Source of the DNA: Macrostomum lignano | Taxonomy: Eukaryota | Length of the DNA: 64,000 bases | Reading direction: 5' to 3' | Assembly (NCBI GenBank): GCA_002269645.1 | Contig: NIVC01000522.1 | Span: forward strand, 62,001 to 126,000 | Part shown: one piece after another, positions 1 through 64,000 of the stretch | How positions within the stretch are numbered: the first letter of the stretch is position 1 | Layout: each line of letters starts with the position of its first letter | Notes under the pieces: model-generated | Databases searched by the model: none | What the model saw: the letters and a program-made list of their open reading frames with translations, nothing else | Told to the model about the DNA's origin: nothing | Made by a program: the position numbers and the translations under genes

Positions 1-336
1 TTCGGAAAATTAGTCCAATAATCCTAGGTTGTAAAAGCTAACAGAGGACTGACTTAAGCACCAGACTGGCTCAATGAATAGCACTAAATTTATACTTTAG
101 TAGAAGAGAAAAACTTGAATTTAAGCTGCAGAGTCGAACTTAAAAGCGGTATAAAAATGCTTTGTAGCTGTTCACCGATACATTTATTAAGTACCTTTAA
201 AAAGTAATATTATTTTGATGATCGCCCGGTCAAAGGTCAAACAAGGTCACCCGCAGAACTTTCTCTAACTGATATTCTCGAATTATCTACTTATCATCAT
301 TAGTTATATATCGAAAAGGTAAGATTATTGAAGCTA

Positions 337-560
337 CTGAGGACCTGGGAGGCTGGCCCAGCAACTGAGGATCTGGGAGGCTGGCACAGCAACTGACACT
401 CTGGGAGGCTGGCCCAGCAACTGAGGATCTGGGAGGCTGGCCCAGCAACTGAGGATTTGGGAGGCTGGCCCAGCAACTGAGGATTTGGGAGGCTGGCCCA
501 GCAACTGAGGATCTGGGAGGCTGGCCCAGCAACTGAGGATCTGGGAGGCTGGCCCAGCAA
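337..560. repeat. 28-bp minisatellite (GAGGATCTGGGAGGCTGGCCCAGCAACT)
   Basis: About 8 tandem units just downstream of the separase stop. Confidence 0.9.
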
Positions 561-653
561 CAAAGGATTTCTGCTTCTGAAAATTGAATAAATATCTCCG
601 CAACAGGTAACGTGCAACCCCAACAGATAATAACGCCTCACACAGGTAATTAG

Positions 654-1205
654 TTAGTTGCCAGGGAAGCTGGGCAGGCCAAACAGCACCGGAGCCGCTC
701 CGATGAGGCAGCGCAGCTTGCAGGCAGCTCTGGCCTCGTTGATCAGCTTCGGCAGCTCGCTGCCGCCGTCTTCAACGCCGCGCCAGACGCTCAGCAACCG
801 ATTAAAGAACCTGTCAATATCCTTGTCGGTGACGTCCCACAGCACTGCCAGCACGGCCGGGCAGCCGCCCATGATGTAGCTGTGCACCGTGCCGATCGGC
901 TCGAACCGGCCCTCCTGGTGCAGCCGGCCCGAGGAGCAGCCAATCAGAAACGCGGCGGCCCTGACGCTGGACTGCTGCACAGACTGGTTGGACAGGTACT
1001 TGGACCCGGAGCCGTGGCCGCAGTAAACGTACAGGTCGCGCTGTTTTAGAGCGGCCAGAAGCTCGGACTCTTCCGGGGGCCGGGAGGCGACGCCGTCCCA
1101 GCCAAGGTCGGCGAAGATTGGAGCGAAGGTGGCCTCGGTGGCTGGCAGGCTGCGGTCCGGGTTCAGCACGTAGTAGGAGCGCTGCAGAGAGAGCTGGCTG
1201 CGCAC
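654..1205 (-). CDS. ESPL1: Separase, last exon (peptidase C50 catalytic domain)
   Basis: Contains LYVYCGHGSG (catalytic His), LIGCSSG (catalytic Cys) and LWDVTDKDID, the hallmark separase motifs. AG acceptor at 1207-1206 (phase 0); TAA at 656-654. Confidence 0.96.
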   Translation of the reverse strand: MRSQLSLQRSYYVLNPDRSLPATEATFAPIFADLGWDGVASRPPEESELLAALKQRDLYVYCGHGSGSKYLSNQSVQQSSVRAAAFLIGCSSGRLHQEGRFEPIGTVHSYIMGGCPAVLAVLWDVTDKDIDRFFNRLLSVWRGVEDGGSELPKLINEARAACKLRCLIGAAPVLFGLPSFPGN

Positions 1206-1333
1206 CTGACAGGTAGGGGTTCTTGTTATACTGTTTCAGACTATAGGCTTTGTTTGGGCTTGGGGATGAGGATCTGGAGGGATCTGTGAAGCATCAGGGG
1301 AGTTGGGGATCTGGGGAGTTGAGGATCTGGGTT

Positions 1334-1570
1334 GGGGAACTTGGGAGTTAGGGATCTGTGACGGACCTGGAGACTTGGGAAGGACCCGGGGATCCGTGTT
1401 GGGGAACTTGGGAGTTAGGGATCTGTGACGGACCTGGAGATTTGGGAAGGACCCGGGGATCTGTGTTGGGGAACTTGGGAGTTAGGGATCTGTGACGGAC
1501 CTGGAGATTTGGGAGGGACCCGGGGATCCGTGTTGGGGAACTTGGGAGTTAGGGATCTGTGACGGACCTG
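1334..1570. repeat. 67-bp tandem repeat in separase intron 5
   Basis: GGGGAACTTGGGAGTTAGGGATCTGTGACGGACC recurs every 67 nt. Confidence 0.85.
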
Positions 1571-1645
1571 GAAAACCGGAAAGGATCTGTGAATGTGGAT
1601 CCGAGAGGGATCTAAGAAAATCAACAGCGCCAGAGCAGTGCTCAC

Positions 1646-2057
1646 CTGGGCCACAGAGCCCACCAGAGCAGACAGGCTGGGCATGCGGGAGAACCTCAGC
1701 GTGCCCGACAGCGCCGCCTCCCAGGGGAACTCGTGCAGCCGACGGTCCAGCAGCAGCACAGCCTCGCCTGCCGAGTCCAGGTCCAGCAGTTTGGCAGCCG
1801 GACTGGACAGCCAGCGGCGTCGCAGACTGCGCGCCAGCTCGGATGCGCTCTCGTCCAGCCGGTAGCGCCGGCGCCACCAAGCCTGAGGCTGGTCGCTAGT
1901 CCGCATGCTAGCTGAGTTCAGGCGCATCAGCGACTGCCATTCGTCGAGAAAGTCCAAGCCAAGGCCGCGGAGGCTGCAGATGGCGGGCTGGTCGGCGCCG
2001 GGAGTCAGGCGGAGCACCAGCAGGAACGGCTCCACGCCGGGCACCGAGTCCACGTAG
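1646..2057 (-). CDS. ESPL1: Separase exon 5 (pseudo-protease/protease boundary)
   Basis: WWRRRYRLD and LLLLDRRLHEFPWE...FSRMPSL are separase-type motifs. tgcag acceptor (phase 2) and GT donor (phase 0) match the neighbouring exons. Confidence 0.9.
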
Positions 2058-2084
2058 CTGCAGTTGTTTGAGAGATCGTGGCAG

Positions 2085-2520
2085 ATTCTCAGGTAGATTA
2101 GGGTAGATTCTCGGGTAGATTAGGGTAGATTCTCGGATAGGTTCTCGAGTAGGTTAAGGTAGATTCTCGGGTAGATTTGGGTAGCTTCTCGGGTAGATTA
2201 GGGTAGATTATCGGGTAGATTGAGGTTGATTCTTGGGTAGATAAGAGTAGATTCTGAGGTAAATTAGAGTAGATTCTCGGGTATATTTTCGGGTAGATTA
2301 AGGTAGATTCTTGGGTAGATAAGAGTAGATTCTGAGGTAAATTAGAGTAGATTCTCGGGTAGATTCTCAGGTAGATTAGGGTAGATTTTCAGGTAGATTA
2401 GGGTAGATTCTCAGGTAAATTAAGGTAGATTCTCGAGTAGATTAAGGTAGATTCTGGGGTAGATTAAGGTAGATACGCAGGTAGATCAGGGTAGATTCTC
2501 AGGTAAATCAAGGTGGATTG
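2085..2520. repeat. Degenerate (GGGTAGATT/CTC) minisatellite in separase intron 4
   Basis: GTAGATT core repeated throughout the intron. Confidence 0.85.
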
Positions 2521-2548
2521 ACGGGTACACCAGAGCAGAATTCCATAC

Positions 2549-3783
2549 CTGATCTGCAGCACGCTCCAGCTAGCAGGCAGATAGTCCAGAGCAGCCCGCA
2601 GGCCAGCAGGCCCGCTATCGCAAGCCAGCACCCGGCGCAGTATTTGATCTGCCGAGCGCATTCTCAGGTTGGCCCTGTCCAAATGCCCGGCAGACACGTG
2701 CAGACACCGGCACAGGTAGTGAGCGGCTTCCCACAACCTGCCGCAGTGCAAGCTGGTCACGGCAAGCTGCTGGCACAGCGGACGGAACAGGCGTGGCGGC
2801 GGCAGCCACCTGAGAAGCTTGTAGGCGGACTCCAAGCGATCAATAGCGGCTGCTACGGCAGCTTCGTCCACCGGCTCGGCTTCGCCGGAGCTGCTTGGAT
2901 CCGGAACCCGATGATGATGCTTCCCAGCTGCCGCCGTGTCCTCTAGGCGGCGCAGAATATTCTGGGGCACAAAGTCGGCTTGGGGAGCGGATTCGATTGA
3001 CGACGACACAGCGGCGACGGTGGCGGAGGCGGCAGCAGCCGCAGCTCGTCGCGTCCTGGGAGGCGCCGCTGGAGCCGCTGGTGCCGCCGACGCGGCGGCC
3101 GGATTAATCCGCTTCTGCCGCAGCATGAACATCTTGTTAATCCGACCGATAGCTCGGCGATCTTCGTCGACAACAGCGGCGGCGGGTTTGGAAAACGACG
3201 TGCTGTCAGCGGCGGCGCCGCGCTTCTTCGGCGGCGCTGGCGGCGGCGGCATCGCAGCGGCCGACGGTGACCGACGATCGGCGGACTCGTCGCGAACCGA
3301 CTGCTGAATATCTAGACCTTCGAAGCCGACTTCCAGACTGCTGCGACTTGCCGAGCTGAATGCAATCGGCAGCAGAGAGGCGAATAACCCGTCGGTTTCA
3401 ACGCCTTTGACAGTTGAGTTCTCCTGCTCAGCGTGGCGCCAACCTGCCCGACTCGCCTCCATAGCGGAACTGAGCCAGGCAAACTCGCGGGCCGCTTCGC
3501 CAAGCAGATCCCAGCCAGCAGCATCACTGTCCGACACTGTCGAAGGCTTCATAGCACTCGGCGATCTCTCCAAATCTTGGTCACTGCCGCCGCTACTGCT
3601 GTCTTTGTCTTCGCTAGAGAGTCGCCCAGCAACCAAGAATCCAGCATCAGCATCTTCATCATCATCTGCATCATCGGTTTGACGAGTTTGAGCACAGTTC
3701 TCAGTAGCCTGGTTGCCAGGGCTGCTTGAGTTTAGCCGTTGGAATTGCTGTCGAATTCGACTGTGACTTCGAATGAACTCCAC
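2549..3783 (-). CDS. ESPL1: Separase exon 4 (large, mostly low-complexity insert followed by helical region)
   Basis: Open frame of 1235 nt between a cccccag acceptor (phase 0) and an AG|GTATGG donor (phase 2), matching exon 5. Confidence 0.85.
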
Positions 3784-3869
3784 CTGGGGGAGACGAATAC
3801 CGTTTGAAAGATGTCCGACACATTCAAAGAAAATTCAAACGGTCGATGAGTAGCTGACAGGTTCTCAGA

Positions 3870-4760
3870 GAGTCAAAGGTTGCTGACACATTTCCAGAAA
3901 GAGTCAAATCTTGCTGACATTCTTAGACACAGTCAAATCTTGCTGACACATTCATAGAAAAAATCAAATCTTGCTGACACATTCATAGAAAGAGTCAAAT
4001 CTTGCTGACACATTCATAGAAAGAGTCAAATCTTGCTGACACATTCATAAAAAGAGTCAAATCTTGCTGACACATTCATAGAAAGAGTCAAATCTTGCTG
4101 ACACATTCCTAGAAAGAGTCAAAGGTTGCTGACACATTCCTAGAAAGAGTCAAAGGTTGCTGACACATCCATAGAAAGAGTCAAACCTTGCTGACAAATT
4201 CCTAAAAACAGTCAAATCTTGTTGACGCATTCCTAGAAAGAGTCAAATCTTGCTGACACACTCATATAAAGAGTCAAATCTTGCTGACACATTCCTAGAT
4301 AGAGTCAAAGGTTGCTGACACATTCCTAGAAAGAGTCAAATCTTGTTGACACATTCCTAGAAAGAGTCAAAGGTTGCTGACACATTCCTAGAAAGAGTCA
4401 AAGGTTGCTGACACATTCCTAGAAAGAGTCAAAGGTTGCTGACACATTCCTAGAAAGAGTCAAAGGTTGCTGACACATTCCTAGAAAGAGTCAAAGTTTG
4501 CTGACACATTCATAGAAAGAGTCAAAGGTTGCTGACACATTCCTAGAAAGAGTCAAATCTTGTTGACACATTCCTAGAAAGAGTCAAAGGTTGCTGACAC
4601 ATTCATAGAAAGAGTCAAAGGTTGCTGACACATTCCTAGAAAGAGTCAAATCTTGCTGATACATTCCTAGAAAGAGTCAAAGGTTGCTGACACATTCATA
4701 GAAAGAGTCAAATCTTGCTGACACATTCCTAGAAAGAGTCAAAGGTTGCTGACACAGTCA
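3870..4760. repeat. 31-bp minisatellite (TGCTGACACATTCCTAGAAAGAGTCAAAGGT)
   Basis: Fills most of separase intron 3. Confidence 0.92.
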
Positions 4761-4812
4761 ACAGAATAAACATTGCTTAATCAGGACTCAACAGAACTCA
4801 GCCAGTCCTCAC

Positions 4813-5256
4813 CTGCATCAGTCGAACCCTAGCCCCAGGCTGATTGTCGCACTCGGCATCCAGGTGAGCGTACAACAGCAGACACCGAGCCACCATGCTT
4901 GGCAGGCACAGCGACTGAGCCGCCAGCATGCACTCGCGCAGGTATGCGCAGCTCTCCCGCACCGCGCCAGCGTAGGTGAACAGCCAGGCCAGCTGGTGGC
5001 GGCACAGCAGCAGCAGGTGCACGCTGAGCCAGGCGTCCCTAGCGAATGGATCGGCCGACTTCACCGGCAACTGGCATGGCGTCTTCTCGCGGAAATGGTG
5101 CAGCACCAGGGAGACGGTCAGCTTGCGCAAGTACAGCAGCTGCTCCATCGGGTCGGCTCCGCCTGGGTCGCCGACAGCAGTGTCAGCGGGATCTTCGCCC
5201 CACACGGCGACCTCGTCGCCATCTAGTTCGGGGCCGGCGAGAAGGCGGCAGCGAAC
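4813..5256 (-). CDS. ESPL1: Separase exon 3 (helical/TPR-like region)
   Basis: GC-rich open frame (VRCRLLAGPELDG...ARVRLMQ) with ctag acceptor and CAG|GTGAGG donor, phase 0/0. Confidence 0.8.
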
Positions 5257-5299
5257 CTAGTAGAGGTGGAAGCAACCCACTTTTGAATATCTCTGACTA

Positions 5300-5770
5300 G
5301 CCACCCACCCCACGTCCCCACTCCGCCAAGACACCCACCCCACTCCCACTCCGCCAAGACACCCACCCCACTCCGCATAGACACCCTCCCCAATCCGCCT
5401 AGACACCCACCTCACTCCGCATAGACACCCACCCCACTCCCATAAGACACCCACCCCACTCCGCCAAGACACCCACCCCACTCCGCCAAGACACCTACCC
5501 CACTCCGCCTAGACACCCACCCCACTCCGCCTAGATACCCCCTCACTCCGCCTAGACACCCACCCCACTCCGCCTAGATACCCCTCACTCCGCCTAGACA
5601 CCCACCTCACTCCTCATAAACACCCACCCCACTCCGCCTAGACACCCACCCCACTCCACCTAGACACCCTCCCCACTCCGCCTAGACACCCACCCCACTC
5701 CGCCTAGACACCCACCCCACTCCGCCTAGACACCCACCCCACTCCGCCTAGACACCCACCCCACTCCACC
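5300..5770. repeat. 22-bp C-rich minisatellite (CCACTCCGCCTAGACACCCACC)
   Basis: Fills separase intron 2 up to the donor site. Confidence 0.9.
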
Positions 5771-5773
5771 TAC

Positions 5774-6344
5774 CTGCCAGAGCAGCAGCATGGCCCTGGC
5801 CAGCATGAGATCCCTAGTTTTGCCAGCAAAATCGTCTCGATGCCGGCGCACAATCAGCCGCAGCCGAGCGCAGGCGTCGGCAAAGCGTTTAGGCGTTCCA
5901 CCCTCGACGCTGGCGGTGCAAATCGCTTCGGCTAGATCTGCCAATATCAGCTCCTCTGGGTACCACGTGTTCGACGAGGCCGAAGTTTTACCGCTAACAG
6001 CATCGTCGGTTTGAGTTGACGGCTCGTAGGCGCCAACGCCTGGCGCACATTGCGCACGAAATGGTTCTAAACTGGCGCGCAGAGTAGCTAATTCGTCGAT
6101 ACGACCGCGCCAAGCTAGGTGCAACAGGTGCCGACAGTTCACCAGCCAGAAGTCTCGACCGCGGCGGGTTCTGCAAGCGTAGCTGGCGTGCAGGCTGTAC
6201 AGTCGCCTGGTCAAGTCGTCGGCTTCGTGCAATTCGGCCAGAGCTTCTAGCAGACTGAGACGGTCAAGAACGGCTCGAGGCGGTGGCAGCTGTGACGGTT
6301 GAGCCTGCTGATACTGCTGCCTGCAGTAGGATTTGGATGGCAGA
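5774..6344 (-). CDS. ESPL1: Separase exon 2
   Basis: GC-rich open frame ending WQ|GTAGGT (phase 0). Phase-2 acceptor at 6344, with an alternative in-frame acceptor at 6320. Confidence 0.75.
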
Positions 6345-6365
6345 CTGCGAGCGATTCTCACAGGG

Positions 6366-9563
<3,198 letters not shown>

Positions 9564-9778
9564 TGGGCGAATCTCAGTGTCTATGGGCGAATCTCACAGT
9601 CTCTATGGCTATTGGGCGATTCTCAGGTTGTCTATGATTGATTCTCACGGTGTATCTATGGGCGATTTTCACGGTGTCTATGGAAGAATCTCACAGTGTC
9701 TATGGGCGATTTTTCTAAAAAAAGTTTATTGAGAGATATTAAAGGCTCAATGCTTTATGCACTCATATTCTCTTTTAC

Positions 9779-10176
9779 CTTTTCTTTAAGTCCCCAGCTG
9801 AGCAGTCACCGGGAGCTGCGATGGCAGCCTCCAACTGGCTGGCGGAGTCTTCCAGATGGCACAGAAATTGCCGACACTCAAACTGAGTAGGCAATGTGTC
9901 GTAGCTATTCGGAGGCGAGCGCTTCGCGCACCCGCCAGCTGTCAGACCCGAATCTGACGAACTCTCCCCTTTCGACTGCTTTGGCAAAGTTTTCTTAGTA
10001 GCGCTGGCTGACGAGCTGACAGAGGCGTTAGCGGCCGCAGGTTGTGGCGTTTTGCCGCAACGCCAATCGGAGACTTCCTTATCAACAGCGGCTGTCATTG
10101 TCTGACGATGGAGCTGCACCCAATCGAAGTACATCTGCAGACTTTCCTGCCCAGGTAATTCAACTGGCGCTGGCAT
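9779..10176 (-). CDS. ESPL1: Probable separase exon 1
   Basis: ATG at 10176, GC-rich ORF, AG|GTAAAA donor in phase 2 that matches exon 2. The six exons sum to 3612 nt (1203 aa plus stop). Supported by phase and composition only, not by a recognisable motif. Confidence 0.6.
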
Positions 10177-13100
10177 TGGTATTTTGCTAAGCTTGACTTT
10201 TTATTATATTGTCTGTTTAAATCAGGGCATAAAAAATTTACTATGCATGAATAGATTTTAACTTTATTGAGTTTTATGAAGTTTAATCTTTTTTGTGCAT
10301 TTGATGCAGGGGTTACTCAGTGACCCCTGCATCAGGGGTTACCAAGTTTTCACAGTGCTAACTTCTCTCTATTAAAATCTCTCTGTTAAGTCTCCAAGAT
10401 TTTACTAATAGTTCTTATAATACTTGTACTTTTACAGATGTTGTACTTCTGATAGTGTATATATCCACTGGTAGCACATGTATTTATCTACTGGTAGTAT
10501 ATGTATATGTACCATACTTTTCACCTGAGCAGTCTAATGTCTGTCTAACCTATTTCTATATTCTAAGATTTTTTTATTCTCTCAGTCCTTGGTGTTCCTA
10601 GGATCAGAGGGTCACAGCTTACTTGTTGGGTATTCTGCCCTGAGGCAGGTTTCTTAGACTCTGAGTCTGGATTACTTTACCCTGTGGTAGGATTACTGCC
10701 TTCTAAAGGCGATTTCTCAGATTCTAAACCTGGATATCTCATTCTCTAAGAATGGATTGAATTCTCCCAATCTTGGGGCTTTTGATGCTTCTAAATAAGT
10801 AAGTTAGTAAGTATTGCTCAAGCTTCAATTTAAGATACTGGAACAAATTGTAAGCAAATAGCAAGTTGCCTTTTCTTTTGCTGACAGCTTGTATATTTAT
10901 ACCCCTTTTCAGTATGGTTTAAAACAAATAATATTTTATAATATTCATTTTATTCACAATATTTCTAATATTATACACATTAAATCAAAGTAGCCTAATT
11001 TCAAATGCAATACTTTCTAGGAAAACGTTCTATTCTAAAGAATAAAGCCTATTTCATTAATTATATACAATATATAAATCAAACCATTAACTTTTTATCT
11101 TATAAGATCTTTGAATCTTTTGGCTTTGTCTAACTTTTAAATTTGTGCACTTTTAAGCATTTAATTTATTACTATTAATTTATTGAGATTTTCTTTACTT
11201 TACTTTAAGATGTTTATTCTAATAAATAAAGATTGAATTCTGTTTAAGCCTGATAGCAGGGAGCATAAATATGCTTACTTGCCACGTTTGCCATTGAAAA
11301 ATTGTGGTCAATTTTACTTAAACAAAGTGTTACTACTGATTGCAAGCAAGTAAAAATGTATAGCATCATTATCTTGAAGTGCTACCTAGAATGCTTACTA
11401 GCGACTACCAAGGATACTAGCATAAACTATCTCCCTTTTGATTCTGGCAAACCATGAAAGTAAAGATTTTTTATACTGATGAATTTCAATCACTTTCAAA
11501 TGTTAGAAGGCCTTTTTTATTCTTTATTTGTACACAAAAATCTAACTTTCTATGCCATTTTAAATCTGGGTTTCTAAGAAAAACATTTTGTTTTAATACA
11601 TATTTTCTAAAATATTTTGTACTCATTTTTGTTTTACGCAACTAAAGTTTAATATAAATAAATTAATATTTTTTAAAGAGGAGACCAACCTTGTCCACTG
11701 GGGTTCTAAATATAAGGAAGTTAATAATTGAAAAGTTTTTAGAATAAAGGAAGTGTTTCACCAATCTAATTCATTTTGATAGAGTGAAGTAAAATGGATC
11801 ATATATGGTATATACTATTGAGAGGTAGAATATTAAAAGGAAAATAAAATAAAAAATAGATCTATAAATATATATAGAAAGCAAAGATTAAGAAGGAAAT
11901 ATATACAGAATACATATCAATAGAAATATCAGTAGAGATAAATACTATATTGCTTAGCCTAGATTTGTTTATAATGCTACTAGAATAATAATAAGAATGC
12001 TACCAAAATCAAGAATAAATGAATATTATTTACAAGTATTCATTTTGATAATGACAACTGCAATCCCAACAACTACAACTTTGGCATCTACTTGTATTTT
12101 ATAAGTATAAAGTATATATACTTAGATAATTAATAAGACATACACTTAGATATATAGGCCTACTTAGACATACTTAGACATATAATTAAACAAATATTCA
12201 GATATGTACTAAGATTTTTTTAAATAATAAATTTATAGAATAGGAATTAGCACTAGGGAAACTTTGGTGAAATCAGTAGGATTATCATTAAGAATAGAAC
12301 TATAGCCCTTTTGACAACTTTAATGGTAGTTTAGCCAGATTTAAAAAGAGAAACAAGGCCATAACATAGCTTGGTAGCTTACAGTGTGACCACACTGGAT
12401 CATGTAGTATATGCCTAAAAAATTGGCTTTGCATATACATACCAAAAAGCATGTGTATATCATTCCTAGGAAAAGTGTGCGACATGCATGTACATCCAGC
12501 ATACACTTTATAGAATCACATTGAAGAGCTAGTATTAATTTAAAAAGGATAAAAAAGTTCATATTTGAGCGTAAATTTCAAGCTTTCTAGGTTTTTAAAG
12601 CTTGTAATAAGGCATTTACATAATTTTATGCATATCAATTTTTTGTTATAAAAAGTATTGCTAAAAAATAAATCAAATTATCTGCCAAAAAAGGTTTTTT
12701 TACACAATTCAAAAAAGATCATTTGTTGTTGCAATGTAAAAAGGTCATTTATTGTTGCAACACCAATGTAGTTTTGGGAATAGACATGCATACAATTTTT
12801 TGGTGTGCATTTGTAATTATTCACTTTTTGTTAAGTATGCACTTAGCATGATCTCAATTATGGCAATGGGATCTAATAAACTAAATATATCCCTAGTCTA
12901 TAAATACTTAGGGAAAGTTTAGAAGAGTAATAAAAAATTTTCTTATATTCTAATCTAGATTACACTTAGATATAAATATAGGAAAATTTTATTTAAAGCT
13001 AAAATCTAGGCCTAGTTACCTAAATACTATTACTATACCATTTATCTACTTATTTTGCTACTATTTTTTAAATTAAATTACTTCTTGTCAAATAAAGTTA

Positions 13101-13473
13101 ATAGTATAAGACCTAACCATGTCTTTTATTTAGTTGGTTTTGCCCAGTAGTCACTGCCTATTAGCATTATTATTGAGACGGTGAGACCCAAATAGGCCTA
13201 ACATTTTTCAACATGCTTGATTTATCATTTATTTATAATAGGCCTAGGCTTTAGGCATAGTCACAAAAACAAAAATAGAAAAAATATACTATATATAAAG
13301 TGAAAAGCTGCATATCAGGCAGGCTAAATACAAATAGTTAAATTGTTAGTAGGGCTCCTAGAATAAATCTGATAGGCCTAGCCTTGGATGCTTGCTGAAT
13401 AACAAACTTGGCCAAATTAGTTAACCCTTAGGCTTGGCTTGCTTGGCCAACACTCAACAGGATCAGCATCAAT

Positions 13474-14257
13474 GGCTCATTCCATATAAGCATGGTCGTA
13501 ACATGACAGGTTATTTTTACTTATAAAATGAAATCTAATAATAGAATATACTAAACCAATATTTTAAATGAAAGATTATTTTGTCTAGAATATATTTATA
13601 GAGTTTCATATAGATATCATCATTAGTATAGATGCTATTAAACCTTAAATGACACTTATGGTCGTAATGACAGGATTTTTGACATATAGAAACTAAAAGG
13701 TAAAAGTCTTATAACATTTTTCATTTTTGATATTTTGCAATACATTTTTAAAATTTGACTAAGAACATCTTTAGAAATCATACTCTTTTATTAGAATATA
13801 TAAACTCAAAATGCAACAAAGATACAAAAGAAAAGGCAGCCTTATGGTCGTAACATTATGGTTGTAACATATTTTTTTCTGTCAATTCAGTAACTTTGAG
13901 GTACTAATACATTAAAAATATAATAGATTATTTGGTCACCAATGCTTTTATCTGATGATGCAAGTACTATACTTTTATCTATAGTTTGTTTCAACCTTCA
14001 AAAGCTTTCTATTTGTTTTTAAAAGGTACAAAATCTTAATGATGTCTTTTGCTTTGAAAAATGTCCAAATTTTTACAAAAATGACTTTTTGCCAATTGAT
14101 AACATACTAATCCAACATTTTACCATTCCTTTATTCTTAGATTGTATATTGCACAATATAAACATTTGGTAAAAAAATAGGCTAATTAGGCAATGGCAAG
14201 CAAAAATATTGACTTTTTTCTATTTTCCAAATATGTCCATCTTATATGGAATGAGCC
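13474..14257. mobile_element. Non-autonomous DNA transposon (MITE), 784 bp
   Basis: Perfect 17-bp TIRs GGCTCATTCCATATAAG / CTTATATGGAATGAGCC, flanked by CAAT on both sides (4-bp TSD). AT-rich interior without an ORF. Superfamily not assigned. Confidence 0.75.
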
Positions 14258-17200
14258 CAATGCTAAGTGCTAAGTGCAATGGTACACTGTACAGCCATGC
14301 ACGTGTTGAAATAATTTTGCAATGGGGTTGATATAATTTAGTGCATATGCATATCTATTGTAAAGTATTTTTATGTATCAATTGAATCTCAGCACTTTTT
14401 ATGATATATCCGGCATTCTTGAATATTATTGTGTTATTATTTAGTCAGTATTTATTCAGTAGTGAGTTTCCTATTTCCACGATATTTACTGTACATACTT
14501 TATTACTATTGTTTTACTGTATGTTAATTCTTATCGTATTTGAAATGCAAATGTACTATGTTTGGTGTTGGGTTTTTTCTAGGCGCTGTAGAAGTTGTAG
14601 AGAGTAGCGTAGTTTCCAGAATTTAAGTCCATCTAGTCTAGTTTAAATAATAAATCTAATTACTTTTATCATAAATAGATTATACAAATAAATATGAATT
14701 AAATTAAGGCGCATTGTACCCACCAAACAAGGACACATTCATTCAACCATCTGTCATCACAACAAATATTCTTTTTGAATTGTTTGACTTCAAGAAGTTT
14801 ATTTTACATTGGCAACCACACCAGCAAAGAGCAGCTAGATCTGAGCATTATAGTGAAGTCAAGTATATTCATTGTTGCCTATTCTACTGTGAATTATCAA
14901 GACAATATTATTTTTTGGTCAACTACCATTACCAATAATATTAATCTGCTTTCTGCTTATCAAACAACTGATCTTCTTTTGGACATAATTGCTATTATAA
15001 ATTATTTTTTTCTTGCTTGACTAGGTTTCAATAAAATTCAGCCTTAGGATTATCAATAGTTGATATAATTAATGTCAACAAATAAGTCCTTTTTTTGGCT
15101 CAAACTTCAAAGAATTATATTATTGACTATTAAAAAAGAGCCTTCTTCAGACCTATCAGGACCTATTGGTATCATCATTATCAACTAATTCATTGATTGA
15201 TTGTCACCAATATGCCACCAAATAAGGTAGGTAGGCCTAGTGCCTACAGGCAAATTGGCAAAATCAAAATGTGCTCCAATTAGCAAACCAAAGACGAGGT
15301 CAACTAGTACTACAAAGAAAAAACCAAATAGTTATCAAAGCCAGCAGGTTCCATCATCATCAGATGCCAGTGGACCCTTATTATCTAAAAGTGCTGAGAT
15401 TCAATTGATACATAAAAATACTTTACACTATCTAAAATACTATCGGGTGTCAGGCATGGTTTTCTATGGTCTGCAGTCTTATCGCCTCGAGTGAGTGATG
15501 CTAATCTACAACTGTACTGTACAGCACAGCACAGAGCCCAAATCACGTTGCGTTGCGTTTTCAGGGATGCGCGCCAGTGCCTGCTGATCAGCCCGCTGTA
15601 CCACAAGCTCGGCAGCTGGTTGAGCTCTAACAATTCTAAACCTGTCACATGGGTTTTTCACTTTAAATATATTGCCGCTGAGGCCTAAAATTGAAATTTA
15701 TACACAACCTACAGGCAAATTAAAGTTAAATACTATTTTCTCAAGTATTTTTGCAGAAAAAAAATGCACAGTCTAAAGTTGTATTTTCAGTTTTGCTTTA
15801 CCATTTAAAAATTCTGCCGGCTTAGAAACGTTAATATATTAATGTATTAGCAACGCCTAATCTTAATCTTAATCTTAATATCCCTATATACATACACTCA
15901 ACAGGATCAGCGTCAGTGCTATACGTGTATATATAGGGACGCATGATTAAACGCGCATTTTTAACTGGTCTCAGTGACACCAGCGCGAACTGGCACGCGC
16001 AAATATTCTAGACGCATCAATCTGAATTGCTGCAGCTACATGCTGCAGTTAGCATAATATGACATAGGCGTATTCTCTCCCATAAAGTCAGTGCAGTTCT
16101 CGCTGGGTGTGGTTGGGTGGGGGTGGAACCGCAATCTTAGCCAATGAAGCTAGCTTATATTATATGTTACGAAGGCTAGGTAGTATAAAGCAGTCAATCC
16201 AATGTAATGCGAACTACATGTACATTGAAGATGCACAATGAAGTGCATTGTAAATTCACTTAATAGTTATAGCTCATACTCGTACTATGCCTACCGGTAT
16301 TAGCGTTTCCCTGTTATTGCCCCATTCATTTATGTCTATGGCTACAACCTTATAACCCAGTTGTTATTGCCTTCCCCCAGCGTGTCTCCTCTCTCTAAGC
16401 GACTCGTCCGCACGAAGCTACTTGTATTGCGGCGCAAGGTTAAAAAGTGAAAGATTACGCGACATAGCAATCAAATATAAAGCACAGGATCACAAGACAA
16501 AGACATAACACTCAACAACTGAGGGAAAGAGTGTGTGTGGCTGCTGCAGTCCGAGGCTGCTGGTTTCACTTCTGCCAGGCTGTCGTCGGCAAGTTTAAGA
16601 CATATGTGGTCTTCAGCCGTTCATCAGCCGCAGTGCTTCGGACCAGCAGAGAGTAAGACAGTGGCTGCTGAAGTTTCTGGCCGTACCGCTGGTTCCCGGG
16701 GATGAGATCGCCAGTGCTGTCCACGTTCTGGAATCGTTGCCGGTCGGCTGTCAGGAGAAGTACACCGCTCTGTCCCGCGTTAATAACTTACTACTGTCCA
16801 TCGGGCGCACAAACTGCGATATTGAGTCCTTAACCACCGGGGGCCTACATGTAGCTGTCACGACTGATAAAGACCGCACACCCAAATTTAATTGTGGGTC
16901 TACCTTGACTGCCTCATGAAAGCAATTAAAACACACTGCACGGGCAAGACTTGCTAAAGGTCGGAGGGAGTGCACAAAGTTCGGCGACTTAAACACAAGT
17001 CGTTGCTGCAGTCGAAGAGACTGTTCGACGCACAAGAAAAGTTGCGGCTGCGCCTTATCCAAGCCCTGTCGAGTTTCTGACACCTAGAAGGTTACCTAGA
17101 AGGTGGTGTGGACACTGTTCGCCCGGCCTCAGAGCAGCCACTGCCGGACCATCAGCTGCTGCAGCCAGTGCCTTAGACTAGAGTTACAGTAGGGCTGAGA

Positions 17201-17437
17201 CAAAGCCGTATAGAGAAAATAAAGCTTCCTGACTTTGTGCCGGACCATCAGCCAAGGACAACTTAAGTAGTAGAATTGGACGCTACACTCGAAATCCATG
17301 GTAAATGTTTTGAAGGCAACCTTTCGCCGAAAAATACACTACAGAGATAGGAGGTTTTAATTTTTTCAGCACAAATATTGTTATTGATTTTGATAAGGAG
17401 GCAGATCCAGTGTTCATCTTTTGATATGTTGTGCCTT

Positions 17438-18271
17438 ACTACGTATCGTGCAGATTGTTGTCGATTTTGGAGGTGAGGTGGGTGTCAGAGCCAATGGAAA
17501 TTCAACGCCTATCTAAATACATTAGACCTCTTCTAATTGGTCCAGACCCTGTAAGTCATTATGTGAGACATTTATGCATGTAACTCTCGTGTAAATCTAA
17601 TTATACATGTAATCAGTGTACACTGTGTCGTACAGAAGCGACGAGTACAATATAGTACGCATAATTAGCGCTTCACCGTAGCAGTTGTTGTACGCAGAAG
17701 CGCGCGCGCCCCCATCCCCACACAATGCAGCATTGGTGTACGCAGAATTAACTGTCCATATTAACTGTCCATATACCAAAAATTGGCAGAATTAACGTGC
17801 GCCGACCCACCTGATAACTGTCCATATTATTACTTGTCCATATTTACTGTCCATCCCAAAATTGGTGTACGCGCAGAATTGTAGCGCCCGCCCACCCCAT
17901 AGCTGTTCGATCATACCCAAAATTGATGTACGCGCAGAATTGTAGCGCCCGCCCACCCCATAGCTGTTCGATCATACCCAAAAGTGATGTACGCGCGGAA
18001 TTGTAGCGCCCACCCATCCAAGAAAATATTCTGTCGCCCCTCACAATTAATTGGCGGCGCCACGCGGAGGCATGATGAGTCAGCCGCTGTAAATCGCTGC
18101 TATCCACCCCTCTGCTGCAGCCTGTTATTTCCACTCACACCATTCTCCATCCCTCTAGAATTCTGTCCTCCGTAGCCACTCCGGGGCAATTACGCCATAC
18201 CCAACCCCTCCCTCAGAGCCAAATAAGTTTTCAAAAGGTGTATATATATTTACACAAAAAGCCGGCCGAGC
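17438..18271 (+). repeat. Left terminal inverted repeat (834 bp)
   Basis: Begins ACTACGTATCG. Reverse complement of 26709-27391 apart from about five substitutions and a roughly 150-bp expansion. Confidence 0.95.
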
Positions 18272-18287
18272 TTTGATACGTATATAC

Positions 18288-18761
18288 TTATTTAGCATAC
18301 ACAATTGGGTGACGACCCAAAACGATTGAATAATAGCGAGCAGGAGCATTTTGCAAACCCTTTGCAAACAGGTTTTGCACAAGATACCAAAGTCGGAACC
18401 CCACGTGGGAGACTTTGCGCGTGAAAAAAGTTGTAAAAGCGCCACTCTTTTCCATGGCATGCATTTGGTCATCGACGACAAGCAGAATATTTGGTTCAGG
18501 GACATATTGTTCAGGATCAAATGTACACGAACGAAAATTTACAGGGTACGGCAATTCAAACAGTTCAGGATCTGGATAGTGGCCAAACCACTCTACGCGA
18601 ATCGGCTTCGGATCTTGAAAAAACTCTTGTCTCAATAGGTTTTTCACAAGTGTGGTCTTGCCGCTTTGAGCCACCCCAGCAAAAATTGCCGACGTTTTGG
18701 GGGCAAATTTTAAAGAGTCGGGGTCTATTGTTTGATACATTTTGATAGGCTGCCCAATCAT
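18288..18761 (-). CDS. A32/FtsK-like DNA packaging ATPase, probably C-terminally truncated
   Basis: Walker A GVAQSGKT, Walker B LLVVDD and the LVQNLF motif. Only 157 aa, and the stop lies 17 bp from the inner edge of the TIR. Confidence 0.85.
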   Translation of the reverse strand: MIGQPIKMYQTIDPDSLKFAPKTSAIFAGVAQSGKTTLVKNLLRQEFFQDPKPIRVEWFGHYPDPELFELPYPVNFRSCTFDPEQYVPEPNILLVVDDQMHAMEKSGAFTTFFTRKVSHVGFRLWYLVQNLFAKGLQNAPARYYSIVLGRHPIVYAK

Positions 18762-18769
18762 GCATATAT

Positions 18770-19219
18770 TTATGGATGATGCTGCTTTATTTGTAGACAG
18801 TGATTCTGCACCATCAAGTCGTTCTCATAAAGATTTGTTCTATAACAGTCGCGCAATATTTTTTCAATTGACAGACCCTCCAGAAAGTGTTTTTCAGCCA
18901 CAAATATTACATTAGCCCCGCAGGTCACACTTAGCTGATGCTGTACAGGATGCCGGTTCATGGCCACCTCCGCGGAGACATACTTTGCGATCCACAACTT
19001 TAATAAATCTGGCACAGGATCGATACACAAGGGGTCAAAAAATGTCACGCTCTCATCGGCATGAAGACAAATTAAAGCCCAGTGAGTGCCTGGTAGATTG
19101 CCAGTGTCAAAGTTAATCACGTATGCAGCAGGATAAACAGGCTGCGGAATCCTGTCAACTGGTGTTAATCGAACAGGGACAGGTAGTAGTAGACGTTCTA
19201 ATATATCTAGACTATTCAT
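18770..19219 (-). CDS. Adenain/Ulp1-like cysteine protease (maturation protease), in frame with the major capsid protein
   Basis: Own ATG (MNSLDI), then INFDTGNLPGTHW (His), FFDP (Asp) and QHQLSVTCGA (Gln, Cys). Confidence 0.9.
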   Translation of the reverse strand: MNSLDILERLLLPVPVRLTPVDRIPQPVYPAAYVINFDTGNLPGTHWALICLHADESVTFFDPLCIDPVPDLLKLWIAKYVSAEVAMNRHPVQHQLSVTCGANVIFVAEKHFLEGLSIEKILRDCYRTNLYENDLMVQNHCLQIKQHHP

Positions 19220-19276
19220 ATTGGCATGAATATGGCCGTTATTCGGGAATAAAAAAAAAGATGTTTGTTTCTGCAC

Positions 19277-20554
19277 GTAGTCTAGAATAACCTGACGACC
19301 GCGAGTGATTTGCACAGTATTGTCAAAGTAGCCAAACACCAACACGTTGATTCCTGCGGCCAAGGCAGCAGAAAACTTTATTTGTAGCGTCAGATTCCCT
19401 CGCTCGCGAGGCATGCTATGCCCGCCCAGCTCCATGTCGGGCATGAGATTCCAGGCGAAGAAGCAGTAGCCAGCTCCATAGTCGGAATATGATACGTCAA
19501 TATCCAGGTCCCGATTCATCTTTCCTAGGCTTTTTAGTAGCATGGCATACTCGCGAGCATAGTTATAAACACCGAATCGAGGAGTAAACGGTTGTCCACA
19601 CAGACTGACTCCGTCCTTATACAGAGCGACACTGTCTGCCCCAAACGGTTCAAAATTAAACGGGTTATGTGTAGCCACACCGTTGTATGCGCCGCTGTTC
19701 ACCATGCCAACAACCACTAGTTTAGGCTTTTGTTCAGGAAATATATTATTGATTGACATGTCCCGAACACCGCCAGCCACTGAAGTATTGTACACAACAA
19801 GTCGCTCAATCGGATAGATTGCATTCTGTTTGCCTAGTTGTTCTTCAATCTCCAAAGCCAGTTGAGGGTTTGCCTTGACGCGGCGCACATGTAGTTTGGC
19901 ACTCTCGAGTACCAGCCGCGCATCAACCCCGTCCGCGTGGCTTTCCAGAACGAAGCCGGAATTGTGCATGGTCAGCGTAATTACCATATCAGTGTATGGC
20001 AGTAGCATTCGGTCGTTGGTAACAAAAAAGTCTAAACTAAGAGGTCCATAAAGGTGAAAGGTGCGTGAGTTTGCCGCCATCGCCTTGCGGGCTACAAAGC
20101 CAGGATTTCCAACCACAGCCATTTGACCTCCAGCGTCCTTTGCGTAGCCCATCATTCTCAGTTGGTTCGTTTTTGAATCGTGTCCGTAATTCAAACACGT
20201 GCGAATATAGGCCTTGTAAGCGTGGTTGTTATTGCTCGACTCTACGTGTGTCCCGTTGATTGTCAACGTGACGTTTTTAAACATGCTTTCAAGGACGTAA
20301 TTGACCGGCGCAACATTCGAATCAGCAGCAAGATTTGTGCCATTAGATTGCCTAACGCGGGCCTTAATCTCGAGGTCAATGTCGTTAAGATCGATAAACG
20401 TCTCACCACCAACAATCCTAAATTCGACCACGCTGGCATTTTCAACACTGGCAACAGGGTGAACTTCTTCAGTGGTGGCGCTAATTGCAGCAATTTGGTG
20501 TGCGCGAGGAGCAAATAGCTCGAATTCCGACTTTGTACACAGGCACTCAGTCAT
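19277..20554 (-). CDS. Polinton double jelly-roll major capsid protein (reads through into the protease)
   Basis: About 426 aa with Polinton-type MCP features: EFELF..., SVVEFRI, FIDLNDIDL, PVNYVLESMF, NPFNF, and C-terminal FDNTVQITRGRQVILDY. No stop before the protease. Confidence 0.85.
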
Positions 20555-20620
20555 TTTTCTTTCAACAGCGGCTTAGTGTGGTGCTCTAATAGACAGATCA
20601 GTTATTGGCACGGGTTTTTT

Positions 20621-20629
20621 TATTTATAG
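20621..20629 (-). promoter_or_regulatory. CTATAAATA box upstream of the major capsid gene
   Basis: One of six (C/T)TATAAATA boxes on the coding strand of the element; 67 nt before the ATG. Confidence 0.55.
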
Positions 20630-20965
20630 AGTCGAAAATATCAGAATGCTGCAGTCTTTTTCTCGTTTTTTGTTAGTCATCTTTCTTCGTCTTTGTCTGC
20701 CGCTACCTCGTTGTGCGACTGTGTCCTTGAAAGCATCTTTAGCTGCCTGGACAGAGTTACGCAATGCTGCTTCTTTCAAGTTCCCGCCTTGATCGAGTGT
20801 GTCGCTAACTGTTGTAGCTAGGGTTCGTGTTCCGTGGCGAAGAATATTTTTGCCAAAACTCTTTAAAATTGGCAGGGCAAATCGGGCAATGCTGCCAAAC
20901 AGGCCGTTGCCGCGCTGTGCACCGGAAAATACCGATAAACCTCCTCCGATCAAGATTGAAGGCAT
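20624..20965 (-). CDS. Small basic Polinton virion/core-like protein
   Basis: QRGNGLFGSIARFALPILK and QRGSG motifs, an amphipathic helix and an Arg/Lys-rich tail, typical of the small ORF found next to Polinton capsid genes. Confidence 0.65.
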   Translation of the reverse strand: MPSILIGGGLSVFSGAQRGNGLFGSIARFALPILKSFGKNILRHGTRTLATTVSDTLDQGGNLKEAALRNSVQAAKDAFKDTVAQRGSGRQRRRKMTNKKREKDCSILIFSTL

Positions 20966-21006
20966 ATTGTCAATCAGTTGCTACATTTTATTCGTGAAAA
21001 CTTCTT

Positions 21007-21015
21007 TATTTATAG
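21007..21015 (-). promoter_or_regulatory. CTATAAATA box upstream of the 113-aa core-like gene
   Basis: 42 nt before the ATG; overlaps the penton stop codon. Confidence 0.55.
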
Positions 21016-22163
21016 CTTAATTTCACGAATGTTGATCGATAAAACAGTTTTGCCTCGAAGAATCCGATCCATTAACTTGCCCATATCGTCACAGATTTGC
21101 ACCTCAATGGTTTTGAATGGGTGTTTCACCAACGGTAAGTAGGATGGATTGACAAACTCGTAGTACTCTCGTTCGCCGTATACCTTTTCATTCAAAGGAA
21201 TTGCCCCAAGCAGGGGGACTTTGACGTCTCCAACAATGGCAGAGTCGACAATATTTGAATAGATTACATAGTTTGTACACCATTTGTTAAATCGATTGGT
21301 CGTTTAGCGGTCTTTGGAGTTTCATTGAAAACATCTTCGCGAAAGCCGAGAATGGCAGCAAGCTCTCCAATGTCGAATAAAATGTTTTCAATTGGTTTGT
21401 ACTCACACCGGTTCAGAAAAGGGTTGTAGCGGAATGCATCCACTCTCGTCGCTGGACTTATTGGGAGCTTTGAAACGACGCCCCAAAGCGCTCCATTAAC
21501 ATAATTTAAGAGCTCATCGGGCGTGCGGTAGAATCCTTTAGCAATCCGCAGTGACGTTCTAGAAGGCCAGACACTCTTTTCAAACGTTAGAGTCATCGGA
21601 CTCTCTATGGAGGAGGAGGACTCCAATTCTATAGCGAATACTAACGAATTTCTTGGGTTTAATAAAAAAGTCGTTACTTCGATATTTGATTTATTTCCAG
21701 CGTCATCAACTTTTTAAAACATGCTACGCACATTACTGGACAGCCTAATGTTCGCACCATACCATGATTTGTTCACAATTGAAATTTGGCCTTCCTGTGA
21801 ACGCTCAATGCAAATCATCGCATTATCGTCTTGCTCATATTTTAGAGCGGCGATGATTGCATCAACCACTTCGTTGGCTGTTGATAGCCCCGCGGCGAGA
21901 GAAACCGACGCAAACTGTTTATACGTGGAGGCGGGTTTTTCTCTCACCTCAATGTCAATCACTTCATCCTCGGGAGCGTTGGTCAGGACATCAACCATTC
22001 GATTATCGGGGACGGTTTTGAATTCTTTACAAAAGTAGATCCGTTCGATGCAGACTTCATGATTCGGAAAGTGGAGGGTGTCGGGCAAATTAATGCTATA
22101 ATGTGCCGAATTATTCTCAGGATAGTGCTCAACGCACGCATTGCTAGGTAGGAATAGATGCAT
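21010..22163 (-). pseudogene. Minor capsid protein (penton, single jelly-roll), disrupted
   Basis: N-terminal LFLPSNA..YPEN..LP and C-terminal IVGDVKVPLL..P.Y.P..F.TIEVQI.D..G motifs. In-frame TAA at 21716-21714 and a 1-nt frameshift near 21265 (ATG TA- ATC TAT). Confidence 0.8.
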
Positions 22164-22197
22164 TGTAATATACTACACGTTTCGAGTGTATGTGTGT

Positions 22198-23250
22198 TCA
22201 TCCTTGTCTTATATTTATAACTTCCTCAACTGGTACAAATGCATTGAACGACTCGGGATAGCCGCGCCAACTAACGAAACGATGAGCAACACCATTGATG
22301 ACGACATTGCGACGCAGAATTTTGTCTATAACAAAGCGGTCCGGTCGAACCGTCTTTGAAAGTTCATTATAGTAGAATCGACCCTCGATTTGTTCTCCAG
22401 ATAGGTCGGAAATGCGATAAAAATGAGGCGGTCCTGGGCATACTTGAGACACAACGTAAACTTCTTCGCTGTACATATCGTATGCTTCCTTGTCAAAGGC
22501 TCGACGAGATTTTGAAATTCTGACAAAGTCCCCTTTTTGGTAAACTGGTTCATCATATTCAGGATCCTTGTAGAGTTTTTCCCACAATTCTTTTTGATTG
22601 TGCAGACCGACACTCGAAGGTTTCATATCAATAGTAGAGTGTACTGTGTTGTTGTAACTTTTAACCAATATTGGCAAATAGTCGATCCAACGCCACGCGT
22701 TTTTATGCTCAAAGTAGCGAGCTAAACGTTTTCGGAGAGTCCTAATCAGCCTTTCAGAGTTTGTACTGTACATTTTGATATTATGGGCTTTCAGTAAGTT
22801 CTACATGCGATTTTTATAAAACTCTGTACCTCGATCAACGTGTAGATATAAAGGCTTAATGGGGAAGTCTTTGATCATGCTTTCAAAAGCCTTTGGAGTG
22901 TCGCTTTTCAATTTTATTGGCTGGCAAAAAGCCAATTTGCTAAGCACGTCAATTGCAACTAGAATATATCGATGACCATCATTCCATTGTTCGTATCGCG
23001 ACATGTCCATCAAATCCGCTTGCACGGTTTCCATGAAGCCTCCCGACATTACTTTTCCGGTTCGGAATTTTCTTTTAACCCTCTTGTGCCGGGTGTAGCT
23101 CGATTGGGTCTTCAGCCATTCGTCGGTTTGGTGTCTCGTCAGGGAGGGGACCAGCCGTTTGGCCTCCTGATATACACGGGCAGCATTTGTAAAAGCGGCG
23201 TCCCCCTGTTCGTACACTCTCCGAAGAGCGGTTTTCACCCTCATTCGCAA
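22198..23250 (-). pseudogene. Retroviral-type (RVE) integrase with C-terminal chromodomain, disrupted
   Basis: QADL and AIDVLSK (D), VDRGTEF (D), SERLIRTL (E), YNNTVHSTI and a chromodomain (VSWRGYPESFNAFV). In-frame TAG at 22803-22801 and an apparent deletion of about 7 codons before the ER motif. Confidence 0.9.
22212..22220 (-). promoter_or_regulatory. TTATAAATA box upstream of the penton gene
   Basis: 49 nt before the ATG, inside the end of the integrase ORF. Confidence 0.5.
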
Positions 23251-23378
23251 CTAGAGTCGATGCACAGCATGAGTAATTACACTTGAACTCCACAGACGGT
23301 TTGTCTGAGCAAAGCTTTGAAGTTACAGCTGCAGCACCCATGATCCAAAAACAGATTATATATCATGAAAATGATTTC

Positions 23379-23387
23379 TATTTATAG
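23379..23387 (-). promoter_or_regulatory. CTATAAATA box upstream of the integrase
   Basis: Overlaps the stop of the upstream ORF; 129 nt before the integrase ATG. Confidence 0.45.
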
Positions 23388-24060
23388 TTTTTTTAACGTC
23401 TCGTATTTTACTGCTGGTTTCTGCCGCCTCTTTGGTTCGCGAAGTTGGTATGAAGCATGCCTGTAGGCATCGCTGCCACGATCTTCATATTTTTTGATTT
23501 CATTCAGGCCACTGGCTTGGTCTTTGTGGAAGTCGTTGTAGAAATCATTAGTTCCAATTGCTTGCTCGACTAAAAAATCGTCTCGATCCGGATCCGTGCC
23601 GACTTCTTTTTTCACACTGACTTCTTCTTGTTGGCGTCGTCCTAGTAGAGCTTTTGCAATATCTGCCTCTTCGGCCAGGGCCCAAAAAGCGGTACTATAT
23701 TTTGGGCTTGGGCGGTCGCGCCTTTCATTCGATGTAATCTCCTTCAGTAGATCGAAAATATTGCTTCCTGGCCAGGTTTTTCCATCAAATACAATTTCCC
23801 ACGACTTGTTGTACTCCAAATTTGGGGTATGGATTTTCTGTCAGCATGTCCCAAACACGTTGTTGTCGTTCAGGAAAACGATTACTCTTCTTTTGCTTGA
23901 TCTGACTTAGTTTATTTTGGAGTTGAGTGTTGTATTCAATGAGTTTTTCATATTCTGTTTTGGATGCAATTTCTCGGGGTGCGCCTTGACTTAGTCTATT
24001 AAATTCTTCTTCTGGTACAACAACGTATTTATTCATTTTAGCGACCGAGTAGTCCGCCAA
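23382..24060 (-). pseudogene. Conserved Polinton uncharacterised protein, split by a frameshift
   Basis: The MNKYVVVPEEEF N-terminus (23785-24060) and WEIVFDGKTWPGSNIFDLL (23382-23819) lie in overlapping frames that switch around CCCCAAATTT near 23820. Confidence 0.6.
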
Positions 24061-24277
24061 ACAGGCTTGATATTAGCGGTGCAGCAACAGATGCAAGGAT
24101 GGGTAGAAAGCCACCGACTTGAGGATTCGAGAGAAGCATATTCTTCTTCCTATTTATAGACAATTTTGTGTCTGCCAATTCACGCAACGATCTTCTGTAT
24201 CGCTTTAATCGCAGATACTGTTTCGGAGAAAGATCGATATTATAGACAATTTCATAGCAGCTTGTACGTACATACAA
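24038..24277 (-). CDS. Small protein with a pX-like GG^FLP amphipathic C-terminus
   Basis: Basic N-terminal half followed by QVGGFLPILASVAAPLISSLFGG, resembling the adenain-cleaved C-terminus of adenovirus pX. Confidence 0.6.
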   Translation of the reverse strand: MYVRTSCYEIVYNIDLSPKQYLRLKRYRRSLRELADTKLSINRKKNMLLSNPQVGGFLPILASVAAPLISSLFGGLLGR

Positions 24278-24324
24278 ATTCGGTACAGTGGTAAAGCAGT
24301 AAAGTTACGCAACAGCTACATGGA

Positions 24325-24804
24325 TTAGACATGCAAAACGCTAGTCACATGATCGTACATTTGACAGAGCTCTTTAAAGTTTCGTATTCCAAGGAAAACA
24401 AGGCGGCCATTCTTTCCGCATAATAAACATTTAGCATTGCGAAATGGAGACTTTATTACTATTCCATTGAAAACTTCGCACTCCCACTTCACCCAGCGGG
24501 ACCCGGAGTATGCAATTTGGAAAAAGTTTGGCCATCTGTCTACTTCAGCGCGGTAAGTACTAGTGGTAACAACAACAGAAATTGGTTTACATTGAGGAAA
24601 AAGACGCAAAACTTGGTTGACTGAGCGACAACCGAATACAATTGCAGACAAAGAGCGCTGAAAAAAGTTGATTGTACATTTTCCTATTCGCAAATTGATA
24701 AGAGCTCTTCGTCTGCGAAATGTCCGTGCGCTCGCCCAGTCCAAGTCAGGCATGCGGCTCCATTTCGCGCAAAACACTCGGTTCACACACTCGACGTTCT
24801 GCAA
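24325..24804 (-). CDS. Divergent TATA-binding protein (TBP)-like protein encoded by the element
   Basis: Manual alignment to the TBP core: N.V.........DL spacing; LRI..CTINFF...[39 protein letters not shown] aligns without gaps to [48 protein letters not shown]..VL matches SGKIVLTGAK..EI.Q.FE.I..VL. The ORF starts at TTG, not ATG. Confidence 0.8.
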   Translation of the reverse strand: [159 protein letters not shown]

Positions 24805-25535
24805 GTAGATTTTTCGGCAGTTTTTACTTTCGTATCCTTCTTGGGGGCTTTCGACCGCTTCTTTGATTCGTTGGCTGCTACTAGTTTCGATTGATGCTGT
24901 CGCTTTCTGGCCTGATTTTTAGGCACCTTTGGCAGCTTCTCCTTGACAAGCTTTGGTGGTTTCTTTGCTTTCTTGCTTACTTTCTTGGTGCCTACCTTGA
25001 TTTTTGGAGGTGGCGTCCAATAGCAACGATCAAATGCCTGTTTGGCTTCTTCGACAAACTGTAGCTGTTGAATTTTTGGCATTGCGGTCAAAACAGCGTC
25101 TCGAATCACGGCCGTGTCGAGAGTAAACAGAATCCTGTAGTAGCCGCTCTTGTTTTTGTAATCCTCTACAGGCAGTCCGTTTTGGTCGTACATTTTAAAG
25201 TCGTGAGCCAGCCCAAACGCTGCACTGTCACCTCCAAACGCTGGGTTGTAGCCCAGCAGAGCTAGACTTTCGCTGGAAAGGTGCTCCGCCACAGTGTTGA
25301 AAGTGTAGGGTATGCAGCTTTCAATGTGTTTTTGTGCAATGATGATGAATTCGCGACCTTCGTTGTCAGTACGCACGCCCTTGACGATCAAAACAGGGAC
25401 CGCATTGGCCAAGTAGAGAGGTCCCTGTTCGTCATATTCAATGTCAAACGTTTCAACCCCGTTGAAGCTCGGACCTCGCGGTTTGAGTGCCAGCAGCTCT
25501 CGCTTGACGCAGTTGAAGTCTTGCACTGTCTCCAT
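24783..25535 (-). CDS. Hypothetical protein, possible OB-fold ssDNA-binding protein with a Lys-rich tail
   Basis: Intact 250-aa ORF with an upstream TATATAAG. The beta-rich segment FKMYDQNG..GYYRILFTL..PKIQQLQF only loosely resembles viral gp2.5-like SSBs. Confidence 0.55.
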   Translation of the reverse strand: METVQDFNCVKRELLALKPRGPSFNGVETFDIEYDEQGPLYLANAVPVLIVKGVRTDNEGREFIIIAQKHIESCIPYTFNTVAEHLSSESLALLGYNPAFGGDSAAFGLAHDFKMYDQNGLPVEDYKNKSGYYRILFTLDTAVIRDAVLTAMPKIQQLQFVEEAKQAFDRCYWTPPPKIKVGTKKVSKKAKKPPKLVKEKLPKVPKNQARKRQHQSKLVAANESKKRSKAPKKDTKVKTAEKSTCRTSSV

Positions 25536-25550
25536 GTCTCTTGTCTGTTT

Positions 25551-26499
25551 AGAAAAATTTGCAGGTACGGGCGCTTGCAGATGCTCCGGGCTGGTGCTTA
25601 TATACCCGAGAGTCTCAATAAGTTTTTGTTTTAATTACACGATAACGAGCTTTTCACAGAGTTGTCGTTATCGAGGATTCCGGAAAAAATGAACCTTTTG
25701 TTCCTATTTTCGGGTGCTGGCGTTGGAGGTGTGCTGAAATCCTTGCTCCAAGTTGCTGGTAGTTCAAGCTTTGGCGGCCTGTTCCTCTTGTGCTTTGGCA
25801 GCCAAAAATTCCAAATCTTTTGTTGCTCCTCCCACGACGGATTATACAGATCTTGATGGTTCCGAAAACGTATTTTTTGGCGATGCTCCTCACTTAGTAT
25901 CGGAGCCAGTAATCTCTCCATTCGTGCTAAATCAGCTTTGAACCTCATTTTGTCCCGTAGTTGCTCATTTATCCTGGCTGCTGCGTAGTCTTGGCTGTCG
26001 TAGGGGCCTTGATCAATTTCCTCGACCTTGGCATTGAAGGTGACTAATCGCTCGGAAATCGGTTTGCTGTGGCAAATGCACAACCAGTCAGCAGATTTTT
26101 TCAAGGCCTCATATTCGTCTTTTTCCTCGTTCGAAAATAGGGGGTAGTCTCTGGAAATCCAGCTCATTTCTTGTCAAGCACTGCTGCGTTGTTCGCACTA
26201 GTGGTGGGGATGTTATTCGAGCTTGAAAAACTGCCGAGAATCCGAGAAAAATTTGCAGGTACGGGTGCTTGGTGCCCCGGGTTGGTGCTTATATACCCGA
26301 GAGTCTCAATAAGTTTTTGTTTTAATTACATGTTAACGAGCTTTTTACGGTGTTGTCGTTATCGAGGATTCCAGAAAAAATGAGCCTTTTGTACCTATTT
26401 TCGGTGCTGGCGTTGGAGGTGTGCTGAAATCCTTGCTCCAAGTTGTTGCCAGTTCATGCTTTGGCGGTCTGTCCTCTTGTGCTTTGGCAACCAAAAATT
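25551..26499 (-). repeat. Internal direct duplication of about 255 bp (25551-25810 and 26245-26499) carrying a TATATAAG box
   Basis: Both copies share GAAAAATTTGCAGGTACGGG...GGTGCTTATATACCCGAGAGTCTCAATAAG...CCAAAAATT. Confidence 0.9.
25631..26167 (-). CDS. Hypothetical 178-aa protein of the element
   Basis: ATG-initiated ORF, co-oriented with the other genes, upstream TATATAAG. A degenerate copy of its 3' end lies at 26245-26499. Confidence 0.55.
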   Translation of the reverse strand: MSWISRDYPLFSNEEKDEYEALKKSADWLCICHSKPISERLVTFNAKVEEIDQGPYDSQDYAAARINEQLRDKMRFKADLARMERLLAPILSEEHRQKIRFRNHQDLYNPSWEEQQKIWNFWLPKHKRNRPPKLELPATWSKDFSTPPTPAPENRNKRFIFSGILDNDNSVKSSLSCN

Positions 26500-26708
26500 G
26501 CTTGTCAAACACTGCGTTTTCCACATGATTGGGGTGTTAATTGAACTAGGTGAATTTAGATAAACGGCCGAGAATCCAAATTTTCTTATTTATAGTTTGC
26601 TGTCTGAACAAAATTGGTTTGGCATCTTGTTAAACGAGAATATTTCATGCATAGAAGTTTGTGTTTTCAGACCTTGATGACGTGTCTGACTATAAAGTTA
26701 GCATTGTG

Positions 26709-27391
26709 GCTCGGCCGGCTTTTTGTGTAAATATATATACACCTTTTGAAAACTTATTTGGCTCTGGGGGAGGGGTTGGGTATGACGTAATTGCCCCGGA
26801 GTGGCTACGGAGGACAGAATTCTAGAGGGATGGAGAATGGTGTGAGTGGAAATAACAGGCTGCAGCAGAGGGGTGGATAGCAGCGATTTACAGCGGCTGA
26901 CTCATCATGCCTCCGCGTGGGGCCGCCAATTTTGTGGGGGTCACAGACAATTCTGTGCGTACACCAATTTTGGGATGGACAGTAAATATGGACAAGTAAT
27001 AATATGGACAGTTATCGGGTGGGTCGGCGCACGTTAATTCTGCCAATTTTTGGTATATGGACAGTTAATATGGACAGTTAATTCTGCGTACACCAATGCT
27101 GCATTGTGTGGGGATGGGGGCGCGCGCGCTTCTGCGTACAACAACTGCTACGGTGAAGCGCTAATTATGCGTACTATATTGTACTCGTCGCTTCTGTACG
27201 ACACAGTGTACACTGATTACATGTATAATTAGATTTACACGAGAGTTACATGCATAAATGTCTCACATAATGACTTACAGGGTCTGGACCAATTAGAAGA
27301 GGTCTAATGTATTTAGATAGGCGTTGAATTTCCATTGGCTCTGACACCCACCTCACCTCCAAAATCGACAACAATCTGCACGATACGTAGT
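26709..27391 (-). repeat. Right terminal inverted repeat (683 bp)
   Basis: Ends CGATACGTAGT and is followed by the TSD TGCCTT. Confidence 0.95.
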
Positions 27392-29598
27392 TGCCTTTCT
27401 TATTGCTCTATCGATATTCATAAAGCTTTTCGTTCAGAAATAGTTTTTAAGGCAGGTTTCACCGGAAAAATACACTACGGAAATAGGAAATTTCACGATT
27501 TTCAACACTAAAACAGTGATTGGGTCTCTTAACAGTGTCAGAGAAAGTTCTAATCACACTATTTTGTGCCTCACATGCTGCTCTAACGACGCATTCATCG
27601 ATTTTTCAAGTTAAATTGGTCTGTCACTTGAAAAAAAATGTTTAAAATAATGACAAGGACAACTTGTTACTTGAGTATAGTCCTTGCCATCAGCTTTCGT
27701 GACTTTGTGCCGGATAGCTGTAAAAATTGCTTATGTCTCTCAGCCGTAAAAATTGCCTCCGCGGTAAAGCCACTGTGGTTTTTGCGCGCTTTTGCCTGTG
27801 CGCGCTTATTTCCACACTTGCCAAAAAATACACATGCGCGCTTGTGCCTGTGCGCGCTTATTCAGCCCTCACTGTACGCGCTCGTACATCTATACAGGCA
27901 GGAGAGACTGGCAGAAGCCGTCGCTTTTACAGTTTACGTAAAATATCAATTTTGTAAATTAATGATACTTTTTAGAAGCTTTTGAACAATAGTTTATTTA
28001 TAAGGGGCCAGCGGAAGCGCCTAGCTGCAAGCAAGTCGGCAATGAAGCACTCAGTCAGAATGCCAAGCCTAGGCAACGGCACTGCAGTTCAGTCGATGCA
28101 CATGCATTCAGCACAGCCAAGAGGTTCGGATCGGAGGCAGTGGCCCAGCTGTATCTGCATGGTCGACGGCGCCGGCGTAGAGTAGCGCTCATCAGGGGCG
28201 GCGCTCCAACGCGGGCCATGAGAGGGCGTTGGTCGGCGTTCAGGCGAGGCTTATATTCAATTTCCTTTGGATGTAATCGATGTATATGTTTCATATTCAA
28301 TTATGTACTGATGATAATATGATCTGGAACTGCATGTAGACATGTATATGTGTACATGTAGTTATATATGCTGCTGCAACATGGGAGGAAACGACTTTAA
28401 AGGGACATCTACATACGTGTAAGAGAAATTGTTATCAACTGTAATACATGTACGCTATTAGGAACCTTAAATTACTCGCTGAAGATGGCATGTACATGTA
28501 TGCACAAGATGTGCTCGTTCTCAGCATTGACTGGGTACTGTACATGTACGTCTTTCAGAAACCTCGAAATGAGTCTCTAAATCAACCACAGGCATTTCTC
28601 AGGTACACTTTAACAGGAATTTCGTGGGCGTGCTAGCTGCTGTCTGTGTTTTGTCCGAGCTGAATTCGATTCATTTTTCAAGCTGAGGTTTTCATGAAAT
28701 GCTTTCCGCGGAGACGGGGGCAAGTAAAAGGAAGGCTAGTATGAAGCGAGCATTTCAGCTAGTTTTAGCCAAGGTCACGAGTGTGCGTCGTCATATCATA
28801 TTAGCCGCATTGATTGAAATGTCTATGGCTGAAACAGGCGGTCATTGCCGTGAAGTGACATTTCGATCACTAATAATAAAGTTCCGCCGAATCTTCAGCC
28901 GTTCCTGTCCCCTGTAATGTACTTTTCTATACTTGGCAGCATTTTCTCCACCAGAAGTAGTCTATGGCCAAAAGCCTAAACAGTGAATCTTTGCAAAATC
29001 CGTTTTAGAGAACGCTGCCACCATTCAATAATAGCCAATAATTTTTAAAATTTTACGTGGCTCCAATTCAGAAAGTAATTATAGAAAGGTGTGATGGATT
29101 TCGTCAACTTGGTCCAAACAACATTGTGCAGGGACCGTTAATATATAACTGTGCAAAGAGCAATGTCGAATATATTTAATATTTAATGTACCCCAGGACG
29201 AAAATAGATCTTCTGCTAAATATTTATCATCGAAATAATTATCAGCTTGACAGAGAATTAAAAGCATTGATATTAAAATAAAATCAATATCTAATTTTTC
29301 CAAGACGATAATTAAGCGTAATTAGTTTAATCAGATAATTTAAATTGCATTGTCAACTTCACGACTTGCGCCTGGAACTATAAATTTTAACGCATTTTTA
29401 GACCTCTTATAGGGCAGCAAAGGCTGTTTTAATAAGTCTTTGTCGCGTAAGTACTTGTGTAGGTTGTCAAAACACACTTGTATAGCTAAGCTGTACAAGC
29501 TACATGTAAAACAACTGGGCATCAGAGTATAGCTCTTGTTACACGAATAAGAACTAACGGGAGAGAGGGTAAAGAGGGCCTGCGATGCCCCCTAGATA

Positions 29599-29703
29599 TC
29601 AGGTGTCAGTTTTTTCACTTGTCAATAAGCTAAAAAACAGCATGGCTAAACCAGTATTGATGACGAACACGAATACTAGCAGCAGGTGCTCCTGACACCA
29701 GTC
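29599..29703 (-). CDS. JPH: Junctophilin last exon (C-terminal ER/SR transmembrane anchor)
   Basis: ttgcag acceptor then DWCQEHLLLVFVFVINTGLAMLFFSLLTSEKTDT*. The eight exons sum to 2748 nt (915 aa plus stop). Not in the ORF track. Confidence 0.9.
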   Translation of the reverse strand, partial: DWCQEHLLLVFVFVINTGLAMLFFSLLTSEKTDT

Positions 29704-29892
29704 CTGCAATAGTTGGGGGGGGGGTGCGAGGTTGTTATGAAACAATTAGTGTCTTTTTAATGCTCGTCTCAGGATTTTAATTTAAATTAATAATAAAAAC
29801 ACTTCAAACTGTAATTATAAACGCATGCACGGGGATGAACTTGGCGTGCCAAACTTATAAAAAATTATCGTAGTATACTCATTGACTTTCTT

Positions 29893-30260
29893 GGGGGGCC
29901 GTAGCCCAGCGGTAGCGCAGCTGCTCTGGTGTGCCGCGACCCAGGCTCGATTCCAAGTGCAGTCACATTAATTTGGGGCTGAATTGGAATCTCGGCTTGG
30001 CTCTGTTCGTGCAATTAACAGCCTTGAGAGCCAACCCCCCCAAGGCACAGTGAAGTGTACATGCCTAACGATAATATAAAGTTAGGGCCGCTGTACACTC
30101 CTGTGTGAGTGTGTGCCTGCGTACGTATCCGCGCGCTTGTCTGCCTGCTCAGGGGAGTCGGCGGAATGGGCAGCAATGCCTCTCGCCGGTTGTGTGACGA
30201 CAATGTCGCTTAAAGTGCGCCAGGGTTGCACACAACCCCCCTGCCTCTAATAAAAAAAAT
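29893..30260 (+). mobile_element. tRNA-derived SINE, copy 1
   Basis: A-box-like TAGCCCAGCGG, B-box-like GGCTCGATTCC, A-rich tail, and 11-bp TSD TTGACTTTCTT (29882-29892, 30261-30271). Confidence 0.88.
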
Positions 30261-31004
30261 TTGACTTTCTTAGAAATTTCATTTGAAGAATCTTCAGTCG
30301 AGTTCTTATTAGATTTTTAAATTACTATGCCAATTTGCTATAATAAATTGTTCTAATTTGCCAAGATAACAAAATGACAAAAATATGACTGAGCTGAAAA
30401 TTTTTTACGATTATTCCCTATCTAACAGGTAACCATATCCTGTCTAACAGGTAACCATATCCTGTCTAACAGGCAACCATAACATGTAACTGTACTTCCT
30501 TATTGACTAACTATTGAAACTCAATAGACCCGCAAATTAATTCGGTCAAACCTTCGCCTCCAATTTAAGAAAGTCGGCTGCAATGCGACAGGTGCGCAGT
30601 GTGGCGGCAGCCAGCAGTTTGATCGCTTCAATCCACAGGTGACGAGCTTCGGCTGGCTCCACTCTGCCAGATCGACCACCGAAAGTGCCGGCGCAGTGAC
30701 GGCACCGGCGCATGTTGGACCGGGTGACAAATCCGTGATGCGGATCAGTCAGAGGAAGTCGTTTGAACTCCTGCATTCCAATTTTCCCGAAATAAAAGTT
30801 GGGGAAATTTAATTTAAGCAGGTTCATAAAATGTATTCGGCAAGCAGACCAGAGTCATGCTGTCCTCAAATCAAACACTTCAAACGGTATTTTCGTGCCT
30901 GATGCAAGCCATTAAGTTTAGCTCTAACGAAAAATTAAGTTGCATGAGATAAGAAAATACGGTAAACATGCGTACATGGAGATTTAACTGCTCATTTAAA
31001 TTTT

Positions 31005-32185
31005 GCTACAAACTCACTCCATCTGCGTACTTTGCGCCAAACTAACTCTCTCCCCCTAGAAAGAACACCCACCTCACTCCATCTGCGTACTTTGCGCCAA
31101 ACTAACTCTCTCCCCTAGAAAGCACACCCACCTCACTCCATCTGCGTACTTTGCGCCATACTAACTCTTTCCCATAGAAAGCGCACCCACCCCACTCTAT
31201 CTGCGTACTTTGCGCCAATCTAATTCTCTCCCCTTGGAAAGCACACCCACCTCACTCCATCTGCGTACTTTGCGCTAAACTAACTCTCTCCTCCTTGGAA
31301 AGCACACCCACCTCACTCCATCTGCGTACTTTGCGCTAAACTAACTCTCTCCCCCAGGGGGGCCGTAGCCCAGCAGTAGCGCAGCTGCTCTTGTGTGCCG
31401 CGACCCAGGCTCGATTCCAAGTGCAGTCACATTAATTTGGGGCTGAATTGGAATCTCGGCTTGGCTTTGCTTGTGCAATTTACGGCCTTGAGAGCCAACC
31501 CCCCAAGGCGCAGTGAAATGTACATGCCTAACGATAATATAAAGTTAGGGCCGCTGTACACTCCTGTGTGAGTGTGTGCCTGCGTACGAATCCGCGCGCT
31601 TGTATGCCTGCTCAGGGGAGTCGGCGGAATGGGCAGTAATGCCTCTCGCCGGTTGTGTGCCTATGTCGCTTAAAGTGCGCCAGGGTGCACACAACCCCCC
31701 TGCCTATTTAAAAAATAAAAATTCTCTCCCCCTTGGAAAGGGGACCCACCTTTCTCCATCTGCGTACTTTGCGCCAAACTAACTCTCCCCCCTAGAAAGC
31801 ACACCCACCTCACTCCATCTGCGTACTTTGCGCCAATCTAACTCTCCCCCCCTTGGAAAGCACACCCACCTCACTCCATCTGTGTACTTTGCGCCAATCT
31901 AACTCTCCCCACTAGAAAGCACACCCACCTCACTCCATCTGCGTACTTTGCGCCAATCTAACTCTCCCCCCCTTGGAAAGCACACCCACCTCACTCCATC
32001 TGTGTACTTTGCGCCAATCTAACTCTCCCCCCTAGAAAGCACACCCACCTCACTCCATCTGCGTAATTTGCGCCAATCTAACTCTCCCCCCTTGGAAAGC
32101 ACACCCACCTCACTCCATCTGCGTAATTTGCGCCAAACTAACTCTCCCCCCTAGAAAGCACACCCACCTCACTCCATCTGTGTAC
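31005..32185. repeat. About 61-bp tandem repeat (CACCCACCTCACTCCATCTGCGTACTTTGCGCCAA...) interrupted by a SINE
   Basis: Units on both sides of SINE copy 2, in junctophilin intron 7. Confidence 0.9.
31357..31722 (+). mobile_element. tRNA-derived SINE, copy 2, inserted into a minisatellite
   Basis: Diverged copy of the same family with an A-rich tail and TSD TCTCTCCCCC (31346-31355, 31723-31732). Confidence 0.88.
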
Positions 32186-32410
32186 TTTGTGCCAAACAAA
32201 TTCTAACCTACAGAAAGCACTCAGCTCACGCTCCTTTCTAACGTCGCTTTTTATTTCGTATCAGCTTGGCACTGCAACTTTGCCTCCTTTCTACTAGCGA
32301 AAGTACATTGGTTTGAATGGGGCAGTGGGGGTTCTAGTGAGTGATTGTACATTATTTAGCCTCCTAATAATGCATCAACCGCTCACGCCCCTCTCTAACA
32401 GTCTGCTGAC

Positions 32411-32789
32411 CTTAAGATCGGCCATTCGGATGACGATCTCGCCCTGTCTGCGCCGCTCCTCCAACCGCAGCAGTTCGAGTCGGCGAGCCTCGCTCAGTCG
32501 GGCGACCTCGTCGCGCGACATCACTCCGCCATGGCGTCGGATATGCCGGCACACGCTGACGTCTGGCAGGCTGCCTTCGCCGAGATCCTTTGCCAGCTTT
32601 GCCTGCGACTCGATCCGGTAGTGCCTCGGCAGCGGTGCCAGGCGCTCAGGATCAGCGGGCGTCGTTGACGCACAGGCACGCGTCAGCTTGGAGGCCGGGT
32701 CGGTCACCAGACACGGACGCGACTCAGCGTGCACTCGCTTGCGAATGCCGTTCTCAATGATGAATGTGGAGTTCTTGAGGTTCTCCGCG
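32411..32789 (-). CDS. JPH: Junctophilin exon 7
   Basis: FIIENGIRKRV...RLELLRLEERRRQGEIVIRMADLK, resembling the invertebrate junctophilin pre-TM region. tgcag acceptor; phase 2/0. Confidence 0.8.
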
Positions 32790-32989
32790 CTGCAATTTAT
32801 AGGGGCGTGCGGAACCTCTTTAGTAAGTTTCCGGCTGCAAGACTAAGAATTTTTAACAATTAAAATAGTCATCATTGAGAATCAAGAATAAAAAATAAAC
32901 ACTGAAAATCAGAATCAACAAACTGACTATTGAGCATGCAAAAAAATTACTGACAAAAATTCTGCGATATAAAGCTTCAAGCAGAAATC

Positions 32990-34118
32990 CACAATAAACA
33001 ATCCACAATCCATAATCCGCAATCCACAATGCACAATCCACAATCCACAATCCACAATCCACAATCCACAATCCACAATCCACAATCCACAATCGACCAT
33101 CGACAATCCACAATCGACAATCGGCAATCCACAATCCACAATACAATACACAATCCACAATCCACAATCGACAATCGACAATCCACAATCGACAATCGGC
33201 AATCCACAATCGACAATCTACAATCCACATCCACAATCCGCAATCGACAATCGACAATCCGCAATCGACAATCCACAATCGACAATCGACAATCGGCAAT
33301 CCACAATCGACAATCTACAATCCACAATCCACAATCCGCAATCGACAATCGACAATCCACAATCGACAATCGGCAATCCACAATCCAGAATCTACAATCC
33401 ACATCCACAATCCGCAATCGACAATCGACAATCCGCAATCGACAATCCACAATCGACAATCGACAATCGGCAATCCACAATCGACAATCCGCAATCGACA
33501 ATCCGCAATCGACAATCCGCAATCGACAATCCGCAATCAACAATCCACAATCGACAATCCACAATCGACAATCGGCAATCCACAATCGACAATCTACAAT
33601 CCACATCCACAATCCGCAATCGACAATCGACAATCCGCAATCGACAATCCACAATCGACAATCGACAATCGGCAATCCACAATCGACAATCTACAATCCA
33701 CAATCCACAATCCGCAATCGACAATCGACAATCCACAATCGACAATCGGCAATCCACAATCCAGAATCTACAATCCACATCCACAATCCGCAATCGACAA
33801 TCGACAATCCGCAATCGACAATCCACAATCGACAATCGACAATCGGCAATCCACAATCGACAATCCGCAATCGACAATCCGCAATCGACAATCCGCAATC
33901 GACAATCCGCAATCAACAATCCACAATCCACAATCGACAATCGACAATCGGCAATCCACAATCGACAATCTACAATCCACAATCCACAATCCGCAATCGA
34001 CAATCGACAATCCACAATCGACAATCGGCAATCCACAATCCACAATCCACAATCCACAATCCACAATCCACAATCCACAATCCACAATCCACAATCCACA
34101 ATCCACAATCGACCATCG
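32990..34118. repeat. 7-bp repeat (ACAATCC/ACAATCG)
   Basis: Source of the HNPQSTI/IVDCGLW pseudo-ORFs. Confidence 0.92.
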
Positions 34119-34145
34119 ACATGTGTCGGTGGACGCCAGTCTCAC

Positions 34146-34490
34146 CTGTGCGCGATCTCCTCCAGCGTCGAGTGCGCCACTGTGGCTGGTCGCACTGGCG
34201 GGCTGCTCAGCAGGGAGGGCATTGTCCGTCTGCGTCGGCCGCCGCGTCCCAGCTGTCCGGAGCCGCTGACTTCGCTCAGCCCGCTGTCCGAGTCGCCAGC
34301 CCGAGGCCCGGCCGCTCCTCCGACGTTCGCGGCGCCTCTGCCGCCGCCCCCGGCGCCACCGCCTCTGCCGCTTGCGTTGCCGCCTCCACCGCCGCTATTG
34401 TTGGGCGAGGCCGTAGATTCTTCGAAAGAGGAGTCGCGCCCGATGCCGCTGTCCCGCTTTCGACGGGTGCCGCCGTTGTGGCCGAGGGTT
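34146..34490 (-). CDS. JPH: Junctophilin exon 6
   Basis: GC-rich frame (TLGHNGG...MPSL...EEIAH); AG/GT bounded, phase 2/2. Confidence 0.72.
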
Positions 34491-34659
34491 CTGGATGGTA
34501 GAGGATAAAAATCTTGCATATTGTTGAAAATTCTTGGAAATTTCACAAGGAAATTGCGATGAACCCAGCAAAAACTGCGCTGATATTCTTGAGACATCAT
34601 TCGGAAATCCTCCTGGATGTTGAGAAAAACCCGTTGCAAATCAACAGGAAATCCCTTCG

Positions 34660-35060
34660 GAAATCACGTCGGAAATCCTGTCGGGAATCTCCAGGTAATC
34701 CCATCGGTAGTTTTCAGGGAATCTCAATTGAAATCCCACAGGGAATTCCAACGAAAACCCACATGGAGTCTCATCGGAAATCCCATTGGAAACCCCATCG
34801 AAAATATCATCGGAAATCCCATCGGAAATTTTCAGGAAATCCCCTCTGAAATCCCTGGGAAATCCCACCAGAAATCTCCAGGAAATCGCATCAAAAATTT
34901 ACGGAATCCCATCGGAAATTCTCATGAAATCCCATTGGAAATTCCCAGGAAATCCCATCGGGAATCCCCAGGAAATCCCATCGGAAATTCCCATGAAATC
35001 CCATCAAAAATCCCCAGGAAATCCCATCGGAAATCCCCAGGAAATCCCATCAGAAATCTC
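34660..35060. repeat. Degenerate GGAAATCCC(ATC) repeat
   Basis: Fills junctophilin intron 5. Confidence 0.8.
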
Positions 35061-35100
35061 TAGGAAGCACCATCAATGAATCATCAAACAAAGCGCTCAC

Positions 35101-35459
35101 CTGTACTGATCGAAATGATCGCTAGCCGGGGCGCCGCCGCTGCCACCGCTGAGAATTTGTGCCAGCGGTTCAACTCTATCAGTTGAATAAGCTGGCTGCG
35201 ACATCTGCTGCTGCTGCTGCTGCTGAAGCTGCTGGCGTCTCAGCTGAGGGTTCTGAGCAGCTGCAGGGGCTGCCTGCAGCCGGGTGACAACTTCGTTGAC
35301 ATCAGGACCAGCTGGCGCAGCCGAAGATGGCGCACCTGCGGCCTGTTGAACCGTCGGGTTCTGGCTGATGGGAGGCGCTTCTCCGCCGCCACCGCCGCCT
35401 CCGCCGCTGCCGCGTCGGACCGCCCGAAAGCTGCCGCGTCGACTGCCGCCTCCACCGAC
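35101..35459 (-). CDS. JPH: Junctophilin exon 5 (low-complexity divergent region)
   Basis: GC-rich, Gly/Ala/Gln-rich frame ending DHFDQY; AG/GT bounded, phase 0/2. Confidence 0.75.
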
Positions 35460-36217
35460 CTGAATTTGAATTTTAGCGCACCTTTTCTTAGAAAGCATTT
35501 TCCTTAAAAGACACTTCATTGATAAAATTAAACAAAAATTAACAATTGTGATTTTTTAATTTTTCTTATTTTGTCGAAACTCTTTTACTGATAACTTTAA
35601 CATTATTTTGTTTTAAATATTTGTTTTTCTCAAATCATTCTCGCAATTGTTGTCATCTCTAACTAGACTCTAACTAAGTGTCAGAATTTCAAAAAAAAGA
35701 ATTACTACTTGCTATCAGTAGCTTAAGTAGTAACAATGCACCAATTTATCCTGTAAAAAAGACAAAAGGAAAATGCAGGGACAATAAACTGGGGTTTTTG
35801 GTTGCAGCATTGAAACTACCTGCTCCATTATCAATCGATGCTTTGGTTTCCCCCGGTTACTCTGCACCGACATGGAATTTCTTGTCTTAAGAGACTTGCA
35901 ATTGTCGCTCTTCTTCTAGAAGATAGCAGACTTCCGTACGCAGTTCCAGTAGGTTTTCTGTCATCCCGACCTTGTGAGAGTCTTTCTCTCTCCTCCGCTC
36001 TCACTCGCTCCTTTTATGGTTATAGAATGAGGAGATGTGGAATCAATAAGTTGATGAGGCCCCACAAAAGCCAGCGCCAAGGATGCTTGTGAGGCCTGCC
36101 AGAATGCGGCTGAGTCTGCAGGGGCAGCAGCCGCGGACAGGAAGGGAAGGAATGGGTCTGCTCAGCTGGGACTGATGGCTGCACTAGACTCAGGGGCTGT
36201 GAGCTAACCAATTCCTT

Positions 36218-37172
36218 CTTCACGATCCCTCATTCATAATCCCTCATTCACGATCCCTTATTAACGATCCCTTCTTCACGATCCCTCATTCACGATCCCT
36301 CATTCACGATCCCTCCTTCACGATCCCTCATTCACGATCCCTCCTTCACGATCCCTCATTCACGATCCCTCATTCACGATCCCTCCTTCACGATCCCTCA
36401 TTCACGATCCCTCTTTCACGATCCCTCCTTCACGATCCCTCATTCACGATCCCTCATTCACGATCCCTCATTCACGATCCTCCCTCATTCACGATCCCTC
36501 ATTCACGATCCCTCATTCACGATCCCTCATTCACGATCCCTCATTCACAATCCCTCATTCACGATCCCTCCTTCACGATCCCTCATTCACGATCCCTCAT
36601 TCACGATCCCTCCTTCACGATCCCTCATTCACGATCCCTCATTCACGATCCCTCCTTCACGATCCCTCATTCACGATCCCTCTTTCACGATCCCTCCTTC
36701 ACGATCCCTCATTCACGATCCCTCATTCACGATCCCTCATTCACGATCCTCCCTCATTCACGATCCCTCATTCACGATCCCTCATTCACGATCCCTCATT
36801 CACGATCCCTCATTCACAATCCCTCATTCACGATCCCTCCTTCACGATCCCTCATTCACGATCCCTCTTTCACGATCCCTTATTCACGATCCCTCATTCA
36901 CGATCCCTCCTTCACGATCCCTCATTCACGATCCCTCCTTCACGATCCCTCATTCACAATCCCTCATTCACGATCCCTCATTCACGATCCCTCCTTCACG
37001 ATCCCTCATTCACGATCCCTCCTTCACGATCCCTCATTCACAATCCCTCATTCACGATCCCTCATTCACAATCCCTCATTCACGACCCCTCATTCACGAT
37101 CCCTCATTCACGATCCCTCATTCACGATCCCTCATTCAAAATCCCTCATTCACGATCCCTCATTCACGATCC
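36218..37172. repeat. 14-bp minisatellite (ATTCACGATCCCTC)
   Basis: Tandem units with an internal block duplication. Confidence 0.92.
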
Positions 37173-37509
37173 CTTGTTTACTCTCTTCTTCACTCCCAAT
37201 TAGTCCCATTCTCTTTCACTCATTCGCTCAATATTTGCGCAATAATGGATGTCAGTTCCTGCCTCAGCAAAACTAATTAGCAAATGCAACATGAAAATCT
37301 TGTGAAGGATTTTTTGTTTAACTAAAGGCCTTTTTTCAATCAGCTGTTTCTTGGAAAAGCAGTCAAATGAATTGAAATTCTAGGCTTTAAGACACAATAT
37401 ACTTCCTAGTCTTTGAGGATAAACTGATTTTCAGAGAAAATATGAAATCTTTTAAAGAAATTAAAATCGACTTCTAGGAGTCAAGCTCTGTCCTTATTTC
37501 CGTACTTTC

Positions 37510-38855
37510 CGAATTCTCCTGAATTCCCCAAACTCTCCTAAATTCCCTCGACCTCACCTGAATTCCCTCAAACTCTTCAGAATTTCCCCAAGTTCTACTG
37601 AATTCCCCCAAGCTCTCCTGAATTCCCCCAAGCTCTCTTGAATTCCCCCAAGCTCTCCTGAATTCCCCCAAGCTCTCCTGAATTCCCCCAAGCTCTCCTG
37701 AATTCCCCCAAGCTCTCCTGAATTCCCCCAAGCTCTCCTGAATTCCCCCCAGCTCTCTTGAATTCCCCCAAGCTCTCCTGAATTCCCCCAAGCTCTCCTG
37801 AATTCCCCCAAGCTCTCTTGAATTCCCCCAAGCTCTCCTGAATTCCCCCAAGCTCTCTTGAATTCCCCCAAGCTCTCCTGAATTCCCCCAAGCTCTCCTG
37901 AATTCCTCTAAAATCTCCAGAAGTCTCCAAGCTCTCCTGAATTCCCCCAAGCTCTCCTGAATTCCCCCAAGCTCTCTTGAATTCCCCCAAGCTCTCCTGA
38001 ATTCCCCCAAGCTCTCCTGAATTCCCCTGAAATCTCCAGAAGTCTCCAAGCTCTCCTGAATTCCCCCAAGCTCTCTTGAATTCCCCCAAGCTCTCTTGAA
38101 TTCCCCCAAGCTCTCTTGAATTCCCCCAAGCTCTCCTGAATTCCCCCAAGCTCTCCAGAATTCCCCCAAGCTCTCCAGTATTCCCCCAAACTCTCCAGAA
38201 TTCCCTAAAATCTCCAGAAGTCTCCAAGCTCTCTTGAATTCCCCCAAGCTCTCCTGAATTCCCTAAGATTTCCTTAATTCCCGCAAGATCTCCTGAATTC
38301 CCCCAAGATCTCCTTAATTCCTTCAAGCTCTCCTGAATTCCCCAAAGCTCTCCTGAATTCCCCCAAGCTCTCCTGAATTCCCCCAAGCTCTCCTGAATTC
38401 CCCCAAGCTCTCCTGAGTTCCCCCAAGATCTCCTGAATTCCCCCAAGCTCTCCTGAGTTCCCCCAAGATCTCCTGAATTCCCCCAAGCTCTCCTGAATTC
38501 CCCCAAGATCTCCTTAATTCCCCCAAGATCTCCTTAATTCCCCCAAGCTCTCCTGAATTCCCTAAGATTTCCTTAATTCCCGCAAGATCTCCTGAATTCC
38601 CCCAAGATCTCTTTAATTCCTTCAAGCTCTCCTGAATTCCCCAAAGCTCTCCTGAATTCCCCCAAGCTCTCCTGAATTCCCCCAAGCTCTCCTGAATTCC
38701 CCCAAGCTCTCCTGAGTTCCCCCAAGATCTCCTGAATTCCCCCAAGCTCTCCTGAGTTCCCCCAAGATCTCCTGAATTCCCCCAAGCTCTCCTGAATTCC
38801 CCCAAGATCTCCTGAATTCCCCCAAGATCTCCTGAATTCCTTCAAGCTCTTCTGA
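37510..38855. repeat. 20-bp minisatellite (GAATTCCCCCAAGCTCTCCT)
   Basis: An EcoRI site in each unit; source of the GEFRRAWGNS pseudo-ORFs. Confidence 0.92.
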
Positions 38856-39519
38856 AAAATCAGAATTCCTCAGATTTTTCTGAATTTCTTGAATTAACTA
38901 CCAGTAAGTCTGTTATCTGCACTATCTGGAATCCTTCCCATGCACTCCTTCGCACATCTTCCCCATTCCAAAATCTTTGCCAAAGATCTCATTAAAAATT
39001 GCAAAAAATAAGTTGAGCAAACAAATCCAAAAGTCACGTAGCTGTGAGCAGACAAGGAGATGAAGTCCAACTCCATCAACCCCCTTCACCCAATGCCAAT
39101 CTCAATTCACGCAGTAGTTCGACTTTGACCGAGAACAGCCTCGGACTCCGACAGGGGTCCTGGCATAGCAACCAGCCTGAGCACACGGCCTGACACTTTT
39201 TTATCGACTCTAACGAAGCTCGGGCCGAGTCTATATGAGCCGGGATTTAGCTCAAATATTGAATTAGGCATAACTCTGTTTGACTGGCTCTGATCCCCAT
39301 ATTTGACGTCGACCCCCCACCCCCCAGCCGCGTGGGTGGGTGGGCGGTTCTCTCAGTCTCAATCGCACAGCATTTAACAAATGGAGAGCTGCGCTAGACT
39401 CTGCGAGAAGAGGGACCCAGTGTGCACTTTGATTTTTGAGTGGAGTTATTCTCCAAGTACTCCACCAATACCGTTATTAATCCGTTCTCTTATTCACTCT
39501 ATTTTCACTCCTGACACCG

Positions 39520-40025
39520 TTTCTTATTGTCACTCCGTCATTCTATCATTTCACTCTGGAACTCTCTCCCATTATCACTCCGTCACTCTCTCATAATGTC
39601 ACTCCGTCACTCTCATATTGGCACTCCATCACTCTCTGTCTTATATTGTCACCCCCGTCACTTTCTGTCTCATATTGTCACTCCGTCACTCTCATATATT
39701 GTCACTCCGTCACTCTCATATTGTCACTCCGTCACTCTCTTATATTATCACTCCGTCACTCTCATATATTGTCACTCCGTCACTCTCATATTATCACTCC
39801 GTCACTCTCTTATATTGTCACTCTGTCACTCTCATATTGTCACTCCGTCACTCTCTATCTTATATTGTCATCCCGTAACTCTCTGTCTCATATTGTCACT
39901 CAGTCACTCTCATATTATCATTCCGTCACTCTCTTATATTGTCACTCCGTCACTCTCTTATATTGTCACTCCGTCACTCTCATATTGTCGCTCCGCCCCT
40001 CTCTATCTCATATTGTCACTCCATT
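39520..40025. repeat. 22-25-bp minisatellite (TCACTCCGTCACTCTCATATTG)
   Basis: Tandem degenerate units. Confidence 0.85.
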
Positions 40026-40529
40026 ATTCCCTCTAATATCGTATTAAATTCTGTGATTATAATACGTCAAAAATTTGTTATAACGTTACTGAATCGCAAC
40101 CTAATTTAGGATCGGGTTTAAACAAACAAAAAAATTCATATGAAATCCAGAACCAGTTCAAGAAATTCAACCTCTAAGCAAGTTTGTGCAGAATAAAAAT
40201 TTTGCACACAATGTGCGCAGACAATGTGAGCATGGACTGTGCGTGCTGAATATTTGGTGTCCAACTGGTGAACTAATAGCAGGTAGATTAAATTGTACAA
40301 ACAGTGAACAGTGCTCTGTTGTGCGGGTTGGCATCCTTACCTGGCATACAATACCACCAAGACAGTCATCAGTTGCCAAACTATCTGACAAAGATAACTG
40401 ACTAATTGTCAGTTCTATATCAACATGCTGGAATAAGTGACACCGGTGTAGCTGGGCATGAATTATTGCTTATGGATTGGATATGAAATTTGATTAGATT
40501 TTCTGTGGGACCAACTGTATATATGTTCT

Positions 40530-41095
40530 CGGCTACCCAGTGTACATAGTTTCGGCTAGTCAATGTACAAAGCTTAGGTTACCTAATGTACATAGCTTAG
40601 GTTAACCAATGTACAATTCATTGCTTCTGCTAGCCAACGTACATAGCTTAGGTTAACCAATGTACAAGGCATTGCTTCTGCTAGCCAATGTACATAGCTT
40701 AGGTTAACCAATGTACAATGCATTACTTCGGCTAGCCAATGTACATAGCTTAGGTTAACCAATGTACAATGCATTACTTCGGCTAGCCAATGTACATAGC
40801 TTCGGCTAGCCACTGTACATAGCTTAGGCTAGCCAATGTACATATCTTTGGCATCCCAATGTACATAGCTTAGGCTAGCCAATGTACATGGCTTTGGCAT
40901 CCCAATGTACATAGCTTAGGCTAGCCAATGTACATAGCTTTGGCATCCCAATGTACATAGCTTTGGCATCCCAATGTACATAGCTTAGGCTAGCCAATGT
41001 ACATATCTTTGGCATCCCAATGTACATAGCTTAGGCTAGCCAATGTACATAGCTTTGGCATCCCAATGTACATAGCTTCGGCTAGTTAATGTACG
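40530..41095. repeat. CAATGTACATAGCTT(A/T/C)GG-based minisatellite
   Basis: About 23-bp units plus longer composite units. Confidence 0.85.
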
Positions 41096-41209
41096 TGTAT
41101 TTGTGCCATATTTTAATTAAACGAAAAGTTGTAACGAAAAACGCACTCCTAACTTTGCATGCAAAGATAAAATTCAAATGAGAAAATTGTAATCATATTA
41201 TAAGTTTAC

Positions 41210-41460
41210 CTGCAGGATGCCATCCACCTGAAGGCCGCCACCACCCTGTTGCTGCGGCGGACTCAGCCCTGGAGACTCTTCAATGTTGCGCTGTCTCTGA
41301 AGAGTGCGAGAATTCGCTGCCGCCGCCGCTGCTGCCGACGTCGTTGTCGCGCTTGTCGAATTGGCGCTGACGCCTGACGGTTTAGAGCCATTTTGATGGC
41401 TGGTTAGCGACAAGCTGTTGAGGGCATCCGAGTCCAATCGGCGTTTGAGAAATTCCGAGC
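41210..41460 (-). CDS. JPH: Junctophilin exon 4
   Basis: Starts GSEFLKRRL (compare GPEYQKRRL). ttcag acceptor and CAG|GTA donor; phase 1/0. Confidence 0.8.
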
Positions 41461-42339
41461 CTGAAGTTAAATTAACGTCGTCGAATTCAAAATTTAAAAA
41501 ACACGACGGCTTTTTTTAGAGAAGAATTCTTTGACTCATGCAAATGTATCTATTTTTAGAAAGTGATTTTATCACTCACGAAATTGAAGCTATTTTTAGA
41601 AAGAAACTCTATGAATCACGAACATGTGCCTATTTTTAGAAACACGAAAGCTGTGAGTCACAAAAAGCCTGCTTTTAGAAACAGAATTTGTAGTTTTTTA
41701 AAACCTAAAATTACGATTTCAGAACGCTCCCCAAAGTAAGAAAATTATTGCAAAACTTTTTGTAACGTTTTTCGATCAGCCGATTAGCATGCAAATAAAT
41801 TTAACAAAACAATAATCGAATTTCGAGAGAAGCAAACTTAATCAAGAAATTGAGTCGCCTTGTCTTGCAATGAGTTGATGCACTTTTCCAGTCTAATTTA
41901 GTGATCTACCCTCTATCTTATTTTGCTCTCTTGGTCAACAGGGGCTGGGGGAGGCTGCTGCATCTTATTTACTCAATGCTGAAATTCAATGCACCGATGC
42001 GGCAGCCGGGATGAAATATCAGATTTTATTTTTCTCCGCGTTTAATTAAACAGAAAATAAGGAAACTGCTGAAGAGGGGAGGTGAACTGGCCTGGGGCAT
42101 GGGAGGGGAGAGACAGTCGGGCGTGATGAAGCTTTATCCCATCTCATCCCTTTCACATCCCTCTCCCCATCTCCTCCTCGCTTCCTATTTTTCCCATCAC
42201 TCGGTCGGGCTCATAGCGTCGCCAGGGAATTCCCGAGCGCCGCCGTGGACTGTGGCGTGCGAGTGGAAAACAGCGAGCGAGTTATGTTATCTGCATGTAG
42301 GAGTGCTAATCTACATTAGACTGGCTCTGTGTAGAGGGT

Positions 42340-43625
42340 GACAGATTCTGTATAGAGTGACAGATTCTTCAGAGTGAAAGATTCTGTATAGAGTGACAGA
42401 TTCTGTATAGAGTGAAAGATTCTGTATAGAGTGACAGATTCTGTATAGAGTGACAGATTCTGTATATAGTGCCAGATTCTGTATAGAGTGACAGATTCTG
42501 TATAGAGAGACAGATTCTGTATAGAGTGACAGATTCTGTATAGAGTGACAGATTCTGTATAGAGTGACAGATTCTGTATAGAGTGACAGATTCTGTATAG
42601 AGTGCCAGATTCTGTATAGAGTGCCAGATTCTGTATAGAGTGAAAGATTCTGTATAGAGTGACAGATTCTGTATAGAGTGACAGATTCTGTATAGAGTGA
42701 AAGATTCTGTATAGAGTGACAGATTCTGTATAGAGTGACAGATTCTGTATAGAGTGACAGATTCTGTATAGAGTGACAGATTCTGTATAGAGTGACAGAT
42801 TCTGTATAGAGTGACAGATTCTTCAGAGTGAAAGATTCTATAGGGTGACAGATTTCTATAAAGTGACAGATTCCTTAGAGTGACAGATTTCTATAAAGTG
42901 ACAGATTCCAGAAATAGACAGGTTCAATAGGGTGACAGGTTCTACATAGAATGACAGATTTTGTAGAGTGACAGATTCCATAGAGTGATAGATTCCATAG
43001 AGTGATAGATTCCATAGAGCGACAGATTCCATAGAGTGACAGATTCCATAGAGTGACAGATTCCATAGAGTGATAGATTCCATAGAGTGACAGATTCCAT
43101 AGAGTGATAGATTCCATAGAGTGACAGATTCCATAGAGTGATAGATTCCATAGAGTGACAGATTCCATAGAGTGATAGATTCCATAGAGTGACAGATTCC
43201 ATAGAGTGACAGATTCCATAGAGTGACAGATCCATAGAGTGATAGATTCCATAGAGGGACAGATTCCATAGAGTGACAGATCCATAGAGTGACAGATTCC
43301 ATAGAGTGACAGATTCCATAGAGTGACAGATTCCATAGAGCGACAGATTCCATAGAGTGACAGATTCCATAGAGTGATAGATTCCATAGAGTGACAGATC
43401 CATGGAGTGATAGATTCCATAGAGCGACAGATTCCATAGAGTGACAGATCCATAGAGTGACAGATCCATAGAGTGATAGATTCCATAGAGGGACAGATTC
43501 CATAGAGTGACAGATCCATAGAGTGACAGATTCCATAGAGTGACAGATTCCATAGAGTGACAGATCCATGGAGTGATAGATTCCATAGAGCGACAGATTC
43601 CATAGAGCGACAGATTCCATAGAGT
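42340..43625. repeat. Two related arrays: 19-bp (GACAGATTCTGTATAGAGT) then 17-bp (GACAGATTCCATAGAGT)
   Basis: Unit length switches at about 42950. Confidence 0.9.
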
Positions 43626-43720
43626 GAGATATTTTATAGAGAGAGACACATTCGTAGGTCCGGTCAGGTAGACAAAGTGACAGAGTGGATGACAGGGCAC
43701 CTGTCAGTCAAGCGGCTCAC

Positions 43721-43839
43721 CTGGCTGATGAAAATCTGGCGCATACTCGTGCGCTAAACGGCGCGCCATTTCCGCATCTTGGCGCGCTTTTTCCGCGGCC
43801 TGATCCGCCAGTTCCGCTTTCTGGCGACTGACCTGCTGC
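43721..43839 (-). CDS. JPH: Junctophilin exon 3
   Basis: KAELADQAAEKARQDAEMARRLAHEYAPDFHQPG matches the conserved ...ELAPDFYQPG. Not in the ORF track; phase 2/1. Confidence 0.92.
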
Positions 43840-44039
43840 CTGCAAAGTTAATTGGATAGTAAAGTTTAATTACCGATATGTTGTGTAAAACACTTCTCCC
43901 ATAGACTCCTGTCACGACAGTGGGCAAACCTCAACTGCTGGACATCCTCAGCTAGTCTCTTAAGCATTCCGCCATCACCCTGACGCTGTCAGCACCTTCA
44001 ACGGGTGGCACCTTGATATTGACAAGGTCCCACCAGGTG

Positions 44040-44570
44040 TCAACTCATCGACAATACTAGGCCATAGACAACTCATTGACAATACTAGGCCATAGACAAC
44101 TCATTGACAATACTAGGCCATAGACAACTGTTTGAATTTACTAGGTCATAGAAAACTCATTGACATTACTAGGCCATAGACAACTCATTGGCACTACTAG
44201 GCCATAGACAACTCTTTAATTTACTATGTGATAGACAACTCACTGACATTACTAGGCCATAGACAACTCATTGACATTACTAAGCCATAGACAACTCTTT
44301 GAATTTACTATGTGATAGACAACTCACTGACATTACTAGGCCATAGACAACTCACTGACATTACTAGGCCATGGACAACTCATTGACATTACTAGGCCAT
44401 AGACAACTCATTGACATTACTAGGCCATAGACAACTGTTTGAATTTACTAGGTCATAGACAACTCACTGACATTACTAGGCCATAGACAACTCATTGACA
44501 TTACTAGGCCATAGACAACTCATTGACACTACTAGGCCATAGACAACTCATTGAAATTACTAGGCCACAC
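44040..44570. repeat. 28-bp minisatellite (TACTAGGCCATAGACAACTCATTGACAT)
   Basis: Tandem units in junctophilin intron 2. Confidence 0.88.
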
Positions 44571-45139
44571 ACAATAGATTCCAAATAAGTTACAAGTGCC
44601 TCCCACCGCGAACAACTTTGTATAGGCTTGTAAGCTACATATTTTCGGGAAAAATCCTAACTTCAGCGAGTCAGTAGATTATAGCTTGTTCTGCCAGTAC
44701 GTTGGTTCAGCTGCTTCCAGAAAAAATGATGAATTAAACCAGTATCCTGTGCGCTTTTTCGGAGGAGCAAAAACTTTCTCTCTGACATTTCGCCATCTTC
44801 GCGGTAAAAATCCGCGAAAAAAAGTACAAATAAATTGCTTCACTCCTGAAGAGAAATGACTTTTCTTTAAAAAGAATAGTTCAGGTAGCTCTGGTATGCC
44901 AAACTGACGAGGTTCATATTGGTGATGGAGAGTTAAAATAATTGTGTGGAAAAAGGTTATCAGAAGGGGGAGAGGAGGAGTAGAAGGGGGAGAAGAGGTG
45001 TAGAAGGGGGAGAGGAGGAGTAGAAGGGGGAGAGGAGGACGTAAGAAAGAAATAAGAAGCAAGAAATACAAGCTTGGATAGTGAATTGTGCTCAAAATGC
45101 CACAATCTATCAAACGGCCCCCTCAAGTACTAAGCGCAC

Positions 45140-45944
45140 CTGGACTGAGCATTCTCAGCCTTCTTGATGGCCTCAGCCATGGCGTTCCTCGCCTCGCGCA
45201 CAGCCGTCTCGACGCGTTCGCGCAATCGGGCGGTCTTGATGATGAACAGTTTGCTCCGCCTGGCTGTCGATGCCACCAGCACGTTGCTTTTGTACTTTCC
45301 GGCTTCGACGCTGCCGTCTGGGAAAGTCGTGCAGCCGTAGCCGTGCTTCTTGTTGTCCTCCCATTCGCCCTCGTACTTCAGGCCGTCGCTTCTCTCGGCG
45401 ACGCCCAGGCCGGACCTCTTGTCCTGCTTCCAGTCGCCGTAGTAGGCCTCCGTAGTCGACGGGTCGACGATCTCTTCGAAAAAGTCCGGCGAAGCTGTGC
45501 CGACGACGCCTCCTCCGGCGGTGAGAGTGGCCGACCTGTCGCTCAGAGCCGAGCGCAAGGAGCCCGAATAGCGAGCGGACGAGCGCTGGTCATTGTTCAC
45601 GTCGCCTGTCGAGCGCTGCTTGCGCAACCGACCGATCAGACCCTTAGTGAGCGAGTTGCGCTTCGTCGACTGGCCAGCCTGGCCGGAGGACAGCGCCGCC
45701 GCGGCGTCGATCATGCGGCCGCGCAGGACGAAACCGCCTCGAGGCTCGTCGAGTCGTTTGGCTCGCTCTCGGGCGTCTTGGGCAGCGGCCGCCTCGGCCG
45801 AGGCCTCATCCTGGGAGCGCAGAGAGGTCAGCGATTCCCGGAGACGGCGCTCCTCTTTGTAGTGAGCGGCCAAGCCGAATGGGACCGACTGGCGAATGCC
45901 CAGGCCGTGGCGGGTGCCGTGGAACCAGCAGCCCGAGTAGGTGC
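45140..45944 (-). CDS. JPH: Junctophilin exon 2 (MORN repeats, joining region, start of the alpha-helix)
   Basis: TYSGCWFHGTRHGLGIRQSVPFG, RGGFVL, TEAYYGDWKQDKRSGLG and YEGEWEDNKKHGYG. Phase 1/2. Confidence 0.95.
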
Positions 45945-47149
45945 CTGCGTGGACAATTCGGGAGATTAGATGCGCATTAATAATAATTGGTAATTGCAGG
46001 AGAATTTGAATCTTCCCGAAGCATCGTCTTTATTTTGCAACCAACTCCACTGCCTCCTGAGATCATAGAACATGAGCACGATCACACAGGGTGTACGCCA
46101 GGACAACTGAAGTAAAGAAAATTTGGCGTATTCTTAAATTGCACGAAATTGGGTTGTTTTCACTGTACTTGACTGTATGCTGCTTATACATGTAGTCTAC
46201 TATTTTATTACTTACATTTTAACGAAGAACAAAATTCTGGTCCTAATGCCGAAAGAATTAGCTTCCTACGTGCAACTAGTCGAGAATTACATATGTGTGA
46301 AGACCATGCAGGCCTCCAATAAAAATTACACGATACGCGAGTGTTGCGTCCTACTACTTAAGTTGTCCTTGGGTGTACAGCGGCCGTGCATAAAAGCTCC
46401 AAACAAATGTGACTGTCGACTGTGAGATAGAACCCAAGGTCGCTTCTCAAGAGTCAGACGACGCTTTTACCATATGCTTACAGTCCCAGGGGGCTTTAGT
46501 CGCAATGCTATTTTTTTGACTCGTGCATATCAAATTTCTCTGGGAAACTGCCGCCATCATGGGACCCATCAAGCAAAAGGCACACAGAAAATCTGCCAGA
46601 GAGTACATCAAGTGCTCCGCTGTCGATCGAATGGGCATCACCGCGCTCGACTCAACTTCGCTTCATTTTACCATCATATTGCCCCACCTTGTACTCGTTT
46701 CCTACTTGAAGACCTGCCTGTGTTGTCTTAGTGCCCTCCCTCTGTCAAGGGCATGGAACATGGGCCGATTGGATGGTGCAGGAGGAAGCTTAGATAAGCA
46801 TGAGCACTCAGAGCACAGAGCATTGCAGCTGTTGTTCCTCAGCCAATATTCCCATGTGATTTATCTATAATCAGAACCCTATGCTCAGCATTAACTCATT
46901 AATTAGCCATTGTCGCTCCAACTATTCGTGCATCACGCGATTATACCCAGGCATAAAGTACAGATTTCTGTATTTCTAATTATGGGTTAACTGCACTCTC
47001 AGAGTCTCAGGTAGAAACTGCATCAAATCTATAATTAGTTGAGGTCTCTTATGTAGGTCAAGTGATATAATAGACTGACTGCAGTAGTATCAAATATTTA
47101 TGGTCGTGAACAGCTAAATTAGAAAGACGCGTAACCACTTACGCCATTT

Positions 47150-47530
47150 TTGTGGAGCGCCATTTTTTGTGAAGGTGTTATTTTTGTAAAGGTGCCATTT
47201 TTTAAAAAGTGTCATTTTCTGAGAGAGCCATTTTTGTGAGTGGCATTTTTGTTAGAGTGCCATTTCTGAGGGAGTGCCATTTTGGTAAAAGGGCCCTTTT
47301 TGTGAGAGTGCCATTTCTGTGAGAGTGCCATTTTTTGAGAGTGCCATTTTTGTGAGAGTGCCATTTTTGTGAGAGCGCCATTTTTGTGAGAGTACCATTT
47401 TTGTGAGAGTGCCATTTTTGTTAGAGTGCCATTTTTTGAGAGTGCAATTTCTGCGAGAGTGCCATTTTTTGAGAGTGCAATTTTTGTGAGAGTGGCATTT
47501 TGGTAAAAGTGTCCTTTTTGTGAGACTGCT
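47150..47530. repeat. About 18-bp repeat (TGCCATTTTTGTGAGAG)
   Basis: Degenerate tandem units. Confidence 0.8.
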
Positions 47531-48146
47531 GTTTTTGTGAGTGTCTTTTTTGTCTTTGTGGTGCCATTCTGTGGAGACGCCATTTTTTGGGGGAGCGCCA
47601 TCAGTCACCGGCGTAAAAGCAAAGAATAATAAGTTCAATGATTTAAAAGCTCCTACTTTCAACTTTCCTGATTTTTCTTTCTTATTCGTCAGAGCTGCTG
47701 GTTCTGGAATTTCACTCAGCCGGACCCCGCCAGCCTCCACCGCCCAGCCTTCACTTCTGCAGTTGTAGAAGGAGGAACTGAACCTGAAGAATTTACTGGA
47801 CTGACTTGAACCCTCGTTGCTGCAGTGGCGCGACTGCCTAAGTCTGAAGATCCCCGTTCCGCATCCTCTCCCTCTCCCCCAAGCAGTTCGCCCGGGCAGA
47901 GGGCAGAGCGGGCCTGTCGGGGAAAGTCTGCGTTTTTCCGTGAGAAAAACTGCCCCTTTAGCCGGGGAAAAATATCCCCCCGCCGGAGACTGACTGTTCG
48001 AAGGGGGGAAATGAATGACCGAACCGGATGGGCAGACGACGAGGGGAGGTTGTAGCCTGCTTTAAGCCGCAAAGTGCACAGCCCTGCTGCCGAGCAGGCC
48101 CAGGGGAAAAAGGAAAAGCAATAAATGCTGCCTCCTGCCTGCTATC

Positions 48147-48570
<424 letters not shown>

Positions 48571-49197
48571 TAGATCTATCTAAGATATATCTATATCTTT
48601 CTATCTATCTCTTACTTATTCTATCCTAAAAAGATAAAAGTTATTTTCTCTGAGTGCTGTACAAGAGAACATTATTCGCCGCAAAATTAATGTCATAAAA
48701 CTAAAACTTGGGCTAAGAGACCCGCATTTCGCACAGGAAATCTATAAAAAAAATGTCTCGATTGAGTGCAGTGATCGCTCAGTATTCTCCGACTGTGAGT
48801 CCGGCAATTGAATTAACCCTCCGATTGAAGTGCGGGCAGCCCAGCCCGTTAGTTAATGCCATTCCCGAGGATACGCTCCACAAGCCTACGTGCGGTTTTT
48901 AGAATGGTTCGGGCTCTTCCCAGCGGGGAGGCTTCATGAATGCTTGCTGTGTTGCCATGGTAATCTATTCATAATCAAATCAATTGACTGAGGCTTGTTA
49001 AGCAATATTTGGCCAGCCTGTCTGCTTGAGTGAAAACTGATTATCTGTGCACTTCGTGTGGGAGAGGCCGTGGGGGCCGAGTCTGCGAGTGGAAAAGCAT
49101 CAATTTCACCTGGTTTATGTAGGTCACGTGTTGGGACAGTTGTACTTGTATTGCAAAGATGTCATGGCTGTCAGTTCGGGCCAGTGGCGTCAGTGGC

Positions 49198-49595
49198 GGT
49201 GTCAGGAGTGATACTTTGTGTTTCAGGAGTGATACTTTGGTTGTCAGGAGTGATACTTTGGTTGTCAGGAGTGATACTTTGTGTGTCAGGAGTGATACTT
49301 TGTGTGTCAGGAGTGATACTTTGGTTCTCAGGGGTGATACTTTGTGTGTCAGGGGTGATACTTTGTGTGTCAGGAGTGATACTTTGTGTGTCAGGGGTGA
49401 TACTTTGTGTGTCAGGGGTGATACTTTGGTTGTCAGGGGTGATACTTTGTGTGTCAGGGGTGATACTTTGTGTGTCAGGGGTGATACTTTGTGTGTCAGG
49501 AGTGATACTTTGTGCGTCAGGAGTGATACTTTGTGTGTCAGGGGTGATACTTTGTGTGTCAGGAGTGATACTTTGTGCATCAGGAGTGATACTTC
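49198..49595. repeat. 21-bp minisatellite (GTCAGGAGTGATACTTTGTGT)
   Basis: Tandem units that give pseudo-ORFs on both strands. Confidence 0.92.
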
Positions 49596-50134
49596 AGAAG
49601 GAAGGATGAGGCTGCAAGCAAATTTTATTGGGAAGTTCAGATCGGATTGCTGAACTGTGCATAGAGGCAGTGCTAACACGAGCGCTCCTTATTTGAATCT
49701 TTCAATCAGAGGTCTGCAACCTGAAACTCAATTTCTGTCTGCCTGGAGACACGGGTGTAGAAGAGAATCCCAACTTTCCATCCCTTTTCTTGTTCCCTAG
49801 GAAAATCGCATCACTCCTCAGAGCTTCGGGAAGGAGTTGAGATGAAATTGAGTCGTCCTCAACTCAATCCGCTGTCTGTCCTCGGCCACCAGAAAGGCAT
49901 CCTGTGCTCTCACCCTTGTCCCTCTGGACTGGAGTCCCTGGCCCATAATAAGACTGGCCAGGCAACCTGAGAGGAAGGAAATTGGAACTCTCAAGACCGA
50001 GGGTTAAACTGAATACTTAAATGATTTTTCCTCTTCCTGATGGCTGCAGGAATCTTTAGCAACTCTGGGCGAGAATCGTTGCTCGATTGCCTGTCATTTA
50101 GGTCAAGCAGAAACGAAAGATATATCTGATAAGG

Positions 50135-50606
50135 GCAGGGCAGGAAAGGAAAGATCCTTCGATAAATGTACATTCACAAGGCGTGAGGTGGGTGTTTTAG
50201 GGAGTAAGGGCAGGAAAGAAAAGCTCCTTCAATGAATGTACATTCACAAGGCGTGAGGTGGGGGTTTTAAGAAGTAAGGGCAGGAAAGGAAAGATCCTTC
50301 GATGAATGTACATTCACAAGGCGTGAGGTGGGTGTTCTAAGGAGTAAAGGCAGGAAAGGAAAGCTCCTTCGATAAATGTACATTCACAAGGCGTGAGGTA
50401 TGTGTTCTAAGGAGTAAGGGCAGGAAAGGAAAGCTCCTTCGATGAATGTACATTCACAAGGCGTGAGGTGGGTGTTTTAAGGAATAAGGGCAGGAAAGGA
50501 AAGCTCCTTCGATGAATGTACATTCACAAGGCGTGAGGTGGGTGTTTTAAGGAGTAAGGGCAGGAAAGAAAAGCTCCTTCGATGAATGTACATTCACAAG
50601 GCGTGA
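50135..50606. repeat. About 70-bp tandem repeat
   Basis: GGCAGGAAAGGAAAGCTCCTTCGATGAATGTACATTCACAAGGCGTGAGG recurs about 7 times. Confidence 0.9.
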
Positions 50607-51184
50607 TGTCATTATGGCTTGTACTTGCGACAATTATGTAGTAGAAACATAAAAAATAATGGCAAAGTGGTTGGTTTTATATAGCTTTTAGCTTCGATGA
50701 TTTTCAAGCGAGCGAACGCCAAAATAGCACGACTGCAGCTGCTGATAAGCAGAGCCAGTGAGGACATTTTTACAAACTGAAAAAAACGCTCGTGACTGAT
50801 ATACAAGCCGAGCAGTACTGGGGCAGAATCGATGCGGAGGAAATCACAAGTGATCGAGCGCCACGCCTAGTCCGCCTTTTTCCCTCCTATGGCATTTTTA
50901 TTCTGGCCAGTGAAGCAATAAGATAAGCCAGATGCTCCACGTCTGGGAGACGGCCCGACACGAATCGGGGCGAAATTTGATAACGGCATGCGTGCCAGGG
51001 TTGGGTGCAGTTGCACTGACTGTCACGGATTGACAGTGACTGACAGGAGCTGTGACAGAACGCCTACACTGTGGAGCTGAGTTACACCGGATGTCACGCA
51101 TTCGAAGGGATTTTCACTCGATACATACCAGCGTATGTTGCAAATCCTAGTCTAAAAGCAGTTTGAATTCGCAAAAGTAATGAT

Positions 51185-51490
51185 TAGGACACACACAGAG
51201 TAGGCATTAGGACACACACAGGGTAGGCATTAGGACACAGAGTAGACATTAGGACACACACAGAGTAGACATTAGGACACACACAGAGTAGGCATTAGGA
51301 CACACACAGAGTAGGGATTAGGACACACACAGAGTAGGCATTAGGACACACACAGAGTAGGCATTAGGACACACACAGAGTAGGCATTAGGACACACACA
51401 AAGTAGGGATTAGGACACACACAGAGTAGGCATTAGGTCACACCCAGAGTAGGGATTAGGACACACACAAAGTAGGGATTGGGACACAAT
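51185..51490. repeat. 23-bp minisatellite (ATTAGGACACACACAGAGTAGGC)
   Basis: Lies near the junctophilin exon 1 donor. Confidence 0.88.
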
Positions 51491-51581
51491 ATTTTAGCAA
51501 CAATAGACGCGGTTAGCGCACCTGAAACAGAGACCCGTAATTGCAAAACCCTAGTTGACCAAGCCACCCGCAGCCACTCAC

Positions 51582-51966
51582 TGCCATCAGAGTAGGTCTC
51601 AACCCCGGTTCCATCCTGCATGCCGAGTTGCCAGGTGCCCTCGTACCGCGCCCCGCTGGCCTCGCTCTGCCGCACCCCGTAGCGCCCCTTGAAGCCGGTC
51701 ATCCACTCGCCGCGGTACATCCACCGGCCCTTGACCTCGGTCCCGAGGCCGTGCCGCTTGCCCTGACGCCATTCGCCTTCGAAAGTGTTGCCGCTTGGCC
51801 AGATGTACACCCCGGAGGCCTCGAAGCCGTCCTCCCAGAGGCCGGCGAACTCGCCTTGGCCACGGGGCCCCGTCACCAGGCCCAGCCCGTGCGCCTTGCC
51901 CTCGCTCCAGCCGCCCACGTAGGTGCCGCCGTCCTCGAAGTCAAAGCGGCCGCCATCCGTTGTCAT
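51582..51966 (-). CDS. JPH: Junctophilin exon 1 (MORN repeats)
   Basis: [29 protein letters not shown]... matches the junctophilin N-terminus. Phase-1 GT donor after YSDG. Confidence 0.95.
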
Positions 51967-53312
51967 GCTGGGAGCAGCCTTGGCAACGGTGTGAAAAGGA
52001 CTCTGAAGGAGTTGTCCGTCGGCTTCTTTGACTTGCTTCGCGTTTGCCTCTGGTCGGCGTCAATTCAAATCCGCTTCTTCTGCTGTGTTTGTTCAGAATG
52101 CGAAACTTTATCTTTCTGTGTGCGGCAGAAAATGATGATGCTAGAGTTGACAAAAAACTGTTATAATCTCAGAAAAATTGGCAGAAAGCGAGCTTCAGTA
52201 GATTTCGAAATGAAAGTGGCGGAACTTAGCGGTTCAAAGCGGTTTGTTGCGGTCGAAAAAAGCTTTAAAAATTTGTTTTTTTCTAAGAAAAGCAATAAAA
52301 TACTTGTCAAGTGGAGAGTGAGATTGGAGATTTGGAGAGATTCGCTTGCCGCGCCAGATCTCTCCGTTGTCTACTTTTCTCTCTCCCTCTCACTCTCCCT
52401 CTCACTGTCTTCCTGTCTGTCTCCCTGTCTGCTTTTATTTATAACAAAAGAGGGTTTTGGAGGAAGAATTGACTGCAAAGGCCTTGGCGGGGAAGAGGTG
52501 GCAGCCGGGCAAAGACAGGGAACGAAGGGCGAAGGGGGAAGAGGAGGGCAAGAATCCCCCAAGCATATGGTTAGCTGGGTTCGTTCATAGAGACGGGGGG
52601 CCCGGCTTGGCTTATCGCATTCTCTTCAACAGTAAGACACAATGCGCCTGCCTGTGTGTGCAGCTAAGGCGAAGGCTGGGCGGAGCCGGTGCATGAGACG
52701 GAGGGAGGGAGAGAGAGAGAGAAAGGGACTTAGAAGGACGTATCCAGACTGAACTGCGTTAGCTCCTACGTGGGAAAGGGGGGGCTACCCCTACCCCCAG
52801 CCAGGTAGATTCTCCCCCCCCCCCCCCAAAAAATCCGCGACCCCGCCAGAAAAATCGACCGCCAAGGGTTGGAAAAGTCGGCAAACCGAGGTCGCACGAT
52901 TGCGGCGCGCCCCCCAGCAGCAAGCCGCCTGGCAGTCTTCTTTACTGCTGCTGGGATTGGCCGAATCTGCTTTGGTGACTGGAAGATTTTTAGCACCTTC
53001 GTATTCTGCCCGTTCTCCACTCACTCCCCACCACCAACGTCAGCCCCCCTCTTGCTAAATTGCTTCTTAAATGCATTGGTCTGTAAAAGACAGGCTGGGC
53101 AAAGTACGCCGTGTTTGTTCCTGTTAGGCTGTTAGGGTCAATAGAGGGATTAACTGCAGCCATTTGCCGCTGTGTTTTTGCACTGTAGTGCACTTTTAAC
53201 TGCATGCAGCTGCGGCAGCTCACAAAGTGCTTTTGTGAGTTTCTCTTCATTCTAGATTGAGTATCGAAGCTTAGGAAAAATATTGACACTCATTTTGCAA
53301 ACCGAGAGGGTC

Positions 53313-53835
53313 AACTGACCCCTGCCTACAGAGAATCTGATGATGAATGGGTCAACTGACCCCCGCCTACAGAGAATCTTGTTATGGAGGGGTCAACTGA
53401 CCCTCACCTATAGAGAATCTTGTTATGGAGGGGTCAACTGACCCTCACCTACAGAGAATCTGGTAATGGAGGGGTCAACTGACCCCACCTACTGAGAATC
53501 TTGTAATGGAGGGGTCAACTGACCCTTACCTACAGAGAATCTGGTGATGGAAGGGTCAACTGACCCTCACCTGCAGGGAATCTGGTAATGGAGGGGTCAA
53601 TTGACCCCCACCTCACCTACAGAGAATCTGGGGATGGAGGGGTCAACTGACCCCCACCTACAGAGAATCTTGTAATGGAGGGGTCAACTGACCCCCACCT
53701 ACAGAGAATCCTGTAATGGAGGGGTCAACTGACCCTTACCTACAGAGAATCCTGTAATGGAGGGGTCAACTGACCCTCGCCTACAGTGAATCTGGTAATG
53801 GAGGGGTCAACTGACCCCACCTACAGAGAATCTGC
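53313..53835. repeat. About 41-bp repeat with a GGGTCA-AC-TGACCC palindrome, array 1
   Basis: Same family as 59557-60620. Confidence 0.88.
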
Positions 53836-55069
53836 CAGGCTTCCTATTCTGTTTGAGCAATTTAAAAATTCGCGATAAGGGAGAGGGAGATCAGTCTCAC
53901 TATTATTAATCTTACTCACCTCTCCAGCTCCGTGACCCCATTCGCTGGGGTGTAAAAAAACCTATCGGATAAACAGCTCAGTTTCTTGTTATTAATGATT
54001 AACACGTGACAATGCGAGTGCTCAAGATGTGCTCAAGACAAAAAACCAGAGTCACCGAAGGGTGTTGAGGCTGTTGGGGCAGCTGTGTGCTCAAACCCTT
54101 GGCTGATATACTCGAGGCCGAGGTGCACAAGGAGGGGGGAGGTTCTCGAATTCCTCACTCATTTTGAGTGGGAAGGAATAGCGAGGAGAGGACGGATGAA
54201 GGAAGAGGCAGGGAGTGATGGAGAGGCTGGGAGGCTGGGAACTGGAGCAGGACGAGCTCCCAGCCATTGCCACACCGCCCACGCGGACTCGCATGAGAAC
54301 CTTGAGCTTCCTTGCCTCGTCAACTTTTGAGTTCTAAAAACTTTCTTCCCATCTCTGCTTCAGCCGTCCCAGATCTCCCCTCTCCCCGCGTCCCTCCTGT
54401 CCGCGACAGCAGCCAAACTGGGCTCAGAACAGAATAACAAATTTAAATTCGACAAAACTGGATATTTTTTACCGTACGAAATCCTCAATATGCTACTTAT
54501 TTAGTGATAAGATTTTCAGTAGCATCATGTGAACATTTAAGAGTTTTAACTTACCAGAATAATGAGTGAAGATAATAGAAAGCCATAAAGTAAATATTTC
54601 TGTTTGTTTAAACTGTCATTTTTTCCTTTGTTTTACTAAACTCGAATCATATTCTCCGGGTTTCTCTATATTCCTATCCCGGTGAAAAATCTGCCAGAGA
54701 GTCTTCGGACGCAGAAATCGCATCTCGATTTAGGAAAATACGTCTTGTCACGTAAGTTATCCTCCCGCGTTCGACCTTCGGCTTCTACCCCGCCAACATG
54801 TATCTTTTGCGGGCGAAAGTCTGTCATGATATGTCTTCTGCTCGGTCCTCTGCGGCATCAGTTTTGCAGAGAAAGTCTGTTAGCTTTCTCTCTCTCTTAT
54901 TATACCTGAGGTCCGGCAATGACCTTTTGCTTATGCAGCTGATAATGATTGACGGAAGAAGAATCGCTCCAGACTTTTATGGCGTTCACTTCAAGCGGCG
55001 TAAAAGTAATGAATATTTTAGGCAAAATATTTCATATTTCACAATTCATCTGAGCATTGTCTTCGTGAA

Positions 55070-58000
55070 CTCATCCATAGAGCTTGTGTTTCTGTCTGAA
55101 CTCATCTATAGGGTTTGTATCTCTCTGTGAACTCATCTATAGGGTTTGTATCTCTCTGTGAACTCATCTATAGGGTTTGTGTCTCTCTCTGAACTCATCT
55201 ATAGGGTTTGTGTCTCTCTGTGAACTCATCCATAGAGCTTGTGTTTCTGTGTGAACTCATCTATAGGGTTTGTGTCTCTCTGTGAACTCATCTATTGGGT
55301 TTGTGTCTGTGAATTCATCTATAGGGTTTCTGTCTCTCTGTGAACTCATCTATTGGGTTTGTGTCTCTCTGTGAACTCATCTATAGGGTTTGTGTCTCTC
55401 TGTGAACTCATCTATAGGGTTTGTGTCTCTCTGTGAACTCATCTATAGGGTTTGTGTCTCTCTGTGAACTCATCTATAGGGTTTGTGTCTCTCTGTGAAC
55501 TCATCTATAGGGTTTGTGTCTCTCTGTGAACTCATCTATAGGGTTTGTGTCTCTCTCTGAACTCATCTATAGGGTTTGTGTCTCTCTGTGAACTCATCTA
55601 TAGAGCTTTTGTCTCTCTGTGAACTCATCTATAGGGTTTGTGTCTCTCTGTGAACTCATCTATAGGGTTTGTGTCTCTCTGAACTCATCTATAGGGTTTG
55701 TGTCTCTCTGTGAACTCATCTATAGGGTTTGTGTCTCTCTGTGAACTTATCTATAGGGTTTGTGTCTCTCTGTGAACTCATCTATAGGGTTTGTGTCTCT
55801 CTGTGAACTCATCTATAGGGTTTGTGTCTCTCTGTGAACTCATCTATAGGGTTTGTGTCTCTCTGTGAACTCATCTATAGGGTTTGTGTCTCTCTCTGAA
55901 CTCATCTATAGGGTTTGTGTCTCTCTGTGAACTCATCTATAGGGTTTGTGTCTCTCTGTGAACTCATCTATAGAGCTTTTGTCTCTCTGTGAACTCATCT
56001 ATAGGGTTTGTGTCTCTCTGTGAACTCATCTATAGGGTTTGTGTCTCTCTGTGAACTCATCTATAGGGTTTGTGTCTCTCTGTGAACTCATCTATAGGGT
56101 TTGTGTCTCTCTGTGAACTCATCTATAGAGCTTTTGTCTCTCTGTGAACTCATCTATAGGGTTTGTGTCTCTCTGTGAACTCATCTATAGGGTTTGTGTC
56201 TCTCTGTGAACTCATCTATAGGGTTTGTGTCTCTCTGTGAACTCATCTATAGGGTTGTGTCTCTCTCTCTCTGAACTCATCTATAGGGTTTGTGTCTCTC
56301 TGTGAACTCATCTATAGAGCTTTTGTCTCTCTGTGAACTCATCTATTGGGTTTGTGTCTCCGTGAACTCATCTATTGGGTTTGTGTCTCTCTCTGAACTC
56401 ATCTATAGGGTTTGTGTCTCTCTGTGAACTCATCTATAGGGTTTGTGTCTCTCTGTGAACTCATCTATAGGGTTTGTGTCTCTCTGTGAACTCATCTATA
56501 GGGTTTGTGTCTCTCTGTGAACTCATCTATAGGGTTTGTGTCTCTCTGTGAACTTATCTATAGGGTTTGTGTCTCTCTGTGAACTCATCTATAGGGTTTG
56601 TGTCTCTCTGTGAACTCATCTATAGGGTTTGTGTCTCTCTGTGAACTCATCTATAGGGTTTGTGTCTCTCTGTGAACTCATCTATAGGGTTTGTGTCTCT
56701 CTCTGAACTCATCTATAGGGTTTGTGTCTCTCTGTGAACTCATCTATAGGGTTTGTGTCTCTCTGTGAACTCATCTATAGAGCTTTTGTCTCTCTGTGAA
56801 CTCATCTATAGGGTTTGTGTCTCTCTGTGAACTCATCTATAGGGTTTGTGTCTCTCTGTGAACTCATCTATAGGGTTTGTGTCTCTCTGTGAACTCATCT
56901 ATAGGGTTTGTGTCTCTCTGTGAACTAATCTATAGGGTTTGTGTCTCTCTGTGAACTCATCTATAGGGTTTGTGTCTCTCTGTGAACTCATCTATAGGGT
57001 TTGTGTCTCTCTGTGAACTCATCTATAGGGTTTGTGTCTCTCTGTGAACTCATCTATAGGGTTTGTGTCTCTCTGTGAACTCATCTATAGGGTTGTGTCT
57101 CTCTCTCTCTGAACTCATCTATAGGGTTTGTGTCTCTCTGTGAACTCATCTATAGAGCTTTTGTCTCTCTGTGAACTCATCTATTGGGTTTGTGTCTCCG
57201 TGAACTCATCTATTGGGTTTGTGTCTCTCTCTGAACTCATCTATAGGGTTTGTGTCTCTCTGTGAACTCATCTATAGGGTTTGTGTCTCTCTGTGAACTC
57301 ATCTATAGGGTTTGTGTCTCTCTGTGAACTCATCTATAGGGTTTGTGTCTCTCTGTGAACTCATCTATAGGGTTTGTGTCTCTCTGTGAACTCATCTATA
57401 GGGTTTGTGTCTCTCTCTGAACTCATCTATAGGGTTTGTGTCTCTCTGTGAACTCATCTATAGGGTTTGTGTCTCTCTGTGAACTCATCTATAGAGCTTT
57501 TGTCTCTCTGTGAACTCATCTATTGGGTTTGTGTCTCCGTGAACTCATCTATAGGGTTTGTGTCTCTGTGAACTCATCTATTGGGTTTGTGTCTCTCTGT
57601 GAACTCATCTATAGGGTTTGTGTCTCTCTGTGAACTCATCTATAGGGTTTGTGTCTCTCTCTGAACTCATCTATAGGGTTTGTGTCTCTCTGTGAACTCA
57701 TCTATAGGGTTTGTGTCTCTCTGTGAACTCATCTATAGGGTTTGTGTCTCTCTGTGAACTCATCTATAGGGTTTGTGTCTCTCTGTGAACTCATCTATAG
57801 GGTTTGTGTCTCTCTCTGAACTCATCTATTGGGTTTGTGTCTCTCTCTGAACTCATCTATAGGGTTTGTGTCTCTCTCTGAACTCATCTATAGGGTTTGT
57901 GTCTCTCTGTGAACTCATCTATAGGGTTTGTGTCTCTCTGTGAACTCATCTATAGGGTTTGTGTCTCTCTGTGAACTCATCTATAGGGTTTGTGTCTCTC

Positions 58001-58815
58001 TGTGAACTCATCTATAGGGTTTGTGTCTCTCTGTGAACTCATCTATAGGGTTTGTGTCTCTCTCTGAACTCATCTATAGGGTTTGTGTCTCTCTGTGAAC
58101 TCATCTATAGAGCTTTTGTCTCTCTGTGAACTCATCTATTGGGTTTGTGTCTCCGTGAACTCATCTATAGGGTTTGTGTCTCTGTGAACTCATCTATTGG
58201 GTTTGTGTCTCTCTGTGAACTCATCTATAGGGTTTGTTTCTCTCTGTGAACTCATCTATAGGGTTTGTGTCTCTCTCTGAACTCATCTATAGGGTTTGTG
58301 TCTCTCTGTGAACTTATCTATAGGGTTTGTGTCTCTCTGTGAACTCATCTATAGGGTTTGTGTCTCTCTGTGAACTCATCTATAGGGTTTGTGTCTCTCT
58401 GTGAACTCATCTATAGGGTTTGTGTCTCTCTGTGAACTCATCTATAGGGTTTGTGTCTCTCTCTGAACTCATCTATAGGGTTTGTGTCTCTCTGTGAACT
58501 CATCTATAGGGTTTGTGTCTCTCTGTGAACTCATCTATAGAGCTTTTGTCTCTCTGTGAACTCATCTATTGGGTTTGTGTCTCCGTGAACTCATCTATAG
58601 GGTTTGTGTCTCTGTGAACTCATCTATTGGGTTTGTGTCTCTCTGTGAACTCATCTATAGGGTTTGTGTCTCTCTCTGAACTCATCTATAGGGTTTGTGT
58701 CTCTCTGTGAACTCATCTATAGGGTTTGTGTCTCTCTGTGAACTCATCTATAGGGTTTGTGTCTCTCTCTGAACTCATCTATAGGGTTTGTGTCTCTCTC
58801 TGAACTCATCTATAG
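55070..58815. repeat. 31-bp satellite (GTGAACTCATCTATAGGGTTTGTGTCTCTCT), about 3.7 kb
   Basis: Highly homogeneous units, with variant blocks that recur as higher-order repeats. Confidence 0.97.
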
Positions 58816-59556
58816 AGTCTAAGATCTAAGTCTAAGGCCTATAGAGTCCGGAGTCTAATAATTTACAGCGTCTAAGATCAGCGATTCTTGCAGACCATGG
58901 TCCCCTTGAAATGCGTTTATTTTTAAATATGAAAGTTCTCCCAAAGCAGCAGTATTATTCACTAATCAAAAGCAGCAGACTCACCTAACCAGTGGATTAG
59001 TATCTGCAGTTTCCAGTAAATATGAACTTCGGGAATGTGCAGTGGTCCAAGTCTCTGGCTTGAATTTGTCCCAGCCGATTATATTTTTTTATTCAGTTCA
59101 GACGTAAACCAATTGAATGTATTTAAGTAAGACAGTCGGCTACAGCCATTCTGTCTAATTGGTGCGTCTAAGGCCCAAAAAGTGCTTTTTCCCTGCCGCA
59201 CTGACGGGAAAACTTTGCAGCAACTTTGAGTTGCTTTTGTTTTCTGCTTCTGTGTGGGAAGTCAAAAATTTTCTGAGAGGCTTTTCCTCTGAACTGAAGA
59301 GACAAAAACGACAGAGGCAGCAGTTCTTCTTTATGTGCTTTAGTTGCCATGCAGTGTCGAAGAGGGGAGTTAAGACTGACAGGGTAGGGCTGGGCCTGCA
59401 GTCACTGGTCACTCATTGGCTGTGGCTGCGTCAGAGACGGTTGCCATGCGCTCTGGGAGAGGCGGGGCAATAGGAAACTACGGTCGGGTATTGGGTATTG
59501 GTAACTCCTGTTCGACAATCCTGTACATGTACACTTTGTGTGAGCATGTGCCTGAA

Positions 59557-60620
59557 GGGGGTCAACTGACCCTCACCCACGGCAAATCTGGGAATGGAGG
59601 GGTCAACTGACCCTCACCTACGGCAAATCTGGTAATAGAGGGGTCAACTGACCCTTACCTACAGAGAATCCTGTAATGGAGGGTTCAACTGACCCTCACC
59701 CACGGCAAATCTGGGAATGGAGGGGTCAACTGACCCTCACCTACTGAGAATCCTGTAATGGAGGGGTCAACTGACCCTCACCTACGGCAAATCTGGTAAT
59801 GGAGGGGTCAACTGACCCTCACCTACGGCAAATCTGGTAATAGAGGGGTCAACTGACCCTTACCTACAGAGAATCCTGTAATGGAGGGTTCAACTGACCC
59901 TCACCCACGGCAAATCTGGGAATGGAGGGGTCAACTGACCCTCACCCACGGCAAATCTGGGAATGGAGGGGTCAACTGACCCTCACCTACTGAGAATCCT
60001 GTAATGGAGGGGTCAACTGACCCTCACCTACGGCAAATCTGGTAATGGAGGGGTCAACTGACCCTCACCTACTGAGAATCCTGTAATGGAGGGGTCAACT
60101 GACCCTCACCTACGGCAAATCTGGTAATGGAGGGGTCAACTGACCCTCACCTACAGAGAATCCTGTAATGGAGGGGTCAACTGACCCTCACCCACGGCAA
60201 ATCTGGGAATGGAGGGGTCAACTGACCCTCACCTACTGAGAATCCTGTAATGGAGGGGTCAACTGACCCTCACCTACGGCAAATCTGGTAATGGAGGGGT
60301 CAACTGACCCTCACCTACAGAGAATCCTGTAATGGAGGGGTCAACTGACCCTCACCCACGGCAAATCTGGGAATGGAGGGGTCAACTGACCCTCACCTAC
60401 GGCAAATCTGGTAATGGAGGGGTTAACTGACCATTACCTACATAGAATCCTGTAATAGAGGGGTCAACTGACCCTCACCTACGGCAAATCTGGTAATAGA
60501 GGGGTCAACTGACCCTTACCTACAGAGAATCCTGTAATAGAGGGGTCAACTGACCCTCACCTACGGCAAATCTGGTAATGGAGGGGTCAACTGAACCTTA
60601 CCTACAGAGAATTTGGTGAT
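59557..60620. repeat. About 41-bp repeat with a GGGTCA-AC-TGACCC palindrome, array 2
   Basis: More homogeneous than array 1. Confidence 0.92.
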
Positions 60621-61261
60621 GGAGGGGAGGGGTTAGCATTTCTCAAAGCAAATCTGCAGCAATAAAAAAGAAAGTTTGTCCATCGAAAAACTGCTCAAAT
60701 TTGCTCTCCATCTTAACTCCTTGCCTTTTATCCCCCCCCACGCTACCGACCTCGCTGACTCGCTATCTCAGATGAGCCATTCAAATATCTTGGTTGAGTC
60801 ATTTCAGGGGCTAACCAGCAAATTGAAATTGGCCAAAGGCTTGCCGATGAAGCCAACGCCTAAATAAAAGCCTCTAGCCTCCCTGCATTCAAAACCATTC
60901 GATCCGGGATTTAACAGCTTCAACAAAGATTTGGCCCACCAACCCCCCCCCCCCCCAACCAGCAGCAACTCCCAAGAGGACGGGAAGTGTAATTTGACAG
61001 CGATGATGGGGCGAAAGGGCAGGCATTATGATGGGGAACACGTGGCTTGTTGCCGCTGGCAACGGCTTCACGGGGAGAATCATCAGGGCAAAGGGGATTA
61101 ATCCCCGAAGCGCTGCATATTTGGACTTTTATCGCGGCGAGTTAATCTCTCTTTCTTAGAAAATGTTAATCCTATGGGCAGCAATATAATAACCAGGACA
61201 AGGTGGGTTTGGGATTATCCAGGGCTGTAAGAGCTTCTTGTGCACTAATAGGGGGCAATGC

Positions 61262-62315
<1,054 letters not shown>

Positions 62316-62334
62316 GCCAGTCAGTCTGTGAGCT

Positions 62335-62483
62335 TAGTAGCGCCATTTCTGTGTGTTTAGTGGCGCCATTTCTGTGTGTTTAGTGGCGCCATTTCTGTGT
62401 GTTTAGTGGCGCCATTTCTGTGTGTTTAGTGGCGCCATTTCTGTGTGTTTAGTGGTGCCATTTCTGTGTGTTTAGTGGCGCCA
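62335..62483. repeat. 23-bp repeat (GTGGCGCCATTTCTGTGTGTTTA)
   Basis: About 6 units. Confidence 0.9.
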
Positions 62484-63059
62484 AAAAATCTACGCCGCTA
62501 ACTAAGTCGGTAACAGCAGGCAACAAACTTTGCTCCCAGAAGACAGCAGCGGGTCTCTTAGTGAACGTCAGTGGCTCTAAAGGCTAGAAGTTCAAATTAC
62601 CAAAGGACGACAGACATTTGCCTCACTGACGGAGTGTCACGGCCGTCAACGCAAGCACCGCGATGACAAGTGTACCTGTGCCTCCAACCCCACCCCTTCT
62701 ACCCAGGAGCATTTCATATGTTTATAGCCAGAAACTCTTGGTAGAGGGCAGGCATCAGGCAACAGGGGTCAGATGTGGCATGCCCTGTTGGCAGGGTTAA
62801 CTGACTGACATACTAGCTAGACTCAGTAGGTTATTGAAAACTACGCCAGAATGGTGGCTTTCATCAAATATTCCAGGTCATGTCCTGTTGAACAAATGAA
62901 AAATCAGCAGCGCCTGAAGCGGGAAGGCCTGAAATAAAGGCATGCCTGTAGCACATAACTGCTTGAGACTGATCCAAAAACTCAAGGATCACGCTTCACC
63001 CCCGAACCACTCCTCCCAAGACATCGAGAAACCGGGTACCCACCAAGAGACAGTAGGCG

Positions 63060-63810
63060 CCGACCATGAGACAGGGGACAGGGGGCGCCCACCATGAGAC
63101 AGGGACGCCCACCATGAGACAGGGACGCCCACAAAGAGACAGGGGCGCTCACCAAGAGACAGCGGCACCCATCATGAGACAGGGGCACCCATCATGAGAC
63201 AGGGGCACCCATCATGAGACAGGGGCACCCATCATGAGACAGGGGCACCCATCATGAGACAGGGGCACCCATCATGAGACAGGGGCACCCACCAAGAGAC
63301 AGGGGCGCTCACCAAGAGACAGGGGCACCCACCAAGAGACAGGGGCACCCACCAAGAGACAGGGGCGCCCACCAAGAGACAGGGGCACCCACCAAGAGAC
63401 AGGGGCGCTCACCAAGAGACAGGGGCGCCCACCAAGAGACAGGGGCACCCACCAAGAGACAGGGGCACCCACCAAGAGACAGGGGCACCCATCATGAGAC
63501 AGGGGCACCCATCATGAGACAGGGGCACCCACCAAGAGACAGGGGCGCTCACCAAGAGACAGGGGCGCCCACCAAGAGACAGGGGCACCCACCAAGAGAC
63601 AGGGGCACCCACCAAGAGACAGGGGCACCCACCAAGAGACAGGGGCACCCACCAAGAGACAGGGGCACCCAAGCACCAAGAGACAGGGGCGCCCACCAAG
63701 AGACAGGGGCACCCACCAAGAGACAGGGGCACCTACCAAGAGACAGGGGCACCCAAGCACCAAGAGACAGGGGCGCCCACGAAGAGACAGGGGCGCCCAC
63801 CAAGACACAC
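63060..63810. repeat. 20-bp minisatellite (GAGACAGGGGCACCCACCAA)
   Basis: Source of the WWVPLSLGG pseudo-ORFs. Confidence 0.92.
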
Positions 63811-64000
63811 AACGTTGGCGCAAAGGTGGACTGCGGCCTCTTCTTATTAAAGAACACGCAGTACTTTGGCTTTTTAAGCCTCCAGTGCAGTCTTCAACAA
63901 ATTTCCAATCGGAAACCAACCATTTTTATTTACACACTGGAAGGTTTAAGAAAACTGAATGCAACATTTGAGCTGTCAGAAAAGTTTTCCATCGAACGGC

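Follow-up and report, generated by a model that had tools for sequence, protein, structure and literature searches.

A Polinton is defined by a polymerase and an integrase carried in one unit, and the locus described here raises the question of how an integrated element with capsid genes and an integrase, and no polymerase, could be copied. The window is a 64,000-nucleotide stretch of the Macrostomum lignano genome (contig NIVC01000522.1, positions 62,001 to 126,000) with zero N. In it the element, whose type is called V here, occupies positions 17438 to 27391 (9,954 bp). It is flanked on both sides by TGCCTT (17432..17437 and 27392..27397), a perfect 6-bp target site duplication (TSD), and its terminal inverted repeats (TIRs) of about 680 nt match over 445 nt at 99.6% and over 242 nt at 96.7%. 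The left TIR (17438..18271) is longer by about 150 nt of 60-nt direct repeats, which separate its outer 445 nt from its inner 242 nt; the right TIR spans 26709..27391. The unit that an earlier note had delimited by both TIRs and a perfect TSD was confirmed by these flanks. Its description as complete holds for the ends, TIRs and TSD but not for the genes, since the ATPase, penton, integrase and PZ-like gene of the window copy are all fragmented and about 205 bp present in most sister copies are missing at about 24240. A collapsed or misassembled locus, considered in that note, is ruled out because 12 other contigs of the same subfamily (A) carry collinear copies of equal gene make-up at their own insertion sites; a further contig (C2246) duplicates the window insertion.

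All genes of the element lie on the minus strand. The packaging ATPase (18288..18761) has Walker A and B motifs; from about residue 130 on, the frame of the window copy no longer follows the family, and the protein has 209 aa in sister copies. It is followed by an Ulp1/adenain-like maturation protease (19219 to 18770), which is matched weakly by Peptidase_C48 (E 0.06) and matches canonical Polinton proteases, and by a predicted major capsid protein (MCP, 427 aa; 19274..20554), assigned by homology to the canonical Polinton MCP. The MCP frame continues into the protease frame in the window copy, and is otherwise in 14 of 16 full-length subfamily-A copies; a fusion of the two as a family trait was excluded, as it is seen only in the window insertion and its duplicate contig. 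A small conserved ORF (113 aa; 20624..20965) with Gly-Gly sites and an amphipathic stretch presumably encodes a core/virion protein. The ORF at 21010..22163, in three pieces in the window copy, is a putative minor capsid protein (penton), judged from its position and weak homology. The RVE integrase (22198..23244), with a weak chromodomain match, is split into two frames here and is uninterrupted (357-359 aa) in many sister copies; in a copy of subfamily B, the Pfam rve domain is matched at E 1.7e-9. The ORF at 23385..24036, which we take to be a PZ-like conserved Polinton ORF, lies in two frames in the window copy and has 208 aa in subfamily B, and that at 24038..24304, PW-like by our assumption, has lost its 5' part with the missing 205 bp and has 129 aa in subfamily B. 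Homology to canonical Polinton genes thus points to a virion module (MCP, penton, ATPase and protease) beside the integrase, in agreement with the earlier note.

Two formerly unnamed ORFs lie upstream. The ORF at 24783..25535, with a basic C-terminal tail, is predicted to fold as an ssDNA-binding protein (SSB) of the T7 gp2.5/ASFV CP312R/NCLDV OB-fold type: in a fold search, the modelled subfamily-B orthologue (66% identical) matched 8hw5 (Z 11.8, rmsd 3.6, 157 aligned) and T7 gp2.5 (Z 8.6). An earlier model of this ORF reached a pLDDT of only 37 and gave nothing usable in the fold search; the ESM Atlas returned no match for it, and PDB sequence searches returned none. The ORF at 25631..26167, for which Pfam had no match, contains an RVxF motif (RLVTF) and, as a lead, hits an ESM cluster with 29% PF10488 (score 0.91). 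It is probably a PP1-binding regulator, ICP34.5/GADD34-like, and a candidate counter to eIF2-alpha shut-off. Nearby, 26245..26499 is a partial direct duplication of 25551-25810 (91.5% identity). A substitute replicase in these two ORFs was excluded, one having the predicted SSB fold and the other being PP1-regulator-like. Across 13 ORFs of a subfamily-B copy and 20 window frames, Pfam and PHROGs found neither a substitute replicase (S1H, S3H, AEP, PolA) nor a helicase or primase, and the remaining space is too small for a further large ORF.

The earlier claim that no PolB ORF or remnant is present withstood every search. Pfam found no pPolB in 20 frames of the window element, and a pPolB profile run on all six frames, with stops as X, gave zero matches at E<=10, its positive controls scoring 2e-226 to 3e-4. 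With 123 pPolB proteins, tblastn gave one match below E 0.03 in the element, and this involves the N-terminal extension of a single query, which is not polymerase sequence. The 46 fetched V stretches contained no pPolB, except for a weak, distant match in the flank of a truncated V-A copy (C2787), which no reference matched at the DNA level.

The V type occupies at least about 73 loci of the genome, in two subfamilies (V-A and V-B) about 25% apart. Its copies are about 10 kb long (8.3-12 kb), the MCPs of the two subfamilies share 87% amino acid and 72-81% nucleotide identity, the genes are under purifying selection, and perfect 6-bp TSDs flank 10/13 V-A and 6/7 V-B copies. Searches with V genes scored the best 97 of 532 (MCP), 113 of 1570 (INT) and 150 of 293 (ATPase) candidates. 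Among the matches listed, the nearest other family reached 31-33% (MCP), 35-36% (INT) and at most 46% (ATPase), and there was neither a longer copy with close virion genes nor a near-identical longer autonomous parent with the TIR of V. The earlier suggestion that the element derives by deletion from an autonomous Polinton sharing its TIR therefore found no support, the canonical ends also being different. Outside the genome, no relatives turned up in viral_contigs, the only locus from a metagenome scan was distant (29% MCP identity), and no V-bearing RNA was among the matches listed.

Longer copies with pPolB and the same TIR, which the earlier note had proposed to look for, were not found among the candidates scored; instead, matching ends were found on separate elements with pPolB only, called P here. 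They occupy about 104 loci, in a search with all 128 candidates scored, and are about 9.5 kb long, with TIRs, 6-bp TSDs (perfect in 3/3 P-A copies) and a spliced pPolB. When 13 V proteins were compared with two full P-A copies and one P-B copy (minus about 0.6 kb of TIR), no integrase or virion gene was found; as a control, the same proteins detect canonical genes at 25-42% identity. In 14 P frames, PF03175 alone passed in Pfam, and neither helicase nor integrase matched. The polymerase has exonuclease motifs, is 30-36% identical to Polinton-type polymerases of fish, amphibians, a tardigrade and coral, and differs from the pPolBs at 25 other loci in the genome (E >= 0.008). One frame break, at the same place in P-A and P-B, has no splice joint among those listed. 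The P-A exon was listed at C221, C694, C1945 and C2286 and not for C2455 and C538; the P interiors read come from copies other than these six. One P-B ORF is presumably PC4-like, and its PDB search gave a best E of 1.

The ends of V and P begin with a non-canonical 5'-ACTAC, whereas canonical Polintons of the genome begin with AGTAGT. They agree pairwise, forming two cognate pairs, V-A/P-A and V-B/P-B, the latter defined by the single P-B element read and by terminal matches at four pPolB-bearing loci. Over the first 33 nt, mean identity is 0.71 for V-A/P-A (0.77 within V-A) and 0.67 for V-B/P-B, against 0.46-0.55 for cross pairs (A vs B) and 0.25-0.33 for canonical Polinton ends. In both pairs, terminal 31-32-mers are identical between V and P: the terminal 31 nt of the window element (17438..17468, starting ACTACGTA) recur letter for letter in three pPolB-only P-A copies (C1486, C220, C221), and presumably serve as origin and integrase site. 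Past these 31 nt or so, the TIR interiors of V-A and P-A diverge. Further inside, the two share a block of about 170 nt, whose left copy in the window (18122..18295) is 73-92% identical to P-A elements; on the right (26709-26858), a TATA-like word lies in it ahead of the gene array, as a putative promoter. No counterpart of this block was found in pair B, and a promoter word common to that pair was excluded, the matches being V-B copies in 23/23 cases. In FastTree analyses, the polymerases of P-A and P-B are sisters and so are the capsids of V-A and V-B (SH 100), with 20 of 119 outside polymerases taken in and the canonical in-genome ones, too distant for alignment, left aside. The A-vs-B dS is similar for polymerases (1.1-3.0) and capsids (1.5-2.5), with dN/dS mostly 0.04-0.18; since dS is near saturation, the estimate of V/P co-divergence is coarse.

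Complementary gene content, pairwise-matching termini, TSDs on both elements, many young copies, purifying selection and the splicing-type joints of pPolB support a divided genome, and it is likely that V and P form an obligately complementary bipartite Polinton, in which P replicates both elements and V integrates both and probably packages both. V would be the virion and integrase segment of a Polinton genome split between two linear DNAs that move separately, and P the second segment, which carries the spliced, protein-primed polymerase and lacks integrase and virion genes. In a cell with both, the terminal protein/pPolB of P would start at the common ends and copy both DNAs by strand displacement, assisted by the SSB of V. 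The RVE integrase of V would then insert both DNAs, which would account for the TSDs on the integrase-less P, and the capsid, ATPase and protease of V would package V, and probably P as well, one particle each. Co-replication may exchange terminal alleles between the two, and the split would be older than the A/B divergence and passed down as two cognate pairs. We infer the complementation and the virions; the dependence appears mutual. The earlier idea of a polymerase-less satellite was right about a lineage that borrows its polymerase, but "satellite" understates V because its partner, having no integrase or capsid, is itself non-autonomous. More tentatively, the pairs could be a bona fide bipartite dsDNA virus of the Polinton class, with Polinton-packaged, separately integrated segments co-evolving in the flatworm lineage.

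It is unlikely that V and P are instead two classes of deletion derivatives of a monopartite parent of about 19 kb with the same ends, exogenous, unassembled or recently extinct, that mobilises them while they do not mobilise each other. The two together do make up a single canonical gene set of the usual size, ordinary deletion derivatives of a canonical family have spread in this genome (C754, C4113), and polB-less mobile polintons with intact relatives are described in butterflies (10.1101/2025.02.07.637071). However, the same split in two subfamilies with dS above 1 would require two parallel identical deletions, and the unlike TIR interiors of V-A and P-A also argue against a common parent. 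Moreover, no fused copy was found in the assembly: 0/73 V loci lie near any of the 104 P loci (none within 47 kb, the closest 48 kb), and the extra length of the P copies sampled comes from duplicated P sequence, expanded repeats or insertions. No V gene was seen at the long P-TIR pairs of C583, C200, C485 and C126 (3-kb samples with P sequence and LINE-like or other inserts) or at C1486 (7 kb of 18 kb read, P sequence and inserts), and at C4072 P-B sits inside a canonical MCP gene. A fused parent may exist elsewhere.

One-way parasitism, with V as a polymerase-less satellite of the pPolB of P (or of canonical pPolB) and P as an independent linear-plasmid-like transposon, served by another integrase and never packaged, is similarly improbable. 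P could replicate alone, canonical integrases are plentiful, and P inside V capsids is a prediction of the bipartite reading; against this, 6-bp TSDs flank P, which lacks an integrase and whose ends are like those of V and unlike canonical ones, the SSB is encoded on V, and terminal alleles are shared both ways. The genome is rich in canonical Polintons whose integrases and polymerases are intact and which could act as trans helpers, and it contains hundreds of pPolB loci (119 matches listed, 974 candidates). Even so, it is very improbable that V is a non-autonomous lineage replicated by AGTAGT-ended Polintons or host enzymes and resembles P at its ends by common ancestry only. V itself encodes neither a helicase nor a primase, its ends are only 0.21-0.33 identical to canonical ones, and the identical 31-32-nt termini cannot be old ancestry because this stretch varies among near-identical copies.

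For the bipartite reading, the nearest analogue is provided by bidnaviruses. They are ssDNA viruses with a parvovirus-type capsid on the pPolB segment, an S3 helicase and no integrase, whereas the capsid of V is Polinton-type and on the polymerase-less segment, an integrase is present, and V and P both integrate. As in V and P, there are two DNAs with matching termini; Bombyx mori bidensovirus (Bidnaviridae) is described as bipartite, with a polinton-derived pPolB on one segment and separate packing (PMC4061559, PMC8502044). V shares with Polintons/Mavericks (Polintoviricetes, "adintoviruses") the RVE integrase, MCP, penton, ATPase, protease, long TIRs and 6-bp TSD. It differs in that pPolB is on separate elements, the gene set is spread over two elements of about 10 kb rather than one 13-25-kb unit (PMC10748475), the ends begin with ACTAC rather than (AGT)2 or (AG)3, the P polymerase has introns whereas intact vertebrate Mavericks are reported as intronless (both PMC8097293), and a gp2.5-type SSB is present on V. 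Transpovirons resemble P as capsid-less linear elements with a polinton-derived polymerase; they are described as having pPolB-S1H and using giant-virus capsids (PMC11161782), whereas P has exonuclease motifs, no match to an S1H fusion, helicase or integrase, and a cognate Polinton virion element. The autonomous replication modules of Polisuviricotina are likewise capsid-less with a polinton-derived polymerase, and a loose association between replication and morphogenetic modules is proposed in a 2026 preprint (10.64898/2026.10.13.758929). Polinton-like viruses and Tlr1 (the latter also with RVE-INT) share with V a virion module without pPolB, but encode a substitute replicase (PMC11161782), which V does not. 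In the PLV cluster VC40, replication genes went undetected, and the portion of the source drawn on describes no partner (10.64898/2026.06.19.733378). The Pieris polintons with TE cargo are mobile though polB-less, as V is, but have highly similar complete relatives, while V, which is old, has none found (10.1101/2025.02.07.637071). No bipartite Polinton was found in the literature searched.

If the bipartite reading is true, a Polinton is able to divide into two mobile parts that depend on each other, which would help to explain mechanistically why replication and capsid modules are loosely tied across these viruses. The more tentative bipartite dsDNA virus would in turn be a case of genome segmentation in a realm for which the literature searched showed none, and a living intermediate in the origin of bidnavirus-like segmentation, transpovirons and replicase swapping. 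"Broken" pPolB-only or capsid-only Polintons elsewhere would be predicted to have partners, traceable by their ends. A divided Polinton would be dropped as debris because surveys filter on polymerase and integrase in one unit; the filter given in PMC10748475 demanded all five query proteins within 20 kb. Polinton particle formation and end reading would become testable in this host, since this flatworm is kept in laboratories, has young copies and has a polymerase that looks transcribed: GT-AG joints of the P pPolB occur in contigs from three presumed RNA runs, which belong to three studies.

The element at 17438-27391 of the window is real: TGCCTT target site duplications flank it left and right, its termini read ACTACGT...ACGTAGT, its TIR comprises stretches of 445 nt (99.6%) and 242 nt (96.7%), and virion genes and an integrase were confirmed. 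On the minus strand, the gene order from the right end is PP1-regulator-like ORF, SSB, PW-like, PZ-like, integrase, penton, small virion ORF, MCP, protease and ATPase, the labels PW, PZ, penton and core of the window ORFs being provisional or positional. Several genes are fragmented in this copy and intact in sister copies. The earlier note had found no PolB remnant, and this held: a six-frame search with the pPolB profile (23 frames) gave no match at E ≤ 10 within the element, and the same profile scored 2e-226 at a locus of the pPolB-bearing family P-B and 1e-9 and 3e-4 at canonical Polinton loci. When 123 pPolB proteins were searched, the single match below E 0.03 ran through the non-polymerase N-terminal extension of one protein. 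The rest of the window (1-64000) is rich in tandem repeats with periods of 8-41 nt, such as a 31-nt array from 54932 onward; two short inverted copies of 44 nt also lie at 14356/15430.

This polymerase-less element type, V, falls into two subfamilies. In its own genome, the V MCP has 16 full-length matches at 97-100% (V-A, the subfamily of the window element), 15 at 86-87% (V-B) and the next at 31-33%, with 97 of 532 candidates scored. The comparison of copy sizes and gene content called for by the earlier note, covering 46 fetched stretches (14 A contigs and 10 B contigs), gives the following: V-A copies are collinear with the window element at 8.3-12.0 kb, except for one rearranged 14.4-kb copy; V-B copies, 72-81% identical in DNA, keep the V-A gene order, with a length of 10.5 kb in five of seven measured; and no pPolB was found inside either across the fetched stretches. 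Perfect TSDs flank 10 of 13 V-A and 6 of 7 V-B copies, in a comparison of ends confined to copies other than the truncated C2787 and V-B copies C355, C633 and C4, whose outer ends are not fixed; the C2246 copy and the window element represent one insertion. Between the window and one V-B copy, dN/dS is 0.04 for MCP, 0.06 for ATPase, 0.08 for SSB, 0.17 for the PP1-like ORF, 0.14 and 0.07 for integrase pieces and 0.40 and 0.06 for penton pieces; protease and core are saturated, and dS is 1.1-3.0. The polymerase-less state is therefore old, with selection maintained on the virion genes. The V-A and V-B capsids form a single clade that includes three outside proteins at 80-81% (FastTree; long branches flagged). 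V relatives also exist outside this genome: ENA/Logan assemblies (P0001-P0008, P0018, P0019) include MCPs with 80-81% identity and SSBs with 37-56%. V-B also has a Fic-domain gene (L115:4323-5102, Pfam E 7e-14) and a TIR-adjacent 117-aa Cys-rich ORF (L115:5137-5490), neither seen in the window copy. In the 14.4-kb V-A copy (L089/L090, G000:C1313:243594-257956), a 3.66-kb inverted repeat doubles ATPase, protease and MCP.

A 27-nt word of the inner V TIR has 37 genomic matches (control 0), eight of them outside V copies, and three of these eight have pPolB about 6 kb away. The genome-wide TIR check proposed in the earlier note did yield pPolB elements sharing the word. These elements constitute a separate family, P. 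C1396 (P-A) spans 10,827 bp with 380-nt TIRs and the TSD AACCGC and encodes pPolB, and C1485 (P-A; 9,622 bp, TSD CATATA) has the same build. Thirteen V protein queries gave no match in either; this absence is meaningful because the same queries detect canonical Polinton genes at 25-42% identity. Over 14 P frames, only DNA_pol_B_2 passed in Pfam. The P-A TIR word has 97 + 99 matches (control 1 + 5), and the first 100 matches listed form 31 pairs with a median span of 9.5 kb, 18 of them at 9.0-10.9 kb. A second family, P-B (C41), is built like P-A as far as the one copy read, and its pPolB is 63% identical to that of P-A in amino acids. A search with the last pPolB exon (115 matches, 128/128 candidates scored) gave 48 B-like and 56 A-like loci; when these are compared with 73 V loci, the closest V and P lie 47.8 kb apart. 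P-B has an extra 177-aa ORF (L156:6299-6829), putatively PC4-like by motif, and an extra acidic 336-aa ORF (L156:6948-7955), both without a tblastn match in P-A. At L166 (G000:C4072:14540) and C2932, P-B interrupts the MCP gene in a canonical Polinton of C84 type; P-A ends recur at a period of about 9.9 kb as a tandem multimer at G000:C362:496180-525281, and at C1485:44228-62496 P-A is nested within another element of like end type.

The P polymerase carries the exonuclease, DxxSLYP-type, KxxxNS and DTDS motifs, with dN/dS of 0.14-0.18 at dS 1.5-2.5, and matches Macrostomum lignano UniRef entries at 90-97%. GT-AG-bounded stretches of 78-87 nt are skipped in contigs of three putative-RNA runs from three studies (one joint in 3/3 runs, two in 2/3, one in 1/3; RNA status guessed), and a contig of a putative-DNA run, with slight cover elsewhere, reads through one of them; the gene is apparently spliced. 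A single long-branched clade unites the polymerases of P-A and P-B (FastTree; long branches flagged), and they could not be aligned to 25 further pPolB loci in this genome (E ≥ 0.008).

The ends of V and P begin ACTAC, and those of canonical Polintons here (C114, C4619; 16.8-17.5 kb) begin AGTAGT, the common end motif in vertebrates according to PMC8097293. Within the first 33 nt, V-A and P-A ends agree at a mean identity of 0.71 (112 pairs) and V-B and P-B ends at 0.67 (7 pairs, single P-B end), compared with 0.46-0.55 between non-cognate V and P ends and 0.25-0.33 against canonical elements. The terminal 31-mer of the window element recurs exactly in C1486, C220 and C221, each with a P-A exon, and the right-end 32-mer of the V-B copy in C150 recurs in P-B loci C307, C3425, C2368 and C3431. 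Since nt 9-27 of the ends differ among near-identical copies, this exact sharing points to recent V/P exchange rather than old ancestry. Those nucleotides are made up, mosaic-like, of a small number of alternative blocks, variable between near-identical copies, common to V and P and usually alike at both ends of a copy, which suggests end exchange and panhandle repair. In addition, V-A and P-A share a block of about 170 nt in which a TATA-like word precedes each gene array; no counterpart was found in V-B/P-B.

Protein-primed replicons and RVE integrases both work at genome ends. The same is argued in 10.64898/2026.10.13.758929. The shared termini would be the sites where polymerase and integrase act: the P polymerase would replicate both elements, assisted by the V SSB, the V integrase would insert both, and the V capsid would package V and probably P. 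V and P are complementary in gene content, and TSDs and selection are found on both. Mutual dependence of V and P is the reading we favor with good confidence, and true separately packaged virions are a tentative extension, slightly more doubtful than not. An origin of V and P as defective halves of a monopartite parent that escaped detection seems unlikely; with 97 of 532 V MCP candidates scored, a rare fused V+P copy is conceivable. We consider a one-way satellite relation no more probable. Help for V from canonical Polintons or the host is the least credible, canonical elements having pPolB but dissimilar ends. Ordinary internally deleted derivatives of a canonical C114-type Polinton occur at L139/L140 (G000:C754:359773-368168) and L142/L143 (C4113), 8.4 and 6.2 kb long, with AGTAGT-type ends and the integrase retained, and many near-identical integrase copies at 35-36% may belong to derivatives of this type.

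V alone differs from a Polinton in pPolB, size and end motif, whereas mutually dependent V and P together would work like one. Bidnaviruses are the nearest organisational analogue (PMC4061559, PMC8502044). V/P is a real feature of unusual architecture, and neither a bipartite Polinton nor these flatworm elements are described in the literature searched, which lay outside most subscription papers and Repbase, where an entry is possible.

The V-B orthologue of the 250-aa window ORF was modelled with 8 sequences (pLDDT 72). Among 48,161 chains searched, its structural matches include ASFV CP312R (Z 11.8, rmsd 3.6, 157 aligned), T7 gp2.5 (Z 8.6) and Enc34 SSB (Z 7.3), and 127 viral models match at E ≤ 0.001, with giant-virus proteins at the top. 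The ORF is thus, on its predicted fold, an SSB, so that V carries part of the replication kit. An RVxF motif is present in the 178-aa window ORF, and its neighbours in the ESM Atlas form a cluster with 29% PF10488 (score 0.91); the ORF is a probable PP1 regulator, as a lead only. Residues 25-88 of P0114, a pPolB from a public assembly, form an N-terminal PP1-binding-like domain resembling the window ORF at 25631-26167.

Follow-up and report, generated by a model that had tools for sequence, protein, structure and literature searches.

The window, i.e., the entire 64,000-nucleotide stretch of Macrostomum lignano DNA analyzed here, harbors a mobile element of ~10 kb at positions 17438-27391. The element is bounded by a left terminal inverted repeat (17438..18271) that starts with ACTAC and a right one (26709..27391) that ends with GTAGT; their arms are 100% complementary over 445 nt, and the target-site duplication TGCCTT flanks them at 17432-17437 and 27392-27397. 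Polintons generate target-site duplications of 6 bp. In the host part of the window, many tandem arrays (3793-8014, 32895-39600, 42243-42907, 48089-49681 and 53225-63811) with repeat units 8-41 nt long account for a large share of the sequence and create spurious ORFs.

For the genes of the element, we refer to two sets of elements in the same genome: subfamilies A and B, which carry relatives of the gene under study, and a second, pPolB-bearing Polinton family termed C. The minus strand of the window element encodes a putative FtsK/A32-type packaging ATPase (18288..18761) with a visible Walker A motif, shortened in this copy and 30% identical to the family C ATPase, itself a weak Pox_A32 match below the cut-off. 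A putative major capsid protein and a likewise putative adenain-like protease (ATG at 19219) form one continuous frame in the window copy (18770..20554, minus strand). The capsid label is our assumption from gene order; the gene has no Pfam match and shows 27-30% identity to the gene at the same position in family C. The H-D-Q-C motifs of the protease were recognized by eye, its relatives match Pfam C48/C5 weakly and below the cut-off, and comparison with the pPolB-bearing family C gave no match. The gene map adds a putative core-protein gene (20624-20965) and a putative minor capsid gene in three pieces (21010-22163), both on the minus strand and with labels that we presume from position and motif. 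An RVE integrase with a chromo-like C-terminus (22198..23244, minus strand) is split by an in-frame stop in the window copy; the Pfam rve score amounts to 21.8 bits for the window piece and to 38.1 bits, above the cut-off, for a subfamily B copy. Further along the same strand, 23382..24304 holds a 228-aa ORF, broken into two pieces, and the 5'-truncated remainder of a gene that we take to be PX/gasdermin-like, both labels being our own assumption. At the far side of the element, a conserved 178-aa frame, ORF1 (25631..26167, minus strand), evolves with a dN/dS of 0.16, and its surroundings are partly duplicated at 26245-26499.

Several genes are broken in the window copy. Short-read contigs compared with window positions 18760-26181 display small insertions and deletions at several places, and some of the breaks may therefore be assembly errors or differences between copies. 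We also observed a Cys-rich ORF of 88-92 aa on the minus strand (23341-23075) that is conserved in A and B, overlaps the integrase start and lies 43-45 nt behind a promoter box of the type described below; its MGAAA start is presumably a possible myristoylation site.

The gene under study lies between the 228-aa ORF region and a longer upstream gene, ORF2. Its frame runs from 24804 to 24325 on the minus strand and contains 159 codons, the first of which is TTG rather than ATG. The coding exon itself (24325..24798, minus strand) comprises 157 codons and a stop and encodes a TATA-binding protein (TBP) fold with two repeats, an assignment carried by profile, model and selection. The surrounding open frame extends to 24918, and an ATG-initiated ORF would span 142 aa only, starting at 24753. 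Taken alone, the window protein has no Pfam match and no sequence match in the PDB. All five relatives submitted to the Pfam scan, however, match PF00352 as the sole family, at 24.6, 22.8, 18.1, 16.4 and 14.1 bits, with one of the five above the 22.9-bit cut-off and four below it. When a profile of the A/B family was run against PDB sequences, TBPs took the first 35 of 38 places (best E 1.3e-5, repeat 2 only), and comparison of the profile with an alignment of host and family C TBPs yields 88% probability, again confined to repeat 2. Repeat 1 finds no TBP match in these profile comparisons.

The frame is far from unique to this copy. Among 96 candidates in the host genome, 89 match, and these fall into the two subfamilies, with protein identities to the window TBP of 94-99% (A) and 77% (B). 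Outside this genome, relatives with 37-67% identity occur in four records; a fifth match, P0006, was left out as repetitive sequence. The ESM Atlas offered no usable match for the TBP or the ORF2 domain, and IMG/VR contained no relative of either the A/B TBP or ORF2, the four IMG/VR loci found being matched by the family C/host TBP alignment.

Structure prediction offers a greater level of detail. The AlphaFold model was built from the A/B family alignment, which contained no known TBP, and reached a pLDDT of 79.7; it displays ten strands in TBP order. Foldseek returned 44 matches at E<=0.001, all of those listed being TBP entries (TM 0.68-0.78, E down to 1e-8), and the next non-TBP entry followed at E 0.019. 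In the structural alignment, TBP matched with Z 14.3 and rmsd 3.3 over 157 of 159 residues, and the best non-TBP fold, a rolling-circle initiator, reached Z 7.0. Giant-virus TBPs lead the viral structural matches, followed by the poxvirus early factor and the herpesvirus proteins BcRF1 and UL87. The proposal of the sequence-only reading that the ORF covers the whole two-repeat TBP core is thus borne out across both repeats, and we regard it as virtually certain that the gene is a TBP homologue.

The residue-level claims of that reading fared well with one exception. The acidic stirrup is kept: the yeast counterparts of E108, E110 and F112 are E186, E188 and F190 (by the offset of the family profile against the PDB), and these three window residues, together with R39, T44 and F48, are invariant in 9/9 aligned rows, four of which are near-identical A copies. 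Two of the four DNA-intercalating Phe equivalents, F48 and F112, are retained and the other two positions lack Phe, as had been described; besides F190, we take the yeast residues to be F99, F116 and F207. Helix H2 of repeat 1 is indeed reduced, being ~13 residues shorter than in host TBP and a 7-residue helix in the model, and H1 is barely helical. The proposed register of strand 1 did not hold, as the conserved Asn aligns to N8 (CVNRV) and not to the LQNV motif. In TBP, H2 forms the binding surface for TFIIA, TAF1, Brf1 and Mot1. TFIIB is bound by the stirrup, according to a passage of PMC12529657 in which the residues are numbered E184 and E188.

Compared with cellular TBP and TRF and archaeal TBP (PF00352), the protein resembles them in its two-repeat saddle, its acidic stirrup and its equivalents of F116 and F190, and it differs in its 15-21% identity, two missing Phe, short H2, lack of an own start codon and location in a mobile element. 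It shares the TBP fold by homology but is no canonical TBP, and repeat 2 is its better conserved half.

The exon evolves under strong constraint. Between A and B, dN/dS is 0.08 over 157 codons at a dS of about 1.8, with values of 0.069 for repeat 1 and 0.091 for repeat 2, and the 15 codons preceding the first Met of subfamily A likewise give 0.08; in shifted frames, the selection signal is lost. A recent, decaying host TBP retrocopy or a chance ORF, which the ATG-less frame start and the missing direct Pfam match of the window protein might suggest, can be given hardly any credence: the dN/dS at this dS, an identity to host TBP of only 15%, the 89 genomic matches and the relatives in four outside records refute both. 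In a 19-row tree, the A/B TBPs group at 95/91 on a long branch of their own, apart from host TBP, and the tree does not resolve the origin of this group, including a shared origin with giant-virus TBPs. The host TBP and its TRF-like paralogue are intron-free in the core, each being present on three contigs (L021-L030, L061-L062), and TFIIB-family exons occur three to four times in the host genome.

The sequence-only reading had placed the gene in a Polinton-like virus. Like Polintons, Mavericks and adintoviruses, the element combines terminal inverted repeats, a 6-bp duplication and an RVE integrase with putative genes for a packaging ATPase, an adenain-like protease and capsid proteins, and to this extent the placement stands. 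It differs from them in lacking pPolB, in its length, in encoding a TBP and a probable single-stranded-DNA-binding protein (SSB), and in its family-specific boxes. Since Polintons are defined by a length of 15-20 kb and the presence of pPolB in a passage of PMC4028283, we assign the element to a Polinton-derived, polymerase-less family. pPolB was absent from the window element and from all three other copies read between both repeats. Terminal-repeat pairs enclose the TBP gene in 40 of 45 cases (22/26 in A, 18/19 in B), with median lengths of 10.1 kb and 10.5 kb, a few pairs being longer (11.9-14.3 kb). The outermost 25-30 bases of the repeats vary among A/B copies and match at both ends of each copy, and a motif just inside them is common to the copies.

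Both subfamilies, about 1.8 dS apart, thus have ~10-kb elements that lack pPolB and retain the integrase and virion genes. Many subfamily B copies have identical TBP scores, suggesting that they spread recently by means of a polymerase provided in trans. Subfamily B additionally carries a Fic/DOC-domain gene (53 bits) adjoining the terminal repeat (L038:6922-7698), and a 117-aa ORF (L038:6534-6884) behind a TATAAATA box that is not an ORF in the window. A PC4 identity of this ORF was rejected, as it rested on a 28-residue match with a pairwise E of 0.008 and no Pfam match.

Two further kinds of element resemble the window element at their ends. An 18-kb element (L064/L065, G000:C1486:305546-323780) has the same terminal 23 bases and contains broken pPolB pieces and a satellite array; it encodes no TBP, ORF2 or window-like gene and is possibly a helper lineage or a second segment. 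Elements of 7.6 kb with the A-type repeat motif occur on G000:C356 (L066) and also on C816 and C1588. The one that was read has long internal inverted arms in common with L064 and no ORF of 100 aa, and is a non-coding derivative. A bipartite genome made up of A/B elements and a same-ended partner is a speculative idea.

Upstream of the TBP exon, ORF2 (24783..25535, minus strand; dN/dS 0.084) consists of a 180-aa conserved domain and a Lys-rich tail that overlaps the TBP frame. Its predicted structure is of low confidence (pLDDT 40). The best of 48,161 chains in the fold search was T7 gp2.5 (Z 3.8, rmsd 4.8, 105 aligned), followed by Enc34 SSB, DUF2815, ASFV CP312R and LEF-3, and the viral matches were giant-virus proteins including ranavirus P31K, all of these scores being within the chance range. 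Passages of two papers describe P31K as an SSB (PMC8734342) and gp2.5-like SSBs from giant viruses (PMC4889955). The gp2.5-like family had been guessed from a motif ahead of the fold searches. One PHROGs SSB family was found at E 0.55 with 1/8 ORF2 members, and PF10927 (DUF2738) returned nothing in the genome, nor in the controls. Taken together, motif and model make ORF2 a likely, still putative, gp2.5-like single-stranded-DNA-binding protein.

No ATG of the TBP frame is common to A and B, and the subfamily B TBP contains no Met until residue 150. The A/B similarity begins at TTGCAG|AAC, which holds the sole YTNCAG common to both subfamilies in about 1 kb. This conserved TTGCAG (24799..24804, minus strand) is a predicted splice acceptor that fits the host trans-splice motif, and its TTG is an alternative non-AUG start. 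A predicted splice donor, AAG|GTAGGC (24990..24998, minus strand), follows codon 180 of ORF2; it is the sole AG|GTRNG in the ~1-kb stretch that is common to A and B. Donor and acceptor are both in phase 0 and would delimit an intron at 24995-24799, 197 nt long in the window; the spacer measures 196-206 nt across A copies and 67 nt in subfamily B. In five full-length outside relatives, the conserved part of ORF2 likewise ends in Ile-Lys-Val, after which comes Arg or Cys instead of the Gly of A/B. As judged from their proteins, these relatives would have a G at donor position +5, and the tails of their ORF2 proteins would correspond to the TBP exon translated in a different frame, the acceptor being represented by Ile-Ala-Glu or Ile-Ser-Glu.

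A passage of PMC8629364 gives the published Macrostomum lignano spliced-leader sequence and the host acceptor motif YTNCAG, and one in PMC9851317 states that the AUG ending a flatworm spliced leader can act as initiator. The host genome contains 58 exact copies of part of the AUG-ended leader, and the reversed control gave 0. If joined at the acceptor, the leader AUG would be in frame with the TBP exon. Judged from these motifs, the TBP could quite conceivably be made by trans-splicing to the host spliced leader, which would supply the in-frame AUG. Cis-splicing to ORF2 codon 180, yielding a predicted SSB-TBP fusion, is a more doubtful option, and translation starting at TTG would be rather unlikely.

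Several observations temper the splicing models. The exact A/B blocks at the splice sites measure 14-15 nt, and several other A/B blocks are as long. The donor GTAGG differs from the host GTRAG motif by one base, and the end of ORF2 conservation may be a plain domain end. Longer, fused TBP forms were absent among 8000 candidates, which is weak evidence. Contigs from four sequencing runs, three of them presumed to be RNA, list no joint at the predicted intron, and no spliced-leader end appears among 17/27 loose contig ends listed; those of X1, X10 and X17 are unspliced across the acceptor, and X6 has a gap at 24779-24795. Such contigs drop rare forms and may be DNA, so they carry no information on this point. 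Two other starts were rejected. A programmed frameshift from ORF2 into TBP is out because the two frames are not offset in the same way in all copies (intron length modulo 3 equals 1 in some and 2 in others), and the internal ATG at 24753 is excluded by the lack of a Met at this position in subfamily B and by the selection acting on the 15 codons upstream of it.

The boxes flagged in the sequence-only reading (CTATAAATA) proved real when counted. On the coding strand, TATAAATA occurs 6 times in A and 7 times in B, compared with 0.13-0.16 expected (0/200 shuffles each), and on the non-coding strand of A and B, it occurs 0 times. The boxes precede most structural genes in A/B, mostly 26-74 nt before ORF starts. 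In the window, all on the minus strand, they lie at 20621..20628 (74 nt before the putative major capsid gene), 21007..21014 (49 nt before the putative core-protein gene), 22212..22219 (56 nt before the putative minor capsid gene), 23379..23386 (45 nt before a small ORF and 142 nt before the integrase), 24151..24158 (122 nt before the 228-aa ORF) and 26587..26594 (near the right end; in B, 39 nt before the 117-aa ORF). A variant, TACAAATA, stands before the ATPase (18788..18795, minus strand), also in B, and a second one at 19379-19386 (minus strand) lies 167 nt before the protease ATG. ORF2, by comparison, is preceded by a canonical TATA box, TATATAAG (25597..25604, minus strand), 69 nt upstream (55 nt in B), a candidate early promoter of ORF2 and TBP.

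A second Polinton family offers a comparison. In the Pfam TBP search of the genome, 150 of 330 candidates were scored, all above the cut-off; 12 rows represent host TBP and the TRF-like gene, and all ten other loci that were read belong to family C; on 7 contigs, the coordinates place pPolB next to them. Family C (L047, L063, L048-L056) is a pPolB-bearing Polinton with >100 TBP-domain matches. Its genes include a TBP (81.6 bits), a PC4 coactivator-domain gene (31.8 bits) and a 278-aa ORF overlapping the TBP start. In family C, the TBP gene stands on its own and starts with an ATG; its product shares 18% identity with the A/B TBP. In two diverged C subfamilies, TTAAGAA occurs 9 and 7 times versus 0.7-0.8 expected (0/200 shuffles each) and TATAAATA 0 and 0 times, the reverse of A and B, where TTAAGAA occurs 0 and 1 times. 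In the two C subfamilies, TTAAGAA is found 38-64 nt upstream of the starts of the integrase, ATPase, PX, minor capsid or TBP genes, and the first gene of the family (PC4) is behind a canonical TATA. The host TATA consensus is TATAWAWR, and because TTAAGAA misfits it, this box is probably read by something other than host TBP. We take its TTAAG to resemble the baculovirus late motif.

This reciprocal pattern of TBPs and boxes is the best evidence for a promoter-reading role, although it comes from two families only, and it lends indirect support to the proposal that the protein acts as a promoter factor. On these sequence patterns, we consider it moderately likely that the gene product would serve as a late-promoter factor specific to the element and would rely on host TFIIB and Pol II. 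Transcription of ORF2 and of the TBP exon would come first, driven by host TBP at the canonical TATATAAG box, and the TBP would be made by splicing onto the acceptor at 24798 or, less likely, from the TTG start. The viral TBP would then bind YTA(T/C)AAATA boxes, recruit host TFIIB and Pol II via its stirrup and escape control by H2-binding cofactors. The outcome would be an early-to-late switch for a Polinton, with the capsid genes turned on by the element itself.

Several points weigh against a late-promoter factor. TATAAATA fits what we take to be the host TATA-box consensus and would itself serve as a TATA box for host TBP, which means that the boxes of A/B, taken alone, need no viral TBP. 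The distance to the next ATG is 120-170 nt for some boxes, and others are located within genes. The family C TBP gene sits behind TTAAGAA in 8/8 loci (73-82 nt, inside upstream coding sequence), unlike a simple early gene. Finally, with two Phe lost and repeat 1 lacking a sequence-level TBP match, DNA binding may be weak or absent.

A rival reading is a decoy, which would bind TFIIB or Brf-type factors via the stirrup and dampen host transcription or defense, reading no promoters. The invariance of E108, E110 and F112 despite the loss of two Phe and of a large part of H2, and the better conservation of repeat 2, are in line with such a role. It is nevertheless improbable, as R39, T44, F48 and F112 on the concave face are invariant as well, repeat 1 is as constrained as repeat 2, and the family-specific boxes are left unexplained.

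A little less probable still are two further roles. The TBP fold, as a partner of the SSB or fused to it, could bind origin or terminal-repeat DNA instead of promoters, a replication role hinted at by the overlap with the probable gp2.5-like SSB gene and its in-phase donor, by the missing pPolB and by the rolling-circle initiator as best non-TBP fold match. The TFIIB stirrup would then be needless, however, and the TBP of family C stands alone with its own ATG, with the ORF2 profile finding nothing in the C loci scanned. Comparably remote is a booster function, in which host TBP reads the boxes and the viral TBP helps where host TBP is limiting or repressed, leaving specificity unchanged. The presumed fit of TATAAATA to the host consensus, and the presence of this 8-mer in an AT-rich host part of the window, with 4 copies on one strand and 3 on the other, agree with such a function; TTAAGAA in family C and TACAAATA before the ATPase in A and B, being non-canonical, do not.

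Returning to the late-promoter factor, a broader reading would join it to the other features of the element. Each animal Polinton family would pair its own TBP with its own box (TATAAATA in A/B, TTAAGAA in C) for a self-encoded late program. The start-less A/B TBP would be spliced to the leader AUG or to the gp2.5-like SSB, the fusion tying late transcription to single-stranded replicating DNA, and the element would be a polymerase-less segment or satellite relying on a separate, same-ended element that carries pPolB. As a whole, we regard this combination as speculative and rather doubtful.

Viral TBP mimics are established in giant viruses and in beta/gamma-herpesviruses. Giant-virus and mirusvirus TBPs (Heterosigma virus, EsV-1-53, asfarvirus B263R, the TBP-like domain of the poxvirus early factor), which include the top viral structural matches, are likewise diverged TBP folds. 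Giant viruses mostly encode their own RNA polymerase and TFIIB, whereas the window element is a 10-kb element lacking both and must therefore work with host Pol II. The late factor of beta/gamma-herpesviruses (KSHV ORF24, BcRF1, UL87), a TBP mimic that steers host Pol II to virus-specific late boxes, would have the same role as the one proposed here, and the structural matches to BcRF1 and UL87 are weak (E about 0.006). KSHV ORF24 acts in a six-protein complex and has an extra Pol II-binding domain, whereas the window protein is a bare 157-aa core with the stirrup kept. According to a passage of PMC12529657, the acidic stirrup residues are missing from ORF24, and the prediction is that TFIIB is excluded. 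We recognized no herpesvirus-type pre-initiation partner genes in the window element, which may still work alike. As for the gene layout, adenovirus L4-22K/L4-33K is similar: there, a single ORF is either translated from unspliced RNA or joined by splicing to a second frame, and the resulting late regulators share an N-terminus. Here, the second exon is a TBP and the splicing is only predicted.

To our knowledge, the standard gene set of Polintons and adintoviruses contains no transcription factor. The earlier statement that TBP is absent from the canonical set holds in that TBP is not a standard gene; it needs qualification in that one MELD-virus figure legend, in a section on non-animal datasets and with the element unspecified, already bears a TBP label, the only mention of TBP in that main text (PMC8502044). 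One supplement of the same paper does not mention TBP, and PMC11161782 has no TATA or TBP passage. Beyond this legend, we found no paper on a Polinton TBP or promoter box, in a search that left RepBase, most subscription journals, figures and several supplements outside. A TBP in a Polinton-type element alone is thus not unprecedented; new are the two TBP/box pairs in one host, the start-less TBP gene and the polymerase-less carrier.

If true, a TBP with a cognate box would equip these elements to switch from early to late genes as herpesviruses and giant viruses do, and this would argue for a real lytic-type program. Reliance of a viral gene on the AUG of a host spliced leader would itself be out of the ordinary, as would a fusion of SSB and TBP. 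With two diverged TBPs and two boxes in one laboratory-type host, specificity can be tested directly in vitro, and the A/B and C TBPs offer a natural experiment on the residues that set DNA specificity and cofactor dependence.
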